Source: Cycas panzhihuaensis (taxonomy: Eukaryota; Plantae; Cycadophyta). From it: a stretch of 64,000 bases of DNA. This document shows positions 1-64,000 of the stretch, one piece after another; within the stretch, counting starts at the first letter, position 1; each line of letters starts with the position of its first letter. A program made the translations under genes and the position numbers. The stretch spans positions 50,909,741 through 50,973,740 of the forward strand of contig CM041465.1 of assembly GCA_023213395.1 (NCBI GenBank), given 5' to 3'. The notes under the pieces are model-generated. The model worked only from the letters and a program-made list of their open reading frames with translations. It ran no database searches and was not told where the DNA came from.

Positions 1-3000
1 TAATTGATGCTTAACATGTGATGATTTTATCTTATTCACATGGGTATTGAACTAATATAATTGAGTCTCTACTATTGGAAATTATGTTTGTTGTTTGAGA
101 GCATATACTATGGCAATTAGTATAGAAAAACCCATTAAAACTAGTGGTAGAACATTATAATAGGTAACAAGGAGTAGTAGTCAAAGGATACAAGAGATGA
201 TAGGAGTAATCATCTTGCATGGTTTAGGTTTCATCTAACGAATGAAGAATTGGTGGCTTGCTATCTTATCCACAAGGTTATTGACATCACATTCTTATTT
301 TGGGCTATAGTTGAAGTGGACTCAAATAAGAATAAACCTTAGAATCTACTTAAATAATGATAAATCCATGGTCCTTGTAACCATTGGTGATGTATTCCTA
401 AATTGTTATGCACTCTAAATTAATTTGCATAAGTTCATATAGATTTAGAAAAGTGATTTTCATTATACACTTATAATTTTCCTCTCTAATTTGTTGTAAA
501 TACTCATTGAAGTATCACTCATGTACACTAAGGTTTCATTCATGCATCAAGATTTATCTCATAGGCATGAATCTATATGTGTATATATTTATATGAATAA
601 TTTAATAGAGAAGGAATGAGCATTGCTTTTGATTCAAATCTTCTTGCATATGCATGGTATTTTTCTCTAATATAATGTTGAAGTAGGAACGAGCTTGAAC
701 TCGCTCATGTGAGTATTAAAGGTATGTTTAATCATGGAGGATGTCAACACTTGCTACATTACATAGTAGTAGCTATATTTATGTTTGAATTTATATATTT
801 GCATATTCCATCATATGCTTGTCTTTTATTCATCGAGTAGCCTGATAAAATGTTATTCATTTATGACTACTAATATTACAAAATTATGGAAATGTGTATA
901 GCTAAAAGTAAATCAATGTTTTGGTTTAGGCTAATAGAGATGTTTTCCCTATGTTCACTTAGCATTGCAAGTAGTTTGTCTAGACTTTACATAAGAGAAA
1001 TGGATATAATAATTGATTGGATAGCTTTTGTAGCTTTGCTTGAAGTTGAGTGAAGTGATTTACTCACTTTTTTCTAAATAATTTTCTAAGTTTGGTGGTG
1101 CATGAATTTTCTCTAAGAATATTAGGAACATGAGAAGAAACTTAAAGGTAAAATTGTCTATTTTCACTCATGGTTTTCATGAGAAACTGATTATGAAGAT
1201 GAACAAGTTAGTTATAGAAAAATGTTGTTGGACAAGAATCTAGAAATCAATTTATTAGGACATTTTAGTACAACATTTGTAGTAGGAAAATACTCATTCT
1301 TGTAAATTTTATGAGTATCTATTACTTATAATAACCATATCATAATGACAAAATTGAAGAAAAAATGGCACCCATTTATGCAATTTTTTAGACTTAAACA
1401 CTAAAAGCTCATCTTAAAAACATCAAATTTATTATTAAAATTCTTTTATGAGTTGCACATTTGAGATCTAGAGTTTCATCCCTTAGAAAATGCTAAAAAC
1501 TTATCTAAAATTTGTTTAGAATGCTAAAGATATTTTTCTTGCTCTTGAGGTGCTTTTTTATGTTGTTTTTTATGTGGGATTTATATGAAAACATTATATA
1601 AGCTTCTTAACAAGCCTTTAACACCCATTTAACAATCAATTCTCCTCTTTGAATCCATTTCAATGTTAGGAATATAATGTTATTTAGTGGCCGTAAAATC
1701 ATTAGACAATACTTTATCACACTTGTGAATATTTGAACATCATTAAATGTTGTGTAAATGCTCATCTAAGTTATTATAAAGTCATTGAAAGACTTAAAGG
1801 TTCTCACACATTATCTTATTGGTGGGTGATTTGTGCAATATCATTAGCCCTTAATGAGGTAACCTATTCTTATAAAAAGGTAAAACATATTGATGGATAA
1901 TCATGCGGATACCTAATTCTTCTAGGTGGAGAATAATATACTTCCATCACCATGATTGCCATGTATATCATTTAATATTAATAAGATCTCATACATATTA
2001 GAAAGTATTTTTTCCTTTCTTAGGTTTTGCACTATAAATCTTGTGTCTTAATATTGATTACTTGATTCATGTTACATTGTTCTTTATTGATGATTATTAT
2101 ATTACTATTTTATCATATTCATGATCTTGTAGTACCTCCATTTCCTAACATAGTATCAAATCTATGTTAGTGTAGTCTTATAGTAATTTCATAACATGAC
2201 ATTAAAACTAATGGTAGAGATCTTGTGAATTCAGAGCCACAATTATTACTTGATATGGAATGAGAGTATAATTATTTGATATGAATGCATAGAAGGTGAT
2301 TGTATGTTGCAGATTAATCCTACAATAATCTTAAAATAGGAAGTTGGAAGGAAGCTTGTAGTAGTTTCTAAGCTAGTTTTATTAAGAGTTGAGAAGAGCT
2401 CATTGATTGAAGGAACTAATATTATGCTTATTATAACTAGTGAAATTTGTCTCAATTTCTTAACATGAGTAAAGAAGGAGCAACCTTTATTTATAGAGAT
2501 CTTAGATCAAAGACTAAAGTTTAGTGGTGCTTAATGAAATATGGAATCTTTAGTGAGTTACACCAGTGGAGCACATTATTGGGGAAAGCATCCCTACTAT
2601 AGTAAACCATAAAGAGAGTATCTTTAACTAATTATTTTAGAGGAGGCCATAATAGTAGTAAAAATCCTACAAAAAAGGTAACATCTTACATGTGAGTAGC
2701 TAGTTGTGCATGTAGCAAGGGGAGTATGTTAGATGAAGAAATGTGGCCATAAGATTGAATAACATTTATGGAAGATGTATGTGTAATGAAATCTACCTTA
2801 GATCTATCTCATGTTTCATAAACATAGTCAAATGAGAGGAAAGTACATACAAAACATTACACATATCAATGTGTAGATGCTAAGCAAAATGGCAATTTAT
2901 TTTGGTGAATTATTATTATTTTTTATAATGTTTAATATGAATTAAATAAAATTAAATAAATATTTCATATCCATCAAATCCTTAATAATAGTAGGCGGTC

Positions 3001-3427
3001 ACATGAGCAAAAACCACATGATCAAAATCCCTAGATGAAAGGGGCTAATACCATTTTCCCAACCTTAATCAATTTTTAAATGACATATTACTAATATTTT
3101 AGTTAAAACTTTTATATATGAAATTTGATTTTAGAATAATAAGTTGGGTAAAAAGTAGAATCCAATGGCTTAAAAATGGATAGTCACATAAATCCTTTTG
3201 GAATAGTTTTGGTGAATATTTAAATCAATGAAATTGAGTGAAGTAAAAATGATAAATTTAGGGGTTCATTATTTGAAGTTTTTTCAAGTATATTCTTATT
3301 TGACATGGTGATTTAATGGTTCCATGATATATTTTGATAATAATGGATGTATTTTTAGTAAAAAGATATTTTTAAAAAGAAGAAAAAAATATTTTAGTTT
3401 ATTTTCAAGCTCATAAAACCTATTTTA

Positions 3428-3430
<3 letters not shown>

Positions 3431-3471
<41 letters not shown>

Positions 3472-3496
3472 ATGTGTGTGTGTATGTATGTGTATG

Positions 3497-3555
<59 letters not shown>
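3431..3555. repeat. Compound (TG)n/(AG)n microsatellite
   Basis: Direct reading of dinucleotide runs. Confidence 0.98.
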
Positions 3556-3773
3556 AAGATTGAAGGGAAATTTATTATTTATTTATTAGAATCTTGATGT
3601 GTATTGACAAAAGAATAGGTCTTTGATGATAATTGAATGGATGTTAAACACCTTGATCTATTTTGATCACCTTAAAGATGTTGTAATTGTAAGAATTTAA
3701 AATTTCACTCTAATACCATATTTGAATGTATTCATTATATACAAATATTAAATATATATAATATATTATTTAT

Positions 3774-6700
3774 TATTAGAATATGGAGAATAGAGAAAAG
3801 TAGGTGAACATAGAAATTAAAGTAATATTCAAGTCATATTGAGAGTACACATTGTAAACATCATTGTATTAAGCCATCTTTGAAGAGAGTACATATAAAT
3901 TACTTTAAGAGGTGGTGTTGAAGAACACCAAATTTTACACCCCATAAAATATATACTTGGGAAAGAGGAGGGAATCCTCCTCAACCTCCAAAATTCAAAG
4001 TAATATAAAATAATAACTTAACATTAAAATAATAACAATGAATAATAAAATAATCTCACCTTAACTTACCATGAGGATGTGTGCACTCATATGTTCTTAA
4101 GGTGAGAGTTAAGTGAGGGACATTAACCCCAACATACTCCCCCTTAATATTCATCACTTATTCTTTAGTTTCTTTTTGAATTTGTGGTACAAGTACTTTA
4201 GGTATACTTTGACAAGGTGATTGTCCTCATGTCCTTTAGCTTCATCATCTTTGAAGTGGTTAATAATTTGCATCATTATCCTTTTCATATGATATTCAAT
4301 AAAATATGATTCAAGTGTAGATATAACTTACTTAAAATTAATAGAATTGTCTTTAACTTTGACTTTATACTTTTGAGGAGAGTTGATTAGGTCAAATATA
4401 TATGTAATCTCAAATGTAGCAATGTGATTATTAGTCTCAATTGAATCTTCAACATTATATGTAACATTAGATTTTTCATCAATAAACACCTGCTCTATCA
4501 TCTATCTCACAAAGAACACATCATCAATATAGTCAAATTTATTTAAATCTAAAATTTCCCCCCTATAAGGTAAGTATAGGGTATCCCAAACTAATTTTGA
4601 TATGGTTAAATCGCCAACACTAGTGAATACATCATTATTTAGTGTAGAAAAGATTAGAGCTAAGGCTTCATTATCTTTTTTCAAGTTTTCTCTAAAATTA
4701 AGTTCATTCTTAAGATAACCATCACTTACATAATGCTATTAATTATTTACAATGAGATGAGTTTTTAAAATGTACTTCTAAATGTAAAAGTTAGTCCTAT
4801 CAAATATGGAAAACCTTAAGTTATCTTTATTCGTTGTCATTGTAATCAATAAATTATAACTTCTAATAAGAAATCAATCTTGAAATAAGCAATAGAAAAG
4901 AGGTATAACTCCTTAAATAATGAGATAAATAATTGATAAATAATCTTTTAAATTAGATTCAATGAATGCTATTTGTAAAGTACTTTTCATAAGACTTCAA
5001 AATAGGTTAATGTGCCTTCAAATAATCAAATGCAACTTTGAAATAATTTTTAAAAAATAAACAAAACAGATCCTTTAATTTTAAAATCTTATTAAGAGTA
5101 AATAACCATCAAATGAGCCTTTCAAATCAAAGATAACATTCAAATAGTCATAAATGCATGCCTATTGAAAAATAATATAAACAACCTTTATTGAAATGAA
5201 ACTAAATAAGAAGATAATAATATGAGTTTTTAATATTCAAATGCAAAGCACTTAACTTTGAAATAATGATCAATATTCAACTTATAGTCTCTTAAAGTAA
5301 TGACAAATATATGAGGCTTTAAAGAGATGAACTATGAAGTATAAATGTAAATATAATGAAATGCTTAACATGAGATGAACTTCAAAAGCATAAAGAAGCC
5401 ACAAATGGCTTATGATTATGCACTAAAATACACTTATCAATCTTTAAAAATATAGTGGATTTAAGATAAATAAGAATGTTTTTTTAATTAGTGAACCAAC
5501 AACTTTAGATATATGGAATTTCTAGCAAAATTTCTTGAAACAATGTAGATGAAATAAAGAGATAATCTTTTATAAATTCATATGAAAACTAGGTGTAATC
5601 TTAAAGTTTTAAAGGTGATAAAAGACCTTAAATAGCCAAAAATACTAAAAGAAATCCTTTTAAATTCAAATATAAATATTAAAAAAAGAGAATAGTAATG
5701 GTAAGGAGCATTAATTATCATTTTAATCCAAATAGAGCTCTTGATCTTCAAGAAGCCAAAATTGATGCTAAAGAGCTAAAAAGAACTTATAAGCTTATAA
5801 AACCAAGTAAATATTATTGATAATTAATTAGCATATAGATAATAATCAAATATATTAAGTTAGAATAAGAGATTTGGCTTAAAATATCAAAGAATGTATC
5901 TAACTAAGATTGAAACAGAGCCTTAACTTCAATGGATTCAAAGACATGAAAAATAGTATCAAATCATGATAAAACCTAATTTAATATATAGATCATAAAA
6001 AATCTTTTTGACAAATCCAACCATTCAAAAAATAGGCTCCTAGATCAAAAGTTATGACTATTTTAAGAACTTTACTACTAAGATTTTTAAGGATTACAAT
6101 AGTACCTAGTGGTGAAATACTAATAATATTTTGCTCCTACCTTTGATTGACATCAAACCACTTCCATTGGATATAAAATTAAAAAATATACAAAATAAAA
6201 AGAAAAATGAGGTCATTTGGATACTAGTAGCTAATTTTATGGCTCTTTGAAGTTGAAGTTTCAAAATTATCCCAAAAATACGGTGACAGAAAAGTAGATC
6301 AAAATTAAATCTACTATAATTTTTATAACTTTTCACTAAAACTAGCACTATGACCATTTAAAAAAATAGTGAAAATGATTTAAATCATAAAAATATTAGT
6401 TGAGATACCAATATAATGGCTCTAAATTATTGTTAGGATGATTATGGCTATAAACTCTACACAAATCTAAGAAAATATAGATTATTTTGAGCATATATTG
6501 CTTGTTATGAGTGGTTTGATAGATCTCCTTTTAAAAACTTAATAGATCTTATTTTTATGCTAGATGAAGTTAAATGATAAAGCTTTGAATGTAGTATAAG
6601 ATCTAAAACATTAAATGAAACTAAGTAGGCCAAGATCAAGATGTTAATAATAAAAAATATTGCCAAGATTTTGCTTTGATACCATGTTAAAGTATGGTGA

Positions 6701-7047
6701 CTAGATTAGAGCAAGTGAACCCATAAATCAAAGTAAACATTTAATATATATTAAGAGTATACATTATAAACAACATTATATTAAGCCATCTTTGAAGAGA
6801 GTACATATAAATTCCTTTAAGAGATAGTGTTGAAGAACACCAGGGTTTTGCACCCCATAAAATATATACTTAGGAAGGAGGAGAGAATCCTCTTCAACGT
6901 CTAAAATTTAAACTAATATAAAATAATAACTTAATATTAAAATAATAATAATGCATAATAAAATAATATCACCTTAATTTACCATGAGGATGTGCACACT
7001 CATATGTCCTTAAGGTGGGAGTTAAGTGGGCAACATTAACCCCAACA
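3774..7047 (-). mobile_element. E3: gag-only (TR-GAG-like) copia-type LTR element inserted in the 3' LTR of E2
   Basis: LTRs 3774-4134 and 6685-7047; PBS 6673-6684 (GCTTTGATACCA); PPT 4135-4145; perfect TSD TTTAT. Confidence 0.92.
4135..4840 (-). pseudogene. gag: Short copia Gag-derived ORF of E3 (stops)
   Basis: Hand translation MTTNKDNLRFSIFDRTNFYI*KYILKTHLIVNN**HYVSDGY...KKDNEALALIFSTLNNDVF...SKLVWDTL matches the copia Gag N-terminus (DUF4219/UBN2-type). It ends KVYLKYLYHKFKKKLKNKVMNIKGE at the PPT. Confidence 0.8.
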
Positions 7048-8717
7048 TTTATATCATGAGGAATGTATATAATTCACATAATATAAGATCAATATATCAA
7101 GAAATAACTTGAGATATAATATATAGATATAAGAAGCATGTTAAAGTATCACCACAACAGAAAGTAAATTTATATGTAAAAAACCTAGTATGGAAAAAAC
7201 CATGGAGAAGGTTAAAGTTAAAGGCTTCTCTTTATGATCCTAAAATATTGCATCATCAATTTAATGATCTTTCTGAAGTTCTCAAGTGGTGTGTGTACAT
7301 ATCTATAGATATATCACCTCGTGAATATTTTATAATATTTCTTGAATTATTTTATCATTTAATAGGATGCTTATATGAATAATCATATATATTATATCTA
7401 TCAATAATTTTAGTTAATGAAATTTCATATGGGTCCACTACTTTATATTAAATATTAAATATATAAAAGTATCATATATTCCAATAATTCCCTTTAATAT
7501 TTAATGTCTTCAATTTACAATCTTCAAATCTTTAACCTTAATCTTCATACTTTCCCTATATATTAGAATCTATAAACCTATAATACATATCAAATTTGTA
7601 TCAAATTGAATTAAGTTATACCACTTATAACCTATAAATCTATAAGTTTATTAGTATTAAGCTTGTTTCTTATAAGTAATTAACATGTAATCTATTATCA
7701 AATCATTCTATAATCAATTGTGATAATCAGTGACCAACTATTAACATCCACTTATAAAATACCTATTAACCAATAATTAATAAACCAAATAATCAATCTT
7801 GAGTTCATGACCTTTACTTGTCATATTTACATGAAGTTTTATCCTCAATAACTTCATATTTTCACATGTAAAATTGTAATAAACATCCTATTATTAACTT
7901 ATCATCTTAAGAGTCTCATAAATAAAAATAATTACTAATATATATATAAAACAACAACCATCTACCGAAATACATAGGTAAACCAAGCATTGTAATCATT
8001 AGTTCTCTAGGAAGTATTTCTTATATGTGGTTCATTAACAAACAAGAGTATCAGGAATATCTAGTATCATAATGTATGTGTTGTATTATAGTAGCTTGTG
8101 AAACCTTTTCTTGTCTTTTATATAGAAGATAGCCTTGTATGATTTATTCATCTATTCATGCGTTAAAATCTTTCTTTTGGTAACTAATAAATAAAATATC
8201 AACATCAACAAATTAATAATTTGAATAAGCTAACTCTAAGAATAAGGCATACCACCTAGCCAAGTCAAGATAGCTATAATAAAGTAATATAAAGAGTATG
8301 TTCTTATGCCTCTTATCATACATGCAAGCTAGATTTCTCATTAACAAACACATATTTAATATCAATTGGACTTCTCAATAATTGATTTTGGTATACTAAG
8401 TAAACAATATATATGACTTCTTCTCTATATCTCATAAATATGTGGAAATTTCACTTAATCATCACATCAATATTCTAATAAATAAATTAGGCCCTTCATT
8501 AATATAAATCAAGTGGTGTTATCATCATCATTCATCAATAAATCAAGTGATCATGACATTTAATTAGTAAGTATAACTCTATTTATCAAATGTGTAAAAT
8601 ATGAAGGGGGATTTATATTATATACAACATATTTAAGATTCCCACATTAATAATATATCTCACAACATCAATTTTGAGCCTAAATTATTATAATTGAGCC
8701 TTAAATATCTTTATTTT

Positions 8718-8946
8718 TGTTGGAAATAATATTTGCAGGACTATGCTCTGATACCAAATATAGGAAGTAGAATATAGCTCTAAGTGCTCTGATACCAAAT
8801 GTAGGAAATAGAATGGAGCTAAACTGCTCTAATACCAAATGTTAGAAATAGAATGTAGCTAAACTACTCTGATACCAAATGTAGGAAATAGAATGTAGCT
8901 AAACTGCTCTGATACTAAATATAGGAAATAGAATGTAGTTAAACTG
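8718..8946 (-). repeat. Tandem ~40-bp 'U5 end + PBS' array inside the E4 3' LTR (5 PBS copies)
   Basis: GCTCTGATACCA-like copies start at 8745, 8786, 8826, 8866 and 8906, each followed by AA + TGTAGG/TGTTAG/TATAGG-AAATAGAATG-like sequence. Confidence 0.95.
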
Positions 8947-9357
8947 AGATATAATAAACTTTAATATATTCAAAATAACAGTATTGCATCAAATATTCAA
9001 TATAAATCTATGTAACAATGTAGCAATATAGATCGATATTGTACAAATGAACTATGAGAGCTTGATAGCATTATCTTCAATCCATTGTTGTTGAGAGCAT
9101 GACAAATATCCTCAAAGAAGGCGATGTCTAAAAGACACTAGGGTTGTACACCCCATAATATAAATAGTTTTGGGGAAGGAGGGAAACTCCTCAACCCTTG
9201 AATTTAAATTAATAATAAAATAATGTAACTTAACTCAAATAAACTAATTCAAATTAATATTAACTTACCTACATGTGTTTTAGCATCACATGTGTAAATT
9301 GAGGTGCACAATCCTGGTAGGTAAGAGGGAGTTGAGTGATGACATTATACTCCAATA

Positions 9358-10079
9358 TTCTCCCCCTTAATGTCATCATGAACACTTGTATCTTTTCCTT
9401 GAACTTATGGAACTTATACTTGAAAAAAACTTTGAAATTCTGATCTTGATCTTTATCAACTCTTCTCACCCTTATAGTCACATATGTCTCTTTATCATGG
9501 AATGATGTAGAAAAACTACAAGTAGATGAAACTTGATTCAAATATAAATGAATAGCTATAATTTTGATTTTGTCAACTGGAATATTAAGAAGGCTTTGAA
9601 CTTGAACTTTTGTAATCTTTATGCTTTGAACAACTGTCATATCATCAGGTTCATTCTTTGTCATATCATCAGATTCATTCTTTGTTATGTCGTAAGATTC
9701 ATCTTCATTCTCCCCCTCAAATGGAGGATCAAATCCTTGTGCAACAAGGTGGTCCTACATTTGATCTAAATCTTTATTGGTTTTGTCATCATGATCTACC
9801 TGTTATGTTACCTATCTCACATGCTCATCAAAAATTTCATCAAATACATGGAGGGTATCTCCCCCATAAGTAGAAATTAATACATTCTAAACTGATTTCA
9901 TCATTCATAGTACAAAATAATAAACCTAATGCTTCATTATCCTTTCGAATATATTCTTTAATGCTAACATCATAATCATGTTGCAAATATTTCCATAAAT
10001 CATGTTCAATAAAATAGTTTCTCATAGTGTTATGCCATTGTGCAAAATTTTGGCCATAAAAAATAGGGAATTGAGTCAT
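9358..10079 (-). pseudogene. gag: Short copia Gag-derived ORF of E4 (frameshifted)
   Basis: ORF track: MTQFPIFYGQNFAQWHNTMRNYFIEHDLWKYLQ...KDNEALGLLFCTMNDEI, then ...KVFFKYKFHKFKEKIQVFMMTLRGR. Contains a 24-bp tandem repeat at ~9637-9700. Confidence 0.8.
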
Positions 10080-11048
10080 TTTATTAAACAACTTTAATAT
10101 GTAGAATGAATATGCTTTAACAAGTTAAAATATCAACAAATTAATGAATATATATGATTTCAAATGCCCTTTAGAAAGTTAGTCAACTAGGCATAATAAG
10201 AAAATAATCTTTTTTTTTAAATGATAAAAGAACCTTTTAATATATGTACGCCTTTCAAATAAACTTTGAGATAAAGTGAATATAAGAGCATATATAAAGA
10301 TCTTTTGCCTTAATAATAATGTAAAATGCTAAAAATGAAATATATAAAAGTATTTTTCACTTTGAAAAAATAATAATATAAAGAAATTTTTAATAAAAAA
10401 TTAATATGCTTCTTAAAAGAAGGTTTGAATGATAACCTTAGGTATGAGGGATTCAAAAGTATATTAAATGATATCAGAATGATATAAAACTTTACGAGTA
10501 TAAAGATAAACAAAATGTGAACCCAACGGAATTGACCGTTCTGAAAATGGGTTCCTAGAAATCAAGTTGTAGTGAATCAAAGGTGTAGGCCTCGTTTTAA
10601 GGCTAAACAGGAGCAGGGGGTCAAAATGCTAACAAAATACTTATAGAATACTATAAGGTAATCAAATACTATTTATAAAATTGTTCAATGTACTTTTAAT
10701 TAAAAAGTTTTTAAAAAATATATTAAAAAATGTGTAAAAATATTAGATTTGAGGCAATAAAGTACCTCTACTTTGAATGATTTGAAAATCAGTAAAAATA
10801 TGTCAAAATGTATAAAAAATTATGTTAAATCAAAGAGAATTAAGTCAGATTCCCAACAAAACTAACGAAGTTAAAATCTGATACAAAATAAAAAAGTTAT
10901 AGCAAAAATGGTAACAGGTGTCTTTATATAAAATGTTAAGAAATAGGCTAAAAACAACTAAATTCCTACTTTTAGTGATTAAAATACTAATGAAAATGAA
11001 TTCAAAAAATTAAAATAAGAAGTGGGTATTGAAGCTTATAGAACGTAG

Positions 11049-12230
11049 CTGGAAGATGTTTGGAAGCTCCCCCTTATTCTGAAAATAGCTATTTTCTGGT
11101 GGACATGTTTCATGAATAAAATTCTCACTGTAGATAACCTTTAAAAGCGAGGCTTCATGTTGGCTAACAGATGTGTGCTATGCTGTAAAGGGGAGGAATC
11201 CATTGATCACATCATCCTTGAGTGTCCTTTCACAAAGGAAGTTTGGAAGTTGTTGCTTAGAAAACTAGAAGTATACTAGACTTTCTCGCAAAGGACAGCT
11301 ATCCTCTAGCTTACTTGGCAAAGCCCATTCAAAAGTAATACTCTCAGCCACATCTGGGAGAATACGCTCCTGATTCTGGCATGGAATATCTGGAAAGAAA
11401 GGAACAACATGATTTTCTAGGGAAAAGAGAAAGACCAGATGGCCGTCTATCTCAAAATCTGTTCAGACATCAGAGAAAACGTTGGAAAAGCTAAAGAAAA
11501 ATGCATATCCCTGGCAGAAAGTAGGATTTTGCTCAAATGGGGCATAGAACATGAATTTGAGGTTTCTAAGCCCAGAAGTACTAGATGGATCCCTCCAGTC
11601 AAGCCCTGGATCAAAATTAATTTTGACAAGGCAGCGAAAGGGAACCCTGGAGAAGCTGGGGGAGGGGGAATCTGTAGGGATAGCAAAGGCTCTCCCATTT
11701 AGGCCTTTGCGAATTATTATGAGAACCAAACTAACAACTACGTGGAAATGCATGCTATGCTTAAAGCCCTCGACCTAGCCTACATAGGGGGCTCTCAGGG
11801 GCTGGTGATTGAGGGAGATTCTGAGGTTGTCTTAAACTCGCTAAAAGGTGAGGCCCTTTCGGACTAGAGGTTTCAAGCCATAATCAAAGATGCCAAAGAG
11901 ATCATTAAAGGAATGTCGGATGTCTGCATAAGACACACCTTGAGAGAAGGCAATAAAGTAGTAGACTTTTTGGTAAATTGGGGGGTGAGGAACAAGAGGA
12001 GTCAAGTGTGGAGATATGATTTTCCTAGGGACCTTTTGGCTGTGGTTGACAAGGATATGATATGTAGGAGCTAGCCGCGGGACTTGTCCCGGCATTCTAG
12101 TCCTCTCACCTAAACCATGGGGTTGTCACGGTTAACTTTAGATTGGCATCTGATTTGCTTTTTGATGTACTAGGTTGTGGGATCCTGATTTCAAACCCAC
12201 TCTAATTCATTTTATCTTACAAAAAAAAAA
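11049..12230 (+). mobile_element. 5'-truncated L1-clade LINE with zf-RVT and RNase H, inserted in the E4 leader
   Basis: Motifs NKILTVDNL*KRG...RCVLCCKGEESIDHIILECPFTKEVW (zf-RVT) and WIKINFDKAAKGNPGEAGGGGICRD, IEGDS, REGNKVVD (LINE RNase H). Poly(A) at 12221-12230. 16-bp TSD AGCTTATAGAACGTAG / GGTTTGTAGAACGTAG (13/16). Confidence 0.93.
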
Positions 12231-12859
12231 GGTTTGTAGAACGTAGATCGCTATAGAAGAAATCTAAGTAGAAAACAATTTACCAGTAATAAATTACGAT
12301 CGGTTCTAAAAGTGATTTTGTTAAAAGTGTGAAAAAGGCTAAAAATTTGAATATCTAACATTAAATTGGTCGAAATAGGGTCAAATCTACACCAAATTGG
12401 TCATATGACCAGTCAAAATTGGTGTATAGAAAATTTCTAATCTAATGGAGATGGTTTAGTTAGAAACTAATGCTTTAGTGAAGAGTTATGGTAAAAAATT
12501 ACCAATAACCTTATAAAAAATAAAAAATAAATAAAAATGAAAAGTTTTATAATAGATGAAATAACCCTTTTGAGATGGCAAATGGTCACATGATGACAAG
12601 ATAAGACCGGGGGGATAGCAGTCAAGAGTGCTAAACTCTTTAAACACCCAGATTTTAAAAATTTATATAATTAAATTTATTTATTATTATTATTATTTTT
12701 TAAACTTAAAATCTATATAAAAAAGGGAAATGAAAATGGCTGCCGCCATAATTGCAGATGGACGGGGACCTGAACTATAAGAAAATAATTTAAAATAATA
12801 AATTTGGTGCCAGAGTTGGGCGTACTTAAAAATTTATATATATGCAAAAATATAAATAA

Positions 12860-13180
12860 GAGAAGTTGTTACATGCACCTAGCTGTTATTAACTGCACAG
12901 ACGCATGTGCCGTGAAGAGTACGCTACACGCAAAGCTGTTACGTGCACCTAGCTATTAAAATAAGAAAAAGCTATTAAAATAAGAAAAAGTTGCATAAAT
13001 ATCAATGTGCCTAGTTGCGAGTTGAAGCCACACGTAGGTGAGTAGAGGCGTGTGCCAGCCACCATTATGAGCAGAATGCATGCCACCACCATTATGAGCA
13101 GATTCCCAATGCAAAAGTGCTAGCGTAGAACGTATGCCACCGTTATGAGCAGATTCCCAACGTAAAAGTACTAGATGCAC
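12860..13180 (+). repeat. Local direct repeats in a CpG-retaining segment of the E4 leader
   Basis: AGYTGTTACRTGCACCTAGCT x2 (~12864, ~12934); AGCTATTAAAATAAGAAAA x2; CCACCRTTATGAGCAGA x3 (13059, 13085, 13137). Confidence 0.85.
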
Positions 13181-13546
13181 GTCACACGGATTAACCTAAT
13201 GGAGAATGGCTGAGGAACGACTGAGACTCAGGAGCATAGATCAAACGGCTGAGAGAGTAAGCAATGCAGCAAACTCCTGACCTTTTCCAGGAACCAGCGA
13301 GGGCAGAGATTTCAAGGAGCTAAGAGTTCTGATCGCGACTCCAAAGATCTAAGTGTATTATCTTCTTATGAGTCGAAAGTAGATAATCTGTCTCAGGAGG
13401 TTATAGAAGACGAGAGAAGTGGCAGCAGAATGAGAGAAATGCAAGACACAATATCAAACTTGTAGGAAGAGAAAGCGAGGGTTTTGATTCAGTTGTCGGT
13501 AGAGAGTCTTCAGACAAAGCATTTACAGGATGAAATCAACAATTTG

Positions 13547-13633
13547 AAGGAAGGTATGCAGACCAGTGTGGAAGCTATTCTTCTGGTACAAGAGCACAAC
13601 CACTCGCATATATTGCTATTGCAAATAAGAAAT
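13547..13633 (+). pseudogene. CFIm25: Captured fragment of pre-mRNA cleavage factor Im 25 kDa subunit (CFIm25/NUDT21)
   Basis: [29 protein letters not shown] matches the plant CFIm25 motif [29 protein letters not shown] as recalled from memory. Most differences are single transitions (R>Q, P>S, G>R). Confidence 0.88.
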
Positions 13634-14739
13634 GCCAAAAGTAGTTTTCTGAATCGTGGGTCTTAAAATGTATATATTTAGAAATGGTAAATAAAGTTAT
13701 TTCAGCTACCAACCAAGTAGCTCATGCAATAAGGATGGCTGTAGTGAAAGATATTCAGAGACAAATGGATGGCAACGTGCCTATTCTAGAGGTATAAGTG
13801 GTCAGGTTTATGTAAAATATTACAGTCAACAGAAAATTGATAAGCTTCAAAATACGCTCTTATAGTTTGGCATCACTGCATATAAACTATTCTATGCTCT
13901 TTGAGCTTCACACACTCAGCAACCACACCAAATATTTATGGTGGTTTCTTTATTATGTAACTTTCCTATTTGTGACAGGGGCCTCATAAATGCATGAAAT
14001 AGTGCTGAAGTAGTCTTTGTTAAGGGATTTAAAGCTCTGTTTTACAAGTTAAATAAGGTTGAATAAGGTTGGGCAAGGAGAATGTGATCCAACCAATGTG
14101 ATCCAACTAGCGGTGAGAAGAGGGCTTAATGTTTTGAAGTGTTGTAGTAGAGCCAAATCAATGAGGTGTGTTGGATATAGGTGGTAAATCTATCAGGAGA
14201 CTTCAATGTAACTCTAGCTTTAGCTCCACTAGGAGGCTTATTATGTATAAAAATAATAATGAAGGAATAATAATTAATAGAATATTTCAAAGAAAAATAT
14301 ATATTTGTACAATACAAATACAGATCTATAAATCTCTTATGATTTTGTTATGTAACTAATTAAATATTGGCTTACATATGATTATGTCTCGTACATGCTA
14401 CCTTGCTATTATAGCAAATATAGAAAAGTAATCAATGGAGAGGTTCTCAAGCAAAGTTGTGGAATCTGAACCCTTATGTAAGTGCCTTCCAAATTCCTTA
14501 GGGCCTTTAAAAAATCTATGAAGAAAATATGTCAAATAAATAACTTACACATATACTTGTATCTAAAATATTGTCAAATGTGTTGCAGCAAATATTTATA
14601 TCAAAGAACCAAGATATATGTATTTAGATCTAAAAAATGAAGTAAGAACCTGGAAATAAAGTTGTAGTTGGCTTTGTAGCTGAAAATAAGCTTCAAAAGG
14701 TTCCAGTAGACAAATCTTCTTCCTAACAAGTCAAATATA

Positions 14740-15130
14740 GGCAGATCTACTGTTACAAATGATTTGGTGGGTAGAATATGCACCCAAAAGCTGCAAGTCT
14801 ATAAAAAACTTAAAAATATAGTCAAAAGTATAATGAAAAATATAGATCTGAAATGAAATACAACAGATCTGAACTAAATATAGTAGAAAATGCTGAAAAA
14901 ACTTGATAAAATAAGCAGATCTTAAGCTAAATAATGTAGATCTGATGTGAGTATAGCAGATCTATAGACAAATAAATATAGATTTGAACAAATATACTAG
15001 AGAATAGTGAAAAACTTGCTGAAATAAGCAGATCTATAGACTATGTAGCAGATCTGAAGTGAAATGTAGTAGATCTTGAAGAAAACTTGTATGAGTCTTG
15101 CTTGCAGCTGAAAAACTTCACAGATCTGAG
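14740..15130. repeat. Dispersed (GC)AGATCT palindrome repeats in the E4 5' leader
   Basis: About ten AGATCT hexamers, often as AGCAGATCT, within ~390 bp. Confidence 0.85.
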
Positions 15131-15525
15131 AAAATATTCAATAAGTAGACAAAAAATGCCAAGAAATAATGAACTATATGGTAAAATATATAAATATGAA
15201 GAAAGATAGCTCAAATATGAGAAAAAAACTTGAGTAAATATAACTTGCTGTTGATCTCCTTCACAAATCTTTGAAAAAGTATAGCTTGTAGCTGAATTCC
15301 TTCATAAATCTGCACAAATCTGTGAAAAAACTGAAAAAGCACTTGTTATATCACAAAAAAAAACTCAATAATGAGTAAATCTTGATGAAAAATATATAAA
15401 AATTTGCTGCAAATTTTTCAGAAAGCAAATATAGCTAATATATCTTTCTTGTAAGAAAATTTACCGTAGAATGCCAGTAAATCATGTTGCTCTTCTTCAA
15501 AACTTTAGCAGGCCAGCAATCGTCT

Positions 15526-15893
15526 ACTCTGATACCAAATGTTGGAAAATAGAATGTAGTTCCAAGTGCTCTAATACCAAATGAAGGAAAATATGTAACT
15601 GAACTATGCTCTGATACTAAATATTGGAAAATATAGAATGTAGCTAAACTGCTCTGATACCAAATGTTGGAAATAATATTTGCAGGACTATACTCTGATA
15701 CCAAATGTAGGAAGTAGAATGTAGCTCCAAGTGCTTTGATACCAAATGTAGGAAATAGAATGGAGCTAAACTACTCTGATACCAAATGTTGGAAATAGAA
15801 TGTAGCTAAACTGCTCTAATACCAAATGTAGGAAATAGAATGTAGCTAAACTGCTCTGATACCAAATGTAGGAAATAGAATATAGCTAAACTG
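15526..15893 (-). repeat. Tandem 40-43-bp 'U5 end + PBS' array spanning the E4 5' LTR end and leader (9 PBS copies)
   Basis: PBS copies start at 15526, 15568, 15608 and 15651 (outside the LTR) and at 15692, 15733, 15773, 15813 and 15853 (inside the LTR). Confidence 0.95.
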
Positions 15894-17104
15894 AGATATA
15901 ATAAATTTTAATATATTCAAAATAATAGTATTGCATCAAATATTCAATACAAATCTATATAACAATGTAGCAATATAGATCGATGTTGAACAAATGAACT
16001 ATGAGAGCATGATAGCATTGTCTTCAATCCATTGTTATTGAGAGCATGACAAATATCCTCAAAGAAGGCGGTGTCTAAAAGACACCAAGGTTGTACACCC
16101 CATAATATAAATAATTTTGGGGGAGGAGGGAAACTCCTCAACCCCTGAATTCAAATTAATAATAAAATAATATAACTTAACTCAAATTAACATTAACTTA
16201 TCTTAACTTACCTACATGTGTTTTAGCATCACATGTGTAAATTAAGATGCACAATCCTGGTAGGTAAGAGGGAGTTGAGTGATGACATTACACTCCAATA
16301 ATTTTAAATGAAACTCAATTTTTTTTTTCATCAATATCACCATCATGATCTTTACAGCCTTTAAAAACATTAGAAAATTCTAAAAATCTCTGTCATTTTA
16401 TCTTTAAAATATGTCTTGCAATCACTCATTTTGACTATCTTAAAATTCTCTTTTCAACACAACTAATTGTTAATGTGTCATAAAAAATCATGTAGTCCTT
16501 AAGAAAATGAGTTTAGCTCCTTTTAGTGGGGCTCTTGGCCATACTAGCTTCTTCACATGACCGATTATTGATGCCTTGAGGGCTTACCGATGAACTTCAT
16601 AAAAGATTAAAATTTGATTAAATATATCAAAATATCATGTTTGCTTAATAACACACACCTCTTTATTTTGCTACATATCTACTAGTACAAACCTACTCCT
16701 ACCTATTTTATATAAATCATTCATTGATAGAATGAGTTCTCATATCATGCAACATGCCTTTAACTAAGTGCATTTACTGCTACTAATTATGAGATTATAT
16801 AAGATGGTTGGTGTGAAGAAATATAAAAATGTGTATGTATTATGAATTATTGGATCTTACTCATACATAACAAGTAATAATAAAGAATACAAGTACACAA
16901 GACGTAAGATTTATATGGCAAACTATTTCAAGAAAAAAAACCATATAAGAAAATTAGTCGATTATATTTTTTTAAATCTTGATTTATACATGCTCCTTGA
17001 TATGGGTTGACTCATATTATAAATGCCACCTAAGGATTTATATAAAACCCTAAATGGCACATTAACCAATGGTTATAACTCTTGGTATTTATAACTTTTA
17101 GCTT

Positions 17105-20100
17105 TATTAAACCTTTATGTTTAAATGTTAAGTATTGTACTTTATATTGTAATATAATATACTTTATATAAGGGTGCTTTACTACCTAATGTGATAAAGT
17201 ACACAACTACATTCTTTCTAATAGTATAATGTTATGAGTTGAGGGCCAATGTTTTGTACATGTAAGTGCACATGGGTAAAGATATACATGATTGATAAGA
17301 GTTAAACAAGTAACTCTCTGAGGTTCCTCCTCCTTGTTTATATATTAAGACCATTTCTCTTTTAGATAATAAGAATGTAAGGTATTGTATTGTTATATTG
17401 ATCATTTGAATATAAGATAATCTTATTTATTTGAAGAGAGGATCAATTCCTATTCCTCTATATCTTGTATCTTTCATATACTTAATTTATTCTTACTTTA
17501 TTACTTAGTTGCTTATCTTCATAGTGCTATTGATGCGATGTTAATTATCTTATTATCTTAGCACACTCCCTCTCCATAAGATCCTAAGCTATGTTTCATT
17601 ATCATTTTATATTAGAGTTAAATGCTTAACTCAACATTTGATATTAGAGCTAATTGGAGAGGAGTTTTTTATTATTTTCATGTTTGAAGAAGAGAGACCA
17701 GACCCTCAGTGATGACCTTCACTTTCTAAATGTAATCCAAGATTAGTTTGGTTTGTTTTTAGTAGTTTCTTTATTATTTTAAAGCTTTTGCAGGTTGGAA
17801 ATTACTAGATTTAATTTCTAGATTTTTTAAAAGTTTATTTAATATGTGCAATAAAGAAAAAATATACATATAACTAATTTTTCTTTATTTTTATAATTAC
17901 AAAAAAAAAAAAACTCCACAAAATTTGCACTCTAATTACTACAAGATCTCTTCTACTAGCTGAAAATCTATCCAGATCTATTATTCTTAGTCAATTATAA
18001 TTTGCACCTATATACATACAAAGTTAAGTAGATTTCATTTAATGTTGGATATTTTTTCCAAATGAAAAATATTATTTTCTTTGATATCTTTCCCTATACT
18101 TATATTTTATGGCCTCTTGTAGGTGTGCTACCCTATCTAGACATTAAATACTAACTTTTCAAGCTATACGATTGAGTACTAAACTTTACAGATGACATCT
18201 AATCTCTCACAACCCATGCACCCAATGTGATTTCTCTCTAGTTCATTCTCACTTAATACAACACTAAACACCACCAAATTTAAGTTGTATCCTTATTGGC
18301 CTTTGATAAAGGCCTCCTTGAAGCTTTATCATGAACATGTCACTCTATAAAGAGATCAATCCAATTATTTATTCAAAATTCATCGTTGGCTCTTGTTCAT
18401 GATTTTTAATTAAATATTTCCTTTCAAAACTTTGAAAAATTACTTTAGGTTATGAAATTTATTATATAATAAGAATATACCATTTTTAATTAAACTTTAT
18501 TTTATAAAGTTTTCATTTTAAGTGACCTTTTTATGATATTTAATCACTTTTAAAGCTATTTCAAACTTTTTAAAAAATTTTAAGCTCATTAATACTTTAA
18601 AAAATTATAAATATGTTATTTGACTAAAAAATAATTTATCATTTTTTATACTTTTAATGATAAATTCACATTATATAAGGTGTTCTAAAGCTCCCTACAT
18701 GGTGACCTTCTTACCCTAGTCATTAAAAAGTGCCCCAAAAATCATTCTTTTAATATAAAATCACTTATTTTAGAGTGGTTTAGGACTATTTAACATCTTA
18801 ACATTATTTTGATGCCATGTTCTCTTGCTGCACATGATTAAAAGTGGAATTTAGTGGTTGTTCTTTCACTTAAGAATAAGCCCATTTCAAGCATAATAAG
18901 CAAGCAAGCATTTCTTCTTTAATACTTGATACTTTTTTCAATTTTTAAGTATTTTTTATACAACACTTAAAGTATTATTTTAAGCACTCAAGTAGATTTT
19001 TTTAAAGCCTTTTGTATCAATCTTTGTAAGTAGTTATAAAGTAATATTATTATCTACTTAAGCAATTTATTTTAATCTACTTAAACCCTTAAAAAATTAC
19101 TTAAAATATTTGTTAGAGAGGTCTGAAAAAGGTTCAAACCTTGCCTCTATATCTCAAGCTTAGTGTATTTCCTAATGGATGAGTTGACTATACAGTTAGT
19201 GCATGATAATTGAGATCATCTTGAAGAAAAGAAGGTTTGAAAAGGGTGTTATTAGAGCCACAAATTCTAAGGAAAACAAAGTACGACTGTGCACATCAAC
19301 TTTACCTTGCTTATTCTAGATTTAACTTGGCTAAATATAGGATCTATTTAAAAGATTAGGGTTAGACCAACTTATTACTTAGTTCTTTATCTCTTATCAT
19401 TCTATTTAATTGTTAGATCTTCTTTATAAGATCAAGGTTATAGTATGTTAGAAAGTGGAACTTAAGTAACAAAAACCTTGAGTCTCCAAGTTATTTGCTA
19501 GTGTCAAAAGCCCTTTCTTAAATAATTAGAAGAAACTAGCTACTATTACATGCTCAATGCAAGTCATATTAAGTTAAAAAATCAAGATAATTTTTAAGAA
19601 TAGAAGAAACAAACAAAAAATTTATTAATTATAAATGAATTTTAGGCTTATATATTTAGGAAAATTTCTCAACTTATTCTTGTTAAAAGCCTAATAGATA
19701 GAAAAATAATCATTTATCCTAATCTTACTTTGCTTGATACTTGAGAAGCTAAGGATGAAATTACCTTAACATTTCTTCATATGATTATGGATACTATTGT
19801 TGATCATAATATTATATCTACTTCTACTTCTAAAGAAGTTTGGGATACTTTGATTGCTTTGTATGAAAGGTTAGATGATGCTCATATTATAATGAAGAAA
19901 ACTAAATTATTTACTTTGAGATTTATTAAGCTTATGATGGACTTTTTGTCATTGATAAAAGAGATCAATCATGAATTAACTACATTAAAGAAACTAGCTT
20001 CAAATGAAGACCTTGTTATTGCCACACTTCATGCATTATCAAGGGAGTACAATGGCTTTATTTCTTCCATCACATGAGGAAGCACTCTTTGTGTAATGAC

Positions 20101-23100
20101 TTTCAATTAACTTGAAAGTTTTCTACTATGAGAGGAGCAAATCTATTCTCGTCAAGGTGAATAATCTATTTCAAATGCATTCACAGCCAAATATAAGGGC
20201 AAGCAAACTCCTAAATCTAATCTCAATAAATAGTTTAGAAACTTGAATATTGGTACATCAAAAGCTAATGATGTTTATCATTATTATGGCAAAAAGGGCC
20301 ACATTCAACCAGAGTGCCAAAATCATTAATTTGAAATGTAATAACAATAATAACACCAATCAAAATAATAGTAATAGAAAGAATAATAGCAATAGTAATA
20401 ACCACCTCATACACCAAATCGAAGAGGATTTTAAGAAGGCCACATAGGAAGGGGATTGTTTAGAGGTGGCAACTAACACCACACTAATCAATTTGCCAAT
20501 GATGATGGCAAATTATTTTGTGTCTATTATATCATAAACAATAATAGCACATATATTGTTGATTTAGGAACATCTCATCATATGACTGGTGATAAGGACT
20601 TACTTTATGTAGTTAGAGAAGGAAGAGGAAAAATAGTCACTTTAGGTAATAATGAGACTATACAGATATCTGGAGTGGGTAAAAGTGCCTCTTTCCACTT
20701 ACCATATTATCCTTTTATAATATTTCCTATAAGTGATGCCTATTCAGTACCTTTAATATATAAAGCCTTCTCTTTATTAGCTAACTAATAAGTAATAAAT
20801 AACTATCTTATTTAAGGGGTAAAATGTATTATTAGTGATAGAAATAATCAAGTGATTGTTATTGGTCATGAAGACCATGACTTTTACAAATTATATGCAT
20901 TAAACATAATACTTAATACTTCTCCTACATATTTTGTTTCATAGTCGCTACCCAAAGAATAACTTTGACACAACAAGCTAGACCACTTGAGCCTAGACAA
21001 CATTAAAATAATGTTTAGTAAAAGTATGGTGTATGGGCTTTTAAAGATTTCTATCTAAATGCCTTTATGAAGCTTATATTATGGGGAAATAATATTGAGT
21101 GCCTTTTCTTAAATACAAAGTATGATGTACATCATAACCATTATAATTAGAACATAAAAAATTATGTTGACCTATGTCCACACCATCTCTTAAAGGAGCA
21201 CTTTAGAGCATCACTTTTATTGATGACTTCTCATATAAGGTTTTAGTTTATTTTATCAAATATAAATTTAAGGTATTAGAAAATTTTAAACAATTCAAAC
21301 TTGCTATGGAAAATAAAGTAGATCTACTAATCAAAATACTGAAATCTAATAATAGGAGTGAATTTATTTCAAAGGAATTTAACTAGTTTTATAGAGATCA
21401 CAGGATCCAGTGACAACCTACTGCTCCATATACACCTTAGTAAAATGAAGTAGTTGAAAGGATGAACAAGACCTTGCAAAGTAAAGCTAAAGCCATGATG
21501 CATACAAAAGGGGCTTCCACTTTCTTATTAGATAGAAGTATTTCATACAATAACTTATGTTGCTAATATGAGCCCTACTATAACAGTCGTTGACATGATA
21601 CTAAAGGAGGCTTGGTTTAGTAAAGAGTCAACTATTAGCCATTTGTGTACTTTTAGGTACACTATATATATGTATATTCCCTAATAATAAAGGAAAAAAT
21701 TAGATAATAAAAGTCTAAAACATATTTTCATTGGTTACTCTATTAACTACATAGTATATAAAATGTATAATTCCACTTTTAAAAAAATGCATATATCTAG
21801 AGATATTATTTTTGTTGAGGATAATGAGGAGATGGAACTAATATACATCCATATTTCTCTTGACAAAGGCAGATAAATTGTTGAGGATTTCCTTCCCTCA
21901 TAATCTTCTACACCATGTTTATCTTTTTCACCTATTGTTTCTTTGTCACATTCAATTCCATCATCATCATCATTGATACCTCTTGACCTTGGTAAACATT
22001 TATTGACCTACCACTTTAAGCCCATCATATTAAGGTTATTACTTCCACACTGAAGAAGTTACCCAAATAGTACACTCAGATAATATAAGATGCACAAGTC
22101 ATAAAAGGAAAATATCCATCCAAAATGCAATAATAAGTAAACAATTATGCACTTATAACTGATATACTTTGTATTGATGAGCTTACTTTTGAGACTAATA
22201 AAAGTGAAAAGTAGAAAGTTGTTGTGGAAAACCTTTCTATTGGAAAGAATGAAACTTCAAATTTGGTAAAATTACTTACTAGGAAATAAACAAACATATG
22301 CAAAAGGAGACATAAAACCAAATTTTAATCTAATAGTTCTATTGAGCATCAAAAAGCTTAATAGATAGCCAAAGGATTCAAATAGAAAGAAAGCATTAAT
22401 TATGAAGCAACCTTTGCACCTAGGATAAATATGAATATCATCAAACTAGTATTATCCAAAGCTACTCAATTGAAGTGGCTAATCTATCAAATGGATATAA
22501 CAAGTGCCTTTCTAAATAATGACACTATAATAGAGGAATATTTGGAGAAACCTCCTAGTTAATACAACATATTGGTATCAAAGTTAACATTATAAACATT
22601 TTAGGGGGGGGAGGGGAGGAGGTATTAGACCTTTATATTTAAATGTTAAGTATTATACTTTATATTGTAATGTAATTCACTATATATAAAGGTGCTTTAC
22701 TACCTAATGTGATAAAGTATACACCATATTCTTTCTAGTAGCATAATGTCATGACTTGAAAGTCAATGTATCCCTTATGCACTTTTAGCCATGGGTCAAG
22801 GCAAGCATATTAGATAAGTGTAAAACATGTATCCCCCTAATGTTCCTCCTTCTTATCTATATATTAGGACCATTTTTCATGTAGATAATAAGAGTGTAAG
22901 GTATTGCATTGTTATGTTACTTATTTGAATACAAGACAATCTTATTTATTTAAAGGATCAATTTCTACTACTCCATATCTTATATCTTTCATATACTTGA
23001 TTTATTACTTAGTTATTTAGCTTTATAGTGCTATTAATATGATGTTAATTATATTATTCTCTTAGCATACTCTCTCTCTCTAAGAGATCTTAGGTTGTGT

Positions 23101-23142
23101 TTTATCATCATTTTATATTAGAGTTGAATGCTTAACTCAATG
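17105..23142 (+). mobile_element. E6: Ty1/copia retrotransposon, internally deleted, inserted in the 3' LTR of E5
   Basis: LTRs 17105-17636 and 22623-23142; PBS TGATATTAGAGC 17639-17650; G-rich PPT 22603-22622; TSD AGCTT/GGATT (the uninterrupted E5 LTR reads GGATT). Confidence 0.9.
19550..22600 (+). pseudogene. gag-pol: E6 gag-pol pseudogene (Gag, Zn knuckle, PR, IN, N-terminal RT; most RT/RNase H deleted)
   Basis: SKEVWDTL (Gag); YYGKKGHIQPEC (knuckle ~20280-20320); IVDLGTSHHMT (protease ~20555); TFIDDFS and YTP**NEVVERMNKTL (integrase); QMDITSAFLN (RT ~22490). Start coordinate is approximate. Confidence 0.88.
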
Positions 23143-23839
23143 GGATTAATATTAATTAGTCACCATTTAGTATTAACTATAAATGGTTAACCTTAACTCC
23201 CATTCAAATATCCCCCTCTAATATAAAAGTGGGAATTTAGTTTATATCTTAAAATCTTTGGTAAAAGTTGGAATTACCCTTATTATCTTCTTTGCATTTG
23301 ACATATCCCCCCTCAAGGATAATTTTGTTAAGTTTCTAAATTGATGCACATCAAGCATTGATGCACCCAATGTTGTGAAAAATTGGTTCTTAATAACCAA
23401 ATCTACCACCAAGATCTATTCTATTTTGTAATAAAAATAAGATTTGAAACTCTAATCAAATGCAAGTATATAAACTAGAGATCGTTCAATATATACACAA
23501 GAAAATCATAAACATTACTAAGTACACTTGATTTAATGTGATAAAACCCTAGTAGGGTGCTAGGAAAATATCCACATAAGAAAGGTATCAAGCTTTATTG
23601 ATCAAGAATGGAAATCTATATAATAACCACCATAAAGTTCTTACAATAACAACAACAACAACCCCCAAGCAAAAATTACCTAATTTAGGTTACATAAAGA
23701 GTATTATAAGAAGGTATAAAATCTCAACTATCAGATCTAGGGCCTTTTTGATGAACAACCCTAATTATCTTTACTATTTGTTAGGTTTTAAATCCTAAAA
23801 TTTTACTTAGGGGGATACTACTCTCAAACCCTTATTTAC

Positions 23840-23874
23840 GAGGAGGAGAGGGGAGGGGGAGGGGGGGGAGGGGG
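23840..23874 (+). repeat. Purine/G-run tract (potential G-quadruplex)
   Basis: GAGGAGGAGAGGGGAGGGGGAGGGGGGGGAGGGGG: four or more runs of 4+ G. Confidence 0.7.
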
Positions 23875-26325
23875 TATTTTTGATACCTCTATATACCCCT
23901 TGGCTAAGGGAGGTTGTCGCTACCCTTGATTCCCCCCAAGGAAGTTAGTGGAGAAAACCATACTAAAAATAAATCAAAATTTTAGCTTCCTTATACATTG
24001 TTATCAGATACCTAACACCTAATTTAAATCATGAATAAGTGTTATATAATCTAGAGTTAATGATAATTCTATCAACCCATGTTTGTAAACTTCATTCATT
24101 TACGTCTCCTTTATATCACTCTTATCAATAGTTAATATGCCCATTTCTATAAGGCATCTTGAATCCACCTCTTCTACGAATTCTCTCAATGTTATACCTT
24201 TGTAAAAATCTCTATACTTATAAATGGGCTTAGCACTTTCTCTTAGAACTTTGCAAAGGCTACCTAGTAATGGATTCATACCACACAAACTAGATCTTGA
24301 ATGGCTTCATAATGACTTGAGACATGATATTTGATTATGTTTTAAATATTTACCCCCTTTCAAACACTCTAAGACAGTTTCCTAATGCTTTAAATAAGGC
24401 TTTTATGCTTTGTATATTACCTTCATACTTTATGTTGACTTCGCATACTACATATATAGCCTCACACTTCATATGTATGGTCTCTATGGTTAGTACATAA
24501 CTTTATACTCTCCAAATACATAACATTACCTCTCACTTGCATCATAATCTTTTAAAAGAATTTTTTATATTAATTCACTTGCCCATATATTTTTAAGTAA
24601 ATAATAAGAATAGCATTATCACTTGATCTAATACACATGTAAAGCATCATACCACCCATAGTAGTTCAAAAAAATTTATAGCCTACTCCATCAAAATATA
24701 TGTTCACATTCTAAATAAGCTCTAAACTAAACTCTCATCAAGTAGGATCATCATATGATGTCTCCATGTTAGAATGAGGTTTCAACATAATTAGTTTACA
24801 TATGGTTTTTCTATTAACTTTCACGACATCAGAGTGTTTTTCATGCAACTTAATGTAATGAACATGACCTCTAAACCAATAATAAATAAGCTTTGAATTA
24901 GTTTTCATGCCTTGTAACATGCTCAAAATCATCTCCACTCCTTGAATCCTTTAAGTCCATGCTTCTAACCAATGATTAAATTATTCATCGATTAAGAATT
25001 TTTACTCCAACATGTAATGGCTTCATCCAAAGAGATATGGGTGCAATTTTTTAAGGTATACATGACTTTTAAAAATACATGAAGAAGAATAATTAATAAC
25101 TATGATCATAACTTTAGGTTTATAATCTTAGAGAAGAATATAATCTTGATTATAAATAATAACATCTCTAATAAATCATGATATATCATACTAGTATTTC
25201 CACTAGTATAAATAGACCAACAACCTTCAAATAAGAGAATTAACTCTAAAACAAACATATAAACATCTATATATAATAGAATGCAACACTATACCATAAA
25301 CATGAGTTTTAAAACTCCTCAAATTGATCTAATCATACCCATTAAAGGTGCCAATAGCCTCTTTGTTATCTAGACATAAGATTTGATTCCAAACATACTT
25401 AAACAACCTTTAAATAGAGACTAACACTCTTAAGATGAGGCCAATAGAGCCTAGTACTATTATATCACCTTTAAAATTATCCTAATAGGCATATGGAGTG
25501 CCCAACCAACCCTAAATGGCTTTAACAAGAACCTAACATGATTTAAATAGTGTACCTAATATTGATTTAAGACCTTAAACAATGAGAAAACCTTATTAAT
25601 AGGTGAAGTCCACCTCCTTGGTCACTATTACACCACTGTGTCACTCTTTTGGTTATTAGAGAAGATTAAAAATTAATAGAATTAGACTCTACCAATATTA
25701 CCAAGTAGCCTTTGATCTTATCACATTTACCTAATATAGCCTCAACTATATATTCTATTTAGCTCTAATACCATGTGAAAAAATATAAAAAAATATATGT
25801 ATTCTAAACTATAGGATCTTAATCATATATACTAAGTAATAATAAAGAGCATAGGTACAAAAGATGTAGGACTTGTATGGGAAATCCTTTTAGGAAAATT
25901 CCTACATAGGAAAATTAGCCAACTATATTTTTCTGATCTTGATTAATACTTCTTTCTTGATATAGGTTAACCCATATTATAAATGCCACTTAGTGTTTAT
26001 ATAACATCCTAAATTATGTATTAACTAATAACTAAAACTCTTAGTATTCATGCCCTTTGGATTAACATTAATTAATCACCACTTAGCAATAATCACAAGT
26101 GGTTAATCTTAACTACCACTCTAATAGTCAATCTCACAAAATTTCAACCACTTCTATAAGGGGCTAGCCTATATTAGTGAATTAATCTAGAAACAATTTT
26201 CTTTACCACATCATATTTGGTGAACTTCTTTAACACCTACAAGCTTTAAATATATAGTACATATATGATAAAAATAGATATTCATATAAATTTAATAATC
26301 AATATACCATTAATTTGTTGTATTT

Positions 26326-26328
<3 letters not shown>

Positions 26329-26400
<72 letters not shown>
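26329..26400. repeat. Compound (TA)n(CA)n microsatellite in the E2 leader
   Basis: Direct reading. Confidence 0.97.
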
Positions 26401-26401
<1 letters not shown>

Positions 26402-28869
26402 GGGCTTTATATCATCTATATATGATTTCAATCAACTTTATTTTGCCCCATAATCTTGGCCACATATCACTATTACATTTAGGTTTTGACTCATCAAATT
26501 CCTTCTCAAATTGGTTCATGTATTAGCTCATACTAACTATTTTATTAGCTTAATTAGTGGCTCAATTGGCTCATGCATAGGCTTTAATCTGCGTCATAAG
26601 ATCTTTCATAATATATATTTGATACCATGTAATAATTTAGAATTTTACTCTGATACCATATTTGAATGTACTTATGATGCATAGTGAAAGTATATAAAAC
26701 ATATATAATATATCAATTATATCATAAGGAATGTATATAATTTATGTAATATAAGATCCATATATCAAGCAATAATATAAAATATAAAGTATAAACATAA
26801 GAAATATGATAAAGTATCACCATAAGAGAAAATATATTTATACATGAAAAACTTGATGTGAAAATATTTATGGGAAAAGGTTGGAGTTGGGAGCTCCTTT
26901 TTATGATCTTTAAATACTATATCTCCAAGTTAATCCTTCTTCTCTCAAATTCTCAAGTGGTGTGTATACATATTTATAGATATATCACCTCATAAATAAC
27001 CTATAATATTTGTTGAATTGTCTTATAATGCAATATGATACTTAGATGGATAATCATATATATCACATTTATCAATGCTTTTTGTGAGTGGGATTTTATA
27101 TGGGTCTAATACTTTATATTAAATATTAAATATGTAAAAATATCATATATTATAATATTAATAGAATATATTAGTATTAATAATGGTTGCCCATAAGTCA
27201 TAAAACCCAAGGTAGTACAATTTATTATTAAATTATAAGATTCTTTTGAGAACTTTATAGGATAAGAGATGGAAAAGTAAACTCCTTATGAATTCATTAA
27301 ATTATAGTAGTTTTATAAATGTTACTACTATAGTGGAATTGATGATATGATGATTTTATAGTACATGTATATAGTTAGATAAATAGACCAAGTTGTTATT
27401 TGAAAGTTTTTTATAAACCATGCACATGAAATACTTCCTTATAAATTAACAATTGTAGAGGTTGACTACCCATGCATTTCGATAGATAGTTATAATTTTA
27501 TTTAGATGTTAATATATTAGTATATTAGTGAAGTGTATTTATAAGTATTTTGTAATTTTTCTAATGATCTTTACTTATATGAAGTAGAGTAAATTTATAA
27601 GTATTTTATAATTTTAAGTGATGACATTTGTTGCATAAAATATAAAGATAAGTAATGACTTGAAGACTTATCTAGGAGCCAAAGATAATGATATACCTGC
27701 TTATTTAAAGACTTTCTAGTAGTAAGTATATGAAGATGATGATGAAATTTTATGACATTTTTTTCCCCCCTATAGTTAACATTAAAGGGGAGTGTTAGAA
27801 ATGTAGTGTTGTCTAGTGGTTACAATATGATAAAATCATTAGATAATACTCTCACATATTTATGAATATTTAAGTACTGTTAAATGCTACGTAAATGCTC
27901 ATTTAAATTATTACAAAGTTATTATAAGACTTAAAAGTTCTCATACATTATCTTATTAGTGGATATTTGGTGAAACATCATTGGTCTTTAATGAGGTTAC
28001 CTATTTAAATAAAAGGGAAAGACTTACTTATGGATAGTTATGTAGATACCTACTTCTTCTAGGTGGAGACTAGTGTATTTACATCATCAAGATTATTGTG
28101 TACATCATTTAATATTAATGAGATCCTATATATATTATAAAGTAGTTTTCCCTCTAATACGTTTTTCACAATAAATCTTGTGTCTCAATATTGATTAATT
28201 GATTCATATTATATTGTTATGTATTGATGATTTTTATATCAATAATTTGTCCTATCCATGATCCTATAATACCTCCATTTCTTAAAATTTGATTAGGTTC
28301 AGTCAAGTTTTTTAAACACAATGATAATGATAATTATTAGCATGTTTAATTTTTCTAACATGTCATTTTCCATCTAATTTAATAGCTATTCAATAATATA
28401 ATTAGCTTTGCTTCCATATGAGCATGATAAATAACATATGGTTTTTATTATTCAAGTATATACCTTTAAAAAGTATTTTTTTAGAGGAGATGTGCAAAAT
28501 ATTATAAGTAATTTAAATGTGATAATATACCTAATAGCCCTTGAGAGTACAAAAAACTATAAGCTATAACATAATAGTTTGTGATTTGATTTATGGTGCA
28601 TAACTTTGAGTATTAGCTATGCTTAACTAAGATAGTAGTATGTTGTATGTTTTCTAAATTGACCTTGTGACCTTTGAGTTTTAGTTATGAAACTAAGCAT
28701 GTATTCTTTTCGAGGGTTTTACTTAATGGATGAATAACTATAGAATATAACAAATTAGCATAAAGCCTACTACCTAAATTATTTATGCTTTCTTGATCTA
28801 ATCCTCTATATTTGGAAGGATGATTTATCCAAGTATACAACTTTTTAGGGGAGTGCACTTGATGGATAA

Positions 28870-31800
28870 ATATAGAAGTTAATAGAGATGAGAGCAAAGT
28901 GATGAACATAAGTACTTAAGCCATATTAATAATCATATGTATGTTTAATACATTATACTCAATCTATATTACTCAAAGGTCATAAATTTAAAAATGTCAT
29001 GGTGTTAAAGAACATCGAGGGTTTTGGACACAAGGATTAAATATTCAGGAGGAGGGTGGAAGCCTTCCTCAACCTTGAATTTAAAATAATATAAAAAATA
29101 AATGATTTATAATAAAATAATATTACCTTGACTTGCCATAATGGCTATGTTGGAATTCACACTCCTAATATAATGTTAGATGATGAATATCAATCCTAAC
29201 TTTCTCCCCCTTAATATTCATTATATACATCTTTAACTTTTCTTTGAACTTGTGATACTTGTACTTTAGGAAAACTTTGAACACATATCCTTTAGCTTTA
29301 TCATCATCTTTGAAGTGATCATCAATTTACATTATTATCCTTTAAATAAGGTGTGTCTTAAGTGGTTTCCATATAGGTGTGGCTTGATTCAAATGAGTAG
29401 AAGTGGCTTTGTCAAGATCTTTATCTTTTCTGTTAATCAGGTCCAAGGTACATACAGCTTTATCAAATGCAACATTGGAGTCATCAACATTAGCTAATTC
29501 AACAATGTTCACCTACTCTAACATCTATCTCATATGAAAAACATCATCAATATAGTTATTTTAATTTAATTCTAAAGTATCTCCCATATAAATTAATTAT
29601 AAGGTATCCCATGCAGATTTGGAAGTGGTCATTTCACTAACACTAGTGAACATAATGTCATCTATTATACAAAATATTAGGACTAAGGCCTCATTATCCT
29701 TTTATATATTTTTTTTAAATATTTGTTCTTCCTCTAAAGTTGAAGTGACACTTAAATCATGATAACCATCACTCACATAATTCCACAAATTTTTAGAGAT
29801 AAAGAGTGTTTTCATCAAAATTTTCTAAGAAAAAAAACAAGTGCTATTAAATATGGTAATCATCATGTCATCTAGATAGGTTGTCATTATAAGAGACTTT
29901 AATACATAATCTAAAAATATAGTTTTAATGAACAAATAAGAATTCTTTTATCTTCAAATGAATAAATAACTTGAAATATGCAATAAATCTATTTTCATAA
30001 GACCATTCAATAAAATTCTAACATAAATTCCTTCTTAATTAGTGAAAGATAACTTAACAATAACAGGAATATGTAACTTTTTAAATTAAAAAAGAATGAA
30101 TGCAATTTTACTTAATAAGATATGATTCTTTTTTAAATAAATAATAGAAAAAGAAATTAACAATGAAAGTAAGATGTATCCTTTCAAATTAAAAATAAAA
30201 AATGCTCCTTTTGAAAAAGATATGCAAATGAAATAAACAAGTTTTTAATGATTCTAAGTGTACCTTGATATCATGAAATAAACTAATACACCTTGAAATA
30301 CTTTTGAGAGCTAAAATTAAGTAAAATGAATCTTCTATTCGTTTCACTATATTGATGAAACTATTAAGAATAAATAAACAACAAACATTCTTCTATATGA
30401 GCTCTTTTAAATAAAAAAGAATGTAGGGTATTGTTATGAAAGTGATCCTAAAATATGTTGCTTTGTATATATGCTTGAAAGATGCAAAAAATAAATTTAA
30501 ATAAGTAGAAAATATTCCTTAAAAGAGTTTTAGAATCAAGTTTATAATCTAAAATATAAAGTGATAACTTCATAATATGGTTGTAAGGTGTTTGAGTGCA
30601 TCAGTTTAAGGTTTTTATTACCAAAAGAGCTCCTTCCCTTCAAGAGGCCAAAGTAGTGATAAATGGTTATAAAAATCAATTATGAGCCTCTAAAATAGAC
30701 AAAAAAAATATCAAGAATAGCTTAGTAGCTCAACATCAAGTAAATGAACTGAGTTAGAATGAAAATTTACTAGAAATATTTAAGAATATGCCAAACTAGG
30801 ATCAAATAGGAGCCTTGACTTTACTAGTTTTAAAACCCTAAAAAATAATATTAAATCTCCTTAAAAACTACTTCAATGTATAGAGAATTGAAATACCTTT
30901 CCAACAAATCCAGTCGTTCAAAGAATAGAGTCTTGGATCAAAAGTTATAAAGAAAATAGTGTATGAACCCTTTTAGGTAATCAAATCAAGAAAGGGAGAG
31001 TTAAGCCTCTCAGTCGAGAAGCCCCTAGTCATGTAGGGGCCAATGTGACCAACCACTTGCTGATGGAGGAGGCTAGCAGACTTTAAAAAATTATAAAAGG
31101 AGTTAATTTCCTTAAAACTAAAAATTGTAAAAAATAACTAATAAACTTTTAAAATCTGCCCCTTATTAGATTAAATCACAGTCATATGGACTTAGTGTGA
31201 CAAAAAAACAAAAAATGAAGGGGGCTATACTCAAAATCACACTCATATTTGAAAAATAAATCAAATTTAATTTAATTTTTTAGAAACTTTAGAAAAAAAA
31301 TTTTATTTCAATCAAATTTTACTACCCATTAATTGACAACTATGCAGGCAAGCAGAGGATTAAATCATCACAGAAATTGATTAAATTTTGATTAAGATCT
31401 TAAATACAGAGGCACCAAGAGATCAATCATATATATGTATATATATTTTAAAAAAAAAAAACTTTTAAATAAAAGAAAAAAAACTATTATCAATGGCGAT
31501 CAATGGTAAATAATGGAGTAGATTTCTTGGAGATATATATAAAGTATATCAATAATTTTTTTTTTTTAAATATAAAAGGAAAATAATACCAATCGAAAAT
31601 CAACATAGCTATCTTATGGATTGGAGAAAGAAAGGTGAGCAATGATTCACTTGTGAGCTTAAATAATACCTCAAATCAATCGAAACATAGCCAAATTAGG
31701 CATAAAATATATGATTTGATCATAAATTTTCAAGATCTTCATATTGAAACCTCACCTTTCAATGATCCAGACTAGTACCTCATGATACCTCAAAGCCTTC

Positions 31801-32763
31801 ATGTAATATGAGATCCATGTATTTCTCCATTTTAGGCATTCCCACTCCACAGAAGATGATGTGCAAAGGTCCCTAAATAGTAAACAATAATAGTGAGAAA
31901 GGATTGAAGGATAAAAAAAAAAAAAGAATAGGATCAATCATGCTAGCAACAGGGTTTTACACCATACAGGAGGTAATAGGCTTTTATGCCATACAAGGAG
32001 AAAGTAAATGAAGAGTTTAGGAGGGTTGTGATGGTAAAACAAAGGTGATGAGGTAAACAGTAATGATGACATAAAGACTTAGCAGTACCGTGAAGGGTGC
32101 CTTATATCCACAGCCTACCAGACTAGCACAGGAATCCAGTAAGAGGAATAAAGTTTGAAACATGTACAAATAGAGAGAAGACAACGAGTAAACAAACTAC
32201 TCATTTAGTAAACAGTCTCAAATAGGGTCTCATTTCTCCATAATAGAACTAAGTAGGGACACGTGTAACACCTCATAGTCCACAAGATTTTTTTTAAACT
32301 AATCTTCTAATGTGATCTACTTTGATGAAGAATATTAGAGAAATACTTCAAAAATATATAAATTTATATATATAATATAAAAAAGCCAGTAAAGTGGAAG
32401 TGACCAATATGTAAAGGGATGACTTCTATGAGTGAGATCTCCTTTTAGAGGAGACAAAACTTCAAACCATTTTCTTTAGTGAGTAGATGAGTCTGCCAAG
32501 AGTCCAATGAGTAGTCATATACCATACTTTTGTTGAGCATATGCAGAGTTAGAAGCTATGCAATTAGGTTTGATCTGATAGGGTTTTAGCCCTAAGGATT
32601 AAATATTTGAGAGGAAGGTGGGAGCCCTCCTCAACCTTGAATTCAAAATAATATAAAAAATAAACAAGTTATAATAAAATAATATTATCTTAACTTACCA
32701 TAACGACTATGTTGGTGTGCACACTCCCAATGTAATGTTAGGTGATGAATATTAATCTTAACA
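28870..32763 (-). mobile_element. E7: third gag-only family member; 5' LTR truncated, PBS lost
   Basis: 3' LTR ~28870-29201 with PPT 29202-29212; partial 5' LTR ~32580-32763. LTR and internal block 30620-30950 are homologous to E3 (5730-6060). Left boundary is approximate. Confidence 0.8.
29202..29887 (-). pseudogene. gag: Short copia Gag-derived ORF of E7
   Basis: MTTYLDDMMITIFNST...MKTLFISKNLWNYVSDGY...KDNEALVLIFCIIDDIMF...SKSAWDTL...KVFLKYKYHKFKEKLKMYIMNIKGE, with frameshifts and stops. Confidence 0.8.
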
Positions 32764-32989
32764 ATGAATAGCTATAGAGTTGTAACAAATTAGCATAAAG
32801 CTTGTTACCTAAATTATTTATGCTTTCTTAATCTAATCCTCCTAAGCATGATTTATCAAATCTATAACGTCATACTACTATTATTATCACATAGATGGGG
32901 TGTTTAATTTAAGTAGAAAGCCATTAAAACTACTCTCAATGATTTGTAATACTTTTACAAAAACAAACAATCAAATTACAAAGAGAGTG

Positions 32990-35900
32990 CTTCTAAGCAA
33001 TAATTTCTTTTCTTTCATGGCAAAGATGGCATTGAAGAGAGCATAAAAATTTGTTCTAAAAATTTATAACAAAGTGAGTCTTCTTCCTTGACTATGATAT
33101 CTCTTAATTAATAAGAAGTTATTAATGTTATATACAAGGTTTATTCTAGGACTTTAATTTATCACTAAAGCCTAAATGACTAAGGAAAAATTATTTAAAC
33201 TCATACTTTTCCAACAATTCAAGTCTTGAATACTTCACTTTTAGATTAAAACATATTTTGGCATCATAGATTTGGACATCTTATTTATGGAGGTACATGC
33301 ATATTTTTTATTATAACTTTGCAACCAAAAGTTTGATTTATGAATCGTTTAAACCATTGGAATCCTTATTTAGAGTTGGTTATTTTGACATTTAATCTGT
33401 AGCATTTTGAAGTTGTTTTCATTGCAAATTTTTTAGTTAAAATTAATACTTTTTTTTTAAATCTTAGAAGGTAACCAATAAAGTAAAATTTTTAATGAAT
33501 ATTTGATGATCATCTTAATGTATATTTGAGAAATATTTTTAAGATTTATTGAATTCAGAATGATGGTTGAAAGACAAAGTAATTAGAATTTATAAATTCT
33601 TTATTTAGATAATAGAGGGGAGTTTATCTTAAATAATTTTAGAGATTTTTGATATAAAGTTAGAATAATAAGACAATTTACTACTCCATACATACCTCAG
33701 TAAAATGGAGTTATTAAAAGAAAAATCAAAATAATTATAAAAATGGTAAGATACATGCTTAAGTCAAAATAACTCAATGATGAATATTAGGATAAAGAAG
33801 TAAACATTATTATTTATCTACTGAACAAAAGTCCTAGAAAAGCAATATAAGACTTAACTCTTGAAGATTGTTGGAATGGTCATAAACTAGATGTTTCTCA
33901 CTTGAATTTTTTTTTTATTATGTTTCTTATGCACATACTTTTTACGAAAAAAGAATGAAGTTAGAAAATAAAAGTGTCAAATGCATTTTTATAGACTACT
34001 CAAATAAACAAAAACCCTATAGGCTATTTTATCAAATAGTAAAGAAGTTATTTTTAAGTAAAGATATGATCTTTGATGAAAATGTAATATTCAAACTTGA
34101 AGAAGATAAAAGAAAATAAGTCATAGTTGAAGTTAATACAAAACCAATTCAAACTTCATCTTCACCAATTCTATGTTCAAGCTCAAATTAGAATTTAAAT
34201 TCATCTCCTAGTTCATCATCCAACCCAAGTCAAGAATAAGTTATAGGTCTAAAATAACTCATTAGAAGTCATAATCCTAAAGTAATACTTAATAGAAATT
34301 TTAACAAAAGGTTGATAAGATCTTAAACAAGAGTTTATTTTATATTAATGACTCAAGTAATGAAAAATGATAATCTTTATTTTTTTAAAGAAGTTGTTAA
34401 AAATGAAAATCGGATTAGAATACTAAAAAATTACACTTTTTTACCTATCAAAATCACTTTGACAAATTTTACTGATTAAAATTTATACCATGCAATTTTC
34501 AAAGCATGCCTTATAATCATTTGTTTTGACTGTCTCGAAGTGCTCTTTCCAATGCAATTGATGACACCTTGATTTAACATGTTAGTGTAAAGTTAGAGTC
34601 AAAACAGTAATAATATGTTATTAAAAAAATGAACAAGACTTAGGAAAATTCATTAGCCCCCTTCATTGGAGCTCCTAATCGTATTGATTAACTCACATGA
34701 TCTCCTACTACTTTCATAAAGGGGTTTATAGACTTCAAACATTTATCTAATCTAATTAAATTAAGCTAAACTACTATAAAGGTTTTTATTGTAAGATCAA
34801 AAAAACCCTCCTCTTCACGTATAAATGGTGATGAACTAGATCATCAAATTCGATCAAATAACATAAGAAACACATTGAAATCACCCATAAAATCTTTGGA
34901 TGCTTTCTCTTCTCGGTCAAGTGTAAACATCTCTTATCTCCAACAATAGTTAAGTATCTCTTCTCTTTAGTTGTCTACATTCTCCATAGGTAAGTAGGCA
35001 TGTGGGTCATTCCATGTAATCTCCATCACATGGTAAGAGCATCTCCTTCTTAATTATGGGCATCATTCTTTCACACAAAGACCATTATCTTCATTGCTAA
35101 GTATGACTTTCTATGCATGGGCAAATCATCTCATATGGCTCCTTTTGTTAATGGTTGGCAGCTACCAATAAGCATTTTTTCCATAGTTGGAGTCTCTCTG
35201 ACATATGGTATGGGCACTTCATCTTTGATATCTCTTCATTGGACAAATTTGTTACCCTAAGGCTAGAGATTTATCTCCTTTGGTAAGTGCTTCCATAGAC
35301 TACTATCTACGTAGGTCCTTTTATTTCTATTTGTATCCTTTTCATGGTGGGTGATTCAATGTAAACCCTATAGATAGTCATGGTAGTCGTTTCTTTTTTA
35401 AATCCTTGGGAACTACTTCCTTCATCCTTAATCATGCTTTGTTCATTATCCATAGTGAACAACTATATAACATGCAATCACCTTATTTTTTGTGATCTAT
35501 GTTTACATAGGGGCTTCTATGAATGTAACTCATATTTATTAATGGTTAGCCTACCATCTTCCATGCACTATTCTCTACCTCCACAAACACCTACTTAGGG
35601 CTTCCATGTATGGTGGGCTTTCTTTCCATAAACAGTTTTTCTACGAGCTCTCAACTGGGAATCTCTTCTATACATTCATCAATAGATAGTTAACACCACC
35701 ATGAATGCCTCTTTATCTTTATATAACTAGCCAATTAGCAATCTTTTCTCCAAGGCTAGGGCTTTTCCATAAACCCTACATAATCTCCAATGAACAACCA
35801 TGGTATTTCATGTTCTTAACTAGGGTTTCATGGATAGTTATTCTTCATGGTAAGCGACCATGCTCTACACCATTACGTAGCTAAAAATAGAGGAAAGAGG

Positions 35901-38625
35901 AACCAAACGATGTCAAATGAAGGATAAATGAGACTAAATAGGCTCCCCAATTATGACGTATCAATGAGTTAGAAAACTAAACAACATCTCATTTGCATGG
36001 TGGTACAACATGCAAATTGAAAAAGCAATGAGGATTCAACTCAAACATAGTCAAACTAGACCAAAACAACCACAATGTAACCATTGCTCCCTCATGTAAG
36101 CTTATATCAATCATTAATGAGGAAAAATATACTTGCCAAATATACATCACTAGACTAATAAAGAACATGGCTCCATATTCACAACATAAATCATATTACG
36201 TCATAAGTATTTATCATATTTAGTCATCATGCCATCAAATTACAATTGATATACCTTCATCATGTGGCATATGATATCATGCATGTCTCTCACATGCATC
36301 TAGCCATATACCTATCCTTTTGTTCACATAAGAAAACATCACAACAACATCTATTATTACCAATATACCTAATCTTATTATCAAATATATAAAGGGTATC
36401 ATAAAGTTGATTCTCTCATCATAAGTAGACTATCCATTTCACATCATTAAGTACTAGCTCACCATATCAACTTGTCGTATCTATCATAATATGATGAAAC
36501 TCTATACCACTCCAAGCAACCTCAAATCTCTCAACAACAAACACTATTACAAAAAATACCACTATAAGAAAGAAAAACCATAAACTAATAAACAAAATTC
36601 CATCTGGGTAAGAGAGATATTAGCAATTATCAATTGATATGCTATTAAACCTAAGGTCTATTAAGGTGATCAATCTCATATAGCCTTAATTATATTTACA
36701 AGGGATAGATTTATAAATTTAAACTCAAGTAGTTTATGTTCACCATATTCAATGGATTCCCCTAGAACCTCTTCCTATACTAGCAACAATAGTTAAATAT
36801 AGATGTCATTTTGGTCTTCTCTAACTACTCTATCCTTTAATAGCTAGTAAACTGCAATTGCATGCAATAGGCTCTCTTCCTACATAATTAGGAAAATTGT
36901 GTGTACAACATTCTAAATAAATATCCATAAATAATAAATAAATAACATACCATATGGCTCTTATAATACTTGTCTTCATATGGGTTTTAACTTGTATGTG
37001 GCTCTTATCATGCCCTAATCTAGTCACATCTTAGAGGTATAACCTCTAGCAAATCATTGACTCATTAAACCCTTCTTCAATAAGGTCCTTGTATAGGCTC
37101 ATATTGACTTTGTCATTTAACATTGACTTAATAATAGCTTTCTTATATCTGCTACATAGCTCTAATGACACCAACATGCTTCAAGTGCACCTCCTCAATG
37201 CTCATCCAATCTACAGTAAAATATTATGTGATAAACTTGTATATATAAGCTCTATATTAATATGGCCAACAACCTATCTAAAAAAATGTTCTCCACATTT
37301 AAATCTTAAATTATTAGCTCTAATACCAAATATTAAATCATGGTATAAGAAAACACCTTCTCATACTACCTGCAAGACATACTAGCCAATCACAAGTCTA
37401 CGATTCATAACAATATTACAATGTTATATTAAATATAAATATATCATCATAAGGATATATATACAAATATTATACAAATTAAGATAAATATAAGAACATA
37501 CATAAACATCACCACAAGACTCTAGATATAAACATGAAAAACCCAAATGAAGGAAAAACCACAAGAGAAGGTTGGAGTCTATCTTCACTCTATTAATTGT
37601 ATAATAAAGTTACTCCTTCCACTGTCAAGATTCTCAAGTGTGTATATACATATTTATAGGATAATCCACCTTATAATCAGCCTATCATAATATAAAGTGT
37701 TTACACCTTTCAATAGGAGGTTACCATTAATAATTATGTATTTGTCACTTTGACCAATATTATAATCATATGGGACATAATAAACATTAACCAAATATAA
37801 CAAACTCCACATTCTAATAATATGTAATAAATTTAACTTCAAGATTCATGTTAGAACCTAAAGAAGAACATTGATATGTAATAAAAAGAATTGACATATA
37901 TATTAACAGAACACTAAATTATCGATTATAATATACTTTTTTAAATGAATTCAAATTAGTTGATTATTTAGATACAAATTAGGTAAGAGATATTAAAGAT
38001 TAAAAAGCTATTTTAGGATATGTATTCAACATTGGTCTAACATCAATATACTAAAATATAAAGAAACAACCAATAGTTTCTTTATCTATAGTAGAAGTCA
38101 AGTACAAAGTAGTTGAAACAATAACAAGAGAAGCAATGTGTATCAAAAGAATTCTATAAGATCTACATCAACCTCAATATAAACTAAAAGCTATCTTCTG
38201 TAATAATCAAAGTATAATTTAGATAACCAAGAATTTAGATATACATAACAAAATAAAGCATATTAAAATTAAACACCATTACATCAAAGAATTAACCCAA
38301 TATTAGTAAATTAAACTTCAATTTTGTAAGACAAAATACAAAGTTATAGATATTCTCACTAAAACATTTTCAACGTAGAGAAAATCTTGGTATACTTCCA
38401 AATATATATTATGGGGTAGTATTAGAATATAATGTATATTTTTCATATGAAATATAATTAGTTAAGTAAAAGGTAATATATAATTAGTCAACATAAAGGT
38501 TAAATATTATTAGATATAAGTGAGACAAATGGATCTACATATGCCTACAACATGACTATATAGAAATATTATGATGTTGTTTTATTATTCCTAAGTAATA
38601 ATATGTTTTGGTTAATTTTTTAACA
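32990..38625 (+). mobile_element. E9: heavily degenerate Ty1/copia (knuckle, IN, partial RT, RNase H, PPT, 3' LTR)
   Basis: FWHHRFGHL (~33257); integrase remnants 33400-34080; RT resumes at 37820 (NLTSRFMLEPKEEH*YVIKRI); RNase H (EVKYK, FCNNQS, KHIKIKHHYIKE) to ~38400; PPT 38411-38419; putative 3' LTR 38420-38625. No 5' LTR recognised. Confidence 0.8.
34430..37819 (-). mobile_element. E11: truncated LTR element (5' LTR + PBS + leader) inside the E9 RT, with deletion
   Basis: PBS GCTCTAATACCA 37317-37328; LTR 37331-37819 shares motifs with the E2/E8 LTRs. No second LTR found, and the central RT of E9 is missing. Left boundary is approximate. Confidence 0.65.
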
Positions 38626-38639
38626 TGATTAAGTATTTT

Positions 38640-41600
38640 TTTATCCTCCTCCTCCTCCTCCTAAAGTTGTTCTTAAATTATGACATATAAGTTCTTAAGA
38701 AATTTAGCCTTTCAATAGTTCTAATTTTTATTTTAAAGTCTCTAGAGATATTAAAGTAGGTCCTCAAATAGGGGCTATAGATATGCTGAAAGAATTTTAT
38801 GGTCTTTAATTGTTGGGACTAAACCTTTTAGTAGATAAGGTTTTTGCCTTTAATTTCCCTATTTGGATTAAATTCCTTGACCTCCTAATATATTAGTGGA
38901 CCTTTAGTAAGGAGCTTATCAAACCTTTAAGTGAGTTTTTATCTCCTAAGCCTCATAAAGAATTCAATCCCATGTCAAATATTTCTGTATGTGTTAGGGT
39001 TGATCTATCCAAGGACTTGCTATAATGCATATTAGATTAATGTAGATATCAAGTCCTTATGTAGAGGGTTATGCTTTTTAATATTCCAAATATTTGCTTT
39101 AGGCGTTATTTGAGAGAGCATAAGATTTATAATTTCCTTCTTATTTTAGTTGAGATTGAGTAAAGTATTCATGCTAAATATGACCTATAAAAGAAGGCAA
39201 CCAAATTTAAAATTGGGTGTATTAAGGTCCATAGTGAAAACCCCTTAGCAAGGGTATTAAAGCTAAACCATTGTAAGTGGGGATATAAGACCTTTATTAA
39301 AACCCAAGATAAGTAGGTCCTAGTACCTAAGGAGCCCGGAATGACTATGAAAGACAAAGACAAAGTACTTTAACTGAGCCCCAAGTTTTATTAATGTTGT
39401 CCAATGATCCCTATACCTATATCACCATTTGGCCTTCATAGGTTATAGGGAAACATGACTTGAGCTAAATAGAGTAATAGTAAACAATAGTTAAAAATTA
39501 TTTTGACCTAGTGATGAAAAAACTAAAGACTAATAGAAATAAATTTGAGTTATGGTTCTATATCCTAAATGAAGAGGGAGGAGGAATGAATATAAAGGAA
39601 GATAATCTTGTTGAATATTACTAAATAGAATCTTTAAGGACTCGATAACCCTTGTAGGAGAATCATGGTCAAGAGACTTCAACATAACCTCCACTAACTA
39701 GATGTTATTTATAAGAAATCAAGTGTATTTGTTGGAGTCTCTAGTTTATCCTTTCCTTTTATTTCTCTTGAGTATATGCAATTCTTTACCTTAAACATTA
39801 AAGGCAAGGGAGGAGTTATTATTCTGGTTAAGCCAATAAATATTACTAAGGTCCTCTTATTTGGCTTAAACCTAAAAAATAGATGTGTTTGTATTCTCTT
39901 AAGTTTAGACAATATATTGGTAGGTACCACCAATATATACACACTTAACCATTCTACAGAACATGGAGATCTTTATAACTAGTTGGGGAATAACTTAGTT
40001 AAATCCTTATGAATATTATATGAGGATATCAATATGATTATATCTCCTTTGGTAATATTTGTAGGTAGTCCTTCAAGTGGAACAAGAAAAATAAGTATAC
40101 ATAGATTTTTTTGATCCCCCTACCAATTAAAGCCATGAGGGTCATTAGTCTTAGTTTTTATAATCCAAACTATATATCAAGCATGCCTACATTACACAAA
40201 GACTCAATAAATGCATGATCTTGAATGATAATTTTTTTCACACCTTAATCCTTAGTGGTAGGTCTATGAGAATTTTGAGTGAGGTTGTATTGTCTAACCA
40301 TTATCCTATTTATTTTATCCTTTCCTAGGGGGTAGATAAAATGCCAAGTCAAAGGCATCCTTCCAACTCAATTTCTTCCATCTTTCATCCCTATATAATT
40401 GAATAACATTAACTAGGTTTAGCACCTTTTTCCTTTCTCTCATGGAGAAAGGGGTTGGAGAACCTAATAAGAGGAAACCATTAGCAAGAGTACCTCCTAT
40501 ACATTTTAAGAGTTGGTCCATTTTAAGTTCCCTCTTAAGAATCTAAGGAAGCCTTAGAGGAGTGCCTTTCTATGGTTGCCACTAAACTAAATGCCTCTCA
40601 ATAGGAGGCTTCTGATGCACTACTTGGGCTTGAAGAAACCATAAAGGCCTTAAATTCAATAGCTAATGAAGAGGCACTTATAGTTGATGGGTTTATATGT
40701 AAATTCCATAAATCCACTAGGGATTATACTGTCTTGGTATTTCTTTAGGTTTATAAAGAAGGATTTGAAGTACATACTCTAATAATAAGATTAATCAAGG
40801 AAATATTGATCTTATTCCCAAAGGGGAGACCTATACATGATGACTAATTAACATCCCATCACCTACTAAATGTCTCTTATAATATATTTAGCCAAACTTC
40901 TAGTCAAAATAATTAGAGCTATCCTTCATGAGATTGCTACATCAACATAAACTAGATTTATCAAGGCCTGCTTTATTCTTGATAACTTCATTACTACTCA
41001 GGAGGCTATGGAGTGGGTAAAGTCCTCTTCTAAAAATATTATATTCATGAAATAGACTATTAAAAATATTATGATAGTAGATTGGACATTGATTTTTAAG
41101 ATGCTAAAGGCCTTAGGTTTTGGGGGAAATTTTAGCATAATGGTCTAGACTTTATTTGTAGATGCATTGACTAGTATTCTCCTTAATGGTGTAATCATGT
41201 GGCCTATTAAGCTCTTTTGATCTATCAGGTGAGGGTGTATAATTACCCTATCCTTTTATATGGTTGTTGTTGATGTTGTAGGATGTCTTCTTAAAGATAG
41301 GGTTGTTCAAGGTCTTCTCAAATAGATCTTTCTACCTTGCATGGCAGGAAGGTAATTATTTAATAATATTTTACTGATGACTTTTTTCTTATAATTCAAG
41401 TAGAGCTTAATTACATAAACTAAGCTATAAAGATTATGTAGACCTTTTCTATGGTCTCTAGATATAAAATTCAATGTAGAGAAATAACCTACTTCTTATA
41501 ATCACTAGAAGACAAGCCCAGTTAGTCTAGTCCTATGAATAGACCTTGATTAAGCCCAATGAGATCTTTAAATTCTTGGGCATCCTATTTAGTTTCCATA

Positions 41601-43540
41601 TCTTGATGATGGATATATGAAAGAATGTTATTAATATGGTGGAGAAGAAACTTACTAATTGAACTTCCAAATACCTCTCCTTTGATAACAAATACAAGGT
41701 TTGTTCCAAAGCTCCAATGGATACATATGCCTATGATTATTTATGATAGGTTCTCTCTAATGCTACTTATGATGGGATTATATATCTCATAAGAATGTAA
41801 CTTTAGTTTCTTAAAGAAGACAAGAAAGTATTTAGTTGGGTCAAGTGATAAGCTTTTTATGGAAGAAGACTAAAGGGAGGATGGATCTCATTGATATTAA
41901 GTTATAATGAGATGATTTTTATGCCAACCAGCTAATTAGAGCTAAAGAGGCAAGGAAGCATGGAAATTTTGGTTAGATATAATTTATCCTAAGCTAGACT
42001 ATGTGGACATAGTGACTTTATCCTCTTGTTGCATATAACTTTGATCTCCCCAATACCTACTAAGGTGGCTAACTCATTTGTATCCAAATCTATTTGAGAT
42101 ACTTGGGAACACTACAAAATGTGGTTGTTTTGGCAAAGGGATGAGTTGAGGAAGGGTTTCATTTTTAGGGAGTAATTTATATAGTAATCACTTATTATTA
42201 TTAAAGATGAGGCATGCCTTTAGTCAACTTCCTTGATTCAAAGCCAATATGCTAAACAAAAAAGGCTCTTCTACCATCAAGTAACTATTTGATTCCAATA
42301 TGTGGTGATGGAAGATACAGCTAAGCATCAAACAAGAATTTTAACTTATGGCCTCGCATAGCTTATCATTAAAGAAATATAAAATTGTTACTCAACTATG
42401 TAGGTGCCTAATTTAGCCACCTTTAGAAGTGTAAAATGGTAGAAGGATTAGGTTTGGAACTAGATTAAGTCCTTTATCAAGTTTTTTGCATCATATATTT
42501 ATAAGTTACTTGCTCATAGTAACCTCATAGGTGACAAGTTGAATAGAGTATGGAATATTATTTATAACAAGAAGGTTTAGTTGAAAAGGTTTGAAACTCT
42601 TTAGTAGGCCTTAGTAGATCCTTAAAAAATCTTGTACATGGTCCACTTTAGATAATAATTAGTTTTTAAGTAAGGATTGTCTAAGATTGGTTACCTAAAT
42701 ATGGTGTGCATTATTTATGGCTAGTTAGAAACTATCCTACATCTCTTTTGGTGATGCCCATTGGCCAAGTTTATTTGGGAATGGTTAAGCTATTTACTAA
42801 ACCTAATATTTATGAAAAATTATATAGAAAACTACTGTACTTAGGACTAGTAAGTTATTTCAAAGACCTTTAGCTTTGCTTATGGTATACTCAAGGTTAA
42901 AATTTTATATTGCAAATGGAAATATAAATATACTATTCTTTTTGGTAATAAATCTCCCTTCTTATTGCTAATTAATGATATGGTTACCTTTGCATTGTCT
43001 ACTTCCTTATTATAAATCAATATGCAAATTAAGAAGGTGCAAAAAGAACATTCCTATATACTCAAACTTATTCATCACTAAAGATTGGCACCAAGTGTAA
43101 TGAGCAAAGTCCCTTTAGAGGAGAGTAGTTTATAGTAGAATTTGATTATATAGAGAAGTAGATCCAATGGTTGTAGTGGGTCTTAAGGTAAGTGTCCCTC
43201 TCTGAACAAAAGCTCCTCCTTGCCTTCATAGGTGTTACAATTAAGCTTTAATATATAGACCAGTTGGAGTAAAGCTTTTTGTAATTAGGCTGGGGGGTGT
43301 TAATGGTAAAACCACCCAAGTCAAATACCCTATTAATGTAAAGACCACTTGGGCTATATGCTTAGAGAGGATCCCATGGATAATACAAATGATATTTGAG
43401 ATCGCTTGATTAATATAAGAACTCTAATTGATGAAAATCAAGCTTATTTGTTAAGTGCTTTGGAAAACAACCTAGTTGGTATTTTATAATATTCCCTAAC
43501 AATATATTTATCTTATTTAATAAAGGAAAAATAAAAATAA
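38640..43540 (+). mobile_element. Degenerate near-full-length L1-clade LINE
   Basis: ORF1 motifs PIWIKFLDL, CVRVDLSKDL, NIPNICF. Endonuclease remnants (TNIYT, DINMI, LSNHYPI). RT remnants (LIPKG, PITLLNVSY, FILDN, SIR*GC, FTDD). A-rich tail ~43518-43540. Boundaries are approximate. Confidence 0.85.
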
Positions 43541-46500
43541 CTTTGTGATGGGAATTAAGATTTTATGAAGTAACTTGATTGATGTAGAGATGGGAAGAAA
43601 TATGTTTCGAGGCACATGATTAGACAATGCATAAACTTAGATAACAAAGCCATCCAATTAACCTCAAGATCGTTTTGGTTGAAACTTTTCAAAAGGATCA
43701 TGAAGTCAACATGTAAGACTAAGGAACATATTCTAATTAATATGACATTACTAAAAAGTCAAGAAATGGTGTGTATAAAATAGAGTTATAAACCTAATCT
43801 CCTTATTGTAGATGTAGGCATAAGAAAACTACATTTAATAAAAAATAAAATATTTTTCTTGAGGTACGAAGTTGGGTATAAGGTCAAGTACAAAAATTAT
43901 AACTAAGCACTCTCACCTATTTTTATAACCCCTTAGTGGTGCATCCTAACAATTTAGCACACCTTGGCATGATAAGTAAAATGCTTAGACCATTGGCATA
44001 CAAATGGACAAATGGTTGAATGTTATTGGTGCATTTCTTGTAAGTTAGTGACAAACAACTAAGGCCAAACTTATGGTAGATAATGATAAATGACCATGAG
44101 ACATGAGGTATTCCATCATATGTTGATATATATAATAAGAAGGAATTAAGCATAATACAAATTAGTATATGATGGATTATGTGTTATGCAAGTGTTAATT
44201 ACACAAGATAAATAATGTCATTGGAATAATTTAGAGGCAAATGTTTATAAGTGAGGGTCATATAATTCCAAGCGTATAAGCTTTTGCTTGGTTAAAAGGG
44301 TATTTTCATCCTATGTTTAGTGTGATGATTGAGTGATAGAAACTATTGTATGTATTCTTATGATAATGTAATACTGAGCATATGCCATGTGCTATGTATT
44401 ATTATTATTCTTGTGATTTCCATTATGATGAATTAAGAAGTATTATGTGATAGTCCAAAGTATGTTATCTTAATTAGGATAACCATGTGGAGTCACTACA
44501 TTGTTAAAAAATAAGATCACTAGATAAAACCTTAGCCACAAAAATGGCACCCTCATTCAAAATGATAAAGGTTATAAGGCACTAAGAAATTTAATAAGCC
44601 ACAAACATGATTACCATAGAAGGGCTAGGCAAACACTAAGGTTGAAGATCTAAAATAAGCAACATATATAGACCTCATGACAATAACAAAAATAATGTAC
44701 TTAATCTTGTTTGTAACCTTTAAGCATCTACAACTAGCATATGTATACTCCCCTAACTATATTAATCAATCTATTGAACATTGTTTTATTATTAATATCA
44801 ATCCATCCATATATTCTTCTTAGCAATTATAGATCTAATCAATGCCCCTTTCTTTAATTCTTCCACATACATCCTTATTGTTGGGTCTATCATTAATGTT
44901 ACTCTATAACCAATGCATTTATGGGTTCATGACTATAAAACTCTATCACAATAGTCTATTTATATCATATATATATTTATCTAATATGCTAGTAATTCAT
45001 TTCTACTACTTCACACCATTAACACTACTAATTAACATTGCTAACATTTATGTATTACTACCAATAGTCCAAAACACTAGTATCATACAATGTGCATCAA
45101 GCACCATCTATTATAGCTTTTATTGTATTACGTCCTCTACCACCAAAGTAGATACATTCACAATGCCTTCATTCAAAGCCCGTAAACTATAACTTGCATT
45201 TTATATACTATTTTTGTTGTGGAATACCTTAACCAACTTAACTGCATCTTGATTTTATCATTCATATTTTTTTCACCTACTAGTCTATAATGGAAAAAAT
45301 AAAGAGAAAAAGGGAAGGGGAAATATCTAAGTCTAAACTTTAGGCTTTATATTTAATTTTATAAAACCTTATTAACCTTGGGCCAAGGTCATATAGAACT
45401 ACTTCTCTAAGTGTTTATCAACTCAAAAGGCCCCTTCATTACATCAAGATGTAGATTGATTAAACTTAACCAAGGCCATGGAGGTTTAAATTGAGTTCAA
45501 CTAAGAAGAGGATGAAATGATGATTATATGGGATGTAGAATTGGTAATTAAAGTATTAAAAAAATAAGAGAATGGATTTAAAAGAAAAAAAAGGTCATAG
45601 GATCTTATGCTCTTTTGAGCATCTTTAATCTATACAAAAATAGATGAATAAAAAATAAGGGAAGCTTGTTATTCGATAACTTAACAATGAGATAAAGACA
45701 TATGAACATAGAGTATGGATAGGCCACATAACCTAATAATGTTTAATTAATGATAAAGAAAAGGCACAAATTATCACATGGTATCTTGATGGTATTACTT
45801 GCAAGTGGTTATAATATTTGGAAAGAACTTAATACAAGACCCAATAACCTCCTTGGGGGAATTCATCACTCTCTCTTTGAAAAGGTTTAAAGGTGAGTTA
45901 TGTAAACTACAAAAAATAAGATCAATGGAAGAATGCAATTCCAACTTTATGAAACTATTATATATAGTTGATGACATCCTAATAAATGAACTACTTCAAA
46001 TGTAAATCAATGTCTAATTATAGAGATCCATCCATATCTCAAGATAACAAACTTAAAATACCTAAAAAAAGTTATGTACCTAGACAAACTCTAAATTAAA
46101 GGTACAATAACATTAAAAAGATAAATAAGGAGCATGCATGGTACCATGTGGTCAATATATAAGTATTAAAATTTTTGATATACCTTATGTGAAAGCTTTG
46201 ATATCATGTTAAAATTTATTACACATAATAACATATTGAAGTAGATATATATATAAAGTATTCATCAATATAAAATATAATAAATAATAATAATAATGTA
46301 TGCATGCAATAATATAGCTCAATAATCACATAAGAAAGATAACACATGAGACACTAGATTTATATGTGGAAAATCCTAGATAGTAAAAACCATGAGAGAA
46401 GGGCGAAGTATATCTCTTTTTATTAGATTATCTCATCTCATCTCAAATATTCAAATGATGTATGTACATATTTATAAGTTCATCACCTCACATATTAAAC

Positions 46501-47117
46501 AATCGTATTATGTCGATATAACAACCAATCATATCATATGCATAAGAAACTTTTTATATTGACTAATGATTACTTTGGCATACTAATTAAATATTATATC
46601 AATATTATGAAACTAAATATTCTAACACTTCCCTTTAATATTTAATTTATTAAATTATTCAAATATCTTTGTCTTCATGTTGGATCACCTACTCATCTAT
46701 ATTTTTATTTCATTTGTATCACTTGTAAATTAATTTATCAAATTTATCTTGATTATGCATATCTACTACAAGAAAATCCTATCATATTATAAGCATATTA
46801 TATCATCACAATGTATCACACCAACCAACTATAAACCATTAATCAATCAAACATAACTCATAACTCTCAACTCATCATGATATATAAAGTTTTTCTTCTC
46901 ATTAACTTCTTAAATTCCACCCATAAGTTACAAACAAAACTCATTAAATTATTAATTAAATAATTTACTAATATTTATATAAAATAATAACTATCTATCA
47001 AAATGCATGGGTAATCAACCATTGTAATTAGTAGTTATCTAGAAAATGCTTCTTATATATAGCTCACTAACTTCATAAAATAATCATAATAAATTGTTGT
47101 TAGTAAAATATATTATA

Positions 47118-50969
<3,852 letters not shown>

Positions 50970-53212
50970 TTATATAAGAGTAATTTGTGAATCTTTCTCA
51001 TCTCTTACCTATGAGATATAAATATGATACCACCATTAATGTTTATGCATATATATTTATAATTTTATTAGAAACCTATCTCATCAAACATCTTCTTTAA
51101 CCAACTAATTATGGGAATAGGGCATACCACTTAGGCTGTCAGGTTAGTTGAAATAAGATAATATATAATAATGTGTTTCCATGCCTATTATCATATATGG
51201 AAATTATATTTCTAACTAAAAAACATATATCAGTTGGGCTTCTCAATATTTGAACCTAGTTTTATAGATAACTCACAACTACTATTACCAATTTTAACAA
51301 ACGATCAACATATGAGACTTCTCCCATGTCTCATATCAGGTGGATAAATAACTATATTAAACTTTTAAAATATCAAACTTAATCAACCTTTTATGTAAAT
51401 AACATCACTCTCTCAAACAATTAGGTGGTCTCCAATATGTTCTCATTTAATCAAACCATATGTCAAATTAGGTGATTGTTCATCTCATCAACTTATATCA
51501 AATTCATTTGATTAGTATTGCATAATCCACTTTATCAAATGTATAAAATACCTTAGGGAGATTTTTAATCATGTTTAGCATGTAAAATATGTCCTCATCT
51601 ATTATCAAGATTCTCGCATATGTGCTTAATATTCTTAATTTTAAGCCTGTAATGTATCTTAAATTGAGCCATTTATATCTATATTTATTAAAATTTCAAC
51701 TAAATTCTATTTAAAACTCTTCATTAACTATTAATTTATGTTATAATGTGCTTAAGAGCTTTTAAGATCACCAAATTTACCAAATCATAAGTAAAATTTC
51801 TCAAAATTTAATTTTTTACTTATTCAAGTTTATTAATTAAAATCTCCTTCAAGTAAGCTTCAAGTTATGCCTTATGATTAGTTGTTACTTCTATCTTTGA
51901 ATCCTCTTTCTAACGTAACTAATACTCAAATTTAACTCCATATAATAAAATTATTCTTAAAACTATACCATATATTATAGAAAAATAAATATATATTAAA
52001 ATTTAATATAACACCTTTCATTTTGGCACTTGTTCATGTGGTGTGCTCCATATGACTATGAATTATTCCTTTGATATTAGAGAAATCTTTAAGGTTGATT
52101 TTAATTCACTTAAATATGAAATAAACTTCGTAAAAAAAAATGCACCCAAATATATATATTTTTATCATTATTTCAGTATTAGGGTTTTATTGTTTATAAG
52201 GGTGACTATATACATACATGCATTTGTGAATGTAATTTGGGCAAATCTTAGTTTAATTTCTTCATAAAGAGTAATTGTGACTTCTCTATGGGCTTCTATA
52301 TCCATTTGAGTGAGAATTATATTCTCAAATTACCAAGGGCATTTCTTTGATGACATCTCCATGTGTGACTTATGGTTATGTTTCTCTAATGGCATCCATT
52401 TAAGAAAATATCTATGTGTGAGTAAACCTATGTATTCTCTATGGCTTCATGGATTATTTTCTCTATGGGTAGATTTGAGATGTCTTCTCTCTATGGTGCT
52501 TTGCACCTCAAACATCTATTTAACCTTTTATATGTTTTATCCATAACTAGTGATAATCATACCAGTAAAAAAAGTATTTGTTATGTGATGATTATTTTAA
52601 TCTACCTGCAAGCTTTATACCACCATGGGTGCTCCTCTATAATAGGCTACCTAATACTAAATATTTACATTTATCTTCTTGATATTTTTAATATCATTTA
52701 ACAATATTATCTCCATATATGTAAACCTACCAACTAACTTGTATTTTGCTTTGATGTTCTAGCCACAAATATTTAACAAACTCAACATCATTTTTGAATC
52801 CTTAAGTTCATTAATAATGATATAACTTGGAATATATTTTAAACCCTAGTTTGTTCCTTTAACATCATCATAATTTATAATATAGGATAACAAACCTTAA
52901 CTACAAACCCTTCCCATATTCTTAATCAAATTTTCTCTTCAAATCCTAATTTGATATCCCATAACTCTATCATTAATATTTTTTAATTATTCATTTAATC
53001 AAATCAACTAGTATATCATCAAAAAATTTTAAAATCTTAAATGCGTCTATCCAGTCAATAACTGTCAATACTTGTTATTAAATTACAAATGATTCAATGG
53101 TGAATATTTCATTCTTAAACCTAAGGAAATTGGCTCAGTATGCTAGAAAATCTCTATTGAGAAGCTCATAGTAACCTCTACAAATTTAAACTAAAAAGAA
53201 CACCATATTTGT

Positions 53213-53214
<2 letters not shown>

Positions 53215-53260
<46 letters not shown>
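53215..53260. repeat. (AT)n microsatellite in the E8 leader
   Basis: Direct reading. Confidence 0.97.
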
Positions 53261-53263
<3 letters not shown>

Positions 53264-56200
53264 TTATAGCAACTTCCATTCACATTTATAAGGGGGAAAC
53301 CTACATAGGCGAAGTTCATGCAGAAATAATCTATTTTCACTTTCATGGACTCATTTAAACCTATATGTTTCATGAAATAGGGATCCTTTATACTTAAAAT
53401 ATCCAAAAATGCACCAATCAAATTCTCACCATTATTTTTAATCTTTAATTATTATCTTGCCCCTGATATATGGTCACATCTCCTTACCATATCAAATTTT
53501 GAGTCATCATCAATATTTAATATTGACTCTATTATTGGCTCTCATAATATATATATGGATCATCCTTGAATGGCAAGATGTTTACCATGTATATATGCTC
53601 TTCTTTTCTTCTCTCTTTAATCTACTTCTTACTTCTATTACTTAACTTAGATCTATCATCTCACCAAGACCTTCACCTATGTTATGTACTTCACCTTAGT
53701 TCTCAACCGAGCCTTTAATACCATGCTAAATTTTTTATATGCCTTATACAAAGACTTTAATACCATGTTAAAATTTATTGCACATGATAATATATTGAAG
53801 TAGATAGATATATAAAACATTCATAAATATAAAATTGTAATGGATAATAATGAAATATAAACATTCATGAGATATTTATGATAAACATTCAAGCATAATA
53901 ATAAAATTTTTATATATAAATATAACATAATAATCACACAAAAAAGATAATATATGAGACACTATATTTATATATGAAAAATCCTAGATGGGAAAAACCA
54001 TGGGAGAAGAGTGAATCACAGAGTTCACCATTAGCTCATCTCATCTCCTCTCAAATATGTAAATGATATATGTATATATTTTTAAATTTATCACCTCATA
54101 TAACAACTAATCATTTCATATTAATACAAAAGCCAATCACATCATATGTGTGAGAAACCTTTCACGTTGATAAATGACTACTTTGGTACACTAATTAAAA
54201 TTTGTATTGATGTTGTAAAACTAAATATTCTAATAATAAGAAGTAACACTAAGGAAGCACATGGGAAATTTCATAGGGAAATCACTCTTATAAGGGAAGA
54301 GGGTCTAAGAAGAATTAGATCACTAATACTCAAATTATTAAAGGTAGAACAAACTGACTTGAGAAGAAAATGATTATGCTATTGGTGTAAGAAAATAGAG
54401 AGATGGGCATAAGTATGCATAAAAATAATTGTATACCATTAAACTAAGTTAGAAAATGAAAGGGATACATGTGTAATATTTGAAAAAGACATCCTAAAAT
54501 AAGACTTGTCTAGTTTAGATTGTAACACCCACCCCCATCTCCCTCCCCTCCTGAACATACAATTGCCCTTAAAAGAATCATTTTCAATCATGATCAAACA
54601 TACTAAAACTCCAATGTTATATTAAAAAGGAGCATGCTATAATACTCGTGGATCTAGGCAATATCTATAACTTTATAACATTATGCATTATTGAATATCT
54701 CAAGTTGATACCCACTAAGATTGTAAATTTTAAGTTTCAGAAGTGTGACATTAATAATGTAAGGTAGTTGGAGGAACCTTAACCTTAATGCAAGGAAGAT
54801 AATTTTAAAAGAGGTATAGATGTGGTGCTTTTATAATAAATGTTTAATAAAAATAAGCAACTTTCACATGAATTGATAAAGTTTGTTTATATATTTCAAT
54901 CATGAGGAGAGGATTGTGATACTTTAATTATTTAGCACTCAAAAAACATAAATTGTTTCATCTTGTTAGATGTAGAAATTATTAAGTATCACCCAAGAAT
55001 AATTCTAAAACTTTTCTATAAGTAATGACAAAAATGAAGAAATTCAAGACATCATAAATAAATAGATGAATATCCTTCAAGAATTATTCATAAAATTACT
55101 TCTTTAATAGGAAATGGAATATATAATCTAATTTTAGCATGGAATCAATTGAATAAATATACATTTGTATTAATTTTATTAATTATATAAGGGCCTGATC
55201 ATCTAATTTGAGTTTTTTCAATATCTTCTTAGAATTCATTGTCACAGAGTAATACGATATCCCTTTATTCAAGATTTGGAAACATCATATGGCAAATATT
55301 CTATGTTTTTCCTGGTTTCTTATCAACTAGATTGTCTACAATGTAAGTATTTCATTTTCATCTAGTTATACTGGCTTGTGTGTGGATGTGCATGTGTATG
55401 GAGGAATTTCTACTTTCTTAGTCAAATAAGGTATTTTAATGCATAAGTTGGACACATGCTACTTAAATGGAATGGTTGCCTCTAAACCACAAGTTTTAAA
55501 AAAAGGAGTTTATCTCATATATTTATTTGTAAATTGTTTAGAATGCCCACAAACTAAATACAACATTCTAGCCAATTAGAATGCCTAACATCACATATTG
55601 TTCTCAATGAATTCTTGAGTATTTTATTTAAACTCATAACTCAACAATCTACTTTTAGATAATAGGGAGCTAATTTACAATGAATAATCATGAATTTGAC
55701 TATAAGATTATGGGTTACATATGTCCATATTTCTTAATGCTTTTGCCTCTATCTACTTTATCACACCAAAATGTAGTGTGCATGAGATTGTCTCATTACT
55801 AACTTACTAGAGCTAACATAGCCTAGCCCACACCCCCCCTTCCCCTACCCCCTCCCTTTCTTAAATAGTACATAATAACAATGTGTGATTGAGAAGGGCA
55901 AAATTTCCGTTTGTTACCTTCCTTGTTCTTTAGTAATAATCTCATGGCTTGGCCCATTTTTCTATATATATGAATAACGTATACCACCATAATTATGCAT
56001 GTGATATCTTATCCATTGTGCCATCATTTGTGACATGTCCTACTCTTAGGCCTTAATGGGATTGGCTAAAGCTTTATACAATTTTATATTATGGCATGCA
56101 TCTCCTTACAATATTATTTGGTCTAATTTTATGCAATTCTCTATGAATTAGTTAATGCAAGTTGATTACTTTAAGCTAATTCTCTCACTCCACTTCATCC

Positions 56201-58220
56201 ATATTAAGTGGCATTATTCTAGTGGCTAAATATTTTGTAACTCTACCTTATCATTTAGAGTTTCTCTCTACATGAAGTAATTCAACATTGGATATATCAT
56301 TGCTAATTATAATTGCTTTCTCTCTATTTTTAATATGTTATAATTTATCATGAATGATATGGGCCTTCCTTCCTTAGTTTTATTATAATCTTAAATAAAT
56401 AGTAATGATCACATGCTTATTCTCCTCTATAATACTAGTTTATTATACAAATACATTAATGCTTATTGATATACTTATAAATTAAAGTGATTTATAAGTT
56501 GGCAATACTTAAAATCTTTTGTGCTTGGTTCTTGTATATTTTAGTTGGTAAAAATTAACTAGTTACTACAAAAGTTCTCTATATGATCAATTTTCTCATA
56601 TATTAATTTAGCTAATATACATATTATGGTGTAAAGTGATAGATCAATATGTATATGAAAAGATTTTAACTAAGGATTGATTCATAAGGTATTCTTAGAT
56701 TTGATGCTTTAAATACCACCTATTCACTTATCCCCCATGTCTATGGTGTTCCATTTTACAACGATTTATCTAAGGATTAAGAAATAGAGATATAGTTCTT
56801 GATAAACTACTTATAATAACCTTATCATCTTGGAAACCTCTTTACTTATTTTAATGTGGTTAGAATAATGCATACCTTGGTCATATATAGTTTTATTTGG
56901 CCTATTACTAAGCACTTCTAAATGATACTATTCTATCAACTTTGTAAATAGCAACATAAAATTGTATTTTTCTAAGTTAAGATAGTTTTCTTTTAGGAAA
57001 CATTTCTAATATTTCTCATAAATTCTTATTATATCAGTTATTAAATGGACCATAAAGTGTTTAGTCATTAAAAATCACTTATACCTCAATCCTAATGATT
57101 TCTTTAAATATGTTAAGAACCATCCCATTAAATGTTGTTGAGGTGTTTGTTGCTCTAAGTGATAATATACCCTATAAGAATAAGTTCCTTATTATGTTAC
57201 AAGTATAGTTTTCCACTAATATTTTGGACCTATACTAACCTAATTGTAGCCATTAAACCCATATGTAAATGAGTATAGTTCATGTGCAATCACTTTTGCC
57301 AATACATATTTTATAAATAATATTAGAAATTAGTCTTTCATATTTACCTGATTTATTATATTCATATATCCCAAGAAAAACTTAACTTTAAATGAACTTA
57401 AAAAGATTTAAAATAGTGAAAGTGACATTTCATTCCCATAGCCCAAAAAAAGTTATCTTCAAATAGAATTAAAAATGATTAAAATAATTAATGTAAGTTG
57501 TTATATAAAGACTTGCTTATTAAACTTTAGAATCATGAGTTTATTTTTGTTTATAACTTATTCCTTTAGGTATCCTTAGGGCTTACGATAATTTTGTTGT
57601 AATTATTCTATTATAATTTAAGAACTTTCTTTCCATTTTAATTTTGAGTTCATCATAAGGAGCATTGGAACATAATTATAGATAATTAGGATTTATCAAA
57701 TATCTACAATTTTATAGATGCAAACAACCAAATTTAAAAAATTTGACCATATATCTAAGATAATCAAACTTGTGTAAATTTGAAATGGATATACTATAGA
57801 TTTTGGAGTAAAATTACAAAGGTTATAAGGGTTTCAATATCAATGCACTATCCACTATTGTCTATAAGGTAGAAAATATATTACTATAACTTTAAATAAC
57901 CATAAAAGGGCTTATAGGTATCTAAATGATTTTAAATTATTTTCGAATAATTACTTCTTAAACTCTACTTTTTGTTAGAAGTAGTTTTAGTTTAATTAGA
58001 TGTTAGAATAGAAGGTTGTCATCATTTTAGTAATAGGTATTATTGTAGGGTCTAAAACTTTAACTTTCAATCTAGTTTGAAAGGGCTATAACTTCTATTA
58101 CAAGTATTAAAATTCAGTTTCATATGAATTATTAGAATCATGATTCTAATATCTTAAAAATAAGTTATTAGATGATATATTTTGGTAAATATTAGTAGGA
58201 AAATTTTTAAAGTTGATCTT

Positions 58221-58660
58221 TAATATTAGAGCCTTATAAGGCAATTATGGGGAAGTGTGACCTATAAAATAGCTAGATAAGATTGAAGCATACCTTGAAA
58301 TCAAACCTTAAGTATTAGAAAGATAATTCAGTCAAATTACTAAGTTATATTTAGATGGTAAGAGTCGTGAGTGGGCCTTAAATATACTTTTTGATACAAA
58401 TTCATGGAAAAGCTTTCCTCATAGCCTTTGATGAAAGGATTAGTAGTTGGAAATTTGAACACTAGACAAATTATATTGATGATAATTTTATAAGTTTCAA
58501 AGAAAAGTTTTAAGTCAAAGATAGGGGAAAAAACCAACAAGAAACATTAGTGAAATTAATAGATAAACTTTAAAAAATAAAGGATTGAGAGTAAGAAGAG
58601 CCCACTAATGTAGAAGAACTAGCACAAATAGTTGAACAAGATGAAGATGAACTATATCAT
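58221..58660 (+). pseudogene. gag: Degenerate PBS + Ty3/gypsy gag remnant
   Basis: TAATATTAGAGCC (decayed TGGTATCAGAGCC) followed by LDKIEAYLEIKP...VKL...YLDGKSREW...EEPTNVEELAQIVEQ. Confidence 0.55.
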
Positions 58661-59721
58661 ATATAGAGGCATGACAATGGGAAGGATGAACACATGGATA
58701 AGCAAAGAAGAGAGGAATCAATTGAGATGTAAGGATCAAGCAAGAGAGAATCCAACATAAAGCAACCTCTAGAAGAATCTAAGTAACAAATAAATCCTAA
58801 TAAGGTACATGGTAAGAATTTAAATCTTATTTTACATTGTTCCATTTCTTATTATAGTTCTTCTTAAATCTCCATTTTATATGGTTATAGAAAATTCAAC
58901 ACCCCCTACTTACCAAGAATCCATGGTTGATATACATCCTTCTTAGCAAAAAGATAAGCCTAATTCCTCCACTAATACCTAACTCCCTTTATCTTCTAAA
59001 TTAACTAAATCCAATCCTATTCACCATGGCCTATTTTCTTCTTTTCCTTTTTCTCCTATCCCTTAATTTTCATAAGCCATATAATTATTTCCCTCATCCA
59101 TATGCTACCCCTTTATATATATTACTTTATTACCTTACTTCTAACCCAAATTATATTTACCCTCTCACCCCTATTCCCCCACTAATCTTCTATGTACTTG
59201 GTTCCCTAATCTCATTCTAAATATATATCATCCTTATCCCTTGCTTCCTTCCTTTAAATTATCACTTCTTGAATATCCCTCTCATAGGCTTCCACTCTCT
59301 AATTTGCTTTATTATCCTTCTCCCCCATTATTATTACTTAATTTTCTATTTTTTATATTCCTCCCTATCCTTATTCTTGACTATATTAACCAACTTTTAT
59401 ACCCCTTATCTCTCTTTTTTTTTCTTATAAAATCTCAATACCTCTTATTATTTAATTCCCTATAAAGGTTACCCTACCATCCTTACTTTTTATCTCCCTC
59501 CTATGCTTTTTTAGAACCTCTCATTACATACCCTCTTATTCCTTTTTTTCTTTGTCTAATTCATTAAGATAAGTTGCTTTCCCCTATAGAATAATCTAAT
59601 GGAGTCTAAGCCCTATTTCATACCCTTCTTCAATTGACCTTATATGTAGGTTACTCCCAATCTCTCATATAGCCCACATGGCCCTTACCTTGAATACCCA
59701 TTCTCAAAATCATCATATTTT

Positions 59722-59884
59722 TCCTTAGAGCCAAGGGTGATTTTGTTATAATATTTCTATTGTAATTCAAAATCTTTATTTCTATTTTAGTTTTGGGTTT
59801 GTGATAAACTTAAAATTAAAAATAGAAAGATTTTTTTTTAATTATAATAGAAAATTATAACAAAAACATCATTAGCCCCAAGGG
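59722..59884. repeat. ~160-bp imperfect inverted repeat (fold-back / MITE-like)
   Basis: The left arm CCTTAGAGCCAAGGGTGATTTTGTTATAATATTTCTATTGTAATT...TTTTGGGTTTG aligns with the reverse complement of the right arm, CCTTGGGGCTAATGATGTTTTTGTTATAATTTTCTATTATAATT...TTTTAAGTTTA. The loop is only a few nt. Confidence 0.88.
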
Positions 59885-60288
59885 TGCCTAAAGGAATAAA
59901 TTTAAAATCAAAATAACCTCCTTATTATAAAGGTTAATGAATAAGCCTTTATATAATATCCTACTTTGATTTTTTAAATCATTTTTAATTCTATTTCAAG
60001 TTGGTATCTTTTTGGGGTTGCAAGAATTTCTAATTCCATTTAAAGTTGATATGTTTCTTAAGATGTGGGAATACAACATAATTGAATATTGTATTCACTA
60101 ATTATACTAAGTAAATAGTTAGATCTTTAATTCCATAATATTACATATGTAAGAATGCATTATTTGTAGATATAGAAAAGTAATGGATTTGTTGTAGTTA
60201 TTATTATGGTTGATATCAAATTAGATTCCTTTAATTTTTCTTTCCTTAGGATCTTGAAATTGATCTTAACCTTAATAGTAACCAAGGG

Positions 60289-63200
60289 TGTAGCACTCCA
60301 AAATATAGTCAAAGGTATAGTATATAAGAATTCAAATGAAAGGCCTCTAAACAATGGTTCCAATGGTTCAGACGAAAGTTAATTCTGACATCCCTATCAA
60401 AAGTTATGAACATTTAAAGTATGCCTGCCAATTTTTTGTGGCCAACTTCTCATGATTATGTTGGGCACACTCTTCCATGCTCTGGCCGACTTTATTTTGT
60501 CCCAGTTTGTGTGCCTATATATAGGGACTTTAAGATCATTCGAAATTATCCATTTTGTTAAGCTTTTTCCTCCTCATTTTTGTCCTTAAGGCAAGTGCAG
60601 ATTTTTGGCCTTAGGGCTGCAAATTCTAGGAGGATCCCCACCTCGAAGGGTTTGTTGATTGTTATAGGCAGTATAGGTACTTTGTTGGAACTCTACTTAT
60701 ATTTTGTACATTTTGGGTATTGTATTTTATATTTAACCTATATTTGGAGATATAATTTTAGATCAAAAGGTGTTTGCCATTTGTAAATTCACTCTATTTG
60801 GTTTAAGTATTTGTGGACTTTTCTCTATTATTGTTCTGTTTCTATGAATTCGCCCTACTCTACTATATTTTCTGTCCAATTGGCTAAAGGACTCACTACA
60901 AGTGGTATCAGAGCTTCATTCTGAAGCGGGAAATTTTCACAAGGAGAAGGAAATTTTGACCCACCCTAGCAATTTAGAAAGAACCAAGACAGAATTAAGA
61001 TCTAGAAAAATCAGCCCATAAAATAAAATGTTGAGGTCTCACAACTCAAAAGAACAAGCAGCTGAAACCTTAACAGCAGCCATGGAGGAACTTTCACAAC
61101 AAATTAGGAAAATAAATGGAAGATTGGATAAACAAGAGATAGCTCAGCCAAAAATAGAACAGGATTTAGATCAAGAGAAAGACCAGGGGAACCCAGAAGG
61201 TAGGTTTAAGGAAGGAATTATTTTTCAGCGAAGAAATGTAAATCAAGGAGGACCAAAGATCGCATTAGAAAATTTTGATCTAGAAAAAACACAGGACATA
61301 AGAGCATGGCTACTTCAAATGGAAACATATTTCATAGTAAACAAAACACCAAGCATAGATATGGTGCCCATTGCCTCCTTACATCTCTATGGACCAGCCT
61401 TGAATTGGTACTATTGGTGGAAAAAGATGCAAGGACCTCAGCAAGAGGAATAGAGAAATTTTAGTATAGCCATCATCAACCAATATGAAGACTCTTATTC
61501 TATGAATTACTTTGCATAGTTGACAAGACTATAGGAGACATGATCAGTTCACGAATATACAGAATAATTTCAGATGTTAGAATGTATGGTTATATCAAAC
61601 ATTCCTCAGGAATGTCTAAGGGAGATATATATAAGTGGGCTTAAGGTCCCCATCAGATTATGGGTATTAGCACAGCAACACAGAGCATTAGAAGAGATCA
61701 TAAACCACGCTCGATGTGTTGAAGCTAAACTTAAAGAAACTAGACCTACCTTTGTGCATAGAACAGATTTTGCTCCACCATCTAACATGAACTAGCATAG
61801 GTCAGGAGTTAAATCAGATGCTCTGCTTGCAATCAAGAATACAACGGAAAACTCCATGTGACAAGAACACGTACAGAAAGGTCTTGTTTCAAATGTAGAG
61901 GGAAATAAAATTGAGAGCACCAATGCTCGGGAAAGAAGGTATTTATGTTGCATAATGAAGAATTGGAGATACCTGAACAAACAGAAGAAGATACATCCCC
62001 GGATCAAGAAGATAACAATGAATAGGTTGAAGTTGAACTAGATGAACTACTAGAAATCGATACAGAAAATGTTCAAATATCTCTACAGGCCATAACAGGT
62101 CAAAGCACGGCACCTCAAACACTACGATTTGAAGGGATGTTGAAAAGAGGCCCAATAGTGGTGTTGGTGGATAGTGGGAGCACGCATAATTTTATCAACA
62201 GACCAATAACCCAAAAGTTGGGAATCAAGGTGGAACCATTAAAAAACCTTACAGGTCTCAATTGCTAATAGGAAGATAGCACCTTACGAAGGATTCTACA
62301 GAAATATCATCCTAAAAATTGGTGAGTACCCATTGACCTCCAATATATTTGCGATGCAGATAGGAGGCGTTGATATAGTCCTAGGGGTATAATGGTTACA
62401 AACCTTAGTAAATATAGTCACCAACTACATGACCAGAGTCATGTGCTTCTAAATAAACAACACAAAATACAAACTACGGGGACCTAAATATCCACCGATA
62501 CAATTAGTGTCATCTCACAGAATGGAAAGAATCATGCAGAAGAAAGCACCCACATACATAGTATCATGCCATAAGATAGAAATCCAAGAAATTCCAACAA
62601 AAATACAGTACATCTTAGACGAATATAAATAAGTATTCAAAGAACTAAAAGGATTCCCTCTAGCAAGAGAAATTCAACATGCGATTGATTTAATCCCAGG
62701 AGCAGCATTGGTGAACATAATGTCGTACAGGCATCCATACCACATGAGGAAAGAGATTGAGAACATAACTAGAGAATTACTTACACATGGCCATATTCAG
62801 ACTAGCATAAGCCCGTTTGCATCCCCAGTGGTTGTTAGCCCTAAGAAAGATGGCACAATCAGGATGTGCATAGATTACAGGGGATTAAACAAGTTAACTA
62901 TAAAAAATAGATATCCTATCCCCAGGATCGATGACCTACTAGACGAAATACATGGAGAAAAATACTTCTCCAAGATAGACCTCTGATCGGGCTACCATCA
63001 AATTCTAGTAAAATAGAGGGACGTCCACAAGACAACATTCAGAACTCATGAGGGACTGTTCGAATTCAAAGTGGTGCCATTCGGTCTAACCAACACTCCA
63101 ACAACATTCTAGGCCACTATGAATTCCACATTTAAGGAATGTTTAAGGAAATTCGTACTAATCTTTTTCGATGATATCCTCATTTATAGCAAAACATGGA

Positions 63201-64000
63201 GAGAACATTTGGAACATCTGAGATTAGTCCTAGAAATTTTAGTAAAAGGTTTATTCTTTGTAAATAAGAAAAAATGATCTTTTGGCCAACAGGAACTCGA
63301 ATACCTCAGTCATATCATTACTCCAAATGGAATCAAGGTTGACCCTAAGAAGGTCCAAGCAATAATAGAATGGCTAGCACCAAAGAATGTCACAGGAGTT
63401 CGTAGCTTCCTAGGAGCAGCTGGATACCTTAGGAAATTCATAAGAGGATATGCTAACATAGCAGCTCCACTTATGGATCTAACAAAAAAGAATGCTTTCA
63501 CATGGAACGAAATGACTAACAAGGCCTTTGAAGAACTAAAAAGCGCAATGGTAAGAGCCCCAGTTTTAGTAGTGCCAGACTTCTCAAAACCTTTAATCTT
63601 GGAATGCGATGCTTCAAGGTTTGGAATAGGAGTTGTCCTATTACAAGACGAAAGACCAATAGTATACAAAAGCAGGAAATTGAATAATAGAGAAAAGTTA
63701 AAGCCCATCTATGATAAGGAGATGCTGACCATAATGCACATGATCAACTAGTGGAGATAGTATTTACTAGGCAGCTCCTTCCAGGTATGAACAAACCACG
63801 ACAGTCTCAAATACTTCTTAAATTAGAAGACATTATCAGACGAACAATAAAAGTGGGTGAGCAAATTACAAACATTTAATTTCTCCATTGTGTACAAAAA
63901 GGGAAAAGACAATATCATAGCAAACGCCCTCTTAAGAATTCCAAAAGAAACTCATGAGAAACTAGCACTACATACAATATCAGTGGCTACTCCAACCTAG
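60289..64000 (+). mobile_element. Ty3/gypsy (chromovirus-like) retrotransposon, 5' part, runs off the window
   Basis: LTR TGTAG...CTACA 60289-60900; perfect PBS TGGTATCAGAGC 60903-60914; gag-PR-RT-RH domain order. Confidence 0.93.
61028..64000 (+). pseudogene. gag-pol: Gypsy gag-pol pseudogene with many nonsense mutations
   Basis: Gag WLLQMETYF...HLYGPALNWY; protease LVDSGSTHNFI (~62165); [11 protein letters not shown]...[38 protein letters not shown]; RNase H ECDASRFGIGVVL, YDKEML. Confidence 0.95.

Follow-up and report, generated by a model that had tools for sequence, protein, structure and literature searches.

An inverted repeat at the junction between the internal domain and the 3′ LTR of Pseudoviridae was described earlier by Bousios et al. 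in 2010, who reported that its left arm 'always borders the PPT octamer' AGGGGGAG, that its loop contains the polypurine tract (PPT), the att site and the start of the LTR, and that its right arm begins, as the mean for classic copia elements, about 18 bp into U3 (PMC2829016). The repeat was present in 18 of 21 Sireviruses and in 'almost half' of classic copia elements, with a mean arm of 19 bp and 88.6% identity (12–29 nt and 70–100% in the classic elements); upstream copies of the PPT came without the repeat, and in elements whose linker is short or absent the left arm falls within coding sequence (PMC2829016). The supplement to that study gives arms for Drosophila copia, Tnt1, BARE-1, Wis2, RIRE1, Tpv2, Art1, Osser and others, and its authors hypothesized that the repeat 'exposes' the terminal PPT to RNase H, aiding formation of the correct primer (PMC2829016). 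Benachenhou et al. (2013) restated the Sire inverted repeat, linked to it a similar hairpin at the PPT of HIV-1 and urged a systematic search (PMC3601003); no experimental test of the junction inverted repeat was found in the searchable literature.

The HIV-1 structure, a PPT stem-loop near the 3′ end of the RNA (Watts et al. 2009, as summarized by Benachenhou et al.; PMC3601003), likewise pairs sequence upstream of the PPT with U3 and leaves the PPT exposed, but it is retroviral and was defined by SHAPE rather than by sequence symmetry. The same summary names as an analogue the U5-IR stem-loop of retroviruses and Tf1 (Miller et al. 1997; Lin and Levin 1998; PMC3601003), in which a segment inside the LTR also pairs with LTR-adjacent sequence and presents a priming site; this stem-loop, however, lies at the opposite end of the genome (5′ LTR/PBS), serves minus-strand tRNA or self priming and is experimentally verified. 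The Conserved Hairpin Site of the fungal GalEa copia elements is a conserved 9-bp inverted repeat that adjoins the LTR and has a variable loop, but it is located 3′ of the 5′ LTR, where it takes the place of the PBS, and the sequences of its arms are conserved (PMC5445492). Finally, U-box motifs or conserved elements lie immediately upstream of the PPT in SIV (Ilyinskii and Desrosiers 1998) and, as TCTT, in the fission-yeast Tf elements, as outlined in PMC10085805; there too a sequence that abuts the PPT on its 5′ side has a bearing on plus-strand priming or is conserved along with it, but it is a linear motif that needs no partner in U3.

Here we analyse ten elements (E1–E10) in a window of 64,000 nucleotides of Cycas panzhihuaensis DNA (contig CM041465.1). 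Comparison of these elements to those of Bousios et al. shows the same arrangement, with the left arm at the PPT, the right arm shortly inside U3 and a PPT that is AGGGGGAG or close to it; the left arm can likewise be coding, as in short-linker elements, and the same RNase H primer role has been proposed. Both the observation and its interpretation thus match the 2010 account, so that the feature is already known, and the window copies are ordinary representatives of it. The window copies differ from the published ones in being short, decayed and mostly non-autonomous, a gag-only family among them, and in coming from a single, very AT-rich genome; their arms (8–17 bp) are at the short end of the published range.

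Copia elements of the window

The window is very AT-rich (GC about 28%; about 25–38%) and consists of nested, decayed LTR retrotransposons, and ORFs longer than 150 aa are confined to a simple repeat at 49.5–50.8 kb. Self-BLAST of the window defined LTR pairs, about 0.16–0.64 kb in length, for nine of the ten elements. The pair of E4 comprises a 3′ LTR at 8718–9357 (minus strand) and a 5′ LTR at 15665–16300, which are 93% identical across 640 bp; the ends of this element are confirmed by the AAAAT target-site duplication (5 bp) that flanks 8718 and 16300. The remaining pairs are 3776–4134 and 6687–7047 (E3), 29018–29201 and 32580–32763 (E7), 7046–7486 and 26714–27157 (E2), 46169–46627 and 53728–54235 (E8), about 47121–47423 and 50805–50969 (E10), 17105–17634 and 22623–23140 (E6), 1664–2151 and 27793–28288 (E1), and, for E5, 25774–26126 together with a 3′ LTR that is interrupted by E6 (16812–17092 plus 23141–23210). 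For E9, neither BLAST nor Smith-Waterman alignment detected an LTR partner above the shuffled background, and a PBS was also not found; E9 resembles E1 over no more than about 20 nt. The 'junction' assigned to E9 is therefore based on motif resemblance.

The copia gag domain PF14223 was matched in E6 (39.9 bits), in E3 (25.5 bits, under the 27-bit cutoff) and weakly in E4 (19 bits), and E6 also contains a Pol_BBD domain; the ORFs of E5, E7, E8 and E9 gave no match in the copia domain search, which covered the ORFs of E3–E9. Matches to a tRNA-iMet PBS adjoin the 5′ LTRs of E2, E3, E4, E5 and E6. The gag and Pol_BBD matches, the PBS and the target-site duplication of E4 support the assignment of the window elements to copia (Pseudoviridae). 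RT is retained by none of the window copies. E3, E4 and E7 form one gag-only family, whose gag frame stops a few bases 5′ of the PPT, and E10 is apparently a distant relative of E3. Only three protein relatives of the E6 gag fragment were found, all on short contigs, and none of the E4 gag tail; viral and metagenome contigs, scanned by alignment, likewise yielded no related elements. The sole Ty3/gypsy element of the window (about 60.9–64 kb) leaves it before its 3′ junction.

Membership in the genus Sirevirus is not supported. That genus is marked by the AGGGGGAG octamer followed by an AT/TG att site, by several identical copies of the PPT clustered upstream of the 3′ LTR, by LTRs of about 1.3 kb and by a total length of 9–14 kb, whereas the window elements have neither the AT/TG att site nor LTRs of that size: the exact octamer occurs in E3, E4 and E7, where the att dinucleotides are TA, AA and AA, respectively, the other elements have variant PPTs, and the LTRs span only the range given above. 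Two further copies of AGGGGGAG lie on the E4 strand, at 9710 and 11067, and there are none in the other elements.

Stem-loops at the PPT/U3 junction

In E4, which lies on the minus strand, the left (5′) arm TGATGACATTA (9368–9378) comprises the final bases of the internal domain, abuts the PPT and is complementary at 11 of 11 positions to the right (3′) arm TAATGTCATCA (9337–9347), which corresponds to U3 nt 11–21. The 5′ side of the loop is formed by the PPT AGGGGGAGAA (9358–9367), which contains the exact octamer and lies directly 5′ of the first LTR base as fixed by the 5′ LTR copy, and the 3′ side by the U3 terminus TATTGGAGTA (LTR nt 1–10; 9348–9357). The homology between the 3′ and the 5′ LTR starts exactly at 9357/16300; the right arm is unchanged in the 5′ LTR copy, where the complementary left arm is absent. 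An open frame from the gag region runs through the left arm of E4.

The two other members of the gag-only family have stem-loops on the minus strand at 4110–4160 (E3; 17-nt arms with 14 Watson-Crick pairs and one G:U, counted as 14/17, and a 17-nt loop) and at 29181–29223 (E7; 13-nt arms, 11/13, rising to 12/13 with the 5′ LTR copy). In these elements, the gag frame terminates within the left arm, at TGA TGA in E3 and TAA TGA in E7, and the gag stop codons of the family lie 6 nt 5′ of the PPT. Also on the minus strand, E2 (7447–7505) has A/T-only arms that match at 13/13 positions around a 33-nt loop, E8 (46585–46647) has near-identical A/T-only arms (12/12) and a 39-nt loop, E10 (47401–47448) has 16-nt arms with 13 Watson-Crick pairs, two G:U and one A:C around a 16-nt loop, and E5 (23193–23239) has a weak stem of 9/12. 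On the plus strand, the stem of E6 (22584–22649) has 14 matches, one bulge and one mismatch and encloses a 20-nt, G-rich PPT, the stem of E9 (38400–38441) matches at 12/13 positions, with a G:U as the sole mismatch, at a junction recognized by motif resemblance, and the stem of E1 (27777–27811) is 8 bp long. E1 pairs at 6/8 positions with its own 3′ LTR (six Watson-Crick and two G:U) and at 8/8 with the 5′ LTR copy, as had been predicted; indeed, all ten arm pairs of the original prediction were verified in the sequence, with their positions and match counts.

All ten stem-loops can be read in one order on the element strand: left arm, PPT, 0–3 att nucleotides, U3 terminus, right arm. The first base of the LTR, which starts with TGTTRG or, in many cases, with a decayed TATTRG, was taken from the alignment of the 3′ and 5′ LTR copies in 9/10 elements, and in all nine elements with an LTR pair this base is inside the loop. 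The claim that the junction is bracketed in every case thus stands for nine elements by LTR-pair alignment, whereas for E9 it is a matter of motif only. In 8/10 elements the left arm extends up to the first purine of the PPT (a gap of 0–1 nt in E4, E3, E7, E10, E2, E8, E9 and E1), whereas 3 nt separate the two in E6 and about 9 nt do so in E5. Right arms fall within U3 nt 7–43 and start at nt 7–32, with a median of about 10 (nt 13 in E6). Across the ten elements, arms are 8–17 nt and loops 16–39 nt long.

The stems had been described as having different sequences, which is overstated, given that E3, E4 and E7 are one family, that E2 and E8 have nearly the same arms and that most of the stems have a common inner core, ATATTAA / TTAAT(A/G)T. 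The starts of the LTRs share a TGTTRGAATAT-like sequence, and the arms of E2 and E8, which are pure A/T, contain the self-complementary AATATT. The outer stems are unlike in sequence and yet complementary (TGATGAC/GTCATCA, TAAGTG/CACTTA and TATGGATTA/TAACCCATA); between E10 and the E3 family, they consist mostly of different bases that are still paired, in a comparison for which positional homology is not established. Two predictions on sequence change within the stems were borne out. First, 12 of the 14 mismatches are of the transition type (p = 8 × 10−5), an excess that is consistent with the decay of stems that may formerly have been better paired. Second, E4 shows compensatory change relative to E7 and E3: one stem position is occupied by U:A in E7, by U:G in E3 and by C:G in E4, whose arms are each one nucleotide shorter, so that the register is kept.

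Junction pairing compared to chance

We scored each junction by the best inverted repeat whose loop encloses the position and compared the scores to those of about 122,000 other positions of the window, on both strands. With ungapped scoring, the lowest probabilities were obtained for E2 (p = 0.0016), E8 (p = 0.0023), E4 (p = 0.004) and E9 (p = 0.010), followed by E3 and E7 (p = 0.079 for each), E10 and E6 (p = 0.20 for each), E5 (p = 0.46) and E1 (p = 0.81); the combined Fisher probability for the ten junctions is p = 1.7 × 10−6. When the narrower published geometry was imposed, the Fisher probability was p = 1.8 × 10−8, with 6/10 elements below 0.05, and gapped scoring gave p = 2 × 10−6 in its strict and p = 9 × 10−7 in its soft form, the latter with 8/10 elements at or below 0.062. 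Local shuffles that preserve dinucleotides gave a Fisher p = 1.1 × 10−5. For individual elements the outcome depends in part on the scoring: the stem of E3 has p = 0.02–0.12, varying with the scoring, that of E10 has p = 0.007 with soft and 0.2–0.44 with strict scoring, and that of E6 has p = 0.04 when gaps are allowed.

The 5′ LTR junction provides a matched control, with the same U3 and an unrelated left flank, and its scores do not differ from the null (Fisher p = 0.79, 0.64 and 0.85). Nine decoys, that is, PPT-like/TGTT-like sites without an LTR partner, also score at the null level. When the right side of each junction was replaced by the 5′ LTR copy of U3, several stems improved: that of E6 grew to 15 bp, interrupted by one bulge (p = 0.0026), E7 reached 11/11 perfect base pairs (p = 0.004) and E1 reached its 8/8 (p = 0.12). 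E5, scored with the second LTR copy, had p = 0.62. The ten junctions are not independent, because E3, E4 and E7 are one family, E2 and E8 have nearly the same arms, and E10 appears to be distantly related to E3; when only the worst member of each apparent lineage is retained, the probability is about 5 × 10−4, by arithmetic on the gapped-score values. The shifted and shuffled controls called for by the original prediction thus favour the set as a whole, which exceeds chance at 10−5 to 10−8, but not E1 (8 bp) and E5, which individually are no better than chance. Support is good for E4, E2, E8, E7, E6 and E9 and moderate for E3 and E10. Taken together, these comparisons indicate that the junction inverted repeat is real, and that it is clear for about 7/10 elements.

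We further compared folding energies. RNAduplex energies of the junctions, compared to those of 11,018 control positions, gave a Fisher p = 0.048, and the MFE z-scores lie between −0.05 and −2.44 (the value of both E2 and E7) and average about −1.1. The stem described here is part of the MFE fold in 8/10 elements; the MFE folds of E3 and E1 are without it, and in them the G-run of the PPT pairs elsewhere. The AU-rich stems are thus thermodynamically ordinary, that is, no more stable than random duplexes from the same DNA, and because energy discriminates such stems poorly, we relied on the symmetry scores. Counts of G:U and A:C pairs in the sense orientation, used as a test for the strand that folds, carry no signal in the window (8 vs. 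4, p = 0.19) or in the metagenome stems (7 vs. 16, p = 0.09, in the opposite direction).

The metagenome stems come from a scan of metagenome contigs for the pattern AAGGGGGAG-NN-TGTTRG, which includes neither arm and yielded 115 usable sites, each compared to a GC-binned null from the same loci. An enclosing inverted repeat was found at p < 0.05 in 63% and at p < 0.01 in 42% of the 115 sites, an independent replicate of the window result; among the sites with the AT att dinucleotide, the share with such a repeat is 82%. The sites cluster into 54 groups. Among the AT-rich, plant-like groups there are at least nine unrelated arm sequences that abut the PPT (for example, TCATCATCAAAA, TTGCCATCAAGT, GTATTCAAGTCA, GAAAACAAATTA, GACTCACACTT and CGAGATCAAAA). 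GC-rich singletons with random (non-AT) att dinucleotides score at the null level and are presumably chance hits in prokaryotic DNA.

A copia RT lies upstream of the site in two loci, L003 and L059. The second of these has LTRs that are 98.6% identical, contains Pol_BBD, rve and RVT_2 and is a young, apparently autonomous classic copia element; its junction, a perfect AAGGGGGAG-TA-TGTTGG, has no enclosing inverted repeat (p = 0.90). The structure, although widespread, is thus not universally required and is dispensable for some copia elements, in agreement with the 2010 study. What holds of the predicted conserved structure is the precise pairing above chance; its energy is ordinary, and it is not universal. 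With that scope, the data support a conserved, positionally precise pairing that loops out the PPT together with the U3 terminus.

Possible roles and alternative explanations

We consider it highly probable that the repeat of the window is the known junction inverted repeat and that it is under selection. In the proposed mechanism, the last 8–17 nt of the internal domain would pair with U3 nt ~8–40 and close a loop of 16–39 nt, which would open with the PPT, followed by the att dinucleotide and the U3 terminus. The pairing may form in the genomic RNA, or its complement may form in minus-strand DNA that RNase H has freed of the flanking RNA. The hairpin would then mark the one correct terminal PPT, from which RNase H would leave a primer with exact ends, and plus-strand synthesis would begin at the first base of U3. 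The substrate of RNase H is an RNA:DNA hybrid, in which an RNA hairpin would already have been unwound. Because of this, and because some copia elements lack the hairpin, we regard PPT primer definition as the job of the repeat only tentatively, as a plausible role that falls somewhat short of probable. The combined statement, namely a known and selected junction inverted repeat with primer definition as its role, we judge to be fairly probable.

The same selected hairpin could instead act at another step, such as folding of the RNA 3′ end for packaging or dimerization, 5′–3′ cyclization, minus-strand transfer, read-through or polyadenylation, or a switch between translation and replication. 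A structure at the start of U3, present once per genomic RNA, would suit such steps; the gag stops in the left arm (TGA TGA in E3, TAA TGA in E7) point the same way, and the dispensability seen in L059 fits an accessory role. In Ty1, the CYC3 box adjoins the PPT and takes part in 5′–3′ cyclization and minus-strand transfer. Even where the arms are unrelated in sequence, however, the left arm follows the 5′ boundary of the PPT with nucleotide precision, which points to the PPT itself (PMC2829016), and we consider an action at one of these other steps to be unlikely. Two more specific variants can be drawn from the sequence. As the left arm carries the gag stops in the E3/E4/E7 family, a ribosome finishing gag would melt the PPT hairpin, so that the stem could act as a switch between the translation of the RNA and its use as an RT template; and as the repeat occurs in every lineage of the nest, including non-autonomous ones, it could be a cis signal for trans-mobilization, recognized by helper enzymes. 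Both are speculative, and we give them a very low probability.

The pairing might also be a by-product of two boxes that are conserved separately, one of them A/U-rich and directly before the PPT, like the retroviral U-box, and the other at the U3 terminus, which is recognized by integrase. The common inner core of the stems and the shared TGTTRGAATAT-like starts of the LTRs are what this would predict, and conserved boxes before the PPT are known, with TCTT in Tf and an element in SIV in the outline of PMC10085805. It is difficult to reconcile, however, with outer stems that vary but remain complementary, with the compensatory change in E4 or with the nine or more unrelated kinds of arm sequence among the metagenome sites, so we consider such a by-product improbable.

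Chance palindromes of very AT-rich, low-complexity DNA are a further candidate: GC is only about 28%, the arms of E2 and E8 are pure A/T and contain AATATT, E1 and E5 are at the level of chance, and the energies are unexceptional. Yet empirical nulls from the same DNA give combined probabilities of 10−5 to 10−8, the 5′ LTR and decoy controls are null, and the pattern was replicated in the metagenome data. The position-shifted, shuffled and 5′ LTR controls reject chance for the whole set, for which it is very improbable, whereas it holds for E1 and E5 taken singly. Least probable of all is a palindrome in duplex DNA that is bound by a dimeric protein of the host or the element, for example on the integrated provirus: symmetry in duplex DNA is inherent to any inverted repeat, and the G:U and A:C counts show no strand preference, but arm sequence, arm length (8–17 bp) and spacing (16–39 nt) vary by family, unlike a fixed protein site.

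With selection on the known junction repeat as the preferred reading, and primer definition as its tentative role, the feature is of modest practical use, as the repeat can help annotators to locate the genuine PPT, and the first base of the LTR, in elements that have decayed. The apparently autonomous element without a stem is a counter-example showing that the feature is not obligatory. How RNase H chooses one PPT and cuts it with nucleotide exactness is only partly understood, even in retroviruses. If the primer role is true, a hairpin that presents the PPT would be a second layer of recognition, an idea that has been in print since 2010; to this the window adds a controlled statistical confirmation, one series of compensatory changes and the persistence of the feature in small, non-autonomous copia derivatives.

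Sequence flanking the arms and the PPT

In the gag-only family of decayed copia-type elements (E3, E4 and E7; all minus strand), the left arm of the inverted repeat around the junction between the polypurine tract (PPT) and the 3' LTR overlaps the end of gag (E3, 4144-4160; E7, 29211-29223; E4, 9368-9378). The gag frame stops within the left arm, 6 nt ahead of the PPT, at TGA TGA in E3 and at TAA TGA in E7; the gag frame of E4 is shifted, and its open frame crosses the PPT and continues for about 85 nt into the LTR. On the other side of the junction, a CTCCCTCT-like pyrimidine motif complementary to the PPT lies in U3 immediately 3' of the right arm (E4, 9320-9336; E3, 4100-4110; minus strand), and the MFE structure predicted for E3 has the PPT paired with this motif and not exposed in a loop.

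The window holds 6 exact AGGGGGAG octamers, compared to 0.61 expected; two of these, at minus-strand positions 9710-9717 and 11067-11074, are additional copies in the sense orientation of E4. They are reminiscent of the multiple PPT copies of Sireviruses, although one of the two E4 octamers falls within the gag frame.

PBS-like sequences in LTRs and beside the PPT

Tandem units of about 40 bp were identified at the E4 LTRs (15537-15864 and 8756-8917, minus strand). Each unit terminates with ...ACATT, which resembles an LTR end, and next to it comes a tRNA-iMet primer-binding site (PBS) that is nearly perfect, TGGTATCAGAGC; nine copies are at and beside the 5' LTR and five are within the 3' LTR. 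Two other copia-type elements also have PBS-like sequences on the minus strand in their LTRs, either internally or at the LTR end: E2 in both LTR copies (3707-3718 and 26647-26658), of which the 3' one is split from the remainder by the E3 insertion, and E8 (46195-46206).

Immediately upstream of the left arm of E6, another element of this type, an LTR-end-like CAACA is followed by TA and the PBS-like TTGGTATCAAAG (22560-22584, plus strand), with the PPT and 3' LTR about 20 nt downstream of the latter. By its sequence, this segment looks like an LTR end and PBS set beside the PPT; a similar TTGGTATAC is found immediately ahead of the left arm of E9.

A Ty3/gypsy element (60903-64000, plus strand) carries a perfect tRNA-iMet-type PBS at 60903 and, after it, RVP_2, RVT_1 and RT_RNaseH_2 domains; the element extends beyond the window end and has an inverted duplication (57457-57658 / 59799-60000) just upstream.

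Single and paired junction motifs

At 2717-2732 (plus strand) the PPT/att motif is matched very well by AAGGGGAG-TA-TGTTAG, for which neither an LTR partner nor an enclosing inverted repeat was found in the window; the match is either coincidental or what is left of a stem-less junction.

Among the metagenome copia loci, four (L030:5243-5458, L026:1984-2199, L079:753-968, and L102) each contain two identical PPT/att/TGTTGG sites spaced 199 bp apart. A separate TTGCCATCAAG / CTTGATGGCAA inverted repeat accompanies every one of these sites, which suggests that the entire junction module was duplicated in tandem.

Follow-up and report, generated by a model that had tools for sequence, protein, structure and literature searches.

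The window, that is, the whole stretch of 64,000 nucleotides of Cycas panzhihuaensis DNA that was analysed, carries on its minus strand an LTR retrotransposon (hereafter named E4), which is nested within an older element, E2. The parts of E4 are located as follows.

8718-16300, minus strand: whole E4 element, an LTR retrotransposon
15665..16300, minus strand: 5' LTR, 636 bp, delimited by LTR-LTR alignment; U5 tail 0 and five primer-site cassettes make up its final ~228 bp
8718..9357, minus strand: 3' LTR, 640 bp, holding the five cassettes of the 5' LTR in register with them
16301..16305, minus strand: target-site duplication AAAAT, 5' side
8713..8717, minus strand: target-site duplication AAAAT, 3' side, adjoining the extended LTR end
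9358..9368, minus strand: polypurine tract AAGGGGGAGAA, directly upstream of the 3' LTR
9358..15664, minus strand: internal region, 6.3 kb, without pol, with a decayed copia-type gag remnant at ~9843-10091

This organization is that of an LTR retrotransposon. Two direct LTRs with short inverted termini were found (93.6% identity in the alignment of the 5' and 3' copies), the sequence AAAAT (ATTTT on the plus strand) was present as a 5-bp duplication at both outer ends, the 12-mer TGGTATCAGAGC lay 2 nt past the end of the 5' LTR and the polypurine tract adjoined the 3' LTR. Both LTRs start with TATTGGAG (also given as TATTGGAGTG) and run to the end ATTTCCAACA. The outer end of the 5' LTR was placed at position 16300, a coordinate that was absent from the first-pass annotation of this DNA. 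The termini of both LTRs read TATTGG...CCAACA, and thus TA...CA, one base off the canonical TG...CA; the dinucleotide TA instead of TG is found at the LTR starts at 16291-16300 and 9348-9357. The inverted partner of TATTGG is CCAATA, the end used in E4 is CCAACA and most of the cassettes described below carry CCTACA.

No intact gag or pol sequences (protease, integrase, reverse transcriptase, RNase H) were detected in E4 with ORF lists and Pfam, and the ORFs on the element strand were all of 161 aa or less. The only coding trace was the gag remnant, which matched Pfam Retrotran_gag_2 with E = 7.9e-4 and 19.4 bits, under the curated cut-off of 27, so that E4 does not qualify as an autonomous Ty1/copia element. 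A protein search with this remnant gave no match. Complete ends and primer sites around a several-kb internal region that lacks pol are the features of LARD-type elements, and E4 has them. A target duplication of 5 bp is the usual length for Ty1/copia elements. Because of its initiator tRNA-Met (iMet) primer site, its 5-bp duplication and the presence of a gag remnant only, without pol, E4 is a non-autonomous LTR element of Ty1/copia descent. When the 64-kb window was compared with itself by BLAST, no second copy of E4 was found in it, only two distant relatives, E3 and E7, each of which has the LTR core in common with E4 and a single primer site. Two further tandem repeats are present in E4, one of 113 bp x 1.9 in the leader (14865-15076) and another of 24 bp x 2.8 in the gag remnant (9635-9702). 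No tRNA genes were detected in the window, and no Rfam families in positions 8000-17000.

The junction between U5 and the primer site is not single in E4. It is repeated in tandem, with the following components.

15526..15892, minus strand: 5' array of nine cassettes, each made of U5 tail, TT and a 12-nt iMet primer site
15853-64, 15813-24, 15773-84, 15733-44 and 15692-703, minus strand: primer sites 1-5 of the 5' array, inside the 5' LTR
15651..15662, minus strand: primer site 6, following CCAACA-TT at the end of the 5' LTR
15526..15650, minus strand: leader cassettes with primer sites 7-9 (15608-19, 15568-79 and 15526-37)
8718..8945, minus strand: 3' LTR array with U5 tail 0, cassettes 1-5 and the sixth tail (primer sites 8906-17, 8866-77, 8826-37, 8786-97 and 8745-56)

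With Tandem Repeats Finder, the 40-bp unit was counted 9.0 times at 15527-15893 and 5.1 times at 8744-8946. With one mismatch or none allowed, TGGTATCAGAGC had 19 matches in the window, where chance alone would give 0.14. Two minus-strand clusters account for 14 of them, with nine matches between 15526 and 15864 and the other five between 8745 and 8917. Conserved in plants, this 12-mer is the primer-binding site that pairs with the 3' end of the initiator tRNA-Met (PMC7215508). Read on the element strand, each unit of E4 contains the 12-mer or a one-transition variant of it, then a copy of the U5 tail of 26-31 nt that ends in ...TTTCC(T/A)ACA, and then TT, with a period of 40-43 bp. Each cassette is thus complete for both jobs of the junction, since it has the CA end that is recognised by integrase, a spacer of 2 nt and a 12-nt stretch complementary to the 3' end of the iMet tRNA. 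The first-pass annotation had described 40-43-bp units of this composition, nine primer sites at the 5' end and three spare copies downstream; the repeat analysis and the positions of the 12-mers bear out all three points, with nine sites located between 15526 and 15864 and sites 7-9 lying in the leader. Its suggestion that the variant units arose by block duplication was not borne out, because the variant tails follow one another in mirror order (A B C B' A'), which does not fit such an event. These tails begin with ACTTGG.. in cassette 5, ATAGTCC.. in cassette 6, AGTTT.. in cassette 7, ATAGTTC.. in cassette 8 and ACTTGG... in cassette 9. Unique leader sequence (AGACGATTGC...) comes directly after site 9, and CCTGC.AAA is common to this sequence and to the tail of cassette 6. 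By eye, the junction preceding the first tail matches the primer site at only 4/12 positions, and it was not accepted as a tenth, decayed site. The predicted RNA fold of the array was unremarkable (z = -1.9).

The alignment of the two LTRs allowed their limits to be placed with respect to the cassettes. Primer sites 1-5 and six U5 tails are inside both LTRs, where they correspond unit for unit and have their unit-specific variants in common. The 5' LTR stops at the CA of the sixth tail (15665), and is followed by TT, primer site 6 and three more cassettes. The 3' LTR stops at the same CA, and there the target duplication comes next. According to the standard model of reverse transcription, U5 comprises everything between R and the site primed by the tRNA, and it goes into the minus-strand strong-stop DNA and from there into both LTRs. 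The occurrence of cassettes 1-5 in both LTRs, with site 6 adjoining, therefore records priming at site 6. Taken together, the standard model and this structural record indicate that the last cycle of E4 would have been primed at site 6, which is neither the first nor the last of the nine. The minus-strand strong-stop DNA would then have carried U5 plus five cassettes, which would thereby have been redefined as U5. Since both LTRs end at the same cassette CA within one 5-bp duplication, it was the duplicated end that was integrated, and the sixth-tail end would have been the one processed by integrase; no other route was seen by which primer sites could come to lie in a 3' LTR with a matching duplication. 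The standard model also implies that the choice of site can differ between cycles, so that the boundary between LTR and leader would move within the array. In this respect the first-pass annotation had been accurate: it had placed five units inside both LTRs (8718-8946) with the target duplication abutting the extended end, as the alignment and the AAAAT positions show, and it had deduced priming at the sixth site and acceptance of the duplicated end by integrase, which agree, respectively, with the five shared sites next to site 6 and with the common CA end inside a single AAAAT duplication. The interpretation that we favour, and consider probable, is that E4 is a non-autonomous copia-type element whose U5/primer-site junction was multiplied to nine cassettes, five of which were moved into both LTRs by priming at site 6.

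The comparison of the LTRs also bears on whether the array was formed before or after the insertion. Between the two LTRs of E4, 35 transitions and 6 transversions were counted, giving K2P = 0.068, which corresponds to an insertion age of ~2.6 million years if a plant rate of 1.3e-8 per site per year is assumed. In the 229 columns of the alignment that belong to the array, 14 transitions, 0 transversions and 0 indels were counted, and therefore the number of units has not changed in either LTR since insertion. Between the leader cassettes 7-9 and their nearest counterparts in the LTRs, 2-7 transversions or indels are found in ~29 nt; these types of change are absent from the post-insertion record, and the leader cassettes must therefore have diverged earlier. 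The sequence thus shows that all nine cassettes were already in the RNA that gave rise to this copy of E4, because leader and LTR cassettes had split before insertion.

Conservation within the cassettes was analysed by counting transversions and indels only, as transitions may be the result of later decay. Over the nine E4 cassettes, a transversion or an indel was present in 0/126 cells of the 12-mer and TT spacer, in 5/72 cells of the final 8 nt of the tail and in 27/207 cells of the remaining, left part of the tail. The comparison of primer site and spacer with the left tail gave p = 1.5e-6 in Fisher's test, a value to be read with the fact that the cells are non-independent, the cassettes being related by descent. 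Where a pair of primer sites differs between the two LTRs, one copy always retains the exact 12-mer. The cassettes of E4 thus look functional, as the first-pass annotation had proposed, with primer site, spacer and CA conserved while the tails drift.

Similar junctions were found in two other elements of the window, E2 and E8.

26616..26658, minus strand: E2 5' LTR junction, with a primer site (26647-58) inside the LTR, the LTR end at 26628 and the next primer-site-like stretch at 26616-27
3707-3718: internal primer site of the E2 3' LTR counterpart, with the LTR end at 3688
53712..53765, minus strand: E8 5' LTR junction, with a primer site (53754-65) inside the LTR and an adjoining site at 53712-23
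46195-46206: internal primer site of the E8 3' LTR counterpart

The LTRs of E2 end in ...TTACA, and in the 5' copy this end is followed by the next primer-site-like stretch. The E2 LTR pair is ~81% identical, and E3 (3776-7052) lies inside the E2 3' LTR. The LTR start of E2, TATTGGAAT, resembles that of E4, TATTGGAGT; because of this likeness, the two elements may have shared a helper integrase. In E8, a 42-bp cassette made of a primer site and a new U5 end (...TTTAGCA) is present in both LTRs (53712-53765 and 46167-46206), and the primer sites have decayed through transitions. A 1.1-kb (AT)n microsatellite inside E8 (49674-50812) gives rise to spurious long ORFs.

In order to look for such arrays elsewhere, public metagenome contigs were scanned for three exact 12-mers spaced 20-40 nt, and 13 loci were obtained. 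Since exact 12-mers were demanded, the conservation of primer sites in these arrays reflects ascertainment and is not evidence. Four loci (L001, L004, L007 and L013) were set aside for their bacterial gene contexts according to Pfam, two (L003 and L010) because they were prokaryotic or coding by the look of their sequence and ORF content, and L002 because it has neither a CA end nor a clean unit edge. In L001:14-109, L004:2650-2745 and L007:4681-4776, which belong to bacterial contigs, the plant 12-mer is contained in a 21-bp tandem repeat, a chance look-alike; a glycosyltransferase and a GDP-mannose dehydratase are neighbours of the one in L001. As a control, the three-site pattern was searched in 596 Gb of prokaryotic genomes and in viral contigs, with no match. 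The exact E4 cassette pattern had no match in the metagenome contigs.

After this filtering, two complete young LTR elements were retained. In L006, the LTRs are 98% identical, two cassettes are inside both LTRs and a third site adjoins the LTR. L008 (2.9 kb) also has LTRs with 98% identity, with at least one internal site; seven exact 12-mers and one degenerate copy were counted. Two fragments, L005 and L009, have the same cassette form. All the examples with young LTRs seen here are devoid of pol. Three sites were present in each of the three copies of the L006 family that were sampled (L006, L011 and L012), a uniformity that speaks for stable inheritance over frequent change. In seven of eight arrays (E4, E2, E8, L006, L008, L005 and L009), the sequence that follows the last site shares only 0-3 nt with the sequence that follows the internal sites, and therefore the duplicated unit ends where the complementarity to the tRNA ends. 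For units of 30-43 bp in six families and random breakpoints, a rough hand estimate of the chance of such an edge is ~1e-4. In L006, L005 and L009, the match to the tRNA is longer by 1-2 nt in the internal copies than in the last one.

Three other explanations were weighed against priming at site 6 in a functional array. E4 might carry an ordinary minisatellite, in which host slippage or unequal exchange expanded 40 bp that spanned the U5/primer-site junction; the additional sites would then be functionless passengers, although the LTR boundary would still correspond to one priming event at site 6. Such an origin would be in line with the cranberry survey (bioRxiv 10.1101/2021.07.15.452536), according to which plant LTR retrotransposons often have short tandem repeats in their LTRs and in the untranslated regions beside them, with the arbitrary unit phase of any tandem array and with the array of L002, whose end is not at a primer-site edge. 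We nevertheless regard it as unlikely, given that the array remained free of indels over 229 columns while the LTRs diverged to K2P 0.068, that its primer sites and spacers are selectively conserved, being invariant for transversions and indels, and that the right edge of the unit falls within 0-3 nt of the end of tRNA complementarity in seven arrays, which would be expected about 1 in 10,000 times according to the rough hand estimate given above.

It might also be thought that the number of units was set by mis-registered first-strand transfer, with the array lying partly in R and the strong-stop DNA annealing out of register on the 3' R, so that the array would grow or shrink without alternative primer sites. 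An AT-rich stretch just upstream of the array, a possible poly(A) signal, is compatible with this idea, but transfer of this kind cannot place cassettes downstream of the LTR end, it leaves unexplained the position of the LTR end, at a cassette CA with TT and an intact primer site directly after it, and it still requires priming at site 6; we judge it to be very improbable. Least credible of all, and hardly to be entertained, is an error of assembly or of LTR delimitation, in which repeats were collapsed or expanded, or the 3' copy came from recombination and deletion. The two arrays are 6.9 kb apart and agree unit for unit, yet they carry private transitions; the element is bounded by identical 5-bp duplications, by the TATTGG/CCAACA inverted repeat and by a polypurine tract at the inner edge; and the same architecture was found in independently assembled contigs (L006 and L008).

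To our knowledge, the setting of LTR length by priming at multiple sites was previously known only from engineered vectors. In the two-primer-site retroviral vectors of Voronin and Pathak (2004), a second, downstream site on the same RNA is reportedly able to start minus-strand synthesis. As in those vectors, the stretch between R and the site used enters both LTRs in E4, and a structural record of this behaviour, with the stretch between sites copied into both LTRs, is likewise found in L006, E2 and E8. The vectors are man-made and have two sites, whereas E4 is natural, has nine sites, each coupled to a separate copy of the integrase end, and is a fixed genomic record. No published description of natural tandem arrays of LTR end plus primer site was found, which is weak evidence, as the search missed most subscription journals and curated repeat databases. 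The first-pass annotation had known of no description of such arrays; this stands for natural elements in the literature searched, but not for engineered ones, as the two-site vectors are a direct precedent.

The position of the primer site is also decisive in the LTR1 lentiviral vector, where its engineered placement determines which sequences are reverse-transcribed into the provirus (PMC5542766). HIV-1 isolates of the MAL type have a natural 23-nt insertion downstream of the primer site with a partial duplication of it (PMC3185550). Like the array of E4, this is a natural primer-site duplication in the leader of a retroelement, inherited by many isolates; unlike it, the duplication is partial and single, comes without a second U5 end and has stayed outside the LTR. 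A mirror case is provided by the Sireviruses, in which multiple polypurine tracts are present and the upstream copies lack a correct attachment site (PMC2829016). There, too, identical copies of a replication primer are clustered beside the LTR in Ty1/copia elements, but the upstream tracts stay outside the LTR, whereas each E4 cassette joins a primer site to an attachment end and five of the nine are within the LTRs. The repeats of the cranberry survey (bioRxiv 10.1101/2021.07.15.452536) resemble those of E4 in being tandem arrays of tens of bp in non-coding ends; they were not reported as modules of primer site and LTR end, and no tie to the choice of priming site was made. Cassandra TRIM elements (PMC7215508) share with E4 the same 12-nt TGGTATCAGAGC, their non-autonomous condition in plants and a repeated structure. 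Their arrays, however, consist of whole elements (LTR-internal-LTR-internal...) and are ascribed to recombination, whereas those of E4 are 40-bp junction cassettes within one element. In Ty3 and gypsy, bipartite or dual tRNA-binding sites occur, and the 3' site of gypsy is not used for cDNA synthesis (PMC1635307). These genomes have, as E4 does, more than one tRNA-binding site, but the sites are at opposite ends of the RNA and pair with different parts of the tRNA, and they are not tandem copies.

Regarding the origin of the cassettes, the sequence constrains the mechanism, because the unit ends where the pairing with the tRNA ends. The E4 tail begins with CAGTTT, similar to CAGGTT, which we take to be the tRNA-derived continuation beyond the iMet 12-mer; a continuation of the CAGGTT type is also present in the L009 cassettes. 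A possible mechanism, which we put forward tentatively, is that cassettes arise by switch-back and re-copying of plus-strand strong-stop DNA. This DNA would copy the end of the tRNA, then switch back to an upstream point in U5 and re-copy the tail and the tRNA. The event would at first lengthen the 5' LTR only; the added cassette would enter both LTRs in the following cycle, provided that priming took place at the new downstream site. Each time a site was used it would be re-templated from the tRNA, and this, selection, or both would keep all the copies intact. Such a mechanism would explain the unit edge at the end of tRNA complementarity and the intact primer-site copies. Other observations fit it poorly: the microhomology at the switch point is good in E4 (CAGTTT vs CAGGTT) and absent in L008 and E2, the most similar and youngest-looking cassettes of E4 (1-4) are far from the boundary last used, and the variant tails are in mirror order. 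Were R to extend into the array, first-strand transfer out of register would be a further way of altering the number of units. With somewhat greater reserve, the same steps may be extended to a general route of LTR growth, in which re-copying adds a cassette, downstream priming moves it into both LTRs and re-templating by the tRNA maintains the sites; this route would operate often in non-autonomous elements of plants, which would thereby acquire spare or competing sites for primer loading. A benefit to the element, through more primer loading or tolerance of primer-site mutations or of tRNA-fragment inhibitors, is conjectural. The same applies to two proposals of the first-pass annotation, a ratchet in which alternative priming and mis-registered strand transfer would lengthen U5, and an advantage of a non-autonomous element over its helper in the use of primer tRNA. 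If it is true that extra sites aid primer loading or resist inhibition by tRNA fragments, this would bear on the competition between parasite and helper.

Priming at site 6 would make E4 a natural, fixed record that an LTR retrotransposon can begin reverse transcription at any of several primer sites, with the choice setting the length of its LTR, and it offers a concrete route for the evolution of U5 and of LTR length. Arrays of the E4 type are, in addition, a ready-made system for studying how primer sites are chosen and kept intact. They are also a trap for annotation, as a primer site within an LTR, or an LTR end within an array, will be mis-called. A difference between the two ends of one element was seen in L008, where, in the 5' LTR/leader (8450-9207), the first internal cassette is separated from the next primer site by ~80 nt that are missing from the 3' LTR (5960-6720). 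This is either an asymmetry of the LTR ends, as would come from plus-strand re-copying, or a later rearrangement.
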